A DNA stretch of 64,000 nt, taken from contig JAHQWL010000055.1 in the NCBI GenBank assembly GCA_029856155.1, forward strand, positions 32,001 through 96,000, given 5' to 3'. Under the pieces are notes generated by a model. It saw only the letters and a program-made list of their open reading frames with translations. It was not told the origin of the DNA and made no database searches. A program made the translations under genes and the position numbers. Shown here one piece after another: positions 1-64,000 of the stretch. Source of the stretch: Promethearchaeia archaeon. Its GTDB lineage: Archaea > Asgardarchaeota > Lokiarchaeia > Sigyniarchaeales > SOKP01. Within the stretch, counting starts at the first letter, position 1. Every line of letters begins with the position of its first letter.

Positions 1-521
1 ATAATAATTCGAGTCGATGTTGGAAATGATTGAGATTTTGAATCCCAATGCCCTATAAAAATTACTTTTGCATAAGATTTGGTACTTTTCAAGATTGTAT
101 AAATATTTTCTGTCTCATAATTATTTGCCTCATTTCTAAATAATTTAATTTTCGTTGAAACAGATATACCAAGCGCTTTAAATGAGATATAAATAGCAAA
201 AACAAATACAACAAGTGTTAAAAAAGGACTAATATAGGTTGAGAGAGCCAATAAAATCAATACGGAACCTGTAATTAAAAATATAAATCTTATTAAAATC
301 CAATTATAAAAAGAGGTTTTAAAAGTGTCTCTGTATATTGGAATATTGCCTACATTTTGAAATTCATCAACTACAATCTCTTTAGCTTTTTTCTCTCCCT
401 CTGAACCTATCAATCTAGGGAAAGCAAGTCTTTCTGTTATTCGATATACATTATCGACATTAAATTCCTTATCAGAGTTATTTTTATCTACTTTTTTGGT
501 TTCCAATTCTTCTGATTTCAT
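1..521 (-). CDS. M28-family membrane-associated peptidase, N-terminal part (runs off window start)
   Basis: Not in ORF track. Read manually from ATG at 521: MKSEELETKK...ERLAFPRLIGSEGEKKA...two hydrophobic helices...VIFIGHWDSKSQ. The PR-x-x-GS-x-GE and HxDS motifs are typical of M28/M20 peptidases. Confidence 0.7.
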   Translation of the reverse strand, partial: MKSEELETKKVDKNNSDKEFNVDNVYRITERLAFPRLIGSEGEKKAKEIVVDEFQNVGNIPIYRDTFKTSFYNWILIRFIFLITGSVLILLALSTYISPFLTLVVFVFAIYISFKALGISVSTKIKLFRNEANNYETENIYTILKSTKSYAKVIFIGHWDSKSQSFPTSTRII

Positions 522-535
522 TTTTGACTCTAAAA

Positions 536-1471
536 TCATATCTTTTTGTTATTTATAAAATATTTAAACCACTCGATTGGAAGGGTTTTTTTCACTTTTT
601 CTAAAAATTCTTTAATACCCAGCACACCTAAATCTGAAATAATTCCAGAAATATATTTTGCTGGTGTAATATCAAAATAGTAATTATGGACCTCTAAAAA
701 TTTATTTGTTATCTCCCTATTATAAACTTCTTTTATTGGTTTTTCTGATATCAAAATACTGTATCCATAATGGCTTTTTAAATTGTATTTATATAAATCA
801 CACACAGCATACACTTTTATATTTCTTGTATTAGCTAATACTGCCAGGGGAAATGTCCCAATTTTATTGACAATGGAACCATCTATTAAGATACTGTCAA
901 CACCTACTAAAACCGTGTCAATTTCATCAATAAAAGTACCAATAGCAGCATCTATAATTAAATGAGTTTTAAAATATGGAGATAAGGTTTCAGCAACTCT
1001 CTGCCCTTCGAGGAGAGGTCTTGATTCCAGTACATAAATTTCAATGTTAAATTGTTTGTTTTTCAATAATAGATTGATAATTGTTGAGCTATATGATATC
1101 AACATAACTTTCAGTGGAATTCTCTTGTTTTCTTTCAAAAATCTGTAAAAAAGCAACTCTAAAGATTCTTTCTTTTTCTGTTTATCAACAAGAAACTGCT
1201 TCAATCTTTCTTCTATTATTTCTTTATTTATTATCTCAAAATCATGTATAATATATCCAATTGTATTGATTAAAGGAGCCATACTTGGGCGCGCATCAAT
1301 TATTTGTTTCGATAAAACCATCATTTCTTCTTTAATGTCTTTTTTTGGGTCATGTGTTAGACTAAGTTGAAATTTAATTATTTCAAGAGCTTTATCAATT
1401 AATTCATTCGCTCCAGAGATATTGTCCTCTCTTAATTCTCTTAGTAAATTTTGAATATTTTGTATTTGCAA
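536..1471 (-). CDS. IF-2B family protein (eIF2B alpha/beta/delta-like or ribose-1,5-bisphosphate isomerase-like)
   Basis: Motifs SGA, ARPSMA, ESRPLLEG, VGVDSI, NKIGT, NYYFDITP. Confidence 0.85.
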   Translation of the reverse strand: MQIQNIQNLLRELREDNISGANELIDKALEIIKFQLSLTHDPKKDIKEEMMVLSKQIIDARPSMAPLINTIGYIIHDFEIINKEIIEERLKQFLVDKQKKKESLELLFYRFLKENKRIPLKVMLISYSSTIINLLLKNKQFNIEIYVLESRPLLEGQRVAETLSPYFKTHLIIDAAIGTFIDEIDTVLVGVDSILIDGSIVNKIGTFPLAVLANTRNIKVYAVCDLYKYNLKSHYGYSILISEKPIKEVYNREITNKFLEVHNYYFDITPAKYISGIISDLGVLGIKEFLEKVKKTLPIEWFKYFINNKKI

Positions 1472-1733
1472 TCTGATTTAATTGAATTATTTTTTGAATT
1501 ATTGCCAATTAATTAGGATTAATCAAGCATAATTTAAAAATACAGACAATTAGTAGAACCTTTTAAATATTCGACAGATTGCTAAAGTAATCCAAAAGGG
1601 AAAATATTTCGTCTTTATATAATTTAATCAAATTCTAGCTAAATTAGATTAACTATATACTTCTCATTTAAAAAATAATAATAAAAAAAAATAATTTAAG
1701 TTTTGATTAAGTATCTGTTTTTACTATTTAGCC

Positions 1734-4058
1734 TTAATGATGGTGCCAACAATGATGCCAATGATGAATCCAATGATGATGACAATGACAATCCCAATGA
1801 TGAGACCAATGTCTCGGATGTGCATTGAAAGAATACCAAGTTCCAAATGTATGCTCATATCCTGGTTGGTTAGCAGCCACCATTACAATAGTAGTTTCCG
1901 TCCGTCTACCCTTAGAAGTCGTAAAATATTTTTTACCTTCTTCAGTTTCATCATTGAGGTACATATGAGTTATATAATGGCATGACCAATATGGAGTACC
2001 ATCCTTCTTAAAATAGATTGTCGTTTGGATAAAACTTACTTCAAAATCATTATAGACTATCTCATCGTTTAAGTACCATCCATAACCTACTGGACTAACA
2101 GTCCAGTCACCCACAGATTCACAATCATCAGAGAATCCAATTTCAGGTATTGAGATATCATCAATATACCATCCTGAAGCAAGAGTATAACCATCAGTCC
2201 AATAAGTAAAAGACAAATCTATTGTGTGTCCTGCGAAAGGTGTGAGATCCATTACTTCTGTGTATATACCACCACTGTCTCCTGTAAAGCAGTTCCATGT
2301 TCCTGTATAATTATACATATATGGCTCTCTTTCAGTAGGAGTGTATGGATTGTCCTGTGCATAACCAAGATAATCTGTGGTATAAAGCCCTGGTAGTGTT
2401 GTCCACAATCCAGTACTATGGTCATATACCTCTACATAGCCATAATCCCAATCTAATTCGATTGAGAAGTAATTTTCGAAAGTAAGAGTCGCTCCTGTAG
2501 CAGGTACATCAAAAGTTTGAGTAAGTGTCCACCATGACCAAGCCAATCCATCAGAATGCCAATTATGTGTACCACTAGTTGGCGAGGCACCACATGTATC
2601 CTGACCATCGAATTCTATCTCAAGGAAGGTTGGCATCCTAGTAAATTCTACATAACTTGCAGTGTACGGTAACCCACGGCCAACTAAAATATATTCACCT
2701 TCATGGGGATATTTATCTACAAACCATTCAAAATAGCCGGTATCTTGATACCAACTGTCCCACATCTCCATTACAAGAGGTATACTTAGCTCAAGATCAT
2801 AGGTACCACTGTATGTATTTTCAGAAGGAATATCTAATTCAAAGTAACCATATCTTCCCCAATCTAATGTTGGATCATCCAGATAGTTTGCAATACACCA
2901 GTCTTGGAAGATTTGATCAAATGATCTTTTGATACCCATTGCTGCAAGTGCATTTTCCCATCCTGCAATTCCGTTTGCCTGATCTTCAACTAGATAGGTT
3001 AATAATTCTGCTTCACCATAATGTTCATACATATAGTACGTCCACAGAAAGGATGCGCCATAGTCAGCTAAGTACCCTTCCCATATCGTTAATGGAGTAT
3101 CCCAGAACCAGAGTAAATACTCCGATATATGTCCTGGTGAGAATCCATATCCACAAAGCCATTCAGCTAAAGTTGCACAGCCTTCATCAACCCAGGAAAG
3201 TTCATCAGGGTCTCTGTCATAGTGGATAAGATGCTGGAATTCATGGGCAAAAGTTCCTTCATATTGCCAAGCTAATACACTGAGATATGAGTAATCAAAT
3301 CCATTATAGGGATCCTCCATTGGTGGATTTTCACCTTGCCTTCTCCACCATTGGTAAGTATCCATGTGGAATGCGTTAGAATAGAAATAATCAGCGATGT
3401 CAGACCAGAAATATCCCATGATAAACCCCTGAGCGTCTTCAGGGTGATAGAAAAATTCATCTTTAACGTTGAATACCATTATTTGAACTGTCCCATCCCC
3501 ATATGGACCAGGACGTACTGCAGGATCATTATTATACATACCGAAGTATTCTATATCAGTTGGATGAATGTTATTATCGAACTCATCTAGGATTTCTAAG
3601 AGATCCGCTCCTGTAATATAATCAACATAACCCGGTGGTAAATAATAGCCACCCGGATAACTTGAATCAGGGTAACCAGTAGAAGACCATGGATAACTAA
3701 AAAACCATACATCATCAGGACTATAACCAGGCTCACCATTATCAACATACGAATCATATACTGGATCCAATGCAACCCAAATATTCCCATAGGTACCATT
3801 AAAGATATTTTCAAAATAGAGCCATTGTTGTGTGCCATAATAATCGTTAATGGTGGGATAAAGCCATGGACTATTTGGTGGTTTAAAGGTTGCATCCTCA
3901 AGTGATAAAGTATCAGCAGATTTGCAATCATAAAGTGGTTCAATATCAAAGGATGATGTTTCACTCTGAATATTACCTGTTACATTTAACATTGATGAAA
4001 AGCTAGCAATACTTAAAAAGGTGAAGACTATTAAAATTGTAACTAATTTTTTTCTCAT
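1734..4058 (-). CDS. Secreted zinc metallopeptidase (M6/M30 immune-inhibitor-A-like) with His/Trp/Cys-rich C-terminal tail
   Basis: Signal peptide MRKKLVTILIVFTFLSIA; HEFQH zincin motif followed by WVDEG; InhA-like C-terminal beta domain (IELDWDYGYVEV...YWTDG...GWYIDDISI). Confidence 0.8.
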   Translation of the reverse strand: MRKKLVTILIVFTFLSIASFSSMLNVTGNIQSETSSFDIEPLYDCKSADTLSLEDATFKPPNSPWLYPTINDYYGTQQWLYFENIFNGTYGNIWVALDPVYDSYVDNGEPGYSPDDVWFFSYPWSSTGYPDSSYPGGYYLPPGYVDYITGADLLEILDEFDNNIHPTDIEYFGMYNNDPAVRPGPYGDGTVQIMVFNVKDEFFYHPEDAQGFIMGYFWSDIADYFYSNAFHMDTYQWWRRQGENPPMEDPYNGFDYSYLSVLAWQYEGTFAHEFQHLIHYDRDPDELSWVDEGCATLAEWLCGYGFSPGHISEYLLWFWDTPLTIWEGYLADYGASFLWTYYMYEHYGEAELLTYLVEDQANGIAGWENALAAMGIKRSFDQIFQDWCIANYLDDPTLDWGRYGYFELDIPSENTYSGTYDLELSIPLVMEMWDSWYQDTGYFEWFVDKYPHEGEYILVGRGLPYTASYVEFTRMPTFLEIEFDGQDTCGASPTSGTHNWHSDGLAWSWWTLTQTFDVPATGATLTFENYFSIELDWDYGYVEVYDHSTGLWTTLPGLYTTDYLGYAQDNPYTPTEREPYMYNYTGTWNCFTGDSGGIYTEVMDLTPFAGHTIDLSFTYWTDGYTLASGWYIDDISIPEIGFSDDCESVGDWTVSPVGYGWYLNDEIVYNDFEVSFIQTTIYFKKDGTPYWSCHYITHMYLNDETEEGKKYFTTSKGRRTETTIVMVAANQPGYEHTFGTWYSFNAHPRHWSHHWDCHCHHHWIHHWHHCWHHH
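1737..1820 (-). repeat. Low-complexity (HHW)n-like coding repeat
   Basis: Encodes HPRHWSHHWDCHCHHHWIHHWHHCWHHH; + strand shows repeated caatgatg units. Confidence 0.85.
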
Positions 4059-4310
4059 TTTTATATCATCTTTTTTTTTTTAAATTTGTGAAAAATTTCT
4101 TTTCCATTTATGCTGTTCAATATTCAAATTGTTGTCTCATTTGAACATAGGTTGAACAAAGCCAAAAAGTCACAAAATTTCTGTAAGTGGTTTGCACCCT
4201 ACGAAATTCTAGACATTTTTAGTGATCTTTATTATGCCGTGTTACATATAAATTTTTTTTTTTCATTTGACAAAATTGAAAAATGTATAAGAGATAATAG
4301 ATACTAGTGA

Positions 4311-4432
4311 ATTTTACATTAATGTAAAATAAAAAAAAGATAAATTCACAAATATATATCTAAAATTGAAGAATCTATATTATTATATAGACAAATCTGT
4401 AGATAAATTTAATAAGTTTACATTATTGTAAA
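4311..4432. promoter_or_regulatory. Pair of palindromic operator-like sites TTTACA-N4-TGTAAA
   Basis: Perfect 20-bp palindrome attttacattaatgtaaaat at 4311-4330 and a second copy tttacattattgtaaa at 4417-4432, in the divergent intergenic region. Confidence 0.5.
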
Positions 4433-4659
4433 TATATCTTTAAATAAATAGAAGAACTATAGTGGATCAGATCCTCATGAAGAACTAAAAGTATCATTAC
4501 TTATTTCAAAATTATTAATTTCTTACTAAAATTTATAGGCTTATTAAAATAACTAAAGACGCTTAATTTTTCTTGCAAATATATCATCTAATAGAAAAAA
4601 TGCATTTGTAAAAATATTAAATCTTAAAAATTTAATGCTATAAATAATTATAGGAAGTA

Positions 4660-6093
4660 ATGACAGAGGAAGATTCTACCTACTTAAATGTCAAGGATGT
4701 ATCGTTCATTAATGATATTAATTCTATTGCTGTTATTGGGCCTTCTAAAAAGCGAGAATACTTTTTTTTAAGAAATCATGCGGAATATTTTAAAGGACCG
4801 ACTTATGCTGTTCATCCTACTGCCGAAGAAATTCCTAATTTTGATAAGAAAAATATTTTTCCATCATTAGAAGATATTCCAGGAGAAGTTGATTTTGCTT
4901 TCATTGCAGTTCCTCCATCCCAGATTTTAAAGACAATAGACGCATGTGTTAAAAAAAAAGTAAAATTAGTTACTGTTTTTACTTCTGAATTTTCTGATTC
5001 TGGTACAGAAGAGGGGATTGCTTTAGAAAAGGAATTGTTAAAACGAGCACAAAATAAACTAAGAATATTAGGACCAAATGGATTGGGAATATATTATCCT
5101 AAGTTAGGTATAGCATGGCGTCCAGGATTTCCAACAAAACCAGGAAATATAGGCTTTATAGCACAATCAGGCGGGATCTGTAATATTGCAATATATGGAG
5201 CAGAAGCATTAGGTATTAACTTTTCGAAAGTATTTTCATTTGGAAATGGAGCAGATATAGATTTTGTTGATTTACTTTACTTTTTAAGTAATGATCCAGA
5301 AACAGACATTATTTTATGTTATCTCGAGGGTATTAAAGAAGGAAGAATTGATGATTTGAAGAAAGTTCTTGAACAAAATAAAAAACCAATTGTATTATTA
5401 AAAGGTGGGCAATCTGAAACGGGCTCTATTGCAGCCAAAACTCATACAGCTTCAATTTCCGGAGATAACCGACTTTGGAAGGCTCTTTTTAGGCAATTTA
5501 ATATTATTGATGTTGAATCTTTGGAACAATTACTCTATGCTGCTCGTTTAATTGACTTTTATGGAATTTTTGAGCTGAAAAATTTAGCAGTTTTTAGTAT
5601 AAGTGGAGGCTATGGTGTGATTTTAGTAGATCTACTTGAGAAAGCAGGTTTTAAAATACCACCATTTAGCCCTGAAATCCAAGATAAACTCAAAACGAAA
5701 TTCTTTTTGCCAGGTACAAGTTCAAATAATCCTTTAGATTTAGCAGCTCAATTTTTCTTTGTAATTTCGGTATATGAAATTATTGATCTAGCAATCTCAG
5801 ATAAAAAGATAGATGGTTTAATTCTAGATATGCCTAGCTTTTATTTAACTCCTGTTCTTAAATCAAGAGATAATCAAGATTTTGAATCTAATATGATAGA
5901 AAGCCTAACCTTGGGCCACAAACATAAAAAACCATTAATTCCTATAATCCAACGTTTAAACAACCCGGAAGAAAGAGAAAAAATTTCAAAAAAGTTAATT
6001 GACAGAAAAGTTCCAGTTTTTGGAGATCCTTTAGAATTTATACCTTTACTGTCTAAGATTTCAAATTATAAAAGAAGAATGGAAAGTTCGTGA
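4660..6093 (+). CDS. Acyl-CoA synthetase (NDP-forming) alpha subunit / CoA-binding protein
   Basis: GPNGLG, AQSGG, SFGNGAD, LKGG...AAKTHT (phospho-His), SGGYG, NPLD; no ATP-grasp beta domain. Confidence 0.85.
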   Translation: MTEEDSTYLNVKDVSFINDINSIAVIGPSKKREYFFLRNHAEYFKGPTYAVHPTAEEIPNFDKKNIFPSLEDIPGEVDFAFIAVPPSQILKTIDACVKKKVKLVTVFTSEFSDSGTEEGIALEKELLKRAQNKLRILGPNGLGIYYPKLGIAWRPGFPTKPGNIGFIAQSGGICNIAIYGAEALGINFSKVFSFGNGADIDFVDLLYFLSNDPETDIILCYLEGIKEGRIDDLKKVLEQNKKPIVLLKGGQSETGSIAAKTHTASISGDNRLWKALFRQFNIIDVESLEQLLYAARLIDFYGIFELKNLAVFSISGGYGVILVDLLEKAGFKIPPFSPEIQDKLKTKFFLPGTSSNNPLDLAAQFFFVISVYEIIDLAISDKKIDGLILDMPSFYLTPVLKSRDNQDFESNMIESLTLGHKHKKPLIPIIQRLNNPEEREKISKKLIDRKVPVFGDPLEFIPLLSKISNYKRRMESS

Positions 6094-6594
6094 TTATGTT
6101 TCTAAATTATCCGCTGTTTTTACATAATCTGGTATAAACTTAGTTTTTAGTAGATTGGAATTACCGATTGAGATTAAATTATTATTCATATCACGAATTT
6201 CTGCATTCGCATGGATAATATTTCTACCTTCCCTTATAATTTTTCCAATTACTCTTACTTTTTCCCCAACTTCAACTTTTCCTAAATAGTCTACATGGAA
6301 ATCTATGCTAATTGGAAAACCTTTATAACCCAATGTGGCTGTTGTAATCCCTATCACATCATCCATAAAGGCGCATTGTATTCCACCATGTAGTAAGTTT
6401 GTGGGATTAGCCATTTCAGGTCTAACTTCAAATTCTAATTCCATTAAGCCAAACTCGGCTTTTATTATTTTCCCATTAGCCCATTTTGAAAAAGGAGGAA
6501 CAGGTAAGCCTTTTAATTCTTGATTTTTGAAAGAATTAAATAAGTGTATCATCTTTTCTGAGCGTTTTTTTCTTTCTTTTTGAACATCAGCCAT
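6094..6594 (-). CDS. PaaI-family hotdog thioesterase
   Basis: NPTNLLHGG...MDD motif; hotdog-fold length. Confidence 0.85.
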   Translation of the reverse strand: MADVQKERKKRSEKMIHLFNSFKNQELKGLPVPPFSKWANGKIIKAEFGLMELEFEVRPEMANPTNLLHGGIQCAFMDDVIGITTATLGYKGFPISIDFHVDYLGKVEVGEKVRVIGKIIREGRNIIHANAEIRDMNNNLISIGNSNLLKTKFIPDYVKTADNLET

Positions 6595-6658
6595 ATTTTC
6601 TAAAATATCCCTTTTATATTATTTCAGTTTTCTTGACCTACAACCAACAAATAAATAT

Positions 6659-9022
6659 CTACTTTAAAGCTATTTTACTTACTTGAGAGATTATATCAGC
6701 AAACTTTTTTCCTTCTGCTGCAGAGATCCATTCAATGACAAATCTTTCATCAGAAATATTATTTTTCTTCATCCAGCTTCTAATTCTTTTTTCTCGCTTT
6801 ATGGCAAAATCATTTCCAGAAATATAATGACAATCTTGTGGATGACATCCAGTCAACATAACAGCTCCAGCTCCATGGTTAAAACAGTGCTTAATGAAGG
6901 AAACTTTTACGCGTCCTGAACACATAGTTCTAACAATCCTCGTATTAGTTGGATATTGAATACGACTTGTCCCAGCTAAATCAGCTCCCGCATATGAGCA
7001 CCAATTACAAGCGAAGACCAATACTTTTTTTGAAGCATTTTCACGAAGAGCTATATCAATTTGTCTAAGGATCATAGCATCTGTAAAATTTGTCATAGTT
7101 ATAGCATCTGTAGGGCAATCTGCAGCACATGTACCACAACCTTTACATAATACTGGAATGATTCGGGCTGGTGTTTTTTTTTCTCGATCAACACTAATAG
7201 CTCCGTAAGGACAACGAGATACACAAGTTCCACAACTAGTACATTTTTCTGTATCTACAAATGCATATAAAGGTTCTACATGGAATTGATCTTCTGAAAG
7301 CAGATTTCCACAGCGTCCTGCTGCAGCACTAGCTTGTGTAACTGTTTCCCTAATATCTTTTGGCGATTCTGCTCCCCCAGCAATGAAAATACCATCAGTC
7401 GGAGTATCCACTGGACGAAGTTTAGGATGTGCTTCAATATAAAATCCTTTTGAATCTTTGGCAACAGGAAAAGGAATAGATTCGGATGAGCCTTCCACTC
7501 CAATAGAAAGGACTACTAAGTCAAATTCTTCAGAGAGGATTGTTCCAGTGCTTATATCTTCAACATTCACTTTAAGATTTTTAGTTATAGGATTTTCCTT
7601 AATTTGACCAGGGCGTCCACGTATAAAAAGAACACCTTCTTCTCTTGAACGTGAATATAATTCTTCAAATCCTTTACCAAAAGCCCTAATATCAATAAAA
7701 AATATAGTAACCTCAACGTCAGGCCAATGCTCTTTTATCAAAAGGCTATCCTTTATACTTTCCATACAACAGAAGTTAGAACAGTATGGATTGAATCGCT
7801 TATCACGCGATCCTACACAATTGATAAAAGCAACTTTTTTTGGTTTCTTTAGATCACTGGGACGTACAAGTTCTCCGTTTGTAGGTCCTGCAGCATTAAT
7901 TAACCTTTCAAATTCAAAGGTTGTTATAACGTTAGAATAATTATTCCATCCATATTCTGGGAGTTTAGAGGCATCAAAAAGTTCAAAGCCTACTGCGATA
8001 ATAATAGCTCCAACTTTAAAATTAAAGGTTTTTTCGGAGTCCTCATAAATTATAGCTTCTTTTTCGCATTCAGGAACACATTTTCCACAAGCTAAAGGAG
8101 AAAGTCCTAAACAGCTCTTTTCATCGATTATGTAACAAGCTGGTACTGCTTGAGGATAAGGGATATATATTGCTTTCCTCCAACCTAAGTTGCCAGAGTA
8201 CTCATCAATAACGTTTTCAGGGCAGATTGAAACGCAATCCCCACATGCAGTACAAAGGTTTTCATCTACATAGCGGGGGTGTTTTTTAATTGTTATCTCA
8301 AAATTACCAATATATCCAGATATATTTGTAACTTTAGCACAGGAAATTAAATTAATATTTTCATGATTACCTACATCAGCCATTTTGGGACCTAAAATAC
8401 AGATTGAACAATCCATAGTTGGAAAAGTCTTATCGATGAGAGCCATCTTTCCTCCAATAGTAGGTGATTTTTCAACAAGAATAACTTCAAATTCATCAGC
8501 TAAATCTAATGCAGCCTGAATTCCTGCTACTCCTCCTCCAATAATTAAAACTCTTCGTGTAATGGGGACAATGATATCATCAATTGCTTCTAATAACTCA
8601 GCTTTAGCGATTGCCATTTCAAGGATTTCTTTAGCTTTTTTAGTCGCTTCTTCTTTCTCTGAAAGATGTACCCAACTACATTGTTCCCGGATATTAGCAA
8701 CTTCTACTAAGGAAGGATTTATTCCAACTCTTCTTAAAAGCTTTTTCCATGTTGGACCATGCAATCTCGGGGAACATGCGGCAATAACTACTTTTTCTAT
8801 TCCTTGCTCTTTAATTGCTGTTTCGATTTCTACTTGCCCGGGATCACTGCAAGTATAGGTATTAACTTGAACTAGTTTAACTCTTGCATCTTCTTCAATA
8901 TCTTTAGCTAATTGATCAATATCAACGGTTCCACCTATATTTTTTCCGCATTTACATAGAAATACCCCGATATTAGATTCGATATCAGGATTATTATCAC
9001 TTTCAGTCATATATTCAGTCAC
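6659..9022 (-). CDS. hdrA: Heterodisulfide reductase subunit A fused to a C-terminal MvhD domain
   Basis: CKCG, CSP, NIREQCSWVH, GGGVAG (FAD), KTFPTMDCSICIL, inserted ferredoxin, CVGSRD...YCSNFCC, C-terminal ferredoxin, then MvhD motifs CNWCSYAGAD, CSGR, GCHPQDCHY. Confidence 0.93.
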   Translation of the reverse strand: MTEYMTESDNNPDIESNIGVFLCKCGKNIGGTVDIDQLAKDIEEDARVKLVQVNTYTCSDPGQVEIETAIKEQGIEKVVIAACSPRLHGPTWKKLLRRVGINPSLVEVANIREQCSWVHLSEKEEATKKAKEILEMAIAKAELLEAIDDIIVPITRRVLIIGGGVAGIQAALDLADEFEVILVEKSPTIGGKMALIDKTFPTMDCSICILGPKMADVGNHENINLISCAKVTNISGYIGNFEITIKKHPRYVDENLCTACGDCVSICPENVIDEYSGNLGWRKAIYIPYPQAVPACYIIDEKSCLGLSPLACGKCVPECEKEAIIYEDSEKTFNFKVGAIIIAVGFELFDASKLPEYGWNNYSNVITTFEFERLINAAGPTNGELVRPSDLKKPKKVAFINCVGSRDKRFNPYCSNFCCMESIKDSLLIKEHWPDVEVTIFFIDIRAFGKGFEELYSRSREEGVLFIRGRPGQIKENPITKNLKVNVEDISTGTILSEEFDLVVLSIGVEGSSESIPFPVAKDSKGFYIEAHPKLRPVDTPTDGIFIAGGAESPKDIRETVTQASAAAGRCGNLLSEDQFHVEPLYAFVDTEKCTSCGTCVSRCPYGAISVDREKKTPARIIPVLCKGCGTCAADCPTDAITMTNFTDAMILRQIDIALRENASKKVLVFACNWCSYAGADLAGTSRIQYPTNTRIVRTMCSGRVKVSFIKHCFNHGAGAVMLTGCHPQDCHYISGNDFAIKREKRIRSWMKKNNISDERFVIEWISAAEGKKFADIISQVSKIALK

Positions 9023-9899
9023 TATCTTTAATTTTTCTTACAATTTTCTTATTTTGTGCAGTAGTCCGAACTTGCTCTATTTTTTTGCTAAATCCTTCTC
9101 GCTCCTCTTCTACAAATTCTCCGCATATAATTATCCCTTTCTTGAAATCAAAAGTTGCTTGATGAGGGGGCCAATCAAGCTTAATTCTAATTTGCTTTTT
9201 TAACCATTCTAACATCTCTACAGCATCACCTAATTTATTTTTGGACCCATATTGGATAAAACAAGGAGCAAGTACTTCTATAAAACTGAATCCTTGATTG
9301 TCTATGCATTTAAAAATACTTTTTTGTAATCTAAGTGTGTCATATGCAGGCCATCTAGCGACATATGTTGCTCCTGACGCAGCAGCTAGACTTACCAAAT
9401 TGAAGGGAGGTTCTACATTTCCATATGGGGTTGTTGAAGTAATGTCGCCAATCTGACTTGTAGGGGCTACTTGACCTCCAGTCATGCCATATATGTTGTT
9501 ATTAATACAGAGAACCGTTAGTTCTATATTTCTTCTTGCAGCGTGGATAAAATGATTTCCACCAATAGCAAAAAGATCTCCATCTCCCGATAGAACTATA
9601 ACTTTTAATTTAGGATTTGCTAATTTTATACCAGTTGCAAAGGGTATAGCTCTCCCATGTGTAGTATGGAAGGCAGGTGCTTTAAAGCAGCCACTAGATC
9701 GACCAGTACATCCTATGCCAGATACAATGGCATAATCTTTAGATGTGAGTCCTCTTTCTATTAAGCAGCGTGTAATTGATGTAATTACAGTTCCAATTAA
9801 ACAACCTGGGCAAAAAATAAATCGGTGTAAATTTAACATTTCTATTAAGGGATGACCAAGCGCTTCAGGAGGGATTGAGATTTGATCTGATGGACTCAT
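9015..9899 (-). CDS. korB: 2-oxoacid:ferredoxin oxidoreductase beta subunit
   Basis: FCPGC, SGIGC, TTHGRA, GDGD...IGGNH, NNNIYGMTGGQ; substrate not determinable. Confidence 0.9.
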   Translation of the reverse strand: MSPSDQISIPPEALGHPLIEMLNLHRFIFCPGCLIGTVITSITRCLIERGLTSKDYAIVSGIGCTGRSSGCFKAPAFHTTHGRAIPFATGIKLANPKLKVIVLSGDGDLFAIGGNHFIHAARRNIELTVLCINNNIYGMTGGQVAPTSQIGDITSTTPYGNVEPPFNLVSLAAASGATYVARWPAYDTLRLQKSIFKCIDNQGFSFIEVLAPCFIQYGSKNKLGDAVEMLEWLKKQIRIKLDWPPHQATFDFKKGIIICGEFVEEEREGFSKKIEQVRTTAQNKKIVRKIKDSD

Positions 9900-9902
9900 A
9901 TA

Positions 9903-11048
9903 TTAAACCTCCTTCATAAACTTCTCATAAATAAATTTAGGACTAAATGGTAAGGTGGTAGGAATTGTAATACCAGAAACTTTAAACAAATGTCGAAATC
10001 TCTGAACTTCTCTAATTATCATTCCGTTGTTCATTTCACAGACGATAACCTTTGAAACCCCCATTTGCCCTATTCTTTCCATTAATTCATCAGGAAAGGG
10101 CCATAGAGTTTTTAATCGTACAAGTCCCACCTTATACCCTTTTTGGCGTGCTTGCTCAACGACTTCTGGCACCCCTCTTGCATTAATTCCATAAGCTAAG
10201 ATAATGATATCAGCATCATCTAAATATTTTTCCTCCCAATCATTAATTTGAGGTCTTGCTTTCCTAATTTTATCACAAAGCCGTTTAATGAGAACTTCTG
10301 CCGCTTCTGGTGTCATTTCTGGATTTCCCTCTATATCATGAGTTAAACCTGTAACATAAAAAGAATAATCGGTTCCTGCTATTGCCATTCCAGGCACAAG
10401 ATCATCATCAAGAGCTTCAAAAGGTTTATATTTCTCAGGTGGAACTTGAGGTTTTTTGCGCTCTACTAATTCGATATTTGAATGGATATTAACAACTTCC
10501 ATCATCTGTCCTAAAATTCCGTCTGAAGCGACAATTACAGGTATACGGTATTTCTCAGATAAATTAAATGCACGTATGGTTAAATCGTACATTTCTTGAA
10601 CTGTAGAGGGGGCTAATACAATTATTTCATAATCCCCATGAGAAGCATATCTCGTTTGATATACATCAGATTGAGATGCATTTGTAGGTTGTCCTGTACT
10701 AGGACCTCCTCTCATTATGGTAACAATAACAGTTGGTGCTTCCAGCATCACACCTAAACCTATACTTTCAGCCATAAGTGAAAGACCTGGTCCTGATGTT
10801 GCAGTCATAGCTTTCATTCCAGCATAAGAAGCTCCAAAACAGCTGGTGATTGAAGCAAGCTCATCTTCCATTTGAATAAATGTTCCATTAATTTGAGGAA
10901 GACGCCTTGACATGTAAGCAGCAATTTCTGAGGAAGGTGTTATAGGATAACCTGCAAAATATAAACATCCTGCTGTAATCGCACCTTCTGCACAAGCATA
11001 ATTTCCAGTAGTTAGTATTCTTTTTTGTTGGAACTTTGCCTTACTCAA
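9903..11048 (-). CDS. korA: 2-oxoacid:ferredoxin oxidoreductase alpha subunit
   Basis: GYPITPS, QMEDE, TATSGPG, RGGPSTG. Start revised from 11192 to TTG at 11048, which follows AAGGAGGT and overlaps the korD end by 8 bp. Confidence 0.9.
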   Translation of the reverse strand: MSKAKFQQKRILTTGNYACAEGAITAGCLYFAGYPITPSSEIAAYMSRRLPQINGTFIQMEDELASITSCFGASYAGMKAMTATSGPGLSLMAESIGLGVMLEAPTVIVTIMRGGPSTGQPTNASQSDVYQTRYASHGDYEIIVLAPSTVQEMYDLTIRAFNLSEKYRIPVIVASDGILGQMMEVVNIHSNIELVERKKPQVPPEKYKPFEALDDDLVPGMAIAGTDYSFYVTGLTHDIEGNPEMTPEAAEVLIKRLCDKIRKARPQINDWEEKYLDDADIIILAYGINARGVPEVVEQARQKGYKVGLVRLKTLWPFPDELMERIGQMGVSKVIVCEMNNGMIIREVQRFRHLFKVSGITIPTTLPFSPKFIYEKFMKEV

Positions 11049-11328
11049 TATTATTAACCTCCTTAATATCTGTTTCCAAAATATATAATGAAACGGTAGG
11101 ACATAACCGTTCACATTGTCTACACCCTGCACACTCTTCAGGTTTAACCACGATCGCATAGTGAAGCATACGACTATTGAACTTATCTTCACTTATTTCT
11201 ATTATATCTTTTGGACAGAATGACAAACATAATTCACAACCATCACATTGTTCAGAATCTATAAAGATTTCATATTTTTTATCGGGTGTAGGAGGAGGTA
11301 AAATGGGTGTTCGTTTAGACTTTAACAT
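11041..11328 (-). CDS. korD: 2x[4Fe-4S] ferredoxin, 2-oxoacid oxidoreductase delta subunit
   Basis: CDGCELC..CP and CAGCRQC...CP; adjacent to the alpha subunit. Confidence 0.88.
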   Translation of the reverse strand: MLKSKRTPILPPPTPDKKYEIFIDSEQCDGCELCLSFCPKDIIEISEDKFNSRMLHYAIVVKPEECAGCRQCERLCPTVSLYILETDIKEVNNIE

Positions 11329-11397
11329 TTTTTAATCATCTTTTAATATATATACACTGACTATTTTTTTTCTCTTATGCTTTAAAATAATAGAGTC

Positions 11398-11417
11398 TCT
11401 TTTAAATTTGCTTTTTC
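11398..11417 (-). promoter_or_regulatory. Putative BRE-TATA promoter for korDAB-hdrA
   Basis: Minus strand reads gaaaaagcaaatttaaaaa about 70 nt upstream of korD. Confidence 0.35.
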
Positions 11418-11518
11418 ACGGGATAACAAACTCATTAAATAACGATTTCTTCATATGAAACCACATTGGTAAGAATTTAAAAGGCAAATCTTACAAGGCA
11501 CTATTAAACAAATACAAT

Positions 11519-12091
11519 TTATTGGTCTTTATTTATAAATTCCCGATAGAGCGCTTGACCAAGCTGATAACTCTGAATATTAATGGCTCTAAACTGTTTT
11601 GGCATATTGTTTAAAACTTGGTCATAATATTCTTTTTTTAAATCAAATTTTCCACTCTCTTTAAGATATTCAGAAAGAAATCCTAAGCAAAGAATATTAG
11701 CGCTTTTGGGCATTTTTTTTTCATCCGCACGCCTTGTAATTGGGATACGATGGATTATACCTTTTTTAATTACTTCTTCGGCGTTACCAATTGTGTGTTC
11801 ATCGATAAAGGAGTGAGTATTTTCATATATACATTCAGAAGCGCGCTCAAATCCATTTTGATCTATGGCCATAAAAATATCAGCATCTTTATCGCAGAAT
11901 GGATATGAAATAGGAGCAGTGTTTAGAATCACATCACAAAAAATAGGGCCCCCTCTAACGGAAGGTGTATAGTCTACTGTTAGAGTTGCATAAAAATTAG
12001 CAGCCATAGCAACTCGAACTAATACACTTCCTAAAAATTTGATACCTTGACCTCCTCTACCAGAAAATCTTATTTTTAATTTTTCATTCAT
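11519..12091 (-). CDS. korC: 2-oxoacid:ferredoxin oxidoreductase gamma subunit
   Basis: GRGGQG, YTPSVRGG, ANILCLG. Confidence 0.85.
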   Translation of the reverse strand: MNEKLKIRFSGRGGQGIKFLGSVLVRVAMAANFYATLTVDYTPSVRGGPIFCDVILNTAPISYPFCDKDADIFMAIDQNGFERASECIYENTHSFIDEHTIGNAEEVIKKGIIHRIPITRRADEKKMPKSANILCLGFLSEYLKESGKFDLKKEYYDQVLNNMPKQFRAINIQSYQLGQALYREFINKDQ

Positions 12092-12186
12092 CGAAAATAT
12101 AAAAATATTTGATACCTATTATTTTAATTTAGTCTATGATATTTTTAAAATATTATAATAAAGAGAAGATTTCTATATTTTATAAG

Positions 12187-12552
12187 TTATTCTAATGGTT
12201 TAAATATATAAGAATATACTTCAGTTCCATTTAGATCGTTACATATTTTTTTATATATTGGTTGGAGTATCATACCAGTTTTTAAATTGTCTTTATTTGA
12301 GAGCTGTCCTAAAACTTTTACTCCGTTTTCAAATTCCACAACTCCCAGAGCATAAGATTCCTGATCTCTAAATTCCATTGGTGGTGCTTTTAATATTGTA
12401 TAAGTCAATAATTTACATGTTCCCGAAGCTAAAATGGATTCAAATTTATCAGCTTTACATATTAAACATCTTAAATGAGTTGTATGTTGTAAGAATCCAC
12501 AATTTTTACATTTATTCCAAATAATTTTCTCCTCAACATTCACAATAATCAC
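12187..12552 (-). CDS. DUF35-type Zn-ribbon/OB-fold acyl-CoA-binding protein
   Basis: CKNC...CLIC, then GTCKLLTYT...YALGVVEFENG. Confidence 0.85.
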   Translation of the reverse strand: MIIVNVEEKIIWNKCKNCGFLQHTTHLRCLICKADKFESILASGTCKLLTYTILKAPPMEFRDQESYALGVVEFENGVKVLGQLSNKDNLKTGMILQPIYKKICNDLNGTEVYSYIFKPLE

Positions 12553-12602
12553 TTCTACAAATCTTAATATTTAGAAATCATTTTCAAAATATTAGTTGAT
12601 TG

Positions 12603-12682
12603 TTGATAAATATTCAGCTTTTAAGAAATATTAATCTTAATAAGATTTGATAAATATTCAGTTTCTAGGACTATTAATCTTA
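12603..12682. repeat. Imperfect tandem direct repeat (about 37 bp, 44-bp period) in a divergent promoter region
   Basis: ttgataaatattcag...tattaatctta at 12603 and 12647. Confidence 0.7.
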
Positions 12683-12691
12683 CTTAAATAA

Positions 12692-13666
12692 ATGAAAGAA
12701 TCTTTAATACCAGAAAAAATTCAAAAAGAATATTTGATTGGAAATTTAGGAAAGGAAAATGCTGCTGAACTGTTAATTTCATTAATAGAAAGTAGTGAAA
12801 ATACAGAAATTAGGATAAAGAGTATTGAAGCATTGGAAAAAATAAATTTTCATAGCGAAAACATCTTTAAAACTTTGGAAAATCACCTAATATCAGATGA
12901 TAGCGCTAATGTGAGAGCTTCAGCTGCAAATTATTTAATTTATAATTTTCTAGACGATAGTCTACCCGCATTAAGATGGGTAATTCAACATGAAAAATCT
13001 CCTTTAGTTATTAAATTATTGTATAATTTCCTAGAGAAATCTGATTCTCCTCAATTGAAGATAATAGAGAAGGATCTGACTTATTGGAGGGAAGAATTTT
13101 CTTCAAAACTTGGAATAGTCCCTCAAGAATCAATTTTTTTTTTAGATTTGGAAGTGATATTTGCCAAAGGTAAAAGAAATTATGAGATTGATCCTTTTAA
13201 CTATAAATATTTTGAAGAGTTAAGTGATATCAAAAATGGTGAACCTTGGTTAGTAATTAAAAATAAACATGTAGAAATTTTAAATTTTAATTATTTTAAT
13301 TGGAGCTTTATTAAGGATAACACGGATATTGTTAAATCTCTTTCTAAACTACAAGATCTTGACGTGTATCTATGTTCATTAAGAAAATATAGTATTAATC
13401 AAATTATAATATCTGCAATTCCAGAATCTATAGGATCTCTAATTTATTTAAAAAGGTTAATTTTAAGGAGAAATAGCTTAATGAAATTACCGAATTCCAT
13501 GAAAAAACTTACATTGCTTAAAGAATTAGATATTAGCTACAACAAATTTGAGAAAATTCCTGAAGTAATTAATTCATTTAACAAACTTGAAATGCTTAAT
13601 ATTAAGCGTAATATCATCCAAAACATTCCTGAATCTTTATCTCAAAATGTAAAAGTAATTAGATAA
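12692..13666 (+). CDS. HEAT-repeat plus leucine-rich-repeat protein
   Basis: N-terminal IRIKSIEALEK / DDSANVRASAANYL HEAT-like repeats; C-terminal LxxLxLxxN LRRs (IPESIGSLIYLKRLILRRNSL...). Confidence 0.8.
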   Translation: MKESLIPEKIQKEYLIGNLGKENAAELLISLIESSENTEIRIKSIEALEKINFHSENIFKTLENHLISDDSANVRASAANYLIYNFLDDSLPALRWVIQHEKSPLVIKLLYNFLEKSDSPQLKIIEKDLTYWREEFSSKLGIVPQESIFFLDLEVIFAKGKRNYEIDPFNYKYFEELSDIKNGEPWLVIKNKHVEILNFNYFNWSFIKDNTDIVKSLSKLQDLDVYLCSLRKYSINQIIISAIPESIGSLIYLKRLILRRNSLMKLPNSMKKLTLLKELDISYNKFEKIPEVINSFNKLEMLNIKRNIIQNIPESLSQNVKVIR

Positions 13667-13724
13667 TTATTTAAACTTAAAAGTATAAATTTTAAATCAA
13701 ACTTAATGGAATAATTTAAATTAC

Positions 13725-15446
13725 GTGAATATTATGGCAGAAGAAAAGAAAATGATAAATGGTGGGGATGTTTTAATAAAATGCCTTCTAAAAGAAAATG
13801 TTAAATATTTATTTGGAATTCCTGGTGGACAATTTTTAAACATGTATGATGCAATATACCAATGGGGTAGGGAGCAAGGTATAGACACTGTTTTATTTAG
13901 ACATGAAGCAGCCGCCGCTCATGCAGCTGATGCTTGGGCAAGAGTAACAAACACTCCAGGTATCTGTTTTGGAACTGTCGGTCCTGGAGCAACAAATCTA
14001 ATATCAGGTGTTGGCGCTGCTTGGGCTGATAATATACCGGTTATTACAATTGTACCTCAAGTGAATTCAGAGTTTCAGGACTCGTTTACTTTGCAAGGCA
14101 GTCTTGATCAAATTACCATGTATAAACCAATTACAAAATATCAAAAAAGCATTCGAAAAATTAAAGAGATTCCAGATGCGGTTCATAAGGCATTTAGAGA
14201 AGCTCTAGGAGGTCGTCCTCAACCTGTTTTATTGGAGATCTTTGAAGATGCTTTTCTCGAAGAAATCGAAGAGGATGCATTACCTATTTTAAATACTGAA
14301 AATTACCGTTCAATTGAAAAACCCGCTATCAAAGATGAATTAATAGAAAAAGCACTTGATCTTTTATTAAAAGCAAAAAAGCCTATAATAGTATCAGGGG
14401 GTGGAGTCTCACGAACAGAAGGCTGGAATGAATTAGAAGAATTTGTTGACTATTTACAGTTACCTGTAATAACAACTGGTAGTGGAATGGGAACTATACC
14501 TGAAAAATCAAAATACCTATTGGGAGCTGGGGTTGCGGGTATGGGATTAAAAGTGATCCCAGAAGCAGACGTAATTGTCGCTTTAGGATGTAAATTTTCT
14601 TGGACAATGGCGCATGGTAAAGAACCCTTTTGGAAAGATTCTCAAACATTAATTCAAGTAGATATTGATCCTTCAATAATTGGACGTGCTAAACCAATAA
14701 CATTAGGTATTCAGGGTGATTGTAAACAATTTTTAAGGCAAATCCTTGAAAAAGCAAAAAAAAGAGAAAAAATAGAAAAAAGAGAATGGTTAGAACAACT
14801 CGTTCAGACTCGACAGAATAATATCGAAAAATTAAATAAAAAATTGTCTAAAGATAAAATACCTATTATGCCAAAAAGACTAATCAAAGATATTTTTGAA
14901 TCAATGGATAAAGACGCAATTTTGATACTTGATGGTGGAGATATTTCTGTTTCCGCAGCAGAACAAATATATGACTATAATACACGAAAACCACTCTCAA
15001 CTTTAGCGGCTACAGGTATGGGTCAATTGGGTACTGCTGTACCTTATGGAATTGGCGCAAAATTAGCAAAGCCAGATAAACAGGTAGTAGCAATAGCAGG
15101 TGATGGTGCATTTATGATTAATGTGCAAGATTTAGAAACCGCTGTAAGATTAAAGTTAAAAAATCTAGTATACGTAGTAGCAAATAATAGCTCTTGGGGT
15201 ATGATTAAATCTGGACAGAAACTTTTTAAAGGAAAACGTTATATTGACGTAGACCTTCCAGAATTTGACTATGCTAAATGCGCTGAAGGTTTTGGCTGTT
15301 ATGGGGAAGTTGTAACTGATCCTAATGAGATAAAACCAGCATTCGAAAGAGCAAAAAATTCTGGAAAACCCGCAGTTTTAGATGTAAAAATTGATTTCGA
15401 AACGCCTGACACAACAAAAATCATGGGTAGTATGGGAATTTTATAG
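13725..15446 (+). CDS. Thiamine-pyrophosphate-dependent enzyme, acetolactate synthase / 2-hydroxyacyl-CoA lyase superfamily
   Basis: FGIPGG, RHE, GPGATN, GDG...NN TPP motif. Confidence 0.88.
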   Translation: MNIMAEEKKMINGGDVLIKCLLKENVKYLFGIPGGQFLNMYDAIYQWGREQGIDTVLFRHEAAAAHAADAWARVTNTPGICFGTVGPGATNLISGVGAAWADNIPVITIVPQVNSEFQDSFTLQGSLDQITMYKPITKYQKSIRKIKEIPDAVHKAFREALGGRPQPVLLEIFEDAFLEEIEEDALPILNTENYRSIEKPAIKDELIEKALDLLLKAKKPIIVSGGGVSRTEGWNELEEFVDYLQLPVITTGSGMGTIPEKSKYLLGAGVAGMGLKVIPEADVIVALGCKFSWTMAHGKEPFWKDSQTLIQVDIDPSIIGRAKPITLGIQGDCKQFLRQILEKAKKREKIEKREWLEQLVQTRQNNIEKLNKKLSKDKIPIMPKRLIKDIFESMDKDAILILDGGDISVSAAEQIYDYNTRKPLSTLAATGMGQLGTAVPYGIGAKLAKPDKQVVAIAGDGAFMINVQDLETAVRLKLKNLVYVVANNSSWGMIKSGQKLFKGKRYIDVDLPEFDYAKCAEGFGCYGEVVTDPNEIKPAFERAKNSGKPAVLDVKIDFETPDTTKIMGSMGIL

Positions 15447-15535
15447 TAGTCGGTATCCATTGAAATATTAATTTTTTTTCCTTTGTTTATTCAAAATTAA
15501 AAAAACTTAAGTGAAATAAGTTCGAAGTTCCTATC

Positions 15536-16744
15536 ATGAAAGCTATAACAATACAAATTGAAAAATTTCTTGAACTATTAAATAAAAAATTATCAGATCC
15601 TAATTTTAAACCTAAAATTTATGAATTGGTGGAATTAGAGGAAATTCCTGAACCAGAATTAATAAATGAAAATTGGGTAAAAATTAAGGTAAAATTGGGT
15701 GGTATATGTGGCACTGATATCCATATCTTAGAAGTTGATCAATCTACTTACCAACTTAATTTTGTTTCAGGTCCTACAGTTCCTGGCCATGAAATTGTGG
15801 GTACAATTACAGAAGTAGGTGCGAATGTAAAAAGGCTTTCTATTGGAGATCGAGTATTAATTGACGAGGTTCTTAGTTGTGAAACGAGGAGTCTTGAATT
15901 ATGTGATGCTTGTAAAGATGGAAACTTTAACTTATGTTATAATTTCGATAAAGGTGATATTGCTCCTGGATTTATGATCGGTTTATGCAAAGATACTGGT
16001 GGAGGATGGGGAGAATACCTAGTCACCCATCAAAGTCAAATTATAAAAGTTCCAGATTCGGTTTCTTTTGAAGATGCATTAATTGCTGAGCCTTTAGCTG
16101 GTTCAATCCATGGCGTTCTAAAAAATATACCTAAAAATGATGAGAATGTTGTTGTAGTAGGTTGTGGAGTTATGGGATTGTCCACTATTTTAGCACTGAA
16201 AGTATTCTCTAAGTGTAAAATTATTGCTCTAGATACAAGGCAATCCCAACTTGATATTGCAACAAAATTGGGTGTTGATGAAGTTTTTTTAGCAAGTAAA
16301 AGCACATTTATAAGAAAAATTGCCAGGAAATTGGGAGCAAGGACAGTATCACCGCCATTACAAGATCCTCTACTTGTTGGAGGTGGAGCTGATATTGTTT
16401 TTGATTGTGTAGGTAATAGATCATCATTAACAACTAGTCTCAGATTATTAAAACCAAAAGGAACTCTTATGTTAATAGGACAACCGGCAAATCTAGAATT
16501 AGATTGGACACCCTTATTTGTCAAAGAAATAACTCTCATTGCATCAAATACTTTTGGTTCCGAAATTGTTGATGGTAATAAAAAGCGAACTTTGCAAATT
16601 GCTTTAGATTTAATATCATCTGGTCAAGTCGATGTGAGCGATTTCATTACTCATAGATTTTCCTTGGAAAAATATAAAGACGCATTAGAAGTAGCCTCTA
16701 ATAAAAGTGAACATGGCTCACTTAAAGTAGTTTTTGAATTCTAA
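15536..16744 (+). CDS. Zn-dependent (MDR) alcohol dehydrogenase
   Basis: GICGTD, GHE, structural Cys cluster, GCGVMG. Confidence 0.88.
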   Translation: MKAITIQIEKFLELLNKKLSDPNFKPKIYELVELEEIPEPELINENWVKIKVKLGGICGTDIHILEVDQSTYQLNFVSGPTVPGHEIVGTITEVGANVKRLSIGDRVLIDEVLSCETRSLELCDACKDGNFNLCYNFDKGDIAPGFMIGLCKDTGGGWGEYLVTHQSQIIKVPDSVSFEDALIAEPLAGSIHGVLKNIPKNDENVVVVGCGVMGLSTILALKVFSKCKIIALDTRQSQLDIATKLGVDEVFLASKSTFIRKIARKLGARTVSPPLQDPLLVGGGADIVFDCVGNRSSLTTSLRLLKPKGTLMLIGQPANLELDWTPLFVKEITLIASNTFGSEIVDGNKKRTLQIALDLISSGQVDVSDFITHRFSLEKYKDALEVASNKSEHGSLKVVFEF

Positions 16745-16860
16745 TAATTTTTTAAATTCACTTTTAATATTTTATTTTTTTGAATAAAACTATATTAAGA
16801 ATTTGGATTATTACTAATTATAGTTAAAATTTCTTAACTAAAGAAGGGAGTGGTCTTAAT

Positions 16861-18141
16861 ATGGAAAATAAAAAAGGAGAAGTTCAATGTATTAATGATG
16901 ATATTTTAGAGAAAATGAGTCTACAAAATCGCTACAATTTTCTGAATAATAATTTGATGAGCATTCTAAAACCCAAGCACTTTAACTTTCTCAGGAAAGC
17001 GCAAAAATTCTTCGTTAGATTTGAAAAAAAACATAATATTACCCATAATGAAGATTTATATGAGTGGATTCCTGAGATTGGTGAAGCAGGCTTAGTAACA
17101 AGAATTAATAAGTTTGATGAGTTGGATTTAAATTATGACCCATATGGTATGACTGCTGAATTTATGCGTTGCCTAGCAGTTGATTTTTTTGATCCACAAT
17201 TAATTATGGGGATGGGTGCAAGTGTATTAACTGTGAATCCTCTAATGCTTCATCATGAAGATGTTGATGTTCGGTTGAAAGCTCTAAAAGAATTAGTACT
17301 TGGAGAAAAAATAGGATGTATATGTATAACTGAACCAGAACGTGGATCTGATGCGGTTCATATGCTTACAACTTGCGCTGAAAACGAGGATGGTAGTTTC
17401 ACTTTAAATGGTGAAAAAATATATCAAACTAATGGTGCTAGAGCAGATTGGGCGATAGTTTATGCTGTTTCAGAAAAGAACAATGGGAATACAATGGCTC
17501 AATTTTTAGTGGATACATCATGGGAGGGGTGGAATGTAGAAAGAATTAACATCCCTTGGACACCACGAGTGTATATAGGCAAAGAAACTTTCACTAATTT
17601 AAGAGTTCCCCCAGAGTATGTTTTAGCAAAACCGGGTTTAGGGAGGGAGTATCTTTTTGAAGGATTAAATATTGAAAGATTAGGAATAGTACTTGCAAAT
17701 GTAGCAGAATGTTGGAATGCGATCTCCCATGCCACTATTTATGCAAACATGAGAAAACAGTTTGATCAGGAAATTTTGAAATATCAAGGAGTTGGCTTTC
17801 CTTTAGGAGAAATGTGGGCAAAAACAATGAGTTTAACATTAGCGACTTTGCATATTTGTCAGATTCTTGATGAAAAAATTGAGCAATTTGGTACTCTTCC
17901 AAAAAACTTTAATTTAGCCCTTGTTGCTACTGCTTCACAGTTGAAATTACAAAGTGCAAAACTGTCAGAACAAATATGTTTCGGATGTGCAGACTTAATG
18001 GGTGGAGCTGGCTTATGTGACAATACTTTAATGAGTGATTTAATCGGGATTTCAAGAATAGCTCAAGTTGGGGGAGGAACATCGCAAATTCAAAAATATA
18101 TAATGAGTTACGCCTTAAGGCAGCTATTTAAAATGTTATAA
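16861..18141 (+). CDS. Acyl-CoA dehydrogenase
   Basis: CITEPERGSD, LNGEK, ER in helix G, RKQF, GGAG, GGGT. Confidence 0.9.
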   Translation: MENKKGEVQCINDDILEKMSLQNRYNFLNNNLMSILKPKHFNFLRKAQKFFVRFEKKHNITHNEDLYEWIPEIGEAGLVTRINKFDELDLNYDPYGMTAEFMRCLAVDFFDPQLIMGMGASVLTVNPLMLHHEDVDVRLKALKELVLGEKIGCICITEPERGSDAVHMLTTCAENEDGSFTLNGEKIYQTNGARADWAIVYAVSEKNNGNTMAQFLVDTSWEGWNVERINIPWTPRVYIGKETFTNLRVPPEYVLAKPGLGREYLFEGLNIERLGIVLANVAECWNAISHATIYANMRKQFDQEILKYQGVGFPLGEMWAKTMSLTLATLHICQILDEKIEQFGTLPKNFNLALVATASQLKLQSAKLSEQICFGCADLMGGAGLCDNTLMSDLIGISRIAQVGGGTSQIQKYIMSYALRQLFKML

Positions 18142-18152
18142 TATATACAGAA

Positions 18153-18174
18153 TTTTTTTTTTTAATTTTTTTTA
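18153..18174 (+). terminator. Oligo-T tract, archaeal intrinsic terminator-like
   Basis: Two long T runs directly after the ACAD stop codon. Confidence 0.4.
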
Positions 18175-18190
18175 TAAATTTATAGAATAG

Positions 18191-19024
18191 ATGGATTTCA
18201 AAATGAAAATTGAAGATTTGACTGAAGTTATTTACGAAAAAGAAGAAAATGGGATCTGTACTCTAACTTTTCATACTCCTGAAAGAAGAAATGCTCTATC
18301 TTATATCACCTCCTTAGAAATTTGGACTGTTCTTGATGATATGGAAAAAGATGAGAATGCTAAAGTGCTAATAATGACTGGTTGTGAAGAAGCTAATGCT
18401 TTTTCCTCAGGAGGATATTTCAATATGAAATATGTAACATCTATTCCTCCAGAAATAATGAAAGAAATCGATCTAATGGATATTGCCCAAAAAAGGTTAT
18501 GTATGAAATTTTGGAATTTTAATAAACCAATTATTGCTGCTATTAATGGGTTAGCTGTAGGTATTGGAATTACATTGCCTTTAGTTGGTGCTGATTTAAT
18601 TTATATTTCAGAAGATGCTTGGTTAGGATTTTATTTTGTAAAACGAGCAATAATTCCAGAATTTAGCTCAACTTTTATTCTTCCATTTTTAATTGGTTTC
18701 CAAAAAGCAAAAGAAATTATATATTTTGGTGATAAAATAACTGCTCGTGAAGCAGAAAAACTTGGATTAGTTAATAAAGTATTAGCTCATGAAGATCTGA
18801 TGCCTTATGTAAGAAAACAAGCCTTTTGCTTAGTTCCCCCTCAAGCCCCTTCAATGGCTCTCAATCGAATGAAAAAAGTAATGCATGATTATTTTAAGGA
18901 TATTTTATCAAGAACATTGGATTTAGAAAATGAAGCTCTTAGAGAGTCTATGAAAACTAGCGATTTTAGAGCAGCAACAAAATCATTAATAACTAAAAAA
19001 GACCCAGTTTTTAAAGGAAAGTAA
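18191..19024 (+). CDS. Crotonase-family protein, enoyl-CoA isomerase-like
   Basis: RRNAL, FSSGG, AINGLAVGIG (first Glu absent), IPEFSS. Confidence 0.85.
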   Translation: MDFKMKIEDLTEVIYEKEENGICTLTFHTPERRNALSYITSLEIWTVLDDMEKDENAKVLIMTGCEEANAFSSGGYFNMKYVTSIPPEIMKEIDLMDIAQKRLCMKFWNFNKPIIAAINGLAVGIGITLPLVGADLIYISEDAWLGFYFVKRAIIPEFSSTFILPFLIGFQKAKEIIYFGDKITAREAEKLGLVNKVLAHEDLMPYVRKQAFCLVPPQAPSMALNRMKKVMHDYFKDILSRTLDLENEALRESMKTSDFRAATKSLITKKDPVFKGK

Positions 19025-19127
19025 AAGATCTCAAATTTGAAAATCATCGAAATTCTTATTAAAAGTGTTTTATATTAATAATTTTATTTTAAAAATATTA
19101 TAATTACTGTTAAAAAAAGTTGATATT

Positions 19128-20810
19128 ATGAGTTCTAACAGTAAATTCGTATTTGTGACGGGAGGTGTCATGAGTGGAATTGGTAAAGGCGTTGCAACAG
19201 CAAGTATTGGTAAAGTACTTCAGTTCCGTGGCTTTAAAGTGTCAGTCGTCAAAATTGATCCATATTTAAATGTTGATCCTGGAACTTTAAATCCTGTTGA
19301 GCATGGTGAGTGTTTTATTACTGAAGATGTTTGGGATTTTAGACCGGTGCATGGATCTGATGAAAGATCGTATAGGATTTCTGAAATTGATCAAGATTTT
19401 GGAACTTATTCGAGAATATTAGGAATTGAGATGCACCCATCACATAATATAACATCCGGTCAAATATATCTTTCTACCATCCTTAGCGAAAGAAAAGGGA
19501 AATTCTTAGGGAAAACTGTTCAGATAATCCCCCATGTGACAAATATAATTAAAGAAAGATTAATGGAAATTGCAGAAAAAGAAGATTTAGATGTTCTATT
19601 AATTGAGTGTGGAGGGACAGTAGGAGATTTGGAGTCAAGCATATTTTTAGAAGCATTTCGACAATTAAAATTAGAGAATCCTAAACGTACTGCATTTGTT
19701 CATGTAACGCTTATCCCTTATTCTAAAGCAGTGGGACAACAAAAATCTAAACCCACTCAACATTCTGTTAAAATGCTTCAAAGTTTAGGATTACAACCAG
19801 ATATAATTATTGGGAGAAGTGAAAAACCTTTAGATAAAGACATTAAGAGAAAAATATCATTGTTCTCTAATGTACCAGAAAACGCTGTAATTTCAAATCC
19901 TGATTTAGAAATTGTGTATGAATTGCCTTTATTATTCGAGGAACAGGGATTAGGAGATCTGATTTGCGAACTCATAGATTTGAAAGCTAAATTAGTAGTT
20001 TATAGTGAAGTGAGTAATTACTCTGAGTGGGTGAAAATGGTTGAATTATTCAAAAAAGCTAAAAAGACAGTGAAGATTGCTATGCCTGGCAAATATTTTA
20101 ACATTTCAGATTCATACATATCTATTAATGTGGCTTTAGAAGACGCTGCTGCTCATTTAGGATATAAGACAGAACTTAAAATGATTAACATTGAAGAAAA
20201 CACAGATTTTAGTGATCAATTGATAGATTGTGATGGAATTTTGCTTACACCCGGATTTGGTGAAAGAGCAGTAGAGGGAATGATAAAATCAGCAGAATAT
20301 GCTATGGAAAATAAAGTACCATTTCTAGGGATTTGCTTTGGAGCTCAATTATTTTTTGTAGCCTTTTGTAGAAAGTTTCTCGGTTTAAAAAATGCTAATT
20401 CAACTGAAATTGCTCCCAATACACCATATCCAGTCGTAGATATTTTAGAAACTCAGAAAGAAGTCACTGAAAAAGGTGGTACAATGAGGTTAGGTGCTCA
20501 AAAAATAATAGTTGAAAAGAACACTCGGCTTTATGAAGCATATAAACAAAAAGAAATATATGAACGATATCGACACAGATTTCACATTCAAGAAAGATTT
20601 ATAACAACTGAAGCAAAAGAAAAAGGTTTGCGAGTATCTAGCCGAGATGAAACAGGAACTATTATTAATAGTATAGAATTAGATAGAAAAGATCATTGGA
20701 TGGTTGGTACACAATTTCACCCTGAATTTAAATCTAGACCGTATAATCCTTCTCCATTATATTTAGATTTTATTAAAGAATGCGTTAAAAATAAAGGGTC
20801 CAAAGGATAA
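19128..20810 (+). CDS. pyrG: CTP synthase
   Basis: VTGGVMSGIGKG, KIDPYLNVDPGT, TVQIIPH, ECGGTVGD, KSKPTQHSV, GICFG, RHR, QFHPE. Confidence 0.97.
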   Translation: MSSNSKFVFVTGGVMSGIGKGVATASIGKVLQFRGFKVSVVKIDPYLNVDPGTLNPVEHGECFITEDVWDFRPVHGSDERSYRISEIDQDFGTYSRILGIEMHPSHNITSGQIYLSTILSERKGKFLGKTVQIIPHVTNIIKERLMEIAEKEDLDVLLIECGGTVGDLESSIFLEAFRQLKLENPKRTAFVHVTLIPYSKAVGQQKSKPTQHSVKMLQSLGLQPDIIIGRSEKPLDKDIKRKISLFSNVPENAVISNPDLEIVYELPLLFEEQGLGDLICELIDLKAKLVVYSEVSNYSEWVKMVELFKKAKKTVKIAMPGKYFNISDSYISINVALEDAAAHLGYKTELKMINIEENTDFSDQLIDCDGILLTPGFGERAVEGMIKSAEYAMENKVPFLGICFGAQLFFVAFCRKFLGLKNANSTEIAPNTPYPVVDILETQKEVTEKGGTMRLGAQKIIVEKNTRLYEAYKQKEIYERYRHRFHIQERFITTEAKEKGLRVSSRDETGTIINSIELDRKDHWMVGTQFHPEFKSRPYNPSPLYLDFIKECVKNKGSKG

Positions 20811-20839
20811 TTACATTGGCTCCCAACTTTTTATATATT

Positions 20840-21496
20840 CTAATCTTTTCCTATGGGACAACATTCGATACAGATATTACACCATAACACTGTATTATCT
20901 GATAGTTTCTTCAAATTTGCTAGACAATATGCTAAACAAACATCCTTATTATATTTCCCTTCTGAAAAAGCATTAGCAGGGCAAGCTTCAACACAAATGT
21001 CACAATCAATGCAATAATTGCTTTCATAAATTGGATTCCCTTTTAATAACGGTGCATCGGTTGCTAAAGCCCTTAATCTCACTTGTGAACCATATTTTGC
21101 TGTTATTAGCAAATTATTTTTTCCAATTGGACCTATACCTGCTAATGCTGCTGCTTCCTTTAGAAAAAGACCAGGTTTATATGGAATAATTTTTGATTTA
21201 AAACCATTTTTTGCTAAAAAGTTTTTAATTTTATGACATTGATTAACGAGGATCGAATCAGCATAGTGATAATTCACATTTTTATTCTCATCTTTACTCC
21301 ATGCATCGAGAAGTAAATCGTATAAATGAAGTCCAATAATTACAACTGATTTCGTTTTTTCTAAAAATGAAGAAGGTCTATTATCTAACTGATATTTATC
21401 AAAGAATTCTGGATTTGCAAAACCCACTAAATCAATACCAATATTATCACAATAATTTATTAACTCTATTGTAAGATTTTCATTTTTAATCAACAT
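20840..21496 (-). CDS. QueG / reductive-dehalogenase-like cobalamin-2x[4Fe-4S] protein
   Basis: AAALAGIGPIGKNNLLIT..YGSQVRL...TDAPL, CIDCDICVEACP, CNICIECCP. Confidence 0.8.
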   Translation of the reverse strand: MLIKNENLTIELINYCDNIGIDLVGFANPEFFDKYQLDNRPSSFLEKTKSVVIIGLHLYDLLLDAWSKDENKNVNYHYADSILVNQCHKIKNFLAKNGFKSKIIPYKPGLFLKEAAALAGIGPIGKNNLLITAKYGSQVRLRALATDAPLLKGNPIYESNYCIDCDICVEACPANAFSEGKYNKDVCLAYCLANLKKLSDNTVLWCNICIECCPIGKD

Positions 21497-21587
21497 TTAT
21501 TCAACTCTAATAATGAATTCAGATATTAAATTTAATATTTCAAATCCTTTTTGATTAAGTAAAGATAAAAGATAGAACTAGAATAAT

Positions 21588-23237
21588 TTATTTTATTCCA
21601 AGTCTCTTTTTTTCTTGTGCAATTAATTCCCTGCGTAATATTTTACCTGAACCCGATTTTGGAATGTCATCAACAAATTCAACCTCACGGATCTTCTTAT
21701 AAGCAGATATCCTTTCAGTAATCCAATCCATAATTTCTTGCTCTGTCACCTTTCCTTTAGACTCTGGTTTTAAAATGATAAATGCTTTTGGGATTTGACC
21801 AACATCTAGTTCTGTAGATGGCTTACCAATAACAGCAGCATCAAATACATGTGGATTCTTAAAAATTAAGTCTTCAAGTTCAGCCGGTGCGATGCTCCAA
21901 CCTTTATATTTTATCATTTCTTTGATGCGGTCGAGAAGATGCTCATACTCTTCATCGTCTATATAGGCCATGTCACCAGTTCTAAGCCATTTTTCTCCTG
22001 TTTTGGGATCAATCCAAAATGCTTCCTCAGTAGCTTCGCGTCTTTTCCAATAACCTTTCATAACCTGAGGTCCCTTAATAACCAATTCACCAGTTTGACC
22101 ACGTTCAGGTAACTCTTTACCTGTCTCTAAATCAATTATTTTATGAAATGTATCTGAAAGTAGAGTGCCTTGAGATTCCATTTTACGGCGATACATTGGA
22201 TTTACAGCTACAACCGGAGAAGCTTCAGTTAAACCCCAACCGTGTTGGATAGTTGCTTCTTTAGCATTGCATTTCTCCTTTGCGAGTTTATCAAATCTTT
22301 CAAGAAGTTCAAGAGGGATTGGTGCGGCCCCATTATTAAAGATTTTTAAATTTGCCCAATCGTATCCTTTTATATTAGGGTCTTCGAGATGTCTAACTAC
22401 ATCAAGAAATATTGGGGGTACGCAAAGACTATATGAAACTTGATATTTTTCAATAAGTTCGCAGAATTCTTTTACTTTAAATCGAGGGGTCACCACCTGT
22501 GCGGCACCTAACAATATTGCTTGATTCATTCCCACATTTAAACCATAAATGTGGTAAAGAGGGAGTACAATAATAGCAATGTCCAGTTCACTTAACTCAA
22601 AAGTTTGAGATACTTGAATTATATTTGATACAAGATTATAATGGGTGAGCATGGTTCCTTTTGGCAACCCTGTTGTTCCACTCGTATATACTAATGTTGC
22701 AAGATCATTTTTTACGTTGAATTCGCATTCTGGGGGATCTGGTTTTGTTTTTGCCATTATATCTGACCATCCAATAGTTCCATTTGGTATGTCTGGTTTT
22801 TCTTCTGATTCTATGACTATAATGTTTTTAAGATTTGTTCTATCTTTAACTACTGCTACATATGGATATTCAGATTGGGAAACAATGATATTCTCAGCTT
22901 CAGAGTCATTTAGTTCATATTCTACCTCCGTTTCTTTAAATTGTGGATTCATAGGGACTAAAATAGCTCCTGCTTTTTCTAATCCATAAAAAGAAATTTC
23001 CCATTGGATTGAATTTGGACCATATAAAGCCACTCTATCTCCCTTTTTTACTCCTAAATTTTTCATTACTGTAGCAAATATATCAACTTGTTCTTGAAAG
23101 TGTTTGAAGGTAATTTTCTTAGGGTATAGGAAGGCAGGTCTATCTGGAAATCTTTTGGCTGTGTCTTCTAAAACTTTATGAATAGGAATTTCAGGATAAT
23201 AAAGATGGCCTCTTTTGAATTTAACCACTATTTTCAC
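21588..23237 (-). CDS. Long-chain fatty-acid-CoA ligase (AMP-forming)
   Basis: YTSGTTGLPKG, GWGLTE, RTGD, DRIKEMIK, PKSGSGKILRR. Confidence 0.92.
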   Translation of the reverse strand: MKIVVKFKRGHLYYPEIPIHKVLEDTAKRFPDRPAFLYPKKITFKHFQEQVDIFATVMKNLGVKKGDRVALYGPNSIQWEISFYGLEKAGAILVPMNPQFKETEVEYELNDSEAENIIVSQSEYPYVAVVKDRTNLKNIIVIESEEKPDIPNGTIGWSDIMAKTKPDPPECEFNVKNDLATLVYTSGTTGLPKGTMLTHYNLVSNIIQVSQTFELSELDIAIIVLPLYHIYGLNVGMNQAILLGAAQVVTPRFKVKEFCELIEKYQVSYSLCVPPIFLDVVRHLEDPNIKGYDWANLKIFNNGAAPIPLELLERFDKLAKEKCNAKEATIQHGWGLTEASPVVAVNPMYRRKMESQGTLLSDTFHKIIDLETGKELPERGQTGELVIKGPQVMKGYWKRREATEEAFWIDPKTGEKWLRTGDMAYIDDEEYEHLLDRIKEMIKYKGWSIAPAELEDLIFKNPHVFDAAVIGKPSTELDVGQIPKAFIILKPESKGKVTEQEIMDWITERISAYKKIREVEFVDDIPKSGSGKILRRELIAQEKKRLGIK

Positions 23238-23401
23238 TTATTTAAATATTTTTTTAATAATTATATATAGTCTTCATTCAAATTTTAAATATATTAAGAT
23301 GAAATTTCATTATATATAGTAGTTTCTCAACAAGCAAAAATTTTTATGATATTATTCAAGCAAATTTAGATGATCAGAAAAAAAATCACTATTTATTATC
23401 T

Positions 23402-26254
23402 TCATAATTTATTTGTTTTTGAGATTTCTAACATAGATTTTATATGATTCATAAAATTTTCATTTGAACAGAGAGATAATAGCTCTTTTTTTACAATTTC
23501 CGCAGCATCATTCCTTTCTCTAAAATCAAAAGGAGAAATAATTCCAGAAGAACTTTTCTTTTTTAAACCCTCTATAATTTTATCTATTTCTATAGAAAAC
23601 TGATCTAAATTATCTAAGCTTTCAGATAACGCAGCGGGAAGATTTGAATGGACTTTTTTTAACGAATTAGAAAATTTGAGTACTTTTTGAGAGAAATTTA
23701 GCCTTTCCTTTAATATTTCACTAACCTTTTCTGACTCGTTAAGGAGTTTGAACATGATTTCATAAAATTTAAGTTCATTCTTATCTCTATTGAGAAATTT
23801 GGTTAAATTTCTAATCTTTTCAGTTGTATCGAATTCTTCCAACTGTTCATATTCGCTTATTTTAGTTTCAGACTCCTTTATTTCCAAATTGAGGAGATCA
23901 AGCTTTTGATTACTCAAATATGTATCTAATTTCATTATTTTTTTTTGATATTCTTGTTCATCAAGTATAATTCGAGTTGTATCAAGGAATCCTGGTAAAC
24001 AGTCATAAATATATTTTAATATTGAGATGTAGATTGAATGCTCTGTATTAGCAATTGGTCTTGTATAGAACTCTATAGCGTCTATATTATCGCTTAGATC
24101 CACTAAAGATTTGAAAACTTTTCTTAATTCCAACATATTTCTTTGAGCATCTAATGCTATAGAATACATCTCTTCAAAATATTTTTTATAGAACCTTCTT
24201 GCCAATTCAAGTTCATTTAAAAAATCATTAACAAGTGGTATTAGCTCTCCTGAAGAGCTTGGTTTTTTATATTCTTCACCAATGTCTTTTAACCGATCCT
24301 CTTCTCTCACTGTTATCATTTTGACTATAAATTCTGGAAAATCTTTTGTAACAATATCATAAGTCTTAATGAAATACCTTTTTTTGCTTAAGATTGGGAT
24401 AATTGTATTTATTGTCATAGTTCTCTTTTGAATAGCTTTTAAATCTTCTTCTAGTATTCTGTTGATATTCTCATCTATTTTCTTTTTATTTTCCAGATTT
24501 GAAATTTTTCTATCTTTTAATAGTTGATTAAGCCGAATTCCTCGTATCTGTGCATTTCGACCTCCAAAAATCTCTACAAAAATTCCTCCAAGAATTCTAA
24601 TCGCTAAAGCTCCTGCTAATACTTTATCTTTCTCCTCATCGACTAAAATCTGATTTGTTTGCATATTCATTAATCTGAACATGAATGATTTCTCTTTTTC
24701 TCTTGGTATCTCATGAATTTTTGTTCTGTATTTCTCAATAATTTGAACTTCTGGTAATTTTTTTTCCCATAATAATTCTAAGATTCGATCTCCTTCAACT
24801 TTTGGAAGAATGTCTAAATAACGAGGGATAATCTCAATTAAAGCTTTTGCCCAATTTGAATGTTCAATTGCTAATGGAATTTCCTCGTGATAATCAGCTA
24901 ATAAGTCATGAATTAATCCTCCTTGCTCTAAAACTTTTGGCCCACTATATCTCCCTAGTGTATGCACAAGAATCTCATCAAAAGTAGGTTCTGATGAAAA
25001 AGGCATACGAACTTCCATTTTTTTTATAAATTCTTGATATAAATCAAATAATCCACGTACTTTATGATTTGATCTATTAATAATGAATTGATTAACTTCT
25101 GCCTTATTCAAATCTCCAATTTCTACTAAAGATCTTGCAAACATGATTGCTCCATTAAATATTAATTCTACTTTTTCAGGTTCGTGATATGACGCGGTTT
25201 CTGAATATTTAAACAAATATTTTGCAAGATCCGACCCTAGATATTCTCTATGTTGCTCAGGAATTTGATCAATTGCACCTAACAACTCTTCCATAAGCAT
25301 TTGAATCATATCTTGTCCAAGAATTCGCGAATATTTTTTTTCTGATCTTTTTAAAAAAGCTTCGACATCTGTAAACTGAACACGCTCTTCTTTCTCTCCA
25401 AATAAATGAGATAATATATCTTCAAGTTTATTGCTATTGTTTAATAAATTGCCTTTTTTAGCTTCTTCTAAAAATGCATCGAATAAATCCATTAAAGAAT
25501 GTAGCTTATTATTACTTCTTATTCTTATTTCTTGATTAATTTGATCCCATGTTTTTCCATCTAAATCTTTTATTGACTCAGAAAATAATAAAGTATGAGC
25601 TAATATATTGTCTAATGTTTCTGTAGAATATCTATTGACATTTTGAGATAATTTGAATAAATATTTTGAAATTTCAGAACTCATTTGATCTCGATGTAAT
25701 TCCTCAATTTGTTCGAATGATTTCATGAGTCTTTCTGTATAGGATTGGAATTTATCTTTTCCCATTTTTCTATAAAAACTCTTCTCAGCACGTTTAATAA
25801 ATAGTTCAACATCATTCATTTGAGAGAATTCTTCCTTTCCACCAACTAAATATGTCAATAAATCTTCAAATCTTTCGAGATTTTCTAAAACTTCACCTTT
25901 TTTCGCTTTCTCAATAAATGCATTTAATAAATCAGAAAGATTTCTCATTTCATTATTACTTCTATTAATTAACATCTGATTTACCTGATTCCTATCTCGA
26001 TTTACTAGATCTTTTAGAGATTCTGCAAATATGAGAAAAGACTTCAAAACAGCCTCAGTAATCGCAAGAGAGACATCTTCAATCTCCTGTGAATAATTGA
26101 AAAGAGATTTTGGTATTTCAGAGCCGATAACGCTTCTAAATTTAGCTGGAATTTCATTAGTAGCTTTCTTTATACTATTTAAAATGGTTAATGCCTTATT
26201 TTCACCTAATTTACTCTTAAAAGAACGTTCAGCCCTTTTTAAAAAGACTTCCAT
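23402..26254 (-). CDS. Hypothetical 950-aa helical protein with three tandem 148-aa repeats and a helical/coiled-coil C-terminus
   Basis: Long ORF; gapless self-alignment of aa 1-148, 149-296 and 297-~438. Confidence 0.85.
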   Translation of the reverse strand: MEVFLKRAERSFKSKLGENKALTILNSIKKATNEIPAKFRSVIGSEIPKSLFNYSQEIEDVSLAITEAVLKSFLIFAESLKDLVNRDRNQVNQMLINRSNNEMRNLSDLLNAFIEKAKKGEVLENLERFEDLLTYLVGGKEEFSQMNDVELFIKRAEKSFYRKMGKDKFQSYTERLMKSFEQIEELHRDQMSSEISKYLFKLSQNVNRYSTETLDNILAHTLLFSESIKDLDGKTWDQINQEIRIRSNNKLHSLMDLFDAFLEEAKKGNLLNNSNKLEDILSHLFGEKEERVQFTDVEAFLKRSEKKYSRILGQDMIQMLMEELLGAIDQIPEQHREYLGSDLAKYLFKYSETASYHEPEKVELIFNGAIMFARSLVEIGDLNKAEVNQFIINRSNHKVRGLFDLYQEFIKKMEVRMPFSSEPTFDEILVHTLGRYSGPKVLEQGGLIHDLLADYHEEIPLAIEHSNWAKALIEIIPRYLDILPKVEGDRILELLWEKKLPEVQIIEKYRTKIHEIPREKEKSFMFRLMNMQTNQILVDEEKDKVLAGALAIRILGGIFVEIFGGRNAQIRGIRLNQLLKDRKISNLENKKKIDENINRILEEDLKAIQKRTMTINTIIPILSKKRYFIKTYDIVTKDFPEFIVKMITVREEDRLKDIGEEYKKPSSSGELIPLVNDFLNELELARRFYKKYFEEMYSIALDAQRNMLELRKVFKSLVDLSDNIDAIEFYTRPIANTEHSIYISILKYIYDCLPGFLDTTRIILDEQEYQKKIMKLDTYLSNQKLDLLNLEIKESETKISEYEQLEEFDTTEKIRNLTKFLNRDKNELKFYEIMFKLLNESEKVSEILKERLNFSQKVLKFSNSLKKVHSNLPAALSESLDNLDQFSIEIDKIIEGLKKKSSSGIISPFDFRERNDAAEIVKKELLSLCSNENFMNHIKSMLEISKTNKL

Positions 26255-26561
26255 TATTAAACCACTTTCAGATTACAAAAAATGTTAGAAATATGATATT
26301 CAGTTAAATATAGTTCATTAGTTCAATTAGATAATTAAATAACCTAAATGATCAATTTAAATTTATGTTTAAGGAATAATTGGAATTTAATTTTAAAGCA
26401 TTTAATTTAATATCTTTCATTAACTTCTGCAAGATAGATTATCATTCAAATTCTTTTTATAAATGTTGGAAAAGAATACTTATTAACAACTAGTACAAAT
26501 TAAAATTATTAAATTCAAGAATTTATAATTAAATAAAAAAAAAAAATTACAGGTTTTAAAT

Positions 26562-27698
26562 ATGGCAAATGAAATTGAAGCAGAATATCAGAAAGCTGCT
26601 AATATACTCAACAAAGCAGGGGTGTTTCCTTATCCAATTACCAAAACTACTCTTAACATTTTAAAATTCAATATTAAAGAAGAAAATTTGGATCTTGTAA
26701 TGGCATTTAAGAAGGATATCTCACAAACGATGGAGCAATTGAAAGAAAGCAGTGGATTATCTGAAGAAGAAATTTTAAAAAAAGTTGACGCTCTTGCGAA
26801 GAGGGGGGTCCTTTTCAATCAACCAAATAGCCAAGGAATTATGGTTTATCGGTTACTCCCAATTGCTAGACAATTGGAATATAACTTCATGAAAAAACTT
26901 GATAAAACAGGAGAAAATGATCAGCTTGCAAAATTATTTCATGAATTTAATGAAGAAATAAAAGATCTTTTTTATTCAAATCAAGAGAGATTTGAATCAA
27001 CATTAAAAAATTTACCACCTATCGATAGAACTGTTCCAATTTTGGAGAACCAAGAGACGGGTGAAGGAATTAATATCATTGTAAATGAAGAAATAGAAGT
27101 ACCTACAGAAAAAATATTACCGACCCAAAAAATTGAAGAGTTAATTGAAAAATATGACGATATTGCAGTAGGGTATTGTTATTGCAGGCAACATAATGAG
27201 TTTTTAGGTAATCCGTGTAAAAAAATTGAACTTACGCCAACTTGTTTTACTTTAGGCAAGTCTGCTAGGCATACTTCTAATCATGGCTTCTCAACCTTAG
27301 TATCCAAAGAGGAGGCATTAAAAATCTTAAAGAAGTGTGAAGAAGCTGGACTAGTTCATAAAGCATATCATTTACATAGCGATATCTATAAAGATGAAGT
27401 AGCAGTTTGTAACTGTTGTAGCTGTTGTTGTTTAACTGCAAGGGAGTCCTTGATTTTTCCTGTAGCTAATGCAACTAATTACCTATCTAGTATAGATCAA
27501 GATCTTTGTATAGGATGTGGTACTTGTGTTGAGAAATGTTATAATAAAGCAATTGAATTAAATGATGATAATAAAGCAGAAAGAATAGAAGAATTATGTG
27601 TTGGTTGTGGTGTATGTGCATATTTCTGCCCAGAAAATGCAATATCTCTAATTGAAGGTCCTAGAACTGTAATACTTTTCCCTCAAAAAAAAAAATAA
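26562..27698 (+). CDS. Fe-S protein with a wHTH-like N-terminus, Cys-rich core and C-terminal 2x[4Fe-4S] domain
   Basis: CYCR, CNCCSCCC, CIGCGTCVEKC, CVGCGVCAYFCP. Confidence 0.8.
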   Translation: MANEIEAEYQKAANILNKAGVFPYPITKTTLNILKFNIKEENLDLVMAFKKDISQTMEQLKESSGLSEEEILKKVDALAKRGVLFNQPNSQGIMVYRLLPIARQLEYNFMKKLDKTGENDQLAKLFHEFNEEIKDLFYSNQERFESTLKNLPPIDRTVPILENQETGEGINIIVNEEIEVPTEKILPTQKIEELIEKYDDIAVGYCYCRQHNEFLGNPCKKIELTPTCFTLGKSARHTSNHGFSTLVSKEEALKILKKCEEAGLVHKAYHLHSDIYKDEVAVCNCCSCCCLTARESLIFPVANATNYLSSIDQDLCIGCGTCVEKCYNKAIELNDDNKAERIEELCVGCGVCAYFCPENAISLIEGPRTVILFPQKKK

Positions 27699-27759
27699 AA
27701 TAATAAAAACTACTTTTTTCTTTTCATTAAAAAATTAATTAAAAACTATCGGTAAAATA

Positions 27760-28599
27760 CTAATCTATTATAGCATAAGCATTTCCAAGAACTATAGCTC
27801 TTTCTGTTCGTACTTGAATTATATAGCCTCCATTATCTTTCCAACCTTCTGTAGTTAAAGTTTCTCCTGGATATACTTCAGAAGTAAATCGTGCTTTGAA
27901 TTCTTTAAATCGTTCCACGTCTCCATTACAAGCACCATAAATTATAGACCGTGTTGCAAAACCATATGTACATAACCCATGAAGAATTGGTCCTTTAAAT
28001 CTTCCGCTTTGACTCGCAAATTCAGGATCTATATGTAGAGGGTTAAAATCACCACTAAGTCTATACAAGGCTGCTTGATTTTCAGAAGTTTTATAACTAA
28101 TGCTAAAATCTGGTTTAATACCTTCGGAAGGATTTAGAGGTTCAGATTTTGGACCGGGATCACCACCAAAACCTCCTGCACCAAGATAGAAAAAAATCCA
28201 ATTTGTATCAAAAACCGTTTCATCCTCTCTCGTGCTTCCCGAAACTTTCATATGAATAACAGCAGCCTTGCCTTTATCAAAAATATTAATGACTTCTCCT
28301 TGACAAACTATTTCTCCTGATGCAGGAAAGGGCTTATAAAGTTTGATTGCTTGCTCACCATGAACAAAATGTGAGAAATTGATATTTCCTAGCTTGTTCA
28401 ACTGAAGACCGCTCTGAGCAACAATACAAGCATAACTAGGGAATACTTTTAACCCACCTTTAACTCCTTCATAAACAAATTGTAACTCATCCGGTTGGGC
28501 ACCAATCCCTATGTTATATAATACCACATCTTTCCAAGTATACTTAAAAGTAACTTCAGGATATTTTTGACCAATAACATCAAGATTTAACCCTGACAA
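27760..28599 (-). CDS. MaoC double-hotdog (R)-specific enoyl-CoA hydratase 2 (MFE-2 hydratase-like)
   Basis: YRLSGDFNPLHIDP, PILHGLCTYG, VHGEQ; TTG start preceded by GGTGA. Confidence 0.9.
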   Translation of the reverse strand: MSGLNLDVIGQKYPEVTFKYTWKDVVLYNIGIGAQPDELQFVYEGVKGGLKVFPSYACIVAQSGLQLNKLGNINFSHFVHGEQAIKLYKPFPASGEIVCQGEVINIFDKGKAAVIHMKVSGSTREDETVFDTNWIFFYLGAGGFGGDPGPKSEPLNPSEGIKPDFSISYKTSENQAALYRLSGDFNPLHIDPEFASQSGRFKGPILHGLCTYGFATRSIIYGACNGDVERFKEFKARFTSEVYPGETLTTEGWKDNGGYIIQVRTERAIVLGNAYAIID

Positions 28600-28690
28600 T
28601 ATTTTATCACCTTCGATTAATTATTTTATCTCCTATTATAATAATTATTTAATGTAAAATAATGTTTGTCTGTAATTTTTATTTGATATT

Positions 28691-29584
28691 TTAAATAAAT
28701 CCACTTCTCTTTAAGCCTTCAACAAGCCACTCCATAGTCTTTTCTAAAACTTCAATATATCCTAACTTGATAATTTTCGACTTAGGTATGAATTTCTCAT
28801 GATACTTGAGAGCTAAGTAATTATATGAAGGATTTTCTTTAAACCACTTAATAATTGAATTTTTTGTAGAAAAATGTAATTTTTCCATACTATTTATTAT
28901 TTGATCGAAATCCTCATCTTTCCATACCCCATAATGGGCTAATGATATTGAATTCAATTCATCTTTCATATTCCTAAGTCTTTGAAACGTCTTTAATAAT
29001 TCTGCTTCATGAAAATCTGGTGGCATGAAAGTTGGTTGGAAGTAATAAATACTAGATTTATCAATAATTGCATCACCAGTAAATATATTCTTATTTTTTT
29101 TGTCAAATAGCGCAATAGAATCCATAGTATGACCGAAAAAGTCAAGTACTTTCAATTCTAAACCATTTAAATCTATAGTTTGATTATCTTTTAAAGGCAC
29201 AACACCTTCTATTGGATCTGTTTTAGCTGCAAATACTTCATTAATATTATTTGGATTTTTTAAATTCTCTATGGCATTTTTCGAGGCTAAAACCTCAATT
29301 TCTACGTCTTTAATTAATTTTCGTAATTCATGGACACCGTCTGTGTGGTCAAAATGAGAATGTGTAAGGAAAATCTTATGTATAGGATAAATATTTAATT
29401 CCTTCAATCTTTCAATAATCTTGGGTATTGTAGTTTTTTCAGAGGCATCGATCATCATTCGAGTACCCTCATTTTCAAGGACATAAATTGAAAGATTTCC
29501 CTTTCCCCCAAATAAATATCCATCAATCAACCACGTATTTTCATTAAACTTTCCTTCTTTATTTATAAAAACCAATATAACCAC
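28691..29584 (-). CDS. Metallo-beta-lactamase-fold hydrolase
   Basis: THSHFDHTDG, GHT, TGD, AHYG. Confidence 0.85.
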   Translation of the reverse strand: MVILVFINKEGKFNENTWLIDGYLFGGKGNLSIYVLENEGTRMMIDASEKTTIPKIIERLKELNIYPIHKIFLTHSHFDHTDGVHELRKLIKDVEIEVLASKNAIENLKNPNNINEVFAAKTDPIEGVVPLKDNQTIDLNGLELKVLDFFGHTMDSIALFDKKNKNIFTGDAIIDKSSIYYFQPTFMPPDFHEAELLKTFQRLRNMKDELNSISLAHYGVWKDEDFDQIINSMEKLHFSTKNSIIKWFKENPSYNYLALKYHEKFIPKSKIIKLGYIEVLEKTMEWLVEGLKRSGFI

Positions 29585-29668
29585 TTTTTATCTGATTTTC
29601 TTTAATTAAGAAAATTAAATTGAGATAAATTTTATTATGAAAAAAAAAAAATAAATTTATTGATGAGT

Positions 29669-30946
29669 TTAAGCATCAAGATTCTCTATGACCGTTGCTA
29701 CGCCTTGCCCACCACCGCAACAAGCATTTGCAACACCATACTTTGCTTTCTTATCCTTCAAAATCCTTGCTAATGTTCCAGTAAGACGAATTACTGTTGA
29801 TCCTAACGGGTGGCCAATCGCAGTTGATCCTCCCATAACATTAACTTTTTCTTCTGGTATATTAAATTTGTCCATGCAGTTTAAGGTTACAATCGTAAAT
29901 GCTTCATTTATTTCCCAGTAATCTATATCATCAGCAGTTAAACCCGCACTCCTTAACGCTTTTTTAGTTGCTGGAACTGGTCCTCTCCCCATTACAGTAG
30001 GATCTACCCCTGCCCATCCAATTGATACAATTCTGGCCATAGGATTAATCCCTCTTTTTTCTGCTTCTTTCGATTCCATTAAAACTGCCGCAGTGGCTCC
30101 TGCATTTAATGGGGATGAATTCCCTGCGGTGATAACGCCTTGATCGGTACCTTCTCTTTTTATATAACCTTCACGACCTCCATTTTTTTCCAAGAAAAAC
30201 GGTTGTGTTAGTCTTCGTAATTGAGATACTGTCTCTAAAGTTGATTTTCTAGCATTCATATCTCTATCAATTATCATCTTTTCTTCTACATTCCCGGGAG
30301 CATGCCCTTCAATTGGAATGATTTCACCTTTAAACCACCCTTCATCATGATATTTAACGGCCAAATTGTGACTTCTAACTCCAAATTTGTCTAAATCTTC
30401 TTTAGTGAAGGTAGGGATTTCTTCTTCGTAGAGTTTCTGAGCTGTTAGCAGCATATTGTATACTACGGAAAAATCTAAATCAGGGCGATAGTATTCACTG
30501 TTCTTATTTGCTACTTTTAAATTAGGTTCTGTTCCCTTACCTCGAACTCTGGTCATATGCTCGAATCCAGTACTTAAGACGCAATTGCTATTACCCGTCA
30601 TGATTTCCATAATCCCTACATGCATTCCACTACCTGCTGAACCACATTGACGATCAATAAAGAATGAAGGGACTTCATAGGGAAAATCAGCTAAAAATAA
30701 GGGCATTCTACCCCCATACGTCCAATTCTCTAGCACACCAGCAGCAACTCCAACAGATACTTCTTCAATATCTTTCTTTTCTATGCCTTTATCAGCTAAC
30801 TTATCTTCAAATAGACTTTTCAATAACTGTGCCAACAACTCATCTCCTCTAATCTCACCAAAAACATCCCTTTCGGGTTGAGTAGGTCTAGATCGAGAAA
30901 AAGCGGTACGAGCATAATCAATCAACCAAGTTTCCTTTAATTCCAT
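29669..30946 (-). CDS. Acetyl-CoA acyltransferase (thiolase)
   Basis: DRQCGS, TAGNSS, NEAF, GHPLG, CCGGGQG. Confidence 0.93.
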   Translation of the reverse strand: MELKETWLIDYARTAFSRSRPTQPERDVFGEIRGDELLAQLLKSLFEDKLADKGIEKKDIEEVSVGVAAGVLENWTYGGRMPLFLADFPYEVPSFFIDRQCGSAGSGMHVGIMEIMTGNSNCVLSTGFEHMTRVRGKGTEPNLKVANKNSEYYRPDLDFSVVYNMLLTAQKLYEEEIPTFTKEDLDKFGVRSHNLAVKYHDEGWFKGEIIPIEGHAPGNVEEKMIIDRDMNARKSTLETVSQLRRLTQPFFLEKNGGREGYIKREGTDQGVITAGNSSPLNAGATAAVLMESKEAEKRGINPMARIVSIGWAGVDPTVMGRGPVPATKKALRSAGLTADDIDYWEINEAFTIVTLNCMDKFNIPEEKVNVMGGSTAIGHPLGSTVIRLTGTLARILKDKKAKYGVANACCGGGQGVATVIENLDA

Positions 30947-31233
30947 CTTATTTTCACTTTTTAAATTCTTGTTTTTAAATAAGTTTACATTGTCTATTAA
31001 TTATTAATATGAGTTAATGATATTATTTTAAGGATTTTAATTTAATATATCAACTTTACGAAGGTTAATGGATGATTATTCATATTTACTAATAAATATT
31101 TTAAATAATTTCTTTCGATTCAAATTTCTTTAAATTTTTTGATAAAAAAGTAGCATTTAAAAAGATTAACACATACTTTTGTATGATTTCGCTTGAGAAA
31201 TCCAATTTAAAAATTAAAAAGAGGCGTATAAAA

Positions 31234-31542
31234 ATACCTTATATAGTAACATTTACATAGTATCCTCCTTCTTTAGCAAATAAAGTTGCTCAGAGATATT
31301 TAGAAACACTTCAAAAATACCCACTAATCTCTAGTATTAAACGCATTGTTCCCGCAGCTGTTTCATCAACAAAAGAAGGACTTGAAGTTTTTCTTGTTGA
31401 TGAAGTAAAACGAGAAGATGTAGGAGAAGCTTTAGATTATGCGTCAAAATTTTTAGTAGAATTTTTTGATATTGAGGGTTTTAGATATGCAATTAGGACT
31501 TTTAATACATTAAATGAAGCTATGGGATATATAGGAAAATAG
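31234..31542 (+). pseudogene. Small (102-codon) gene with ATA at the start position and an in-frame TAG at codon 9
   Basis: Not in ORF track. Frame reads IPYIVTFT*YPPSLANKVAQRYLETLQKYP...EAMGYIGK*; protein-like composition; GAGG about 10 nt upstream. Confidence 0.6.
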
Positions 31543-31691
31543 TGTATTTAGAGAGACCTTAATAATTAGTAATGAAATCTCAAAAATTTTTTTTCTTTAT
31601 TTCTAGTATTATAATTTACTTAGAATTAACCAATTATGATAATTATAAGATCTCATAAATAATTAAAGAAAAAATAGATAAGTTTAATATA

Positions 31692-32519
31692 TTATTTTCC
31701 TTGAAATTTTGGAGATCTCTTTTCTAGGAATGCTGTAATTCCTTCTCTGACATCTTGTGATGTAGTATTCAAAGCATATCCCCAATGCTCAAATTGTAGT
31801 CCCACATTCAATGGTACTTGAGTCCCATATTGAATACACTTTTTAATAACGAAAAGTGCATTTGTAGCAGAATTTCCGATCTGAAAGGCTTTCTCATGAA
31901 CAAATTCTTCAAACTTATCATCATCAACTAAAAAGGAAATAAATCCCCAATCATTCATCTGTTCAGCAGTAAAATGTTCACCAAAATACATCATTCGATT
32001 AACTCTCATTTTGCCGATCTGTCTTATCATCCGTTGAGTACCCCCATTGGCAGGAAAAATACCTCTTCGAATTTCAGGGAAGCCAAATTCTGATCGTCTT
32101 GATGCAATAACTATATCGCAAACTAGTACTAATTCTAATCCACCCCCAAGAGCATAACCATCGACAGCTGCAATTAAAGGTTTTGGAAATGCTTCAATTA
32201 AATTATAATAATTGTGCCTTATATACATGGCATGGCTACGATGTCTAAGGTTTTTAGGATCAAGTCGGGTATCTCCTCTTGCAGAAAGATCCGCACCGGC
32301 AGAGAAAGCAGGCTTTTTAGTGAATTCTCTAGTTCCACGTATAATTACACAACGAACACTTTTGTCTACTTCTACTGTTTCTAATGCTTCAGCAATTTCT
32401 TTAAGTGTTTGATTCTGAAGAGCATTCAATTTATCGGGACGAATTATTGATACAACAGCATAATTCCCCTCCTCAACTTTTTCAATTTTTACATGTTGAA
32501 ACTTTTTTTCTTCACTCAT
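31692..32519 (-). CDS. Enoyl-CoA hydratase (crotonase)
   Basis: KLNAL, AFSAGADL, GGGLEL and FPEI (both catalytic Glu present), GGTQR. Confidence 0.9.
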   Translation of the reverse strand: MSEEKKFQHVKIEKVEEGNYAVVSIIRPDKLNALQNQTLKEIAEALETVEVDKSVRCVIIRGTREFTKKPAFSAGADLSARGDTRLDPKNLRHRSHAMYIRHNYYNLIEAFPKPLIAAVDGYALGGGLELVLVCDIVIASRRSEFGFPEIRRGIFPANGGTQRMIRQIGKMRVNRMMYFGEHFTAEQMNDWGFISFLVDDDKFEEFVHEKAFQIGNSATNALFVIKKCIQYGTQVPLNVGLQFEHWGYALNTTSQDVREGITAFLEKRSPKFQGK

Positions 32520-32756
32520 TCTGTTTTCACTTTTTTTTCTTAATTTAATTTCTAATATTATTCAATCAATTTTTTTTTGTGTTTTAGTTAAACGAATTAT
32601 AATGAATAAAAATTACTATAATCATATTTGTTATAATTAATCTCTAGAAAGAATCATTCTTTCTTTAAGAAAATCAACTTTATTACAATTTATACATTTC
32701 AAAACAAAATGTATAAAAATTGATATATAATTAAATAGAAGTAGTTAAAGATTACT

Positions 32757-33998
32757 ATGTTAAATAATGAAAAAAACACTGAAAATAAAAGCTTAAATGC
32801 TATACGTGTTCTAAACAATGTAAACGTTAAATTTAATGATCCTTTACCTGATGTTCATACAGCTAGAATACCTATTGCTAGTTGTGGTTGGGTTGATACT
32901 GCAGATGGAGTAGTTTTAATTGACACTTTAATTAGAAGGCATGCTGCAAAACAAGTTAAAGAAAGGATTAAGAGTAAAATCAAATATATTATTTACACAC
33001 ATGGCCATATGGATCATGTTGGGGGAGCTTCAGCTTTTTTAGATGATAAGCCTGAGATTATATCGAGTAAGTACTTACCAGATAGATTTGATAAATATAA
33101 AATGTTGGCTCAATATCGTGCTCATATCAATGCTGTACAATTTAACGTTCCAGAAACTTTAGAATCAATTAAATATGTATACCCCACAAAGACCTTCTTA
33201 GGAGAAATGACTATAAAACTTGGGGATAAATCATTTGAATTGCATACTACTCGAGCTGAGACTGATGATGCTTGTTGGATTTACGTTCCTGAGATCAATG
33301 TGGCTTTTATAGGGGACTTAATGATAGGTAGACATTTTCCAAATATAGGAAACCCATGGAAACCTACTCGTTTTGCTTTGGATTGGGCAAAGGTTTTAGA
33401 AGAAGTTCGTGCGAAAGAGCCCCAATATGTGTTTTGTAATGGGGGGGGAGTTATGTTTAAAGAGGAAAGAGCTATTGAAGCATTAAGTCATAATATTGAG
33501 GTTATTCGTTCTTTACACGATCAAGTTGTAGATTTAATAAATCAAGGTATACATATTACAGAAATGATTCATAAAGTCAAAGTTCCTCAACATCTTATAG
33601 ATAGTCCTTATCTTAGGCAATTATACACAAGAGTTGAGTTTTTTGTTTTCAATGTATATAGATGGTATCATGGCTATTTTGATGATAATCCAGCACATCT
33701 TCTGCCCCGACCAGAAAAGGAAGTGATGAATGAGATTTATGATCTAATTGGTGATCCTCAAAAAATTTTGAATAGAGTAAAAGAATTATTCAACCAAAAT
33801 CAATCACAACTCGCCCTTCAAGTTCTAGATGTGCTTATTCAAATAGAACCTGAAAATATTGAAGCTCGAAAATTACATATCAAACTTCTTAGGGCTTTAG
33901 CTGCTCAAGATAATTGTCTAATGTCTAAAAATGCTTGGGTGTACTACATAAATAAAGATACCAAGTTTCTTAAATCAGAAAAAAACGGAGGAAAATGA
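32757..33998 (+). CDS. Alkyl-sulfatase-like metallo-beta-lactamase
   Basis: THGHMDHVGG, ETDD, FPNIGNP, WYHGYFDDNPAHL dimerisation-domain motif. Confidence 0.8.
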   Translation: MLNNEKNTENKSLNAIRVLNNVNVKFNDPLPDVHTARIPIASCGWVDTADGVVLIDTLIRRHAAKQVKERIKSKIKYIIYTHGHMDHVGGASAFLDDKPEIISSKYLPDRFDKYKMLAQYRAHINAVQFNVPETLESIKYVYPTKTFLGEMTIKLGDKSFELHTTRAETDDACWIYVPEINVAFIGDLMIGRHFPNIGNPWKPTRFALDWAKVLEEVRAKEPQYVFCNGGGVMFKEERAIEALSHNIEVIRSLHDQVVDLINQGIHITEMIHKVKVPQHLIDSPYLRQLYTRVEFFVFNVYRWYHGYFDDNPAHLLPRPEKEVMNEIYDLIGDPQKILNRVKELFNQNQSQLALQVLDVLIQIEPENIEARKLHIKLLRALAAQDNCLMSKNAWVYYINKDTKFLKSEKNGGK

Positions 33999-34092
33999 GC
34001 GAAAAATCGAATCCAAACCTAAGAAATTTAGACATTCTTGTTAGTTGTATGTAAACAAAAAGAGATTAAAAATAAGAAGGATAAGAATAAAT

Positions 34093-35586
34093 ATGAGTTC
34101 TAAAGAAAAATATAAACCAACTTGGAATTCTTTAAGAAGACATAGACCTCCAGAATGGCTCGATGATGCTAAATATGGTATTTATTACCATTGGGGAATA
34201 TATTCTGTCCCTGCATTCGGGCCAAAAACGGCTAAAAATGGATCTTGGTACGGTCATGCCATGTATCAGGAGGGAACGCCTCAATATGAACATCATACAA
34301 AAACTTACGGTCATCCCTCGGAGTTTGGATACAAAGATTTTATACCATTATTCACAGCAGAGAAATTTAACCCTAATGAATGGGCAAAACTCTTTAAGCA
34401 AGTAGGAGCAAAATTTGCAGGACCAGTGTGCATCCACCACGACGGTTTTGCAATGTGGGATAGTAAGGTGACAAAATGGAATGCTGCTCAAATGGGCCCC
34501 AAAAGAGATACTGTAGGTGAGATGGAAAAAGCAATCAGAAAACAGGGTTTGAAATTCATGGTAGCGTTTCATCATGCCGAGAACCACTGGTTTTTCCCTC
34601 ACTGGAATAAGAACTATGATACATCAAATCCGGAATATTCAGGATTGTATGGACCAATCCACGATGAAGATTCAAAACTTAACTTACAATGGAGATGGAT
34701 TCATCAAGCTAAACCAAGTAAGGAATATTTAGATAATTGGAAAGCAAAAATTATTGAGGTTTTAGATAATTATAAGCCAGATCTCATATGGTTTGACTTT
34801 GGATTGGGAAAGCTTCCTGATAAATACAAGAGAGAAATGCTTGCATATTATTTCAATAAAGCTGAAGAGTGGGGAAAGGAAGTTGCCGTAACTTACAAAT
34901 TGCGTAATTTACCACCCAATATTGGAATTCTTGATTATGAATTGGGTAGGGCTGATAAACTCACATATTATAGGTGGATAACCGATTCATCCGTTGACGA
35001 TCAAGGAGCATGGTCTTACGTAAAAGAAGCAGGATACAAATCAGGAGACACGCTTGTTCATAATTTAGTTGATCGGGTATCTAAAAATGGGTATCTTCTA
35101 CTGAATTTTGGACCTAAAGCAAATGGTGAAATTCCTGGTCCCGCGAAAAATTGCCTACTTCAAATAGGAAAATGGCTTGAAGTTAATGGAGAAGCAATTT
35201 ATAATACAACTCCATGGTTTACAGCTGGTGAGGGAAAAACAAAATTAGCTAGAGGAGGAATGTTCAGCGAATACACAGAAGTAAAGTATACTGCTAAGGA
35301 TATCAGATTTACTGTGAAGGATAATGCAATTTATGCCATTACTCTCGGATGGCCTGGTGAAGAATTCAAAATTAAGACCTTGAGGAAATCTTATAGAAAA
35401 ATTATACGACAGAATGAAGCAAGATTTTTTTACATAATGGATGAATCGGACATTAAATCCATTAAGATGTTAGGAGTTGATAAAGAATTGGAATGGGACT
35501 TAACGGATATAGGTCTTAAAATAAAAACTCCAAATAAAAAACCATGCGAACATGCATATGTTTTTAAAATATCAAGATTAAATTAA
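34093..35586 (+). CDS. Alpha-L-fucosidase (GH29), no signal peptide
   Basis: PEWLDDAKYGIYYHWG, HHDGFAMWDS, DLIWFD, VSKNGYLLLN; start probably the ATG at 34093. Confidence 0.92.
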   Translation: MSSKEKYKPTWNSLRRHRPPEWLDDAKYGIYYHWGIYSVPAFGPKTAKNGSWYGHAMYQEGTPQYEHHTKTYGHPSEFGYKDFIPLFTAEKFNPNEWAKLFKQVGAKFAGPVCIHHDGFAMWDSKVTKWNAAQMGPKRDTVGEMEKAIRKQGLKFMVAFHHAENHWFFPHWNKNYDTSNPEYSGLYGPIHDEDSKLNLQWRWIHQAKPSKEYLDNWKAKIIEVLDNYKPDLIWFDFGLGKLPDKYKREMLAYYFNKAEEWGKEVAVTYKLRNLPPNIGILDYELGRADKLTYYRWITDSSVDDQGAWSYVKEAGYKSGDTLVHNLVDRVSKNGYLLLNFGPKANGEIPGPAKNCLLQIGKWLEVNGEAIYNTTPWFTAGEGKTKLARGGMFSEYTEVKYTAKDIRFTVKDNAIYAITLGWPGEEFKIKTLRKSYRKIIRQNEARFFYIMDESDIKSIKMLGVDKELEWDLTDIGLKIKTPNKKPCEHAYVFKISRLN

Positions 35587-35628
35587 ATTAGTTAAGTAAA
35601 AATCTTCCCATTTTTTAGCTAAAAATCT

Positions 35629-36795
35629 TCATCGATCATAGCTCTTTTTGAGTAGATCCATTACATCATCTACTGTTGCCACTTTTGCATGATTTTCATA
35701 ATCGGGTAGTTTAAAAGTATCTTTCCCAATATCATTTAATGTACTTTTAGGCACATTTTTATCCTTGAAACTCATCCACATTCCGATTTCTCTTAAGAAA
35801 TTATCCATCTCATCACATGCTTTTTCTGCAGCTACCTTATCTGGTTCATCCTTTAAGGCAGGATTGAATAGTCTCCCTACATCTGCATATTTTTTGATCT
35901 TATACTTCCAAGTCCAGCGATTTATTTCAGGATACACTAAAGCCAATGCTTCACCGTGATGGATGTGAGGAGCATTACCGCCTATGGCCATTCCCATCCC
36001 ATGTGGTAAAGTTACACTTGCATTAGTAATGGATAGTCCCCCAAGGGTATTTGCCCAATGAAGAGCTTCCCTTGCTTCTCGGTTTTGTCCATCCTTCATT
36101 GCTATTGGTAAGTAATTAATAACAAGTCTCATGCCTTCCAAAGCATGCATATCTACATAATCACAAGCACTAGTGTGAGAAGTATAACTTTCAAATGAGT
36201 GGCAAAAAGCATCCCAGCCTGTTGCAGCTGTAATATGAGCCGGCATCGTTATAGTTAACTCAGGGTCAATTATAGCAACATTTGGGCATAATAATTTGTC
36301 TGCTAGTGCGTATTTCAAATGTATGGCAGGATTTGTTATTACTGAAACCGGGGTTACTTCCGTTCCGGTTCCTGCGGTTGTGGTCACTGCTATAATTGGT
36401 AATAATTTATCTTCTATCGATTTTCCATCTACTACACGGTATTCCCATGCCTCACCATCGTGAGTGACTCCTACTGAAATGGCTTTTGCTGCATCAATAG
36501 GCGAGCCCCCTCCTACGCCTAGAATTACATCCACATCATTTTTTTTAGCTATTTCTGTACCAACGTTTACCATATCAGTCGTCGGATTAGTAGAAACACC
36601 ATTATAATGTATAACATTGATCCTCTTGTCTTGACACAGTTTTGTTATTTTTTCTCTTATAGGTTCTAGACTTTTACCAGACCCTGTTACCATTAAACAT
36701 TTCTTTCCATATTGGGATAATATTTCTCCAATTTCTTCAACCCTACCCCAACCAAATCTAATATCAGTAGGATTATGATAATCAAAACTTTTCAT
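35629..36795 (-). CDS. Iron-containing alcohol dehydrogenase
   Basis: GGGSPID, TTAGTGTEVT, DAFCHSFE, H...HG metal ligands. Confidence 0.9.
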   Translation of the reverse strand: MKSFDYHNPTDIRFGWGRVEEIGEILSQYGKKCLMVTGSGKSLEPIREKITKLCQDKRINVIHYNGVSTNPTTDMVNVGTEIAKKNDVDVILGVGGGSPIDAAKAISVGVTHDGEAWEYRVVDGKSIEDKLLPIIAVTTTAGTGTEVTPVSVITNPAIHLKYALADKLLCPNVAIIDPELTITMPAHITAATGWDAFCHSFESYTSHTSACDYVDMHALEGMRLVINYLPIAMKDGQNREAREALHWANTLGGLSITNASVTLPHGMGMAIGGNAPHIHHGEALALVYPEINRWTWKYKIKKYADVGRLFNPALKDEPDKVAAEKACDEMDNFLREIGMWMSFKDKNVPKSTLNDIGKDTFKLPDYENHAKVATVDDVMDLLKKSYDR

Positions 36796-36804
36796 TTAAT
36801 CTAC

Positions 36805-37842
36805 CTATTCTTTATTTACATCAATAAAAACTTTCATTACTTTATCTTTTTTATCATCAATATATTTATAAGCTCTATCATAATCCTCAAATGGGAAATG
36901 CATCGTCATTAATGGTTTAAGGATCATCTTTTTATTATCTACAAGTTCAATCGCTTTAATGTAATCATTAGCTTGATACATTAATGTACCAATCAACCTA
37001 AGCTCACGATCTTGCACGAATCCTAAATCAACGGCAGGTTTTTCTCCAAAAACGCCAACAATTATTATGTCTGATCCCTTTCTTGCGTTTTCAATTGCTG
37101 CATCTATCGTTTCATTGGTACCAACACATTCAATTATTAAATCTGCTTTATCTGGTCCAAATGCATTTGTAATCTCTACAGACAAATTTTGTTTTGTTGG
37201 ATTTATGGTAAAGTCAATCCCAACCTCTTTTGCGATTCCCAATCTAAAATCACTTAAATCCGTAATCATTACTGCTTTAGCCCCAAGAGCTTTTGCAGCT
37301 TGTCCTACTAGGTTTCCAATTGGACCTGCTCCAAGTACTAGAATATTAAATCCTGAAATATCACCACCTCTTGATACTGCATGCACTGCTACGGCACATG
37401 GCTCAATCATAGCACCTTGTTCATATGTCATATTTTCCGGGAGTTTAATGACCTTTTCAGCATCGATGGCAAAAAATTCTGAACCTGCACCAGTTGTTTG
37501 GAAACCCATAACTTTTAGATCATCGCAAATATGGTACCTTCCGTGAGTACATGGATAACATTGATTGCAAACTTCTTGAGGTAAAATCGTCACTTTATCA
37601 CCTGATTTAAGATTCTTAACATTTGACCCAATTTTCTCAATTTTTCCAGATACTTCATGACCTTGGGTAATAGGATAGTCGGTATATGGATGTTTCCCAT
37701 GATAGACGTGAATATCACTTCCGCACACTCCAATTCTCATCATTTTTATGAGAACATCATTTTCTTCCAATTCAGGAATCGGAATATCGTGAAATTCTAT
37801 TTTACCTGGAGCCGTCATTACTTCTTGCTTCATATTATTCAT
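36805..37842 (-). CDS. Zn-dependent sugar/polyol dehydrogenase (MDR)
   Basis: GVCGSD, GHE, CNQCYPC...C, GAGPIG. Confidence 0.88.
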   Translation of the reverse strand: MNNMKQEVMTAPGKIEFHDIPIPELEENDVLIKMMRIGVCGSDIHVYHGKHPYTDYPITQGHEVSGKIEKIGSNVKNLKSGDKVTILPQEVCNQCYPCTHGRYHICDDLKVMGFQTTGAGSEFFAIDAEKVIKLPENMTYEQGAMIEPCAVAVHAVSRGGDISGFNILVLGAGPIGNLVGQAAKALGAKAVMITDLSDFRLGIAKEVGIDFTINPTKQNLSVEITNAFGPDKADLIIECVGTNETIDAAIENARKGSDIIIVGVFGEKPAVDLGFVQDRELRLIGTLMYQANDYIKAIELVDNKKMILKPLMTMHFPFEDYDRAYKYIDDKKDKVMKVFIDVNKE

Positions 37843-37959
37843 CTTGTCATTCTAAAATATTCTCTAATAAGACAAAATATTCTTAATATTTTTAATATTA
37901 GCATTCTAAAAGAACCTAAATAATTTTAACGTTAAGTGAATTTGCATCAATGGTTAAAT

Positions 37960-39474
37960 TTATTGTTCTTCCAATATGGGAGTAGATTCAAGATCAAAGG
38001 AATAAATTTTAGCTTTTCGAAATATAAACTGAATTTTGATTTGCTCTTCAACATATGAATCTGTGGCTTTTGCTTTCTTCACATTAATGTTAGGATCTAC
38101 TAGTTGAATACGATAATTGATACATGTTTCAGTGATACGTGGAACTACATATAAAACATCATTGTTATTGTCAAGAATTTTAATGTCAATATATCCACCT
38201 GTATCAACATCCGCATTAATTTGAAGTCCACACCAATTATTAGGGATAGTTTTAATAATAGTGGTTGTGATAATCGAATCTTGATTAGGGTTAATTTGTT
38301 CAAATCCTGCGAATCCATCAATTCGTAGTGTCGTTAAACAAAAATATCCTTTTCTCCAATCTGTGTGCAATCCATCGCTCCCTAAATAGTAAATCCATAT
38401 ATCATCTTTAATAATAAAAGGACGGTTGGCAGCATATATGCACCCCCAATCATATGCGCCTTCTTCCGAACCATTAGGAATTAAAGATTCCCCGGGGTCA
38501 ATTCGTTCCCAGCTCGTATTATCCAGACTTAGAGCTAATTCAGTTGAAACTCTATCCGTTTGAGTATTAAATATCGCCACCAATCCCAAGAATACATTAG
38601 TATAAGGAAAAACTACCATACTATATACTTCAAGATGGGGTTCTAATCCTTCCAAAACCACTTCAGGTTTGGTAAAGTGAATCAAATCTGCACTTTCAGA
38701 TCTTCCCACAACCCGATGAGAATGTCCATATTTAAGTATCTTCTTCCACATACGGGTATATAAAACATATTTTGAATGAAAAATATCAAAAAAGATATTA
38801 TTATGAGTATCCCTTCCCCAGTATGTAATCGAATTTACAGTTTTGAATTGATATTTGTTAAATCCTTCAATCTCAATTGGTTCCCCCCAATGTATCCCAT
38901 CTTCAGATAATGCATAAAAGAATGAATCTTCTTTATCTAATTTAAAAATTAGCTTATATCTTTGCTGTGGGTCTTCAGAAAAGGGATCAAAATACATTCC
39001 TGCTCCATGAAAATTTACTGCAACAATATTCGTATCTTTTGAATCCTTATGCGAATAAATCCCCAAATTTGGCTTTTCCCAGTGAATTCCATTTTCTGAT
39101 TCTGCATAACATACACCCATAACGCGATAATCTCTTCCAAATTTTTTCCACATTTTCCTCGATAATTCCCGATATTTCCCTAGTAATTTTTCTTCTTCGG
39201 GGGTATCTGAGGTAGAATGATCGACTATAAATGGATTATACCAAAGTCGAAAAGGTTTACCTATAAATCTCACGGGATCATACCAAATATTAGCATAGAG
39301 ATTATCAAATCGAACTTCCCAAGGTTTATCTTCTCCAAAAAGAGGATTATTGACATGCTTCTTAACTTTACCCAATTTAATTTGTGCATTTTTGGCGTTC
39401 TCAATAGTTCGGGGATCTAGCATGAGGAATTTCTGATACTTCAACTGTCGTTCAGATTCAGGTGATAATCTCAT
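37960..39474 (-). CDS. Putative five-bladed beta-propeller glycoside hydrolase (GH32/43/130-like)
   Basis: Repeated S-x-D/N-G-x-x-W boxes (SENGIHW, SEDGIHW, SADLIHF, SLDNTSW); C-terminal LRIDGF and INAD beta-sandwich. Confidence 0.6.
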   Translation of the reverse strand: MRLSPESERQLKYQKFLMLDPRTIENAKNAQIKLGKVKKHVNNPLFGEDKPWEVRFDNLYANIWYDPVRFIGKPFRLWYNPFIVDHSTSDTPEEEKLLGKYRELSRKMWKKFGRDYRVMGVCYAESENGIHWEKPNLGIYSHKDSKDTNIVAVNFHGAGMYFDPFSEDPQQRYKLIFKLDKEDSFFYALSEDGIHWGEPIEIEGFNKYQFKTVNSITYWGRDTHNNIFFDIFHSKYVLYTRMWKKILKYGHSHRVVGRSESADLIHFTKPEVVLEGLEPHLEVYSMVVFPYTNVFLGLVAIFNTQTDRVSTELALSLDNTSWERIDPGESLIPNGSEEGAYDWGCIYAANRPFIIKDDIWIYYLGSDGLHTDWRKGYFCLTTLRIDGFAGFEQINPNQDSIITTTIIKTIPNNWCGLQINADVDTGGYIDIKILDNNNDVLYVVPRITETCINYRIQLVDPNINVKKAKATDSYVEEQIKIQFIFRKAKIYSFDLESTPILEEQ

Positions 39475-39688
39475 TTATTAATCACTATTCATCATTTTAT
39501 CTTTTAGAGTCCTCTTCCTTAATTATAGTATTTATAGGTTAAATTTCTTAAAAAGTTTAGAGGAAAGTTCAATTGAATTTTCATTGAAATCAGACTCTGA
39601 ATTTATCTTTAAGTATATCATTGAAGGAAGAAAAATATTAAAATAAGACTATATTTCTAATATCAAATTTGATTTGGATACAATATAA

Positions 39689-41221
39689 ATGTTTGATGAA
39701 AATATGGAAAGAACTAAAATAATTGATATAAAAGCAGGTAAAATTCAAGGTATTAAAGACGACGGTATAGAAATATTTAAAGGAATACCTTATGCCGAAA
39801 GAGTGGTAGGAGATTTACGGTTTAAACCCCCTGTTCCCGCGAAGCGCCTTCCGGGAGTACTTTTGGCAACTGAATTTGGCCCTATTTGTCCTCAAGTTAT
39901 CTCTCCAAAATTGATAAGTCCACCGAATCCGCAAAGTGAACCCGATTGTCTTAACTTGAATATTTGGACACCTTCTACCGATCGGGATAAACGTCCAGTA
40001 ATGGTCTGGATCCACGGTGGAGGATTAAGAAACCATAGCGCACGTTCATACGACGGTACATTCCTAGTCAAAAGGGGAAATGTGGTTGTAGTTACATTTA
40101 ACTACAGATTAAATGCTTTAGGATTTTCGTTTATACCGGGTATCTCTACCGCCCCGTTAGGACTACTCGACCAAATTACAGCATTGAAGTGGGTTCGTGA
40201 TAATATCGAAAGTTTTGGAGGGGATGCTGACAACATAACAATTTTTGGTGAAAGCGCTGGAGGTTGGTCAGTATCAACATTATTAGCAATGCCCGAAGCT
40301 AAAGGTCTTTTCCATCGAGCGATAGCTCAAAGTGGAGCTTGCAATCCTGCGGGTTTCAGAGCTTCAGAAGGTAAAGATATAAGCAAGCGTATGCTTTCAG
40401 AAGTGGGGATTCAAAAAGGTGATATCGAGGCACTTCTCAAAATTTCCGCATACGAACTCGTTCATGCTGAATCAAAAGTATGGGAAGAAAAATTAAAAGA
40501 AAAGCATTGGCCTCTTACAACTCCTCCCTACATAGATGGGGAGTATATTCCCGAACATCCTCTAGACTTGATTCGTAAGGGTCCTGCAGCAGAAGTTGAT
40601 CTGTTAGTTGGAACAAATTTAAATGAATCCTCCTCGATGAAACCAGATGATAATAATAATTTCAAGGAAGTAAGTGAAAATGGAATGCATAATTGGATAA
40701 AATTTGTGATGAAAACTCTTGGTCAAGATGAAGATAAAGCAGAAAGCTTAATAAATGCATATAGAGAAACAAGGAAAGATGAAGGTTCTCTATCCGCCCA
40801 AAAAGTCCTAGATGCATTTCTCACCGATTTTGAATTTCACATTTCTGCCATTCGAACAGCCGAGGCTCAGTCTATGCAGAATCCTAACACTTTTATGTAT
40901 TTGTTTACATGGCCCTCCTCGATTATGGATGGAATATTTGGTTCCTTTCACACTTTAGAAATACCCTTCGTATTTGGGATGTTGGATGATCCATATTGGA
41001 GTATATTTGTAGATACGAGTGAAGAAGCGAGGAAACTCAGCGAAAAGATTATGGATTCATGGATAGCGTTTGCTCGAACGGGAAATCCTTCTCACAATGG
41101 TATACCAGAATGGCCTCAATATGACACGGAAAAACGAAGTACAATGATTTTAGGTAAGGAGATAAAAGTAGTTGATGATCCATATGGAAAAGAAAGAATA
41201 GCTTGGGATGGAATTATGTAA
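39689..41221 (+). CDS. Type-B carboxylesterase
   Basis: FKGIPYA, DCLNLNIW, WIHGGG, GESAG nucleophile, HTLE, FARTGNP. Confidence 0.93.
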   Translation: MFDENMERTKIIDIKAGKIQGIKDDGIEIFKGIPYAERVVGDLRFKPPVPAKRLPGVLLATEFGPICPQVISPKLISPPNPQSEPDCLNLNIWTPSTDRDKRPVMVWIHGGGLRNHSARSYDGTFLVKRGNVVVVTFNYRLNALGFSFIPGISTAPLGLLDQITALKWVRDNIESFGGDADNITIFGESAGGWSVSTLLAMPEAKGLFHRAIAQSGACNPAGFRASEGKDISKRMLSEVGIQKGDIEALLKISAYELVHAESKVWEEKLKEKHWPLTTPPYIDGEYIPEHPLDLIRKGPAAEVDLLVGTNLNESSSMKPDDNNNFKEVSENGMHNWIKFVMKTLGQDEDKAESLINAYRETRKDEGSLSAQKVLDAFLTDFEFHISAIRTAEAQSMQNPNTFMYLFTWPSSIMDGIFGSFHTLEIPFVFGMLDDPYWSIFVDTSEEARKLSEKIMDSWIAFARTGNPSHNGIPEWPQYDTEKRSTMILGKEIKVVDDPYGKERIAWDGIM

Positions 41222-41331
41222 TTTTATGTATATTGAATAAGTGAATTTCATTGAAGGGTTCAAATGTAGAAAAAATGACCCAAATTTGATCCAGGATTAT
41301 ATTGCTCTAATTTTAAGTAATAAAAGAATCA

Positions 41332-42075
41332 TTAACTTTTTTTAAACCTTATAAAAAAGGTTTCTCCATTTACATCCTGTTCTATAACATTAAAACCAAC
41401 TTTTTTACCTAGATCTAAATAACGTTCTAAGTTGTATTTTTTCCCCCACCTAGTTCCATAACCAGTTGTTATTTTCTTTTTCCCAATATCTACTTCTAAT
41501 TTAACTGCATAAGTATCTTTTTCTGTTTCAGGTCTATCTGGAATAGTGAGATCCCAAAGAAAAAGCTCTCCTTTCGATTTTAGAACTCGATATGCTTCTT
41601 TAAGGACTTTCTTTTGATCTGGTTTTGATATATACATCATAGTAAAAAATATAGCAACAGTATCAAACGCCTCATCTAGGAATTTCAGATCCTTTCCATC
41701 CATAATAATTTTCACACAGTCACTTTCTGCTTCTTTAAGCTCCCTTTCAGAAGGATCTATTGATATAACATTAGGACCAGCGAATTGCCCGATAATTCCT
41801 TCTCCACCTCCTCCAATATCTAGAATTCGTCCTTTTAACAGGATCTTTTTTAAATCAATCTGATGGAGTTCAGAAAAATAAATATCTTTATAGATTACTT
41901 CTTCTTCAAATTTATCTATTGCTTCATTAGTAGCATACCAGTGATCTTCAATCTTTATACCTTGAATTTTATTGTTTTGAAAATGAGTCTGAATCTCATC
42001 TTGACTTAAACGATTATGAAGCATTCCACATATTTCTGAAATATCGTAATATTTCTCCCCATCAACTTCTCTCAT
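41332..42075 (-). CDS. Class I SAM-dependent methyltransferase with an N-terminal excisionase-type HTH-like domain
   Basis: ILDIGGGGEG, FD...EAYRVLK; N-terminus YYDISEICGML...KIQGIKIEDHWY. Confidence 0.75.
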   Translation of the reverse strand: MREVDGEKYYDISEICGMLHNRLSQDEIQTHFQNNKIQGIKIEDHWYATNEAIDKFEEEVIYKDIYFSELHQIDLKKILLKGRILDIGGGGEGIIGQFAGPNVISIDPSERELKEAESDCVKIIMDGKDLKFLDEAFDTVAIFFTMMYISKPDQKKVLKEAYRVLKSKGELFLWDLTIPDRPETEKDTYAVKLEVDIGKKKITTGYGTRWGKKYNLERYLDLGKKVGFNVIEQDVNGETFFIRFKKS

Positions 42076-42162
42076 ATAATCACTTGAGATTTTATAACAG
42101 CAAAGGACTATAATATTTTATAGTTTTTAAATTTGGCAAAACTAATTAAAAAAAGTTTTTTT

Positions 42163-42723
42163 CTATTTTCTTATCTTAGGTTTGAAGATGATTGATGGTT
42201 TTATTTTATCTAAGTATTTAAAACCTTCTGCTTCATGCGTTTTACCATATTTTTCTTGCAGTAAACTTAGCGGAGCTACATCAAGTGCGAACATAGGGCA
42301 GGATTCAACGCAAATAGTTTGTTTTCCTTTTTCAAGGCGTTCTATACAAAAATTACATTTTTCCATTTTTGAATTTTCTTCATTTTGAAACTGGGGAACA
42401 TCCCATGGGCAAGCTTTTAGGCATTTTGAGCCGCATTCTTTCTTTCCCAGACATTTTTCGGTTACCACATCTACAATTCCATCAGATTCCCTTTTAATTA
42501 TTGCTTTCGTTGGACAAGCTTTTAAACACGGAGGATCTGCACAGTGATGACATGAAGTAGATAAATAGGCTAAAAATAAGTTAGGAAATGTTCCATGTTC
42601 TATGATTTTTATTGCTCTCCAATTAACTCCCACCGGTAAGTCATTCCAATCTTTGCATGCAACTACGCATGTATAACAACCCGTGCACCTAGTTTGATCA
42701 AAATAGAATCCCATTTGTTTCAT
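42163..42723 (-). CDS. dmsB: DMSO-reductase-family Fe-S subunit
   Basis: FYFDQTRCTGCYTCVVACKDWN, SCHHCADPPC..ACP, KCNFC, CVESCP. Confidence 0.9.
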   Translation of the reverse strand: MKQMGFYFDQTRCTGCYTCVVACKDWNDLPVGVNWRAIKIIEHGTFPNLFLAYLSTSCHHCADPPCLKACPTKAIIKRESDGIVDVVTEKCLGKKECGSKCLKACPWDVPQFQNEENSKMEKCNFCIERLEKGKQTICVESCPMFALDVAPLSLLQEKYGKTHEAEGFKYLDKIKPSIIFKPKIRK

Positions 42724-45014
42724 AATTTCAACTCTTTTTCGTTAGAGGGTGATAATTCTATTTCTATAAGAGTGCTATTTAAAGGAAACGAACCTCCTGG
42801 AGAATAACCATCTTGTGTTAACACATTAGCGCATCCACCGAGATCTATACCTTCCTTATTTGGATTATACCATGCTCCCTGATAAACACATACAGCTCCT
42901 GGAATTATTCGCTCAGTGACTTTAGCAGGAATTCTTGTTCTACCTCGATCATTATAAATATCTATCAAATCTCGATTATTTATATTACGTTTTGAGGCAT
43001 CAATAGGATTTATCCAAGCATGATGTGGTTCTATCTCTTGTAACCATGGAATATTATGCAATGTTGAGTGAGTCCTTCTTTTATTATGAGGGGTAAGAAG
43101 TTGCAATGGAAATCTCTTCGCTTTAGGAGAATCATAATGTTCTTCATGGGTTAAATACTTAGGAATTGGAGGCATTAAGGGATTATTTTTCTCTGCTATA
43201 TGCTCACAATAAATTTCAATTTTACCGGATAATGTAGGAAAAGGATAATTATCTGGGTCTTCTATTTCCTCTTTAAAGGCAACAAAAGGCTCTTCTACTT
43301 TAACTTTATAATATCCATCTCTTTTCATTTTATTATAACTTTTAATATCTTTACGGGGAGCGCTTAATATTCTTAATATTTGGTCTTCTGGTAAATCTAA
43401 TAGACTCTTTTCGATGCTCAATTTCTTTGATAATTCTTTGCATATTTCTAAATCTGATTTTGATTCATATAAAGAATCTATTGCTTTGTTTAAATAAATA
43501 TAGTAAGGAGAACCAAGCCAAGGAACGGCAATGTCATTACGTTCCATGAACGTGTTTACGGGTAAAACAATATCTGCTAATTGAGCAGTAGGTGTCATAA
43601 ACTGTTCATAAACGACTATAAAGTCAAGGGATTTTAATGCCTTGACACCCTTATTTACATCACCATATTGATTTAAACGATTGGTTCCAGCAATATAAGC
43701 CATTTTAATGTCTGCGGGATAACCTCCTTTACGACCTTCCAATATAGCATTGTAATAATCATTCCAATGAATACGGGTACTAGCGGGATTAGTTCCTCCC
43801 TTTAATTTGTATAAACTATCTTCACGTGGAGGGACACCAAAATCAACTGGATTATCTTGAAGTCTTGGTTTTTTAGGTTTTTCATCTTCTGGCTTGATTG
43901 GTCCAGACTTTTTTTTCCCCCCTGTAACGATTCTTTCACGACTATAATATGCTCGCATAAAACCAGATGCATATCCTCCGTGTATTCCAATATTACCAGT
44001 TATTGCACATAGGATATTTGCTGCTCGTGAATATTGTTCACCAAACATTGTTCTGGCAGGACCCCATCCGGCAATAAGAGCAGCGGGTTTTCTTGTAGCA
44101 TATTCTCTAGCTAAATTTATTATTGTCTTAGATGGTACTTTGGTAATCTTTTCTGCCCATTCAGGAGTTTTCGGTTGTCTATCTTGAATTCCAAGAATAT
44201 ACTCTTTATATCTATCAAAACCAATAGTAAATTTTTCGATGAATGTTTGATTATGTAAATTTTCAGAGATAATCACATATGCCATAGCATTCAGCATAGC
44301 TGTATCCGTACCAGGACGAATAGGAATCCATTCATGAGCAAGAACCGCAGCAGAATCTGTAAATATAGGATCAACAGCTATAATTTTTATTCCCTTTTCT
44401 CGAGCTTTGGCTAACCATAAACTAGTGCCAGGATCCCAAATTGTATTTGCTGGATTCCATCCCCACATTATAATTAGCTTCGAGTTAAGTAAATCTTCTC
44501 GAGCATTACCTGTCATCATTGTTCCATAGGTAGCCATAGAGGCAAAAAGAGCACCTTCATAGGAAGGAGCACCCCACATTCTAGTATATCCTCCAATCTG
44601 ATGAAGCATTAAAGCATGAGGGGTTATACCATGAAGCATCCCTTGATTTCCTCCCCCAGGGACTAGCAAAATTGCTGAATTACCATAATCTTTTTTAATT
44701 TTTTTTATATTTGAAGCTACTTCATCCAAAGCTTCCTCCCAAGAGATTCTTTCAAAAATACCCTCACCTCTCTCACCAGCACGACGTAAAGGATATTTAA
44801 GTCTCTCATCTGAATAAACTCGTTGTCTATAGGCTCTGCCTCGTAAACAAGCTCTTAATTGTGGTTCTTCTTCATTATCCGTTTCAATTCTTATAATTTT
44901 TCCATCTTTTACGTGAGCTTTTAGAACACAACGACCACCACAATCATGACAGCATCCAGTATTAATTATTTCCACTTTGTTTTTTTCTTCTGCTATTTTA
45001 TTCCAACCATCCAT
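42720..45014 (-). CDS. dmsA: Molybdo/tungsto-bisPGD oxidoreductase catalytic subunit, DmsA-like, no Tat signal
   Basis: CCHDCGGRC...CLRG, RLKYP, ISWEEAL, WGWNP, PGTD, ADIVLP, RTHS, INPIDA. Confidence 0.88.
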   Translation of the reverse strand: MDGWNKIAEEKNKVEIINTGCCHDCGGRCVLKAHVKDGKIIRIETDNEEEPQLRACLRGRAYRQRVYSDERLKYPLRRAGERGEGIFERISWEEALDEVASNIKKIKKDYGNSAILLVPGGGNQGMLHGITPHALMLHQIGGYTRMWGAPSYEGALFASMATYGTMMTGNAREDLLNSKLIIMWGWNPANTIWDPGTSLWLAKAREKGIKIIAVDPIFTDSAAVLAHEWIPIRPGTDTAMLNAMAYVIISENLHNQTFIEKFTIGFDRYKEYILGIQDRQPKTPEWAEKITKVPSKTIINLAREYATRKPAALIAGWGPARTMFGEQYSRAANILCAITGNIGIHGGYASGFMRAYYSRERIVTGGKKKSGPIKPEDEKPKKPRLQDNPVDFGVPPREDSLYKLKGGTNPASTRIHWNDYYNAILEGRKGGYPADIKMAYIAGTNRLNQYGDVNKGVKALKSLDFIVVYEQFMTPTAQLADIVLPVNTFMERNDIAVPWLGSPYYIYLNKAIDSLYESKSDLEICKELSKKLSIEKSLLDLPEDQILRILSAPRKDIKSYNKMKRDGYYKVKVEEPFVAFKEEIEDPDNYPFPTLSGKIEIYCEHIAEKNNPLMPPIPKYLTHEEHYDSPKAKRFPLQLLTPHNKRRTHSTLHNIPWLQEIEPHHAWINPIDASKRNINNRDLIDIYNDRGRTRIPAKVTERIIPGAVCVYQGAWYNPNKEGIDLGGCANVLTQDGYSPGGSFPLNSTLIEIELSPSNEKELKL

Positions 45015-45112
45015 ATTATTTTACACCTAACTTAACTAGAAAAATAAACGATGTTTAAATACTTTTCATGAAATGGATTAATGATAGTTTGATCACTATT
45101 TTATCTATACTT

Positions 45113-45189
45113 GAGAGAGAAAATCGAGAAGATCATAGATTATAAATAACTTCACACATTCTCAACAGGAATCTCTTCTCGTCTCTCTC
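45113..45189. repeat. GA/TC-rich inverted repeat (long hairpin with a bulge)
   Basis: gagagaga-aaat-cgagaaga (45113-45132) pairs with tcttctcg-tctctctc (45174-45189). Confidence 0.7.
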
Positions 45190-45325
45190 TATTCTATGAA
45201 ATGTTTTATATTATTATTTTAATTTTATTGGTTAGTCAGGATGTGAATAATAAAACCTTAAAAATATATATGAATTTTTTAAATAGGGTTATTATATTAC
45301 ACTTAAATTAGCTATTTGATATTTT

Positions 45326-47527
45326 ATGACTATATTTAATACAATTCCAGATAAGCTTCCTGCATGGTATTTAAATGATTTAAAAAAAGAAAAATATGAT
45401 GACGTTATTCTTTTTGCTTTAGCTGTTTTTGGATCTCATAGTTTAGAAGAACTTGTGAATGATCCAAGCAAATCTATTAATAATCGAATGGAAGAGAAAT
45501 TATTTCATAAATGGGCAGAGAAATTAATAGATGATAATTATATTGAGAAATATGAGAAGTTTGAAAAGACATATTATAAAATAAGGTCCAAGGGTAAAGA
45601 TAGGGTTATGAAACTTACAAATAATCCGATTGTAAAACAAGTTATAAAAGGTTTTAATGAATTAATAGGAATTTCTCCAGTCAATCAAGAAATACAATCT
45701 AAATCTCTTTTTGATTATAAAATTTCCTATCAAGATTATATTTTTGGTCTATTATCAATAATCTGGCGTATTACTCACATCATTAATGCTGGAGCTGCTC
45801 GGAATAAAATAAAACCTGAGTTGAAAATTTCTCTTGGCAAATCTTTAGAAGAGAATGCTATTAATTTTGCAAACAATGTAGCAATTCAGTATGAAGACAT
45901 TCAATATACTTATAAAGAAATGAATGAAAGGATAAACCAATATGCTAACTTCTTCCTATCCTTGGGTTTAAAAAAAGGAGATATAATGAATGTTTTTTTA
46001 GAAAACAGACCTGAATTGCTGTTTATAATAGGAGCAATGTCTAAAATTGGTACCATTGCTTCATTAATTAATACCCGTCAACGATCTGCTACACTTTCTC
46101 ATAGTCTACGATTAAATCCTGTTAAGCTTTATATTATTGGAGAAGAACTGTATGAAGCATTTGAAGAAGTAAAACCAAATTTAGGATTATCTAATGAAGA
46201 ACAGTTATTTTTCTTACCAGATAAGAATCAAATGGAACTCCCTAATGGGTATATTGATCTAGCAGAGGAAGTAAAAGATCTAGATATTAAAAATCCTCCC
46301 ACCACAACAGAAATGATAGGAAACGATACTTATGCTTATATTTTTACCTCTGGGACAAGTGGTCTTCCAAAAGCAGCCCCCATGAAGAACATTCATATGA
46401 TCAGTGCTATGAATGGATGGGGAATTGTTGCTATGCATATGCAGCCTGAAGATGTTGTTTATATTTCCCTTCCATTATTTCATAGTAATGCTATTCATAT
46501 TGGATGGGCTTCAGCTCTCGCAGGCGGTTCGACAATAGCGCTAGCACGTAGATTTAGTGTTAAAAATTTCTGGAAAGATGTTATAAAATACAAGGTGACT
46601 TGTTTCAATTATATTGGAGAAATCTGTCGTTATCTTTATAATCAACCACCAAGTCCAGAGGAAAGAAATCATAGAGTATATAAGATCTGTGGGAATGGTC
46701 TTAGACCAGAAATATGGAAAGAATTTAAAGAAAGATTTGGTATAAGAGAAGTTTATGAACACTATGGAATGACTGAAATGAATAGTATGTTCTGTAATTA
46801 TTTTAATTTAGATTGTACAGTAGGATTTAATTTTTCTCAATATTCTATAGTTAAATATGATGTTGTAAATAATGAACCAATTAAAAGTGATAATGGTTTC
46901 CTTCAAGAAGTTAATGAGGGTGAAGTAGGTTTAGTATTAATGAAAATGGGGGATGAATATATTTTTACTGGTTATAGTTCTAAAGATGAGACAGAGAAAA
47001 AATTAACTCGTGATGCATTTGAAATAGGAGATTTATGGTACAACACAGGAGATATGCTTAGAAATATTGGTTATAAACATGCCCAATTTGTTGATAGACT
47101 TGGAGATACATTCCGTTGGAAAGGTGAAAATGTATCCACATCAGAAATTGAAGATATAGTTGTATCTTTTCAACAAGTTGAACACGCTTCTGTTTATGGG
47201 GTTGAAATTCCAGGAACTGAAGGACGTGCAGGTATGGTGTCGATAATGGCAACATTAGATCATAAAGAATTTAATTTTGATAGCTTTCTAATAACTTTAA
47301 AAGAAAACTTACCACCATATGCTATTCCTAAATTTGTACGATTTTTAGCGGAATTATCCACAACAAGTACTTATAAGATTCAAAAATTTGATATGAAAAA
47401 AGTTGGATTTGATATTAATAAAACGAGTGATCCAGTTTATGTACTATTACCGGAAAATCCAAATTATACACTTTTAACACAAGAGATATACAAAAATATA
47501 CTAAATTTAAAATATCGTAAATTTTGA
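45326..47527 (+). CDS. FATP/SLC27-like very-long-chain acyl-CoA synthetase with an N-terminal winged-helix-like extension
   Basis: YIFTSGTSGLPKAA, YIGEICRYL, GNGLR, DRLGDTFRWKGENVST, EGRAGM; extra ~130 aa at the N-terminus. Confidence 0.9.
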   Translation: MTIFNTIPDKLPAWYLNDLKKEKYDDVILFALAVFGSHSLEELVNDPSKSINNRMEEKLFHKWAEKLIDDNYIEKYEKFEKTYYKIRSKGKDRVMKLTNNPIVKQVIKGFNELIGISPVNQEIQSKSLFDYKISYQDYIFGLLSIIWRITHIINAGAARNKIKPELKISLGKSLEENAINFANNVAIQYEDIQYTYKEMNERINQYANFFLSLGLKKGDIMNVFLENRPELLFIIGAMSKIGTIASLINTRQRSATLSHSLRLNPVKLYIIGEELYEAFEEVKPNLGLSNEEQLFFLPDKNQMELPNGYIDLAEEVKDLDIKNPPTTTEMIGNDTYAYIFTSGTSGLPKAAPMKNIHMISAMNGWGIVAMHMQPEDVVYISLPLFHSNAIHIGWASALAGGSTIALARRFSVKNFWKDVIKYKVTCFNYIGEICRYLYNQPPSPEERNHRVYKICGNGLRPEIWKEFKERFGIREVYEHYGMTEMNSMFCNYFNLDCTVGFNFSQYSIVKYDVVNNEPIKSDNGFLQEVNEGEVGLVLMKMGDEYIFTGYSSKDETEKKLTRDAFEIGDLWYNTGDMLRNIGYKHAQFVDRLGDTFRWKGENVSTSEIEDIVVSFQQVEHASVYGVEIPGTEGRAGMVSIMATLDHKEFNFDSFLITLKENLPPYAIPKFVRFLAELSTTSTYKIQKFDMKKVGFDINKTSDPVYVLLPENPNYTLLTQEIYKNILNLKYRKF

Positions 47528-47581
47528 TTCGAAATTGAATCATAAATTTAAAATTAGAATATTACTTTCCATTATATAAGT

Positions 47582-47600
47582 TAAATGTACATATATAATT
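47582..47600 (+). repeat. 19-bp direct repeat, copy 1 (taaatgtacatatataatt)
   Basis: Exact match to 50631-50649. Confidence 0.8.
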
Positions 47601-47616
47601 TAAGTAGGAAATTACC

Positions 47617-50436
47617 TTGACTTCAAAATATATACTCCCAATTGATGCTAAAGATGTCTCATTGGAAATGATTGGTGGTAAAGGAAAGTCGCTAGCAAGG
47701 ATGGCATCTGCAGGAATGACGGTTCCTGATGGTTTTTACCTAACTACGTCCGCTTATAAGGATTTTGTAGAAGAAAATAACTTACAGGAAACAATCATTA
47801 ATCTAGCAAAGCCCGAAATCATCGGTAAGACAGTATCATTCGAATCAGCATCAAAGCGTATTCAAGAGCTGATAAAGGCAGCAGAGCTGTCAAGTGAGAT
47901 TATTACTGAAATCCATCAAGCCTACAGTGCACTGAATGGACAGAATCCAGCAGTAGCTGTGCGTTCTTCTGCCAATGCTGAAGACCTACCTGATTTATCT
48001 TTTGCAGGACAACAGGATACTTATTTGAATGTTCGTGGTGATGATGCACTGATAATGGCAATACGAGATTGTTGGGCCTCTCTTTGGACTCCAAGAGCGA
48101 TCAGTTATAGGCACCAAATGGGAATTCAACAGGAAGTGGTCGTCATGGCTGTCGTGGTCCAACTTATGGTACCATCAGATGTATCGGGGATACTTTTTAC
48201 TGCTAATCCAGTGACTGGAGAAAGATCAGAGTTTATTATCAATTCAAGCTTTGGTTTAGGCGAAGCAGTAGTTGGAGGGCAAGTAACACCAGACACTTAT
48301 GTGGTAGATCGGAGCTCTCTCACTGTGAAAGAGAGTATGATCGGTTCAAAAACGCAGAAAATTATTTCCAGCGATGAGCAAGGAACATTATTGCAAGATG
48401 TCTCTGAAAAAGAGCGCAACCAGTCATCTTTATCAGAAAAATTACTCAAGAAACTGAGTTCAGTTGCACTTAGTGTAGAACAAATTTTCGAGGGACTTCC
48501 TCAAGATATCGAATGGGCAATATCTGATGAAAAACTATGGATGTTACAATCCCGTCCTATCACTAATCTTCCCCCGCAACCTTTAGAAGTTGCTTGGGAA
48601 CCAACACCCCCAGCACGGATTCTCGCCCGGCGTCAGATCATAGAAAATATCCCTGATCCATGTTCCCCATTGTTCGATGAGCTGTATCTAACTGAAGGCT
48701 TGGAAACGGTTGCAAAAGGTGTGAAGCGTAAAAGCTTTTTTGTAGGAGGTGGTCCCATGTTTGTAACAGTAAATGGTTTTGCTTATCAACGGTTTGACTT
48801 CCCACAAGTTGTAACTATTCAGGATGAAATAGATAATGCTGTAACAGAAGAAGAAAAGGAAGAAAAAATTGCAAGGATTTGGCAAGAATGGGATGATTCA
48901 TTCGCGCAAATGATAAAAAAAGTTAATCCCAAGATGGAACAGCATGACTTAGATTTGTTCTTGGAAGAGCTATCACCTGAGGATTTAAAAGCATTCAAAG
49001 CATGGGCCGAAAAAACAGATATTAAAGACATTGCTCATGCGGTGACCATGCCCGAAAGTAAATATCCAGCTTATGTCGCTGGCAACAAAACCGAAGCTAA
49101 TGAGAAACAAATTAAAGAATGGAAAGAAAGAGCAATGCCTGAGCTTCTAGCAACGGTAGAAGAATGGGAAAAGATTGATTATAAAACAGCACCAGATGAG
49201 GAGTTATTGAGAGGAATTCGCGAATTAGCCCACGCTGGAGGAATGTACTGGTCCAGCAACGCAAGTCATAGCTTTGGCATTGCGAAAGCAACTGACGACC
49301 AGTTACAAGCATTTCTTCGAGAAAACCTACCAGATCATAATTTCACCAGTGGACACTTCCTAAGTGGTTTTAAATCGAAAACCTTAGAAGCCAATGAACA
49401 TATGTATAAGATCGCAAAACAGATCCAGGAAAACAAAGTGCTCTATGAATTGGTAGTTACGACACCTCCCAAACAATTGATGAATGCTCTTAAAATCCAT
49501 ACAGACGGCGGTCCAGTGGTAAAAGCCATTGAGGAGTATCTCAATATTTATGGTCACTTGGGTTACAGCCTGGACTTTATTGAACCACTTCCAATTGAAG
49601 ATCCTTCAGGGCTTTTTAGCACCTTGAAAACTATGATAACTGCCAAGGATTATAATCCAAAAAAGCATGAAATTGACGCTGCTAAGAAGCGAGAACAAGC
49701 GTTACAGAAAATAGATCAACTTCTGGATGGATTGCAGTATTGGCAGTTTCGTTATCGTAATTGGTTCACCCATCGTTTTTACTTCATTCGCGAGGATGTT
49801 ATGTTTTATCTAACCAGTGGTTGGCCAATTCTTCGGATTTTAGCTCTGGAACTCGGACAGCGACTTGTAGATATTGGTACATTCAATGTTCCGGATGATA
49901 TTTTTTATCTTGTTAAAGAAGAATTGACCAAAGCCATCAACGCACGTAAAGAGAACAAAGCGATACCAGAATATAAGCAATTAACCTTGGAACGCCGAGA
50001 ATTGAGAGAAGCACGCAAACGATTACATCCCCCAGGAACTATTCCAGAAGTCGCCAGCAATAATCCAGGTGTCGCGTTCAAAGAGACACAGGTTAAGAAT
50101 GATCCAAATAGTGATATCCTGAGAGGTATTCCGGTTAGTCCTGGAACAGTTACTAGCCCAGCTAGTCTAATTAAATCACCAGCAGAATTCGATAAAATGC
50201 AACCTGATTCAATTTTAGTTTGCCCTATGACCAATCCCGCATGGACACCGCTATTTGCTCATGCGAATGGATTAGTAACAGACATGGGCGGTATTTTGGG
50301 GCATGGATCCATCGTTGCGAGGGAATACGGCATACCTGCCGTTGTGGGGACTGGTACTATCACCCAACGCACTAAACATGGGCAAAGGATCAAAGTTGAT
50401 GGTGATACCGGAATTGTTGAGTTAATTCAAGAATGA
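47617..50436 (+). CDS. PEP-utilising dikinase, rifampin-phosphotransferase-like architecture
   Basis: ATP-grasp domain (GGKG, VRSSA..ED...SFAGQ, DIEWA, QSRPIT), large central domain, C-terminal His-swivel TDMGGILGHGSIVAREYGIPAVVG. Confidence 0.88.
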   Translation: MTSKYILPIDAKDVSLEMIGGKGKSLARMASAGMTVPDGFYLTTSAYKDFVEENNLQETIINLAKPEIIGKTVSFESASKRIQELIKAAELSSEIITEIHQAYSALNGQNPAVAVRSSANAEDLPDLSFAGQQDTYLNVRGDDALIMAIRDCWASLWTPRAISYRHQMGIQQEVVVMAVVVQLMVPSDVSGILFTANPVTGERSEFIINSSFGLGEAVVGGQVTPDTYVVDRSSLTVKESMIGSKTQKIISSDEQGTLLQDVSEKERNQSSLSEKLLKKLSSVALSVEQIFEGLPQDIEWAISDEKLWMLQSRPITNLPPQPLEVAWEPTPPARILARRQIIENIPDPCSPLFDELYLTEGLETVAKGVKRKSFFVGGGPMFVTVNGFAYQRFDFPQVVTIQDEIDNAVTEEEKEEKIARIWQEWDDSFAQMIKKVNPKMEQHDLDLFLEELSPEDLKAFKAWAEKTDIKDIAHAVTMPESKYPAYVAGNKTEANEKQIKEWKERAMPELLATVEEWEKIDYKTAPDEELLRGIRELAHAGGMYWSSNASHSFGIAKATDDQLQAFLRENLPDHNFTSGHFLSGFKSKTLEANEHMYKIAKQIQENKVLYELVVTTPPKQLMNALKIHTDGGPVVKAIEEYLNIYGHLGYSLDFIEPLPIEDPSGLFSTLKTMITAKDYNPKKHEIDAAKKREQALQKIDQLLDGLQYWQFRYRNWFTHRFYFIREDVMFYLTSGWPILRILALELGQRLVDIGTFNVPDDIFYLVKEELTKAINARKENKAIPEYKQLTLERRELREARKRLHPPGTIPEVASNNPGVAFKETQVKNDPNSDILRGIPVSPGTVTSPASLIKSPAEFDKMQPDSILVCPMTNPAWTPLFAHANGLVTDMGGILGHGSIVAREYGIPAVVGTGTITQRTKHGQRIKVDGDTGIVELIQE

Positions 50437-50630
50437 TCCAAATTTTGAGGGAAGGGGCAGCACATCGTATTATTGGATATGTTCCTCCAGATGCTCAAGC
50501 AATAAGCGGATTTATTTTTTCAGGTTCTGTTTGAAAAGCCCAATTGAGCGCAAATTCGAGGATCTCGAATCGACTTCTCTGTTAAGTTCAGAAACCGATT
50601 TAAATGAGTAACAATAATGTTTATTTATAA

Positions 50631-50649
50631 TAAATGTACATATATAATT
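50631..50649 (+). repeat. 19-bp direct repeat, copy 2
   Basis: Exact match to 47582-47600. Confidence 0.8.
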
Positions 50650-50679
50650 AAAATTCAAAAATGAAAAATTGATCTATTC

Positions 50680-51957
50680 ATGAGAAATAAAATAAAAAAG
50701 CTATTAACTGGGATTATTGTAGTATCTTTAGTTGCTTCATTTTCTATAGCAAATCTATCAATACAAGGAATCAGCACCAATTCTGACGATTTTTCATCTT
50801 CCGTCTCTACCTCATCAACTCAAGATACTTTCTGGCCTGGAAATGCAAGTGAATGGACAGAAGTAGCTCCTGAAACCCAGGGATTAAATTCCAGTAAGAT
50901 CGATGAGATGTTTGAGTTTATTAAAGATAATAGCCAGGATGTTCATAGTATTATTGTGGTACGCAATGGATATCTGCTTGTCTACGAATATTTACATCAT
51001 TTCGAGATATATCGTTATATCGATGGCACTAAAACGTATTTTGGCGGAGACAATCTCCATGGTCAATATTCTGCTACTAAAAGCGTAATTAGCATATTGA
51101 TTGGAATAGCTCTCCAAGAAGGGTTCTTAAACAATGTAAATCAAACATTATATGAATTCTTTGCCCACAGGTGGAGTCCCAGTTTTATTAATAGTACGCT
51201 TAAGAAGAATATCACAATAGAACACTTATTAACAATGAATTCCGGAATAACTGATCCTCCTGATCATGATCATGCAACTGAAGATGATGTTATTACATTT
51301 GCACTAGATAAGGCTCCTTTAACATTTACTCCTGGAGAAGAGGGAGAATTTGAATATACCAACAATGGAGTTGATCTCTTATCAGGTATAATCGCCAATG
51401 TATCAGGAACGAGTACTGAAGAATTCGCAAAACAATATTTGTTTGAGCCGCTAGGAATTTCAGAAGACGAATACTATTGGTTGAATGATTCTATAGGTAT
51501 GGACTATGGTGGATCTGGAATAGAATGCACGCCTAAAGTACAAGCGAAAATTGGAATGCTTGCTCTGAACAATGGCACGTGGAACGGAGAACAAATAGTA
51601 GATAAAGATTATATGAAAGACGCAACAACAAATCAGACTAGTGAGGGAAAATGGGCAGATTATGGGTATTTATGGTGGATGATGCCTCCTAATTTCACTT
51701 ATGGGGGATATTTAGCAGCAGGGGCTATGGGACAGTGTATCTATGTTATACCAGAATACAATATTGTGGTTGGTTTTACGGGGTATGATGTAGAAAACTA
51801 TGAGCAAATAATTCAAGATTATATCCTTCAATTTGTTGAAATTCCTGAAACGGGACCAAATAGTCCAAGAATACCCGGATTTGATTTCAATACGATAATT
51901 CTTATGATTTTTTGCGCTTCTGTTGTATTATTAATTAGGAGGAAAAAAAAAATCTAA
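50680..51957 (+). CDS. Surface-anchored serine hydrolase, class C beta-lactamase/PBP-like, with PGF/Loki-CTERM-like anchor
   Basis: Signal peptide; SATK (SxxK), LLTMNSG, YTN; C-terminus IPGF + TM helix + RRKKK. Confidence 0.88.
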   Translation: MRNKIKKLLTGIIVVSLVASFSIANLSIQGISTNSDDFSSSVSTSSTQDTFWPGNASEWTEVAPETQGLNSSKIDEMFEFIKDNSQDVHSIIVVRNGYLLVYEYLHHFEIYRYIDGTKTYFGGDNLHGQYSATKSVISILIGIALQEGFLNNVNQTLYEFFAHRWSPSFINSTLKKNITIEHLLTMNSGITDPPDHDHATEDDVITFALDKAPLTFTPGEEGEFEYTNNGVDLLSGIIANVSGTSTEEFAKQYLFEPLGISEDEYYWLNDSIGMDYGGSGIECTPKVQAKIGMLALNNGTWNGEQIVDKDYMKDATTNQTSEGKWADYGYLWWMMPPNFTYGGYLAAGAMGQCIYVIPEYNIVVGFTGYDVENYEQIIQDYILQFVEIPETGPNSPRIPGFDFNTIILMIFCASVVLLIRRKKKI

Positions 51958-52102
51958 GAAATTATATATTCACAATATTGTAAAAAGAAAGATTATAAAT
52001 GAACACCATATATTAAACAAACTTTAAATAGTGCTATTACTAAATATTTTCAATTACAATATTTTTGTTTGTAAATTAATTTAATCAAAAAATTGAACAG
52101 AA

Positions 52103-53434
52103 ATGAGAAATAAGATTGAAAAGCTAATTATTTGCTTGATCTCATTGGTTTTAGTTACTTCAACTTCGATAGGCTCTCTATCAATGCGAGAAATCAGCAC
52201 CAATTCTGACGATTTTTCAAATTCCGTTTCTACCTCATCAACTCAAGATATATTTTGGCCTGGAAATTCAAGTGAATGGACAGAAGTAGCTCCTGAAACT
52301 CAAGGATTAAATTCCAGTAAGATTGATGAGATGTTTGAATTTATTGAAAATAGATCAATTGATATTCATAGTATTATTGTTGTACGCAATGGACATCTGC
52401 TTGTCTACGAATATCTGCAATCTTCCCAAATATATACAAATATAGATGGTTCTAAAACGTATCCATGGGGCCTACTCCATGATCAAGCTTCTACCACTAA
52501 AAGCCTAATGAGCATTGTGATTGGGATAGCTCTCCAAGAAGGTTTCTTAGACAATGTAAGCCAAACATTATATGAATTCTTTGCCCACATTTGGGATGCT
52601 AATTTTACTGATAGCGAACTAAAGAAGGACATCACAATAGAACAATTATTAACAATGAATTCCGGATTATGTGGTGAAGGTCCTCTTTATCCTCCTAACG
52701 CCAAAGACCTTTTAGATTCTTATGGTTCCATTAAATGGGCACTTGATCTTGTGCCATTGGTTTTTACTCCTGGACAAGCGGGAGCTTTTGAATATAGCAA
52801 TGATGGGCCTAATCTCTTATCAGGTATAATTACCAATGTAACTGGTAAAAGCACTGAAGAATTCACAAAAGATTATCTATTTGAACCTTTGGGAATTTCA
52901 GAAGATGAATACTCTTGGTGGCATGATGATTACAACATTAGTTCTGGGGGATATGGATTTTTTTGTTCACCGAAAGTACAAGCGAAATTAGGAATGCTAT
53001 GTCTAAACAATGGCATGTGGAACGGAACCCAAATAGTAGATAAGGATTATATGAAAGACGCAACAACACACCAAATTACAGGTTGGTCTGATTATGGGTA
53101 TTTATTTTACATTAATATTTCAGTGATGACAACTGATTGGTTTGGACTTCCAAAAATAATAGAGTATGATGGATATTATACTGTTGGAGCTGGAGGACAA
53201 TGTATCTATGTTTTACCAAAATACAATCTTGTGGTATGTTTTACTGCTTCAGATGGAGGCCCTTATGAGCAGATGATATATAATTATATTCTCCACCAAA
53301 TTACTGATCCTCCTGAAAATGGACCAACTAATCCAGCAATACCCGGATTTGATTTTAATATGGTATTTCTTATGATTTTTTGCGCTTCTGCCCTATTAGT
53401 CTTTAGAAGGAAGAAGATCTCTAAGAATTCTTAA
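52103..53434 (+). CDS. Tandem paralog of the surface-anchored beta-lactamase-like serine hydrolase
   Basis: STTK, LLTMNSG, YSN; IPGF + TM + RRKK; long near-identical DNA blocks shared with the preceding gene. Confidence 0.88.
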   Translation: MRNKIEKLIICLISLVLVTSTSIGSLSMREISTNSDDFSNSVSTSSTQDIFWPGNSSEWTEVAPETQGLNSSKIDEMFEFIENRSIDIHSIIVVRNGHLLVYEYLQSSQIYTNIDGSKTYPWGLLHDQASTTKSLMSIVIGIALQEGFLDNVSQTLYEFFAHIWDANFTDSELKKDITIEQLLTMNSGLCGEGPLYPPNAKDLLDSYGSIKWALDLVPLVFTPGQAGAFEYSNDGPNLLSGIITNVTGKSTEEFTKDYLFEPLGISEDEYSWWHDDYNISSGGYGFFCSPKVQAKLGMLCLNNGMWNGTQIVDKDYMKDATTHQITGWSDYGYLFYINISVMTTDWFGLPKIIEYDGYYTVGAGGQCIYVLPKYNLVVCFTASDGGPYEQMIYNYILHQITDPPENGPTNPAIPGFDFNMVFLMIFCASALLVFRRKKISKNS

Positions 53435-53507
53435 AATATCTTTTTTTTACTAATTTTTTTCTAGAAGGTAATATTCTATTTATTAATTATTAAAACTTGA
53501 AATAAAA

Positions 53508-55256
53508 ATGAAAATGAAGCGAGAGTTACGGATTGAAAAACGTTATTTGAACTTTCCTGTTAAACACGTTAAATACGGAACAAAAAAAAGTTTAATACAC
53601 TTCATTATTGATGGTAAACTCGTACGTGAACTTGAAGTTTCACTGGCAATAGACGAACCTGATTTCTGGGTGTTTCTTGATGTTTCTGAATTTAAAGGTA
53701 AAAAAGCAACTTTACAAATCAAAAAGGAAAATGAAGCATTCAATAAAATTTATCAGGCTGACACATTTCCTGGAGAAGAAAACCTCTACAAAGAGCGCCT
53801 AAGACCTCAGTTCCATTTCTCAACACGTCGAGGATGGAACAACGACCCAAATGGTCTCGTCTATCATGACGGAGAATATCATTTGTTTTACCAGCATAAT
53901 CCTTACGGATGGGATTATGGTTCTGATGCCAATAAAGCTTGGGGTCATGCAATAAGCACTGACTTGGTACACTGGAAAGAAATAGGTGATGCAATTTATC
54001 CAGATAACCTAGGTGGAATATACTCTGGTTCAGCAGTTGTTGATAAGCTTAATACTACGGATTTTCAAAGTAGTGACGAAAAACCAATAATATGTATCTA
54101 TACTTCCGCTGGTGGTAAAACCCCGTGGTCAAAAGACAAGCCTTTTACCCAATCTATTGCATTTAGCAACGATAGGGGTAGAACTTTTACCAAATATAGT
54201 GGAAATCCTGTTCAAGATCTCATTGAACCAATGAATCGCGATCCAAAAGTTATTTGGCATGAACCATCAAATCAATGGGTAATTGTGTTATACTTAGAAG
54301 AAAGTGTTATGGGATTTTTCACATCCAAGGACCTTAAATCCTGGAAACTTCAAAGTAAATATGGAAGAGAAAATCTTCACGAATGCCCGGAATTATTCCA
54401 ATTAGCTATTGATGGAAATCAACAGAACAAAAAATGGATTTTATATGCTGGTAATGGTCGTTACGACATAGGACAATTCGATGGGAAGAAATTTATTCCC
54501 GAAACTAAAGAGATTGAGTTTTGCTATGGTAATTGTTTCTATGCATCACAAACTTTTAACAATGTTCCTGAAGAAGATGGTAGACGTATTCAAATGGCAT
54601 GGGGATTAAGTCCTATGCCAGATATGCCATTTAATCAACAGATGCTCTTTCCCGTTGAACTCACGCTAAGAACTACAGAAGATGGACTGAGAATGTTTGC
54701 TCAACCTATAGATGAAATTAAGAATATTTACGGCAAGAACTGGATATATCAAGAAAAAATTATCGAGGAAGGTCACCATTCAATTATGGAAGAAAATGTT
54801 GATTATGGCTTATACGATATTTCAGTCGAGTTTGAATTTGGGAGTGCCGAAAGATTTGGACTTTTAATTAAAAATATACAAATTACCTACGATATCAATG
54901 AGCAAAAGCTCTATTGTCAAGAACGTTATGCGCCATTAAAACCCATGGATGGTAGAATTAAACTCAGAATCCTTGTTGATCGCACAACATTGGAGATTTT
55001 CGCCAATGATGGCCAAATTTATATGCCGGTCCGTACATCTATTAAACTCTCAGATTTTTCCGAGGACTTTTCAAAATGGGGAACAGATTTTAACATTTCA
55101 GAATTTGTTGAACTATATCCACACAAAATCAATTATATAGTGTCCTATTTTAAACCTATCATTATAGAAAAAAACAATATTTTAGCTTTTAGCGAAGGTG
55201 GAGAAACTAAGCTAGCCAAAATGGAAATTTATGAGCTAAACTCAATTTGGTATTAA
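53508..55256 (+). CDS. GH32 levanase/beta-fructofuranosidase, no signal peptide
   Basis: WNNDPNG, WGHA, YSGSAV, RDPKV, ECP catalytic motifs. Confidence 0.93.
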   Translation: MKMKRELRIEKRYLNFPVKHVKYGTKKSLIHFIIDGKLVRELEVSLAIDEPDFWVFLDVSEFKGKKATLQIKKENEAFNKIYQADTFPGEENLYKERLRPQFHFSTRRGWNNDPNGLVYHDGEYHLFYQHNPYGWDYGSDANKAWGHAISTDLVHWKEIGDAIYPDNLGGIYSGSAVVDKLNTTDFQSSDEKPIICIYTSAGGKTPWSKDKPFTQSIAFSNDRGRTFTKYSGNPVQDLIEPMNRDPKVIWHEPSNQWVIVLYLEESVMGFFTSKDLKSWKLQSKYGRENLHECPELFQLAIDGNQQNKKWILYAGNGRYDIGQFDGKKFIPETKEIEFCYGNCFYASQTFNNVPEEDGRRIQMAWGLSPMPDMPFNQQMLFPVELTLRTTEDGLRMFAQPIDEIKNIYGKNWIYQEKIIEEGHHSIMEENVDYGLYDISVEFEFGSAERFGLLIKNIQITYDINEQKLYCQERYAPLKPMDGRIKLRILVDRTTLEIFANDGQIYMPVRTSIKLSDFSEDFSKWGTDFNISEFVELYPHKINYIVSYFKPIIIEKNNILAFSEGGETKLAKMEIYELNSIWY

Positions 55257-55291
55257 ATGATAATTAAAAGAATTATAATCTTCTAATTTAA

Positions 55292-56986
55292 TTAATCCAT
55301 TCCTTCTCTGTCTTTTACTCCATATGGTGGATTAACACACCAGATATAATGGCCTTCATCGATTTTTATTTGATGGGGTGACTCAAATTCGCATTCTGGT
55401 GTTCGATTATCTGATACACACCGAGGATTAAAAGTACATCCTGGTGGTGGATCAATTGGGCTCGGAACTTCGCCATCTATAACATATTTTATATCTTGAT
55501 CAAAAGGATCTATTTCAGAGTGACTCTTTAGGAGTGCTTGAGTATAGGGATGGGCTGGATTTAAAAAGATTTGATCAGTTTCCCCAATCTCAACAACCTT
55601 ACCTAGATACATTACAGCAACTCTATCCGCAATATGATTCACAACGGCTAAATTATGTGTTATAAACAAGAAACCATATCCATATTCCTCCTGTAAGTCT
55701 ATAAGGAGGTTTAAGATTTGTGCTTGTACAGACACATCAAGAGCTGATGTGGGCTCATCAAGGACAACTAATTCTGGATTACAAGCAAGTGCTCTTGCTA
55801 TAATAATTCTTTGCTTTTGCCCCCCTGAAAACTCGTGAGGATAACGATCCATGTGTTCTCGTTTTAATGAAACCTGTTTCAATAGCCGCAAAACATGTCT
55901 TCTGATTTTCATTTTATCGGTAATAGCAAGCAAATTCTTAAGCGGTTCTGCTATAATATCAGTAACTTTTAAACGTGGATTTAAAGAAGCATCAGGATCC
56001 TGGAAAACCATTTGAATTTTTTGTCTGAAATAACTTGAAAATTCGTTCGGGATAGGTTCGTCATGAAATAATATTTCTCCATCTTCTATATCTAGTAATC
56101 CTAAAATTGTGTTTGCGATAGTTGTTTTCCCACATCCACTTTCTCCAACTAACCCTAATGTTTCACCTGTCTTGATCTCAAATGATATACTATCAACCGC
56201 TTTTACTTCACCAATTTTCCTTTTAAGTACCCCTTTAAGTAGAGGATAATATACTTTAAGGTTTGTAACTTTTAATAAAGGCTTACCCTTTTCTAAAACT
56301 TTTAGATCTCTGATCTCCTGAATTGGTATGGTTTTATAAGCGATTAATTTGGCTATAGCTATAGTTATAATAGAAATAATAATACTTATTAAGGAATCTA
56401 CAATAAAATAATCAAAGAACATTCTTTGTTGAATGATAAACATTAACATTAGACAAAGAGGGCCTGGTATTACACCGACAATAACGACAACTCTTCTTAA
56501 CTTCACCAATTGAATTTTATCTCCCCAACTTGCTATAAATCCTGATACACCAAAAATAACTAGAAGGAACAGAACAAAAGTAAATTTTGAACCATCCAAT
56601 TTATCATCACCTGTAATTAGAAAAATATCTATAATATCAAAAAGAGAAGATATATAAATGGTAGCAATGAATAAAATAATTTGAGCGAAGGCTACAATTT
56701 CTAAAGATCTTAACCACTTCTTTTTTTGAATTATTATTAAGATACCTAATCCAATAATAGTATTGATAAAAATCATGAGAAGGTCAGTGAACAGGTTTTT
56801 ACCGATCAATGAATAAATGGTTAACCCCACAACCATGCCTATAACAAACCAGGTTATATTTATAATCAACGCTGATAAAAAGGATTTATCCCATCTTCTA
56901 AATTTGATATGCCTATTTATATAAAACGTACCCACTAATATTTGTAATAGTTGAGTAGTAAACAATAATGTTATATTAACAGCCAT
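55292..56986 (-). CDS. oppF: Opp/Dpp ABC ATPase (OppF-like) fused to an N-terminal multi-TM domain
   Basis: GESGCGKT, QDP, YPHEFSGGQKQR, DEPTSALD, HPYT, C-terminal Cys motif; first ~220 aa hold about 7 hydrophobic helices. Confidence 0.9.
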   Translation of the reverse strand: MAVNITLLFTTQLLQILVGTFYINRHIKFRRWDKSFLSALIINITWFVIGMVVGLTIYSLIGKNLFTDLLMIFINTIIGLGILIIIQKKKWLRSLEIVAFAQIILFIATIYISSLFDIIDIFLITGDDKLDGSKFTFVLFLLVIFGVSGFIASWGDKIQLVKLRRVVVIVGVIPGPLCLMLMFIIQQRMFFDYFIVDSLISIIISIITIAIAKLIAYKTIPIQEIRDLKVLEKGKPLLKVTNLKVYYPLLKGVLKRKIGEVKAVDSISFEIKTGETLGLVGESGCGKTTIANTILGLLDIEDGEILFHDEPIPNEFSSYFRQKIQMVFQDPDASLNPRLKVTDIIAEPLKNLLAITDKMKIRRHVLRLLKQVSLKREHMDRYPHEFSGGQKQRIIIARALACNPELVVLDEPTSALDVSVQAQILNLLIDLQEEYGYGFLFITHNLAVVNHIADRVAVMYLGKVVEIGETDQIFLNPAHPYTQALLKSHSEIDPFDQDIKYVIDGEVPSPIDPPPGCTFNPRCVSDNRTPECEFESPHQIKIDEGHYIWCVNPPYGVKDREGMD

Positions 56987-57036
56987 TTTGACTTATCCTT
57001 CCATTTTTATATTATTTAAAATAAGTTTTATTGACT

Positions 57037-58920
57037 TTATTCCTCATGTTTTTTTATAGAAATTTCTGCTAATTCTTTAAAATCATCATCATAAAGATGA
57101 CAGGCTACAAAATAATCTGGTTCAAGCTCTATACTTTTTGGTATTTTCGAATCGCAAGGTTCGAAGCAGTACTTGCAACGTGGATGAAATCTGCATCCAG
57201 AAGGTGGATAAATCAGGTTTGGTACCGTTCCTTTTATAACTTCAAGATGACGTCTCTTTTTTCCTACAACGGGAACAGAGGCTATGAGACTTCTTGTGTA
57301 GGGATGATAGGGTTTTATGAATAGTTTCTGAATACTCCCATTTTCGACTATAAAACCTGAATACATCACAGCAACCCTATCACACATTTTGGAAATTATT
57401 CCTAGATCATGTGTGATAAACAACATTGAAGTATTAAATTTACTCTTAAGTTCTTTCATTAACTTTAGAATTTGATTTTGAATGGTTACGTCCAGTGCTG
57501 TTGTAGGTTCATCCGCGATTAAAAGTTTTGGGCTGCAAGCAAGACCCATAGCGATCTGAACCCTTTGTCGCATTCCTCCACTCAATTCATGTGGGTATAA
57601 ATTAAAAATCAAATTTGGGAATGGGATATTTAAATCCTGTAAAAGTCGCTCACTCCACTCTCGCGCAACAGTAAAAATACTTTTATCTTGTTTAGATGCT
57701 TCTATCAGCAATTCATTTTCCATATGCAAGAGAAAGACTTCAGTGATTTGAGCCCCAATTCTAAAAACGGGATTAAGAGAATTAAGGGGATCCTGAAAAA
57801 TCATGGTAATATCTTTCCCACGATATTCCAATACTTCAGATATCGATTTTTGTATCAAATCTTCTCCTTCAAAGATGACTTTACCTTTTTCTATTTTTCC
57901 TGGAGGGCGTACTAATTGTAGAATAGATAATGCTGTAACGGATTTACCACAACCAGTTTCTCCTACAAGACCAAGAGTTTCTCCCTCATTAATTTTAAAA
58001 GAAACACCTTCAACAGCTTTTACAATTCCCTCCTCTGTGTAGAAATAAGTTGTAAGATCTTGAACTTCTAAAATAACATTATTCCCAACACCCCTTATTT
58101 CATCACTTTGCTTTTTCTCATGTAGTTCAATGACTTTCTGAAGTTTTACTTCACTCCTTTCAAGAGCTTGTGGTTTAAATATCTTCTTTAATGTAATAAA
58201 GTAAACAGTGACATATAGTGCATTAACGACTATAATTAAAATACGAATATCTTGCTCGTATAGAATGATACCAAATAGTCTCTGTAAATATAGTTCAACA
58301 ATAATGAGCTGAATAGACCAAATTCCAAATGAGATAAGTCCACCAGTATATATGGCCTGCTTAAGCACGTTATCCGGAATCCGTGTCTCAATTGGCCGAG
58401 CTTTATTAACTGTAATTGTTATGATCATAGCAAAACCGATTACAAAAATAGCCCACAGAAAACCAAGATTGAATACATCAGGAATTTCCATAGGAATTTG
58501 GAGGAGAGGTATTGATAAAAAGATGGCTCCAACGATCCACGCTAGTATTATAAATTTAATATATAATCTCCTAAATTGTTCACTGATAATATTTTCCTCA
58601 TCATGCAATTTGTATTTCGCAAATCTCTTCAAAAAAATGGCGTGTAAGGGTAGAAATATTGTTGTCATTATAGCAAATAAAAATGCATCTGTAGTCAAGT
58701 ATCTGAATAAATAATACCCCTCAAAAATATAAAAATGTCCGAGAGATTCTAAAAGCAGACGAATACTTAATATTATCCCAAAAATAATTAGGGTGCTTAC
58801 ACCCGAACTATATCTATGAACCCTTTTAGAAATCCGAACTTCATCTCGGAGATTATTATTTAGAATGACAGCACTCAAATATAAAACCGAAGCTGCTACT
58901 AAAGCTTCAATTAATGACAT
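57037..58920 (-). CDS. oppD: Opp/Dpp ABC ATPase (OppD-like) fused to an N-terminal multi-TM domain
   Basis: GETGCGKS, FQDP, YPHELSGGMRQR, DEPTTALD, GCRFHPRC...CH; first ~245 aa hold about 7 hydrophobic helices. Confidence 0.9.
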   Translation of the reverse strand: MSLIEALVAASVLYLSAVILNNNLRDEVRISKRVHRYSSGVSTLIIFGIILSIRLLLESLGHFYIFEGYYLFRYLTTDAFLFAIMTTIFLPLHAIFLKRFAKYKLHDEENIISEQFRRLYIKFIILAWIVGAIFLSIPLLQIPMEIPDVFNLGFLWAIFVIGFAMIITITVNKARPIETRIPDNVLKQAIYTGGLISFGIWSIQLIIVELYLQRLFGIILYEQDIRILIIVVNALYVTVYFITLKKIFKPQALERSEVKLQKVIELHEKKQSDEIRGVGNNVILEVQDLTTYFYTEEGIVKAVEGVSFKINEGETLGLVGETGCGKSVTALSILQLVRPPGKIEKGKVIFEGEDLIQKSISEVLEYRGKDITMIFQDPLNSLNPVFRIGAQITEVFLLHMENELLIEASKQDKSIFTVAREWSERLLQDLNIPFPNLIFNLYPHELSGGMRQRVQIAMGLACSPKLLIADEPTTALDVTIQNQILKLMKELKSKFNTSMLFITHDLGIISKMCDRVAVMYSGFIVENGSIQKLFIKPYHPYTRSLIASVPVVGKKRRHLEVIKGTVPNLIYPPSGCRFHPRCKYCFEPCDSKIPKSIELEPDYFVACHLYDDDFKELAEISIKKHEE

Positions 58921-58976
58921 TCCAAAATTTAATTCAATACCAACTTGAAATACTATTCCTATGATTATAGTTTACC

Positions 58977-59984
58977 TCATTTTTGTATGGTTAATCGTGG
59001 ATCTAAAGCGTCCCTTACTCCATCCCCCATTAACATAAACCCAACAGCAGTTATTCCGATAAAAATACCCGGCCATATTGCTGCCGCTATGGCAGTCATT
59101 GGGCGTCCTAAAGTCCAATTTATATCAATTCCCCAAGTTGCAATGTCAGGGTCTCCAAAACCTAGAAAAGCAAGCCCCGCTAAACCTAAAACTGTGCCCG
59201 CAGCTCCACCGAAGAAAGTTATTATCATAGGTGATATGGAGTTTGGTACAATATGTTTAAACATGACTTTAAATTTAAGAGCACCACCTGTTTTTGCTGC
59301 CTTTACATAATCAAATTGTTTTACTTGTAAAACCAATGATCGCATAAACCTAATATTATATGGAATGCCAAGTACCCCATAAATTACTAGAGTAGTTAAT
59401 AAATCTTGACCAATTATAGGAGCGAGAATGATTATTAAAATTAACATTGGAAATGAATACCATAAATCAGCAAAACGCATCATAAGATAATCAACAATAC
59501 CACCAAAATAGGCTGAAATTGTTCCTAAAATTAGACCACCCCCCATCGATATAATTACTGGTATAAACGCCATTCCTATTGAAGTTCGAGCACCCCATAT
59601 TATTCGTGCATATACATCATACCCATACAATGTTGTCCCTAGTGGATGTTCCGGGCTAGGATCATCGAAAGGAACGCCGTCTGGGGGAATGTATGGGGGT
59701 ACTACCTCTTGTAGCGGAATATCGGTTAAAAATGGCCCATAAACTGCTAAAATTACAATATATAAAACCATCAAGAACCCAATAATTGTTAAAGGGGTAA
59801 GAAAACGACGGAATACCCGCCTTTTTGATTTTATTTTTTCAATTTCATTTTCGTAAGCGGAGAATTCTGGATCACGCCAAGCGGGAAGTAGATAAAATTT
59901 CAATAGGCGTACCCACTTCTTACCTCCACTTACAGAAAAATCTTTATAATCTCTTTCTTCTATTGTTATATCTTGTTCAGTCAT
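58977..59984 (-). CDS. oppC: Opp/Dpp ABC permease
   Basis: PSPEHPLGT...GYD, EAA-like YVKAAKTGGA, HIVPN, GDGVRDALDPR. Confidence 0.92.
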   Translation of the reverse strand: MTEQDITIEERDYKDFSVSGGKKWVRLLKFYLLPAWRDPEFSAYENEIEKIKSKRRVFRRFLTPLTIIGFLMVLYIVILAVYGPFLTDIPLQEVVPPYIPPDGVPFDDPSPEHPLGTTLYGYDVYARIIWGARTSIGMAFIPVIISMGGGLILGTISAYFGGIVDYLMMRFADLWYSFPMLILIIILAPIIGQDLLTTLVIYGVLGIPYNIRFMRSLVLQVKQFDYVKAAKTGGALKFKVMFKHIVPNSISPMIITFFGGAAGTVLGLAGLAFLGFGDPDIATWGIDINWTLGRPMTAIAAAIWPGIFIGITAVGFMLMGDGVRDALDPRLTIQK

Positions 59985-60013
59985 ATTTCAAATCTTTTGT
60001 TTTAATTATATCT

Positions 60014-61120
60014 TTAATTATATGTTATCCTCGGATCAATAATGGTATACATTACATCAGCAACCAATAGTCCAATGAGTGTAATTATTACAGCAAATAC
60101 CATTAAGCCATTAATGACCAAGTAATCACCTGCTGTAATTGCATTGAGAAACCACCAACCAAATCCTTTGTAATCAAAAGTCATCTCAATGAAAAGTGAT
60201 CCTAAAATTGCTCCTGCAGTACCCCCAATGATAAGATTACTCGTGGGGATGAGGGCATTCCGGAGTGCATGTTTATTAATAACATCGTTTTCTTCAACTC
60301 CTTTTGCACGAGCAGTTCTGATATAATCGCTATCTAATACTTCTAACATGCTTGAGCGCGTTAGTCTAGATATCCCTGCTAAGGACAAAAAAACCATACA
60401 TATGGAGGGAAGAATTAAATGCAAAATTGTATCAAAAAGAAACTTTTGATCATTATAAATAATGGCATCGAGAATTCGGAAGCCTGTGGTAAATCCACCT
60501 GCAGCATTTGGTAAAAAAAGCCCCGGTGAATTCGTTAACTGAACAGGTATAGCAAGTTGACCATTAGTAAATTCGGTAATATAAACACCAAAACCAATTT
60601 GAAGCAAGATAGCAATCCAAAAAACTGGAAAACCCGCGCCAAGTATCGTAATGAAACGAATTATATTATCTTTCACTTTATCTTTGTGTCTTGCTGCTGT
60701 AGCTCCAAGTTTGACAGCGATAATTGGAGTCAAAAAAATAGGGACTATCATTAATTCAATAGTCTTAGGAAAGATTTCAGCAATAAATTCAAGGACAGGT
60801 TTTCCTTCATTAAGTGTGTAAGATTCACCCCATTCTCCTATGAAAAAGTTTCTTAAATAATTAAAGAGTTGAACGTACCAAGGATCATTATATCCCACTC
60901 TTTCCATTTCCGCTGCAAGTAGTTCTGGGTTATCAGCTCCAACTCTAAATAGTATAGGGCTTACTAGCATCATCCTCGCTAATAGCCATGTAATTATTAA
61001 AGAAAGTATTAACATCGGAAACACAATAATAATTCGCTTAATGATATATTTTATCATGTTAGTGTGTTTTTTTCCCTTAGATTTCTTGAATTTGATTTCC
61101 TTTTTAGAGTTCTTTTCCAT
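60014..61120 (-). CDS. oppB: Opp/Dpp ABC permease
   Basis: YIIKR, HLILP, RSSMLEVLDSDYIRTARAKG, HALRNALIP, DPRI. Confidence 0.92.
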   Translation of the reverse strand: MEKNSKKEIKFKKSKGKKHTNMIKYIIKRIIIVFPMLILSLIITWLLARMMLVSPILFRVGADNPELLAAEMERVGYNDPWYVQLFNYLRNFFIGEWGESYTLNEGKPVLEFIAEIFPKTIELMIVPIFLTPIIAVKLGATAARHKDKVKDNIIRFITILGAGFPVFWIAILLQIGFGVYITEFTNGQLAIPVQLTNSPGLFLPNAAGGFTTGFRILDAIIYNDQKFLFDTILHLILPSICMVFLSLAGISRLTRSSMLEVLDSDYIRTARAKGVEENDVINKHALRNALIPTSNLIIGGTAGAILGSLFIEMTFDYKGFGWWFLNAITAGDYLVINGLMVFAVIITLIGLLVADVMYTIIDPRITYN

Positions 61121-61158
61121 TTTTATTCTTCACTTCTTTTATTATAATCCTTTTTTAC

Positions 61159-61653
61159 TCAAATTTTTCTTCTCTTTTTTATAATTTGTTTAAATTTCAT
61201 CCCACTTAAAGCCCCAGTAAACGTACACCCATACAAGATTAAAATATTTAAATAACCCTCTCCATGAGCAAATTGTAAGATGAACGGCTCTGCAGAGAAT
61301 CCAAACATTATCCAATAAAACAAAAAACCTTCAGCTATTAATAATGGTACCATCCACAATGAGGCTTTTATCCCATAATGTGGAATTTCTTCCTTATAGG
61401 TTAATAAAAAACATATGAAAAATAACAATAAAATGGGCAAGTAGAAAGTTTGTGGATATACTTTATAGGTCCAAAACAATATTGTAGGATCCATTTCAGT
61501 ATAAGGGATCGATACCGATCTACTACTAATCAAGAGTATATTCGCGACAATTCCGAAATAACCCAATAAAACAACTATATATGCAAAAATAATTGACCCT
61601 TGTCTACCCCAGTCAATTTGGAAATGTCCCTTTATTTCTGTATCATTTGTCAA
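61159..61653 (-). CDS. Hypothetical ~4-TM membrane protein, first gene of the opp operon
   Basis: Four hydrophobic segments and a basic C-terminus; 38 bp from oppB; non-ATG start. Confidence 0.7.
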   Translation of the reverse strand: MTNDTEIKGHFQIDWGRQGSIIFAYIVVLLGYFGIVANILLISSRSVSIPYTEMDPTILFWTYKVYPQTFYLPILLLFFICFLLTYKEEIPHYGIKASLWMVPLLIAEGFLFYWIMFGFSAEPFILQFAHGEGYLNILILYGCTFTGALSGMKFKQIIKKRRKI

Positions 61654-61798
61654 AAGATATTCCTCTTTTTTATTGCTATTGTTATTAATTGTTCTTTGTG
61701 TTTTCCGATATATTCCGAAATTAAATATCTTACAATTAATCTACGTTATTTCTAAGAAATATTGAAATATTTAAATATCTTAATTACGTAACCTTATT

Positions 61799-61819
61799 TA
61801 AATTTACGATGTAAATTTA
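61799..61819. promoter_or_regulatory. 9-3-9 inverted repeat in the divergent opp promoter
   Basis: taaatttac-gat-gtaaattta. Confidence 0.45.
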
Positions 61820-61846
61820 TCTAAAAAAATGGAGAATAAATAAAAA

Positions 61847-64000
61847 ATGCAAAAATTCTCAACTAAATTAATTTTTATGCTTTTAATTAGCTCGCTTATT
61901 TTACCTTTCTTCCCTGTAAACACTAAAGCTGCCTCCGTTACAATACCTACATTAAAAATAGGATTGAAAAGCGGTGGAGTGGGAAGCTGGGACGGAATTA
62001 TAGCAACATCAGGATTCCATGCTTCTTATGGTCAAAATGCTCTTGAAGGGTTCGTGCAGATGCATCCTGGGTGGTCAGGTGATCCCGAAGATCTTCTCCC
62101 TGTGCTCGCAACGGAATTGGAGATTCATGAATGGCCAGAGGAACCTAATTCTTATGGCTGGATCAATAAAGGTGGTGTTAGGGCAATAGACTTAACTTTG
62201 CGAGAGGGTGTTACCTTCCATGATGGTTCCGCTTGGAACGCAACGGTGGCGAAATGGAATATTGATCGTAATATGGTGATGACTGGAAATATAACGGGTT
62301 CAATAACAATTTATGATATTGGAGTTACTAAGGCGAGAACTGCTTATTGGGTAAATGCCGAGGATTGGGTAGATTATGAAACTGCTACGTGGAATATATC
62401 CCAATTTATTGGAAAACCGGGTACATACGAGGGATTTGGATCTTCTACAGATGATGATATGATTGGGCGATATAGCAGAATTAAAAATGTGACCATACTC
62501 GAAAATCAAGAATTTGGAGGAAAAATTCGAATTTACTATAATGATTGGGGTGGTGCAGGCTCGCAGTTGCTATATGGTCTTGACTTTATGATGATTTCAA
62601 TGGACGCGTATAAAGACTATTTCGATCGACCAATTTATGGTTTGGGACAAGACCCTAACTTTCCACAACCATCGGGTCTTACAGGAGACCCGGACGATTA
62701 TCCTACTACCGGATTTCCTGGGCACTTGATTGGAACGGGACCTTATATATTTATCCAGCAAGATGAATTGATATTTCAAGGAGGTCGTATGATAAGAAAT
62801 CCAAATTGGTGGAATGCTACTGCTGCTGCTGCTGATGGTTGGCATCAAGTTGAAGAACTTGCTTTCGTTTACTTCTATTCTGACGATCTTACCGGAAGAA
62901 CTATAGGAATGGTTACTGAGACCATTGATATGGCTTATGATGCCCTATGGGCTGGAAATCTTATCTATGATGAAATGGAAGCTGATCCCGACATTAGATA
63001 TATGGATTTGGGTTATGAAGAAACTCGTACTTTTATAACATTGAATAGCATTAATGAAACATATTGGAAATATTGGGCAGATAATCCATCAAGAACTCCC
63101 TCAGAAATTAAGTCGAGGACTGAATTGCATGACATTGATTCGAGTGGAAGAGTCCATACTGACGGAATTGATAGGGCTCTTAGGAAAGCGTTAAGTTATG
63201 CATTTGATTATGATACTTTTATTAACGTCGTCAAACAAGGACGTGCAATACGATCTGCAGGTTTTCTTGGACATCAAAGTCCATATTACAATCCAAATAT
63301 ATCTATTCCTTACCGAAATCTTACAATCGCACGAAAAACGCTAATTAATGATCCTTTCTGGGGCCCAAAAGTGGCGGCTAGAAAGTTAGATATCAATAAC
63401 GCAACTGCTGATTGGATTTGGGTAGCGAACAATGATCCTATCTTTGAATTTAAGCTCATGTGGGAGGAGTCTACTGTACCCCAGGCGGACTTATTCTCGA
63501 CGAACATTAAAGAAATTGGGATTAAGTTGGACACTCCAGATGGGAAACGTGATAACGACTTAAAGTTACACCCAAATATCTTACAAGTAATGATTTTCCG
63601 TATTGAGGAATTCCCAGCGTTCACGTATCATGGAGTCCCTACTAACTGGCCTGATGACAGCAAGAACTCTGTACCAGTCCTTGAATATTATTATAAGAGT
63701 CCTGGACTTCCGTATGTCAACGGTTCGGGGCTAGCTTGGCCTGGTGTAGGTTATCTTGGGGGACAATTCTTTAACATAGGATTTCATTATAATGCAACCG
63801 TTGATAAATGGATAGAGAAACTTTGGTTTTCAGACAGCACTAGAACGCAAGCGCTAATGAATAATATGACCAGACACGTTCAAACCTATCACTACCCGGA
63901 GATCTTTATTTCTAATAACAAGTTCGGAATTGCAATGGATAAAGATTGGAAATTTGCTAACTTTCGGGATTATATCCATGCATTCGTAAAATATCTTCCT
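61847..64000 (+). CDS. oppA: Opp/Dpp substrate-binding protein (family 5), partial, runs off window end
   Basis: Not in ORF track (no stop in window). ATG at 61847 gives MQKFSTKLIFMLLISSLILPFFP signal peptide, then PVLAT, LREGVTFHDGS..NA...KWNIDR, IGTGPY, LRKALSYAFDY. Confidence 0.88.
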   Translation, partial: MQKFSTKLIFMLLISSLILPFFPVNTKAASVTIPTLKIGLKSGGVGSWDGIIATSGFHASYGQNALEGFVQMHPGWSGDPEDLLPVLATELEIHEWPEEPNSYGWINKGGVRAIDLTLREGVTFHDGSAWNATVAKWNIDRNMVMTGNITGSITIYDIGVTKARTAYWVNAEDWVDYETATWNISQFIGKPGTYEGFGSSTDDDMIGRYSRIKNVTILENQEFGGKIRIYYNDWGGAGSQLLYGLDFMMISMDAYKDYFDRPIYGLGQDPNFPQPSGLTGDPDDYPTTGFPGHLIGTGPYIFIQQDELIFQGGRMIRNPNWWNATAAAADGWHQVEELAFVYFYSDDLTGRTIGMVTETIDMAYDALWAGNLIYDEMEADPDIRYMDLGYEETRTFITLNSINETYWKYWADNPSRTPSEIKSRTELHDIDSSGRVHTDGIDRALRKALSYAFDYDTFINVVKQGRAIRSAGFLGHQSPYYNPNISIPYRNLTIARKTLINDPFWGPKVAARKLDINNATADWIWVANNDPIFEFKLMWEESTVPQADLFSTNIKEIGIKLDTPDGKRDNDLKLHPNILQVMIFRIEEFPAFTYHGVPTNWPDDSKNSVPVLEYYYKSPGLPYVNGSGLAWPGVGYLGGQFFNIGFHYNATVDKWIEKLWFSDSTRTQALMNNMTRHVQTYHYPEIFISNNKFGIAMDKDWKFANFRDYIHAFVKYLP

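Follow-up and report, generated by a model that had tools for sequence, protein, structure and literature searches.

Three tandem copies of a 148-residue all-α domain in a protein family limited to one lineage of Lokiarchaeia

The window analyzed here, 64,000 nucleotides of a Promethearchaeia archaeon contig (JAHQWL010000055.1, positions 32,001 to 96,000), contains on its reverse strand, at positions 23402..26254, a complete coding sequence for a 950-residue protein, which is designated as P0001. The coding sequence includes the stop codon (23402–23404), and the same aligned start methionine is found in all homologs. An AT-rich intergenic region at 26255..26561, to which no strand is assigned, lies between this gene and a divergent Fer4 gene and is presumed to be the promoter region. 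The gene is genuine, single-copy, and under purifying selection, with dN/dS values of 0.10–0.15 against ten congeneric orthologs. Asgard genomes are mined for clues to how the complexity of eukaryotic cells arose, and the main unexplored reservoir consists of large, conserved "hypothetical" proteins such as this one.

The N-terminal part of the protein consists of three repeats that align with one another without gaps: residues 1–148 (25811..26254), 149–296 (25367..25810), and 297–444 (24923..25366), all encoded on the reverse strand. BLASTP comparisons between the repeats gave E-values of 1e-34, 2e-23, and 7e-26, which are far beyond chance, and 26 columns are invariant among the three copies, including K6, R7, and R98-S99-N100. 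Polar residues are kept among paralogous repeats that share only 28–41% identity (41% for repeat 2 and 28% for repeat 3, each against repeat 1). These results bear out the original prediction, made from the letters and their translations, of three gapless 148-residue repeats with a KR pair and an RSN triplet at positions 98–100 in common. When 56 repeats from 19 homologs were compared, S55 and F76 were invariant, and F4, R7, G17, Q93, R98, S99, L106, L109, and G138 were conserved in at least 90%; the conservation of N100 did not extend family-wide. The copies are under different constraints: dN/dS is 0.08–0.20 for repeat 1 and 0.17–0.37 for repeat 2, the least constrained copy with the lowest column conservation, while repeat 3 is the most conserved (0.03–0.11; 40 columns at least 90% conserved). 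The most constrained core of the protein is repeat 3 together with residues 445–695.

AlphaFold (AF2) models were confident, with a pLDDT of 84 for the whole protein and 89 for one repeat (pTM of the single-repeat model, 0.84). Each repeat is predicted to be an eight-helix, solenoid-like bead, and the beads are joined in the model by linkers of 6–10 residues with low confidence (pLDDT below 50 at 140–146, 289–294, and 437–444). Such linkers and a whole-protein pTM of only 0.47 are consistent with an arrangement of beads on a string. The remaining ~500 residues are modeled as a folded helical body with two lobes. Lobe 1 (residues 445–695; 24170..24922, reverse strand) is a conserved helical domain with a buried hydrophobic helix at 540–563 and invariant G565, N567, and R582, and lobe 2 (residues 696–950; 23405..24169, reverse strand) is a long-helix bundle with helices at 782–803, 810–868, 872–902, and 908–945. 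In the model of residues 445–950, the helices number about 20 and are mostly of 10–40 residues, the one long helix being that of 59 residues at 810–868, and heptad-like windows are confined to ~456, 687–735, and 841–875. These helix lengths and the few heptad windows do not fit a continuous coiled-coil tether or stalk of several hundred residues; the C-terminal half had been predicted to be a long helical stalk, which was correct as to its helical nature but, according to the model, not as to its shape. An hhalign comparison of the repeat and C-terminal profiles gave a probability of 0.3%, so that, in spite of weak BLAST hints, a degenerate further copy of the repeat is not what makes up the body. 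A profile search with the C-terminal half retrieved only fragments of the same family, indicating that the body does not occur alone. The homodimer prediction with two copies of residues 445–942 scored 0.01, which speaks neither for nor against self-association.

The N-terminus of the protein carries no signal-like sequence. Its sole strongly hydrophobic stretch, residues 545–563 (Kyte–Doolittle value of 2.08), contains R and E and lies within a confident helix and is therefore probably a buried core helix rather than a membrane segment. At the outset, the sequence had been read as free of a signal peptide, a transmembrane segment, and a recognizable enzyme motif. Searches of the 950-residue protein revealed neither an enzyme family nor a cofactor motif, and no cluster of Cys/His residues. 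The beads are acidic, with pI values of 5.6–5.9, and the product is a soluble, mildly acidic, all-α cytoplasmic protein.

Neither Pfam and NCBIfam scans of the 950-residue protein nor a Pfam scan of all 47 aligned homologs at E ≤ 10 gave any match above threshold, and PDB sequence searches with the repeat and full-family profiles gave none of significance (best E-value, 0.11). The repeat-profile HMM, searched exhaustively against 1.84 billion representative proteins, retrieved its own family and fragments only. In this search, P0120 came up as a spurious low-complexity match. Structural searches with Foldseek against the PDB and with VIA-align wide, each using the full and single-repeat models, and with the ESM Atlas yielded no significant match. 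Among the closest known systems are α-solenoid or helical-repeat scaffolds, some of them helical repeat proteins designed de novo (PDB 9dd2, 6xss, 5cwg, and 5cwf); the structures that come nearest to a bead are binders and scaffolds designed from helical repeats, and the scores are within the noise range for helical proteins. Judging from sequence profiles and predicted models, the 148-residue domain thus appears to have no detectable relative in the known families or folds searched, as had been anticipated for an uncharacterized, triplicated all-α domain, and no characterized domain was matched with high probability. The protein had also been described as an orphan, which is apt in that it has no characterized relative but not otherwise, as ~95 homologs are present in public data.

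These homologs are 36–84% identical to the protein and almost free of indels: virtually none were seen in 47 full-length homologs, the most distant of which share 36% identity, and nearly all have modules of the same length. Homologs of 1035–1136 residues have C-terminal tails in which no Pfam domain was found. The gene is carried by 43 of 135 genomes of one family-level Lokiarchaeia lineage and by none of ~265 genomes elsewhere in the phylum. The protein founds an undescribed family limited to that lineage and is not a general Asgard protein; a literature search by locus tag and description found nothing on a family with 148-residue repeats. Even within its own genus the distribution is patchy (31 of 53 genomes). 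The segment between two ATAGAT hexamers (23433–23438 and 26434–26439), spanning 23433..26439 with no strand assigned, is absent from the sister species G185, whose orthologous site shows a clean 3-kb deletion that has left the last 12 codons of the gene as a relic. This 3′-end relic indicates loss rather than insertion, and the locus is common to several congeners. The gene is thus accessory, and it is dispensable in close relatives. In a tree of the repeats, the copies cluster by position (support of 100/100 for repeat 3 and 95/88 for repeat 2), which shows that the triplication predates the divergence of the sampled family. We regard this family as a clean case of a domain that was invented recently in a single lineage and then triplicated exactly.

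A rare form of 649–660 residues possesses a single repeat. The lone repeat of the 649-residue form sits at the position of repeat 3 and groups loosely with repeat 1 by sequence. P0109 and P0132 are complete genes for this form, while P0106 (651 residues) only appeared to be one, its gene being severed by a contig end. Both complete genes are followed by an Arf/Ras/Roc GTPase gene, which lies 54 bp downstream in one contig and overlaps the single-repeat gene at a TGATG in the other. From this arrangement, the single-repeat gene is apparently co-transcribed and translationally coupled with a Rab/Ras-like GTPase, and this operonic coupling is the one concrete functional lead for the family. The two contigs come from relatives that are 75% identical and thus count as one observation. 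No GTPase gene was found beside three-repeat genes in the four distinct contexts examined, and the present 164-kb contig contains none at all. Since the present genome encodes 58 GTPase paralogs of 31–45% identity, no specific ortholog of the coupled GTPase can be assigned. No conserved operon partner was found for the family, and gene neighborhoods are wholly different between subfamilies.

The reading that we prefer, and to which we give roughly an even chance, is that of a multivalent adaptor without catalytic activity, which may have a link to small GTPases. Given that the same polar positions recur in every bead (K/R in helix 1 and N/Q-x4-R-S at the end of helix 6), all beads would probably share one type of ligand, and the C-terminal body would supply a unique function or anchoring. 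Rather than forming a binding site, these conserved polar residues could cap helices and so stabilize the fold. Small Ras/Rab-like GTPases may be the best candidates for the ligand, because the single-bead form is translationally coupled to one, as seen in a single lineage.

Other explanations were weighed against a multivalent adaptor. The exact 148-residue period and the scarcity of indels might reflect the geometry of a periodic assembly rather than ligand binding, the protein then being a self-assembling component of a filament, lattice, or cage. The near-constant module length in the 47 full-length homologs, the all-α helical-repeat architecture with long C-terminal helices, and the designed fiber and helical-repeat proteins among the structures nearest a bead would fit this, but those structural matches are within noise, the gene can be dispensed with and is unevenly distributed even inside one genus, and there is no indication of an assembly partner or of high abundance, so that we consider self-assembly unlikely. 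We are similarly doubtful that the gene encodes an accessory conflict or defense protein or is mobile-element cargo, for example a sensor or decoy whose recognition modules are repeated. It is a lone gene without a conserved neighborhood, patchy in close relatives, and subject to a clean single-gene indel, and more distant homologs adjoin genes for a type IIG N6-methyltransferase/Eco57I, a SIR2-LRR protein, SIR2, and DDE transposases. However, neither P0001 nor P0109 matched any family in PADLOC-DB 2.0 at E ≤ 1, PHROGs returned nothing significant (best E-value, 0.1), and the best Foldseek matches in the viral database BFVD were to generic tape-measure-like helical proteins (E-value, 0.026; TM, 0.10). 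The protein lacks an effector or NTPase domain and evolves slowly under strong purifying selection, which sets it apart from typical arms-race proteins; the site in G185 is a deletion at a locus that several congeners share, and the neighbors in the window are β-oxidation-type and CTP synthase genes. A membrane-active or membrane-remodeling helical protein, in which the helix at 545–563 would be shielded in the soluble state as in α-pore-forming toxins or BAR- or dynamin-stalk-like proteins, is very unlikely.

It is highly improbable that the protein is an enzyme or a nucleotide-dependent regulator whose all-α catalytic fold went unrecognized, or that its beads derive from the lid domains of AAA+ proteins. 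The latter is suggested by a weak recurrent Pfam match to Hda_lid (PF22688) in 12 of the 47 members (best E-value, 0.0035; residues 385–407, over the RSN region), by sporadic weak matches to Dynein_AAA_lid (PF17852) and AAA_lid_1, by low-Z structural matches to ATAD2 and Rad24-RFC, and by the resemblance of N-R-S-N-x-x-x-R-x-L to the sensor-2 region of the lid; the matches, however, cover ~23 residues and reach at best 17.7 bits, where the gathering cut-off is 27, and no ATPase core was found in the 950-residue protein. To a highly divergent eukaryotic cytoskeletal regulator, that is, a hidden eukaryotic signature protein of the formin FH2 or vinculin/α-catenin type with tandem helical bundles, we assign the lowest probability of all, and at the level of sequence this explanation seems already largely refuted. 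The protein and FH2 (PF02181) are both all-α with long helices, and their language-model features are weakly similar (0.79–0.82), but the match to the INF2 structure (9azp) consists of one superposable 64-residue helix, the protein has no FH1 polyproline tracts, and its family occurs in one archaeal lineage. The FH2 lead came from the ESM Atlas, with scores that shuffled sequences also attain in one case out of three, and was rejected by direct Pfam searches: P0001 had no FH2 match at E ≤ 10, the six frames of the genome had 0 at E ≤ 10, while chance matches occurred in 9 of 14 control genomes, and a scan of the 47 members at E ≤ 10 did not bring up FH2 as a recurrent family. The top Foldseek and VIA matches listed included neither an FH2 structure nor one of vinculin or catenin. 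A role as a tether or in the cytoskeleton had been proposed at the outset, and nothing now links the protein to either. The 950-residue protein can be dropped as a candidate eukaryotic signature protein: its family occurs in a single Lokiarchaeial lineage, the gene is dispensable, and the tests made here revealed neither a formin-like nor another cytoskeletal relationship.

As for the multivalent adaptor, its most specific form is a long shot: the bead would be a small-GTPase-binding domain, effector- or GAP-like, that arose as a novelty within Lokiarchaeia, which would pair 1:1 with the coupled GTPase in the single-bead form and make the triplicated 950-residue form a trivalent hub that brings together or regulates several of the ~58 paralogous GTPases. 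RhoGAP, RasGAP, TBC, and RGS are compact all-α regulator or effector domains of small GTPases that have a conserved Arg and Asn/Gln. The bead resembles them by functional analogy only, in being compact and all-α with conserved Arg and Asn/Gln and in the location of the single-bead form beside a GTPase. It differs from them in that it has no Pfam match to these domains, three-bead genes are not adjacent to GTPases, and none of these folds is among the best 50 VIA/Foldseek neighbors of a bead, although they may be distantly related. The acidic pI of the beads counts against GTPase binding, and no known GTPase-binding or GAP fold is among the structural neighbors listed. If this proposal were true, the three-bead protein would be an independently evolved archaeal counterpart of the eukaryotic multivalent Rab/Arf effectors. 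The operonic lead, if borne out, would offer a first handle on the wiring of the very large GTPase repertoires in these archaea.

P0001, encoded on the minus strand of the window by an ORF of 2853 nt (23402–26254), is a soluble all-alpha protein of 950 aa with an anciently triplicated domain, and the searches run found no relative of it outside its own family. Its gene is a real, constrained and lineage-restricted accessory gene. Three gapless 148-aa repeats with RSN at repeat positions 98–100 had been predicted, and alignment and BLASTP bore them out. Residues 1–148, 149–296 and 297–444 align without gaps, repeats 2 and 3 being 41% and 28% identical to repeat 1, respectively, and share 26 invariant columns, including K6, R7 and R98-S99-N100. 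Pairwise BLASTP among the repeats gave E-values of 1e-34, 2e-23 and 7e-26, much too low to arise by chance, and the triplication is therefore real. In the whole 4.1-Mb assembly, matches to the repeat profile were confined to these three repeats. The C-terminal body (residues 445–950) was considered as a degenerate fourth repeat and rejected (hhalign probability 0.3%).

A maximum-likelihood tree built from 33 repeats sorted them according to their place in the protein (100/100 for repeat 3, 95/88 for repeat 2, and 88/89 for repeat 1 with the single-repeat form included), so the triplication is older than the point at which the sampled three-repeat proteins diverged from one another. The single-repeat form is rare. 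It is represented by P0109 (649 aa, internal to its contig), which is collinear with P0001 residues 297–941 at 28% identity, and by P0132 (660 aa), which is 75% identical to P0109. Its lone repeat groups loosely with repeat 1, and the form may be either ancestral or the product of an in-frame loss of two repeats. P0106 was rejected as a further example because its contig ends within the gene.

AlphaFold2 with the family alignment gave a confident all-alpha model of the whole protein (mean pLDDT 84, pTM 0.47), in which segments with pLDDT < 50 lay exactly at the repeat boundaries (140–146, 289–294 and 437–444) and at 696–698. One repeat folded alone (pLDDT 89, pTM 0.84) as eight helices in four pairs. 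The combination of low whole-chain pTM and high local confidence fits a predicted arrangement of three beads, each a repeat domain, on flexible linkers, followed by a two-lobed helical body. The original prediction had described the C-terminal ~500 aa as a charged helical or coiled-coil region forming a long helical stalk; the model gives the two-lobed body instead, with no 500-residue coiled coil, and the long helices lie in the second lobe (longest, 810–868).

Constraint was estimated by the Nei–Gojobori method against ten congeneric orthologues, with dS partly saturated and the ratios thus approximate. The dN/dS was 0.10–0.15 for the whole gene, 0.08–0.20 for repeat 1, 0.17–0.37 for repeat 2, 0.03–0.11 for repeat 3, 0.07–0.11 for residues 445–695 (lobe 1) and 0.08–0.15 for residues 696–950 (lobe 2). 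Column conservation ranked the regions identically. Repeat 3 and the first C-terminal lobe are therefore the functional core.

Scans against Pfam, NCBIfam, PADLOC and PHROGs and sequence-profile searches of the PDB gave nothing significant. An exhaustive hmmsearch with an HMM of the repeats against 1.84 billion representatives returned 28 hits, which were family members or fragments and one spurious hit, and a profile of the C-terminal half recovered only fragments of the P0001 family. Foldseek searches with the AlphaFold models gave no significant match in the PDB, where the lowest E-values were 0.11 (whole model) and 1.4 (bead); the best viral-model hit had E 0.026 at TM 0.10, and every TM from the ESM Atlas structural search was < 0.5. 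Literature searches found no paper on the family, and the database label is hypothetical protein. The term "orphan" in the original prediction thus holds for relatives outside the family and fails within it, since 95 homologues, every named one from Asgard MAGs, turned up among 5.8 billion clustered proteins.

Most of these homologues are exactly 950 aa long and 61–84% identical to P0001; those of a second tier are about 1035 aa long (39–43%), and a CR_4 Loki protein is 36% identical. Indels are practically absent across the 950 residues in an alignment of 47 family sequences, and longer forms differ by an added C-terminal tail, in which no known domain was found. In P0078, P0090 and P0093, from the 39–43% tier, residues ~950–1040 form an extra ~85-aa module with a conserved EE(I/V)NPLE...FWLK pattern, followed in P0093 by an acidic, low-complexity tail; Pfam matched neither module nor tail.

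Across 400 genomes, each representing a species of the phylum, the family profile had matches in 42 of the 134 genomes of the window's own family and in the sole sampled genome of a sister family, with no match in about 265 genomes from another 31 families. The gene is present in 31 of the 53 species of the window's genus, and several gene-free genomes are 95–100% complete. The family is neither Asgard-wide nor eukaryote-linked. Proteins 65–85% identical to Loki-type ones (P0017, P0021, P0042, P0059, P0060, P0075 and P0076) come from MAGs labelled Heimdall-, Hermod-, Hod-, Odin- or Thorarchaeota at NCBI; given the range of one family-level lineage and one sister genome, these labels are probably unreliable. 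Three orthologue matches (G201:C5:37287–40130, G225:C135:6560–9403 and G249:C21:213836–216673) each have one reported stop codon (TAA or TGA) near the 3' end, which may be the natural end of a slightly shorter protein or a real disruption.

Downstream of the genes for P0109 and P0132, and in the same orientation, lies in each case a gene for an Arf/Ras/Roc-family GTPase (179–185 aa; Rab/Ras-like), after a 54-bp gap in one contig and with overlapping stop and start codons (TGATG) in the other. The latter, a JGI 3300028835 contig (L024:1335–3856; overlap at 3315–3319), suggests translational coupling, judging from the codon overlap. The two contigs are closely related and therefore constitute one evolutionary observation, and three-repeat genes had no GTPase neighbour in the contexts examined. 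The window's genome has 58 paralogous small GTPases with 31–45% identity to the coupled GTPase; none stands out, and none lies on the window's contig. The GTPase lead is real but thin. The Ras/Rab/Arf-like paralogues of this assembly, at least 58 in all (e.g., C21:46433–48290, C28:43565–46384 and C88:57625–64479), include several tandem clusters, and some lie in open frames of 330–540 aa that may represent fusions.

We consider it an evenly balanced proposition that P0001 acts as a multivalent adaptor without catalytic activity. In this reading its three beads would each offer the same conserved polar positions to one type of ligand, and the beads would be mounted on the conserved repeat-3/lobe-1 core. 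Small GTPases would then be the best candidate ligands, and the full hub model is doubtful. A self-assembling structural element is equally doubtful, and so is a conflict-related accessory protein, for which the patchy distribution and the varied surroundings of distant homologues come into consideration. The protein has an acidic pI of 5.9 and no Cys/His clusters. Its single strongly hydrophobic stretch (545–563) lies in a confidently modelled helix and includes R and E. A membrane-active helical protein is improbable, and a cryptic enzyme or AAA-lid derivative is more improbable still.

Least probable of all is a hidden cytoskeletal homologue. FH2 was tested directly because an Asgard formin would matter, and formin identity was rejected: the Pfam FH2 model had no match at E ≤ 10 in six frames of the genome, although 9 of 14 control genomes gave chance hits, and FH2 was absent from the recurrent families in a scan of 47 family members. 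The INF2 match was one 64-residue helix, and the Atlas formin scores fall in a range reached by a third of shuffled sequences. The family and domain are undescribed, but helical proteins of this sort, with tandem domains, no assigned function and a narrow lineage range, are familiar.

A sister species of the same genus (G185, 100% complete) has no match to the family. It keeps both flanking genes, coding for a Fer4 protein (97% identity) and an AMP-dependent ligase (91%), which are divergent with only about 326 bp between them. Window 21500–23438 and 26432–27709 are collinear with its DNA, and the intervening ~3 kb is absent there. The empty site (G185:C19:1–3400, compared with window 23433–26439) still shows recognisable remains of the final ~12 codons of the ORF, in which the stop codon is mutated, and the hexamer ATAGAT occurs at both window breakpoints (23433–23438 and 26434–26439). 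We interpret the site as the outcome of a deletion, associated with microhomology, in the lineage of G185 rather than of an insertion in the window's lineage; the microhomology is only suggestive because ATAGAT occurs 28 times in 64 kb.

Among 11 congener loci, five share the Fer4 flank and two the ligase flank, which fits vertical inheritance of the gene. The neighbourhoods of distant homologues are wholly different, one homologue lying beside a type IIG methyltransferase, another amid SIR2, SIR2-LRR and transposase genes and a third amid redox genes, and no conserved operon partner was found across the neighbourhoods examined. In one genome a SIR2_2-LRR protein, SIR2 genes and DDE transposases adjoin the homologue (L001:11671–14145, 5410–5616 and 16783–17583), and in another a type IIG N6-methyltransferase/Eco57I gene does so (L003:5697–7784); both contexts look like variable or defence-island-like regions. 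The neighbours of P0001 in the window are beta-oxidation-type enzymes, CTP synthase and ferredoxin-domain proteins. The fatty-acid beta-oxidation-type set is dense around the gene (16861–32519), with an acyl-CoA dehydrogenase, two enoyl-CoA hydratases, a thiolase, a MaoC/MFE-2 hydratase and an AMP-dependent ligase, and the same interval holds the CTP synthase, two ferredoxin-domain proteins and a metallo-beta-lactamase-fold protein.

Follow-up and report, generated by a model that had tools for sequence, protein, structure and literature searches.

An Opp/Dpp-family ABC importer operon of a Lokiarchaeial archaeon encoding N-terminal membrane domains on both ATPases and an additional small membrane protein

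Transporters of the Opp/Dpp type (PepT, TC 3.A.1.5), exemplified by DppABCDF of E. coli (PMC12136057) and OppABCD of M. tuberculosis, combine a family-5 binding protein with two BPD_transp_1 permeases carrying EAA loops and two oligo_HPY ATPases with four cluster-type cysteines; in the solved systems the ATPases are soluble proteins of ~330 aa, and there are five gene products. The archaeal system described here shares these components, but both of its ATPases begin with a 7-TM domain, and a sixth gene encodes a 4-TM protein. To our knowledge, the ATPases of binding-protein-dependent ABC importers have been described as soluble subunits, and our full-text literature search found no description of membrane domains on Opp-class NBDs, or of a sixth membrane subunit. 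Archaeal members of the Opp/Dpp family also import sugars.

The locus and its canonical importer components

Judged by its encoded proteins, the locus is a type I ABC importer of the PepT/Opp-Dpp family, belonging to a Lokiarchaeial archaeon from marine sediment. "Opp/Dpp" serves here as a family label, a point passed over in the original prediction, and does not prove a peptide substrate, the predicted substrate class being peptide, nickel or opine. All five ORFs of the operon are on the minus strand of the window, i.e. the entire 64,000-nucleotide stretch analysed, in agreement with the coordinates first predicted, and the features are as follows.

61847..64000, plus strand: family-5 substrate-binding protein gene (SBP_bac_5, E 1.3e-19), divergent from the operon
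61654..61846, no strand: AT-rich intergenic region of 193 bp separating the small gene from the divergent binding-protein gene
61159..61653, minus strand: first gene of the operon, encoding a small 4-TM membrane protein of 164 aa from a TTG start
60014..61120, minus strand: OppB-type permease, 368 aa, BPD_transp_1 plus the N-terminal domain of that family
58977..59984, minus strand: OppC-type permease, 335 aa, BPD_transp_1
58186..58920, minus strand: OppD N-terminal 7-TM domain, aa 1-245, predicted N-out/C-in
58081..58185, minus strand: OppD linker, aa 246-280, helical and charged (AlphaFold2 helix and alignment)
57037..58080, minus strand: OppD NBD and oligo_HPY domain, aa 281-627, all ATPase motifs found
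56597..56986, minus strand: OppF optional N-module, aa 1-130, TM1-4 (HMM dissection and alignment)
56336..56596, minus strand: OppF core 3-TM module, aa 131-217, with the cytoplasmic motif WGDKIQLV
55292..56335, minus strand: OppF linker (aa 218-236), NBD and oligo_HPY domain (aa 237-564), all ATPase motifs found

The 193-bp intergenic region presumably holds both promoters. Pfam identifies the neighbours in the window as a GH32 hydrolase and beta-lactamase-like hydrolases, while related loci lie next to PFL-like glycyl-radical enzymes or a sulfatase.

The two permeases are complete, as had been claimed: PF00528 matches OppB at E 1e-37 and OppC at E 2e-26, the top NCBIfam models are Opp4B and Opp4C, and alignments show that the EAA-type cytoplasmic loop is kept in both (RTARAKG and AAKTGGA). 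Kyte-Doolittle profiles recover five of the six family-expected helices in each at the threshold used; at some related loci OppB has extra helices. In both ATPases PF00005 and PF08352 score above their curated cut-offs (ABC_tran at 304-474 and oligo_HPY at 525-589 in OppD; 265-414 and 465-524 in OppF), and Walker A, Q-loop, signature, Walker B with its catalytic Glu and H-loop are intact, with the best NCBIfam matches, OppD and DppF-type subfamily models, falling below equivalog cut-offs. Four C-terminal cysteines ligate a [4Fe-4S] cluster in E. coli DppD and DppF (PMC12136057). Cys576/582/589/607 of OppD reproduce the spacing of DppD C284/290/297/315 (0, +6, +13, +31), and Cys517/523/532/550 of OppF are close to DppF C293/299/306/323, making both sets putative cluster ligands.

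The divergent gene encodes a binding protein of 760 aa in full, its ORF extending 129 bases beyond the window end. Its PF00496 match exceeds the cut-off, and NCBIfam yields weak NikA-type matches only, indicative of a very divergent protein. The protein begins with a hydrophobic signal or anchor, contains 12 N-x-S/T sequons and ends in IPGF, a helix and RKRKR. This tail (...QIPGFETAPLLAIAIVTITGIGYSLNRKRKRAEI), also present in the binding proteins of 19 relatives, was spotted by eye, as was its resemblance to PGF-CTERM, with no NCBIfam model matching at E <=0.01.

Occurrence of the fusions in relatives

OppD (627 aa) and OppF (564 aa) are each encoded by one continuous ORF, with seven N-terminal hydrophobic segments (Kyte-Doolittle) ahead of an intact NBD, which bears out what had been read from this DNA earlier. 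The translation starts of both were read from the DNA sequence alone, which would leave room for an artefact, be it a misassembly or internal starts at the NBD that would turn the upstream frame into a separate or dead gene. We consider this exceedingly improbable, and largely refuted already. Contigs from other sediment samples bridge the junctions at 57985-58324 (OppD) and 55970-56364 (OppF) with no differences and no stops, as the original prediction would have it, and in dozens of independent assemblies the N-terminal regions show 33-91% identity and without exception share the reading frame of the NBD.

The N-terminal domains on their own retrieve fused relatives at E values from 1e-149 down, far beyond chance. 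Every full-length OppD found with a D domain (the N-terminal membrane domain of OppD) is fused, in open frames of 631-1069 aa without internal stops. A D-domain profile gathered only 64 clusters from a set of 1.84 billion representatives, and in none is the domain clearly free-standing: the short database entries stop inside the NBD or in frameshift-like tails, and since they look like contig-end or frameshift fragments, we accept none as a free-standing domain, nor do they speak for an artefact.

Of 301 Asgard genomes, 26 have the D domain; nearly all of these belong to a single order, where its distribution is patchy. The small protein is more widespread, being present in 57 genomes, every one from that order. 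Gene order (small gene, OppB, OppC, OppD, OppF, plus the divergent binding-protein gene) is kept at most of the 18 loci of the family to which the window belongs (f1), the small gene being absent at two of them (L024 and L031), and the same operon order recurs at three loci of a sister family (f2). The layout is conserved in, and confined to, one Asgard order, in which it is patchy.

The small protein also occurs in sister "class 2" Opp operons (L040-L043), which come from the same archaeal family and have the same gene order and a small-protein homologue of 24-34% identity, but whose ATPases are without an N-terminal membrane domain (OppD 407-441 aa, OppF 338-340 aa) and whose binding protein is shorter and without the C-terminal tail. 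Two class 2 OppF proteins have 3-4 hydrophobic segments inserted within the NBD. Neither these sister operons nor the patchy one-order distribution had been noticed in the original prediction.

The added membrane modules

The first gene of the operon, the D domain and the corresponding F domain of OppF were predicted to belong to no characterised family and the latter two to be dissimilar to each other, and our searches agree on both counts. No Pfam or NCBIfam family matched OppD residues 1-280, OppF residues 1-230 or the small protein. BLASTP between the D and F domains gave E 1.6, and hhalign probabilities among the small protein, the D domain, the F domain and the F sub-modules were all <1%. 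The D-domain profile had no match among PDB sequences at E up to 10; in the ESM Atlas the D domain scored <=0.83 against unnamed clusters, and the small protein found its own unnamed Asgard clusters only. Foldseek searches of the PDB, run with models of mean pLDDT only ~76, gave best E values of 0.39 and 0.68 with a TM-score of ~0.2. In wide VIA-align searches the best Z for the D domain was 7.9, a partial helical overlap, and the OppF N-module aligned with WbaP (8t53_A) at Z 10.8 and rmsd 3.2 over 117 residues, both being below the level trusted for helical bundles. A lax Pfam scan of alignment members produced MFS_1 for the D domain (3 of 16 members, best E 3.5e-5; 12.9 bits against a cut-off of 33.4 for the window's own domain), DUF2070 for the F domain (7 of 18 members, best E 0.016) and nothing consistent for the small protein; we treated these matches as hydrophobic noise, at most as leads.

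AlphaFold2 models OppD with seven long helices, and OppF with long helices over its own hydrophobic segments, the sixth split in two (pTM 0.65-0.67 for the two models). In OppD, helix 225-277 runs on from TM7 into the linker. Across the alignment, K+R counts per loop of OppD alternate strongly (4.2, 0.4, 5.9, 0.5, 4.9, 1.5, 5.8), and in both ATPases the charge pattern is consistent with a 7-TM domain of N-out/C-in topology leading into a cytoplasmic NBD. Conservation of the D domain peaks in TM6 (GGLISFGIWSIQLIIVELYL), in the cytoplasmic loop NKxRPIExRIP and in an outer QDIR turn. TM6 is strikingly conserved and includes the polar residues S202, Q204 and E209, and could serve in binding or conduction instead of helix packing. 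Together with the predicted topology, the covalent junction to the NBD and the conservation of outer-face D148, D224 and R226 inside f1, it would suit a bundle that senses a ligand, the lipid state or the membrane potential and signals via the linker to the NBD, gating ATP hydrolysis or, as a transceptor, signalling nutrient status. Such a sensor or regulator appears rather unlikely to us. The searches run revealed no similarity to known sensor families, the three outer-face residues cease to be invariant once the sister family is added, and both the TM count and the order of modules differ among orthologues, the D domain ranging from 7 to about 15 TM. The linker, which follows an invariant P250, is moreover poorly conserved and variable in length, and would make a poor signal transmitter.

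Polar residues conserved in or near the membrane, and a binding protein ending in a tail that resembles a sorting signal, would also be expected if the added parts were an enzyme or processing factor, for instance a hydrolase or transferase working within the membrane, with either the substrate or the anchored binding protein as its target. Across the order, however, R180 and W201 are the sole invariants of the D domain and no catalytic-looking signature is apparent, nor did the searches yield any Pfam, PDB or fold match to membrane enzymes, which makes an enzymatic role highly improbable.

The F domain is modular, and HMM dissection resolves it into a 3-TM core and an optional 4-TM N-module. 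While the core was found in 18/18 class-1 OppF proteins of f1 examined and in 3/3 of f2, the N-module is absent from many orthologous OppF proteins, so that the domain has 3, 4 or 7 TM among orthologous operons. The same N-module lies inside OppD variants of 970-1060 aa with about 14 TM, which combine a complete D domain with a partial D repeat and also carry the F N-module (E 1e-15 to 1e-22). D and F membrane parts can thus share one polypeptide, and the order of membrane domain followed by NBD on two partner polypeptides is reminiscent of ABC half-transporters. One might therefore suppose that both N-terminal domains, either alone or together with the small protein, conduct a substrate along a second path while sharing the ATPase dimer, OppD and OppF acting like heterodimeric half-transporters in addition to energising OppBC. 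In contrast to half-transporters, the NBDs here are of the Opp class, a separate permease pair is complete, and the partner membrane domains are neither homologous nor alike in size, OppF having only 3 TM in many orthologous operons. The duplication of modules and their movement from one subunit to the other also speak against a second path. Nor did the searches return a fold match to ABC membrane-domain types (Foldseek E 0.4-0.7 and VIA-align Z of at most 7.9 and 10.8, with models of pLDDT ~76). In this importer family, EAA loops occupy both NBD grooves, and the EAA-type loops kept in OppB and OppC would need them both. A second path is therefore improbable.

The membrane protein of 164 aa does lead the operon. 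Its Kyte-Doolittle profile shows 3-4 hydrophobic segments, and K+R loop counts fit a 4-TM protein with N-in/C-in topology. Its true start may be 13 codons upstream of the TTG, since the in-frame upstream residues align with the N-termini of homologues. These homologues fall into 269 clusters, all of hypothetical Asgard proteins, and keep the cytoplasmic motifs IDWGRQG and TYKE(D/E)IPHYGIKASLW. Complex prediction for OppB, OppC and the small protein gave 0.67, with both partner-replaced controls at 0.00 and OppB replacement at 0.60; with the latter so high, the prediction fell short of the mark and we give it no weight in either direction.

Proposed role of the added modules

On balance, we lean towards regarding the extra parts as peripheral accessory membrane modules on a canonical OppBC pore, loosely comparable to TMD0. 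By family knowledge, substrate would be delivered by the surface-anchored binding protein and pass the membrane via the ordinary OppB-OppC pore, powered by the OppD-OppF ATPase dimer docked on the EAA loops of both permeases. To this are added ~18 helices: a 7-TM bundle placed by a charged linker of ~30 residues onto the N-terminus of OppD, the 3-TM core with its optional 4-TM module on OppF, and the separate 4-TM protein. We infer that modules positioned at the OppBC periphery would keep the ATPases permanently membrane-held and, by way of their conserved cytoplasmic loops, would help to assemble, stabilise or regulate the complex, forming no translocation pathway of their own.

Several observations favour this reading. 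There is no homology among the D domain, the F domain and the small protein; the TM number of the F domain varies and its N-module turns up in long OppD proteins; OppB itself has extra helices at some loci; the small protein accompanies ATPases devoid of N-terminal membrane domains; only R180 and W201 are invariant in a D domain with no catalytic-looking signature; and the motifs best conserved in the small protein and in the F core, as well as one of those in the D domain, are cytoplasmic. Of the roles suggested originally, then, the membrane scaffold or accessory module is where the evidence leans, and the second translocation path fares badly on account of non-homology and variable TM number. 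Counting against the accessory reading are the conservation and polar residues of TM6, and the number of helices, seven being far in excess of what tethering would require. The bundles and the small protein might instead form a working membrane device on the same ATPase cycle (for example an additional conduit, a sensor of ligands or lipids that gates import, or a mechanotransmitting unit), which we think unlikely; if true, importer NBDs would themselves be integral membrane proteins, and the system a distinct kind of ABC architecture.

The TMD0 domains of the eukaryotic ABC proteins TAP1/2, SUR/ABCC and ABCB6 are N-terminal bundles located outside the translocation pathway, vary among paralogues and serve as interaction hubs. 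The likeness lies in an extra N-terminal helix bundle which, in the accessory reading, would also be outside the pathway; its variability and the shuffling of modules are consistent with a dispensable interaction hub of this type, but no more than that. It is one of analogy only, as no sequence or fold similarity was found, and the arrangement differs: TMD0 precedes the core membrane domain of an exporter-type protein, whereas here the bundle is followed by a linker and an importer NBD, with the pore on separate chains.

We also considered that the extra helices might be where the binding protein docks its C-terminal anchor, but no longer favour this as the main idea: the tail has the look of a sorting signal that is cleaved off, and it does not track the N-terminal domains, being present at loci L044 and L046, which lack them.

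The ~18 added helices are conserved across an Asgard order for which uptake of organic nutrients is central, and the function of the modules would show how a textbook transporter becomes elaborated; it could even bring to light a principle of assembly or regulation peculiar to these wall-less, protrusion-forming cells. As a closed genome of the sister family has the same layout, the question may be experimentally reachable. In P. syntrophicum, a cultured relative, a binding protein of family 5 is top-ranked and the most abundant of the ten top-ranked proteins listed (PMC11284389).

The operon and its transporter core

Five ORFs lie in a row on the minus strand, with intergenic gaps of 29-56 bp, and the gene for a substrate-binding protein starts 193 bp upstream of the first of them on the opposite strand:

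61847-64000, and 129 bases beyond the window end, plus strand: family-5 substrate-binding protein, 760 aa, divergent gene
61159-61653, minus strand: small protein, 164 aa, no Pfam or NCBIfam family
60014-61120, minus strand: OppB, 368 aa, BPD_transp_1 (Pfam, NCBIfam)
58977-59984, minus strand: OppC, 335 aa, BPD_transp_1 (Pfam, NCBIfam)
57037-58920, minus strand: OppD, 627 aa, ABC_tran and oligo_HPY, best model OppD
55292-56986, minus strand: OppF, 564 aa, ABC_tran and oligo_HPY, best model DppF-type

The transporter core is a canonical one with no part missing: OppB and OppC are both entire, as originally predicted, and the catalytic motifs are complete in the nucleotide-binding domains (NBDs) of both ATPases. 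In this family OppDF is established as powering import through OppBC, and given such a core this is the default here. Each ATPase also carries four C-terminal cysteines, and those of OppD are spaced exactly as the [4Fe-4S] ligands at the C-terminus of E. coli DppD (PMC12136057).

The in-frame sequence just upstream of the small gene (window 61654-61692, minus strand), INNNSNKKEEYL, aligns with the N-termini of its homologues (about 177 aa); judging from this alignment, translation may begin about 13 codons before the TTG, at an isoleucine codon, or the start may have shifted.

Membrane domains fused to both ATPases

A hydropathy scan finds seven hydrophobic segments in the N-terminal region of OppD (D domain) and seven in that of OppF (F domain), each ahead of an intact NBD, in accord with the original prediction. 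Counted across alignments, the loops are alternately rich and poor in K/R (4.2, 0.4, 5.9, 0.5, 4.9, 1.5 and 5.8 per loop in OppD), which fits an N-out/C-in topology with a cytoplasmic NBD. Loop charge in the small protein, which leads the operon as the 4-TM gene that had been proposed, fits four helices, N-in/C-in. AlphaFold2 models built from family alignments are helical bundles of moderate confidence (pLDDT about 76, pTM 0.65-0.67), in which TM7 of OppD extends as a long charged helix that reaches the NBD. Residues 1-280 of OppD, 1-230 of OppF and the entire small protein matched no Pfam or NCBIfam family, and no match was found in PDB sequences, by Foldseek against PDB, or in VIA-align and the ESM Atlas; nor did a literature search find membrane domains on Opp ATPases described.

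The fusions recur well beyond the window. The D domain alone as query retrieved 167 clusters, the complete ones 595-872 aa long with ABC_tran and oligo_HPY, and the F domain retrieved 57 fusions to the same two families. When 1.84 billion representatives were searched with a profile of the D domain by itself, no more than 64 clusters scored E <= 0.001, and the short members of this set are apparently fragments. All full-length matches in whole genomes lie in open, stop-free frames of 631-1069 aa. Moreover, among marine-sediment contig pieces matched from four studies, two pieces, from two of these studies, bridge the junctions and are identical to the window across both, with no difference or stop. 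Since their amino-acid sequence is conserved, the N-terminal regions of OppD and OppF are, on sequence grounds, translated, with the start codon as a prediction. That the arrangement is an artefact is extremely improbable.

Module shuffling and its interpretation

The gene order, the binding protein and, divergently, small protein-OppB-OppC-OppD-OppF, is shared by 18 loci from the window's family and three from a sister family of the same order, although L024 and L031 lack the small gene and contig ends truncate three of the loci. A closed genome of the sister family (G213, locus L045) has this layout. Every OppD in these loci carries the 7-TM domain. Every OppF carries a 3-TM core whose cytoplasmic motif is WGDKxQLV, and this core is preceded by 0, 1 or 4 further helices depending on the locus; the 7-TM OppF of the window is thus an elaborated form. 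In four loci OppD reaches 971-1058 aa and about 14 helices, combining a complete D domain with a partial D repeat, the four-helix N-module of the F domain (matched at E 1e-15 to 1e-22) and, together with its linker, the last D helix. Some OppB proteins have extra helices (408-502 aa in L032-L034), and one relative (L034:1027-1752, plus strand) has a small protein enlarged to 241 aa and 6 TM by an insertion of two helices; together these indicate that several operon subunits are subject to helix accretion. The small protein is independent of the N-terminal domains, as it is present (24-34% identical) in sister operons of the same family in which neither ATPase has one.

Two of these sister operons, from genomes of the same genus (G008 and G171), encode OppF proteins of 535-588 aa (L040:8002-9609, plus strand; L041:7026-8792, minus strand) in which 3-4 hydrophobic segments separate the Walker A region from the remainder of the NBD, so that the Pfam ABC_tran match falls in two parts. 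These segments would amount to a membrane insertion within an ABC ATPase.

The D domain, F domain and small protein show no mutual relation by BLASTP or hhalign. R180 and W201 are the sole residues of the D domain invariant across the order, and an enzymatic role is very improbable. Invariant residues of the small protein are mostly cytoplasmic (RQ in the tail; E88, Y93, G94, S98, W100 and P103 in the loop), with some others in helices and the outer loop. The motifs best preserved in the small protein and in the F core lie on the cytoplasmic side, as does one of the best-preserved motifs of the D domain.

On balance we lean towards a reading in which the added parts would be interchangeable building blocks, forming peripheral accessory modules that may anchor the ATPases in the membrane and help to assemble, stabilize or regulate the complex. 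This is suggested by parts that are mutually unrelated, variable in number, duplicated and moved between subunits, as well as by the few invariant residues and the mostly cytoplasmic position of the best-kept motifs (in the D domain, one of them). TMD0 domains would be analogous, not homologous, accessory modules. A sensor or regulator role for the N-terminal domains is unlikely, even if TM6 of the D domain, conserved and with polar residues, would suit sensing or binding. The original prediction of an undescribed accessory module holds in that the modules are real and, in the literature searched, undescribed, but the second translocation path it also entertained is improbable, as the same unrelatedness, variability, duplication and movement of parts argue against a symmetric pathway. 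With its putative accessory modules, the system is a variant of an otherwise canonical importer.

Distribution and genomic neighborhood

The arrangement is restricted to one Asgard order. With a profile that included its most divergent members, the D domain was found in 26 of 301 sampled Asgard genomes: by family, in 19 of 68 from the window's family, 4 of 7 from the sister family, and two elsewhere, one match strong and one marginal. The strong one (G241:C79, L036, E 1e-104 to the D-domain profile), on a 4.8-kb contig from another Asgard family, f24, reflects either lateral transfer or a binning error. Submitter labels of named D-domain clusters are mostly Asgard (Promethearchaeota, Loki-, Hod-, Heimdall-, Thor- and Odinarchaeota), with one labeled "bacterium". 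Within the window's genus, 10 of 21 other genomes have the D domain, which makes the operon an accessory element, sometimes multi-copy (up to four per genome). The small protein is commoner (52 of 68 in the window's family, 4 of 7 in the sister family, all 21 in the genus), and was not found in 226 other Asgard genomes.

Neighboring genes here encode a GH32 hydrolase and beta-lactamase-like hydrolases, and in relatives glycyl-radical enzymes or a sulfatase. The GH32 gene (fructan/sucrose hydrolase type with a DUF4980 N-terminus; window 53508-55256, plus strand) adjoins the operon, and its counterpart in the closest relative (L021:14307-16025, minus strand; 78% identity) adjoins the binding-protein gene. 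In seven relatives (L022-L028; e.g., L027:3438-5885, minus strand) the next gene downstream of OppF encodes a PFL-like glycyl-radical enzyme of about 815 aa, which may hint at a non-peptide substrate.

The C-termini of binding proteins from the window, L021-L038 and L044-L046 consist of IPG(F/Y) followed by a hydrophobic helix and then a K/R tail, and in sequence look like an archaeosortase PGF-CTERM signal; an NCBIfam scan of the binding protein gave no PGF-CTERM match. The window's protein has 12 N-x-S/T sequons. In P. syntrophicum glycoproteomics a family-5 binding protein was the top-ranked, most abundant listed protein (PMC11284389).

The window's genome (4.1 Mb, 30% GC, 104 contigs) probably has a second, incompletely assembled Opp system, as an OppF-like C-terminal fragment, truncated at the contig end, lies outside the window (contig C44:188624-189031).
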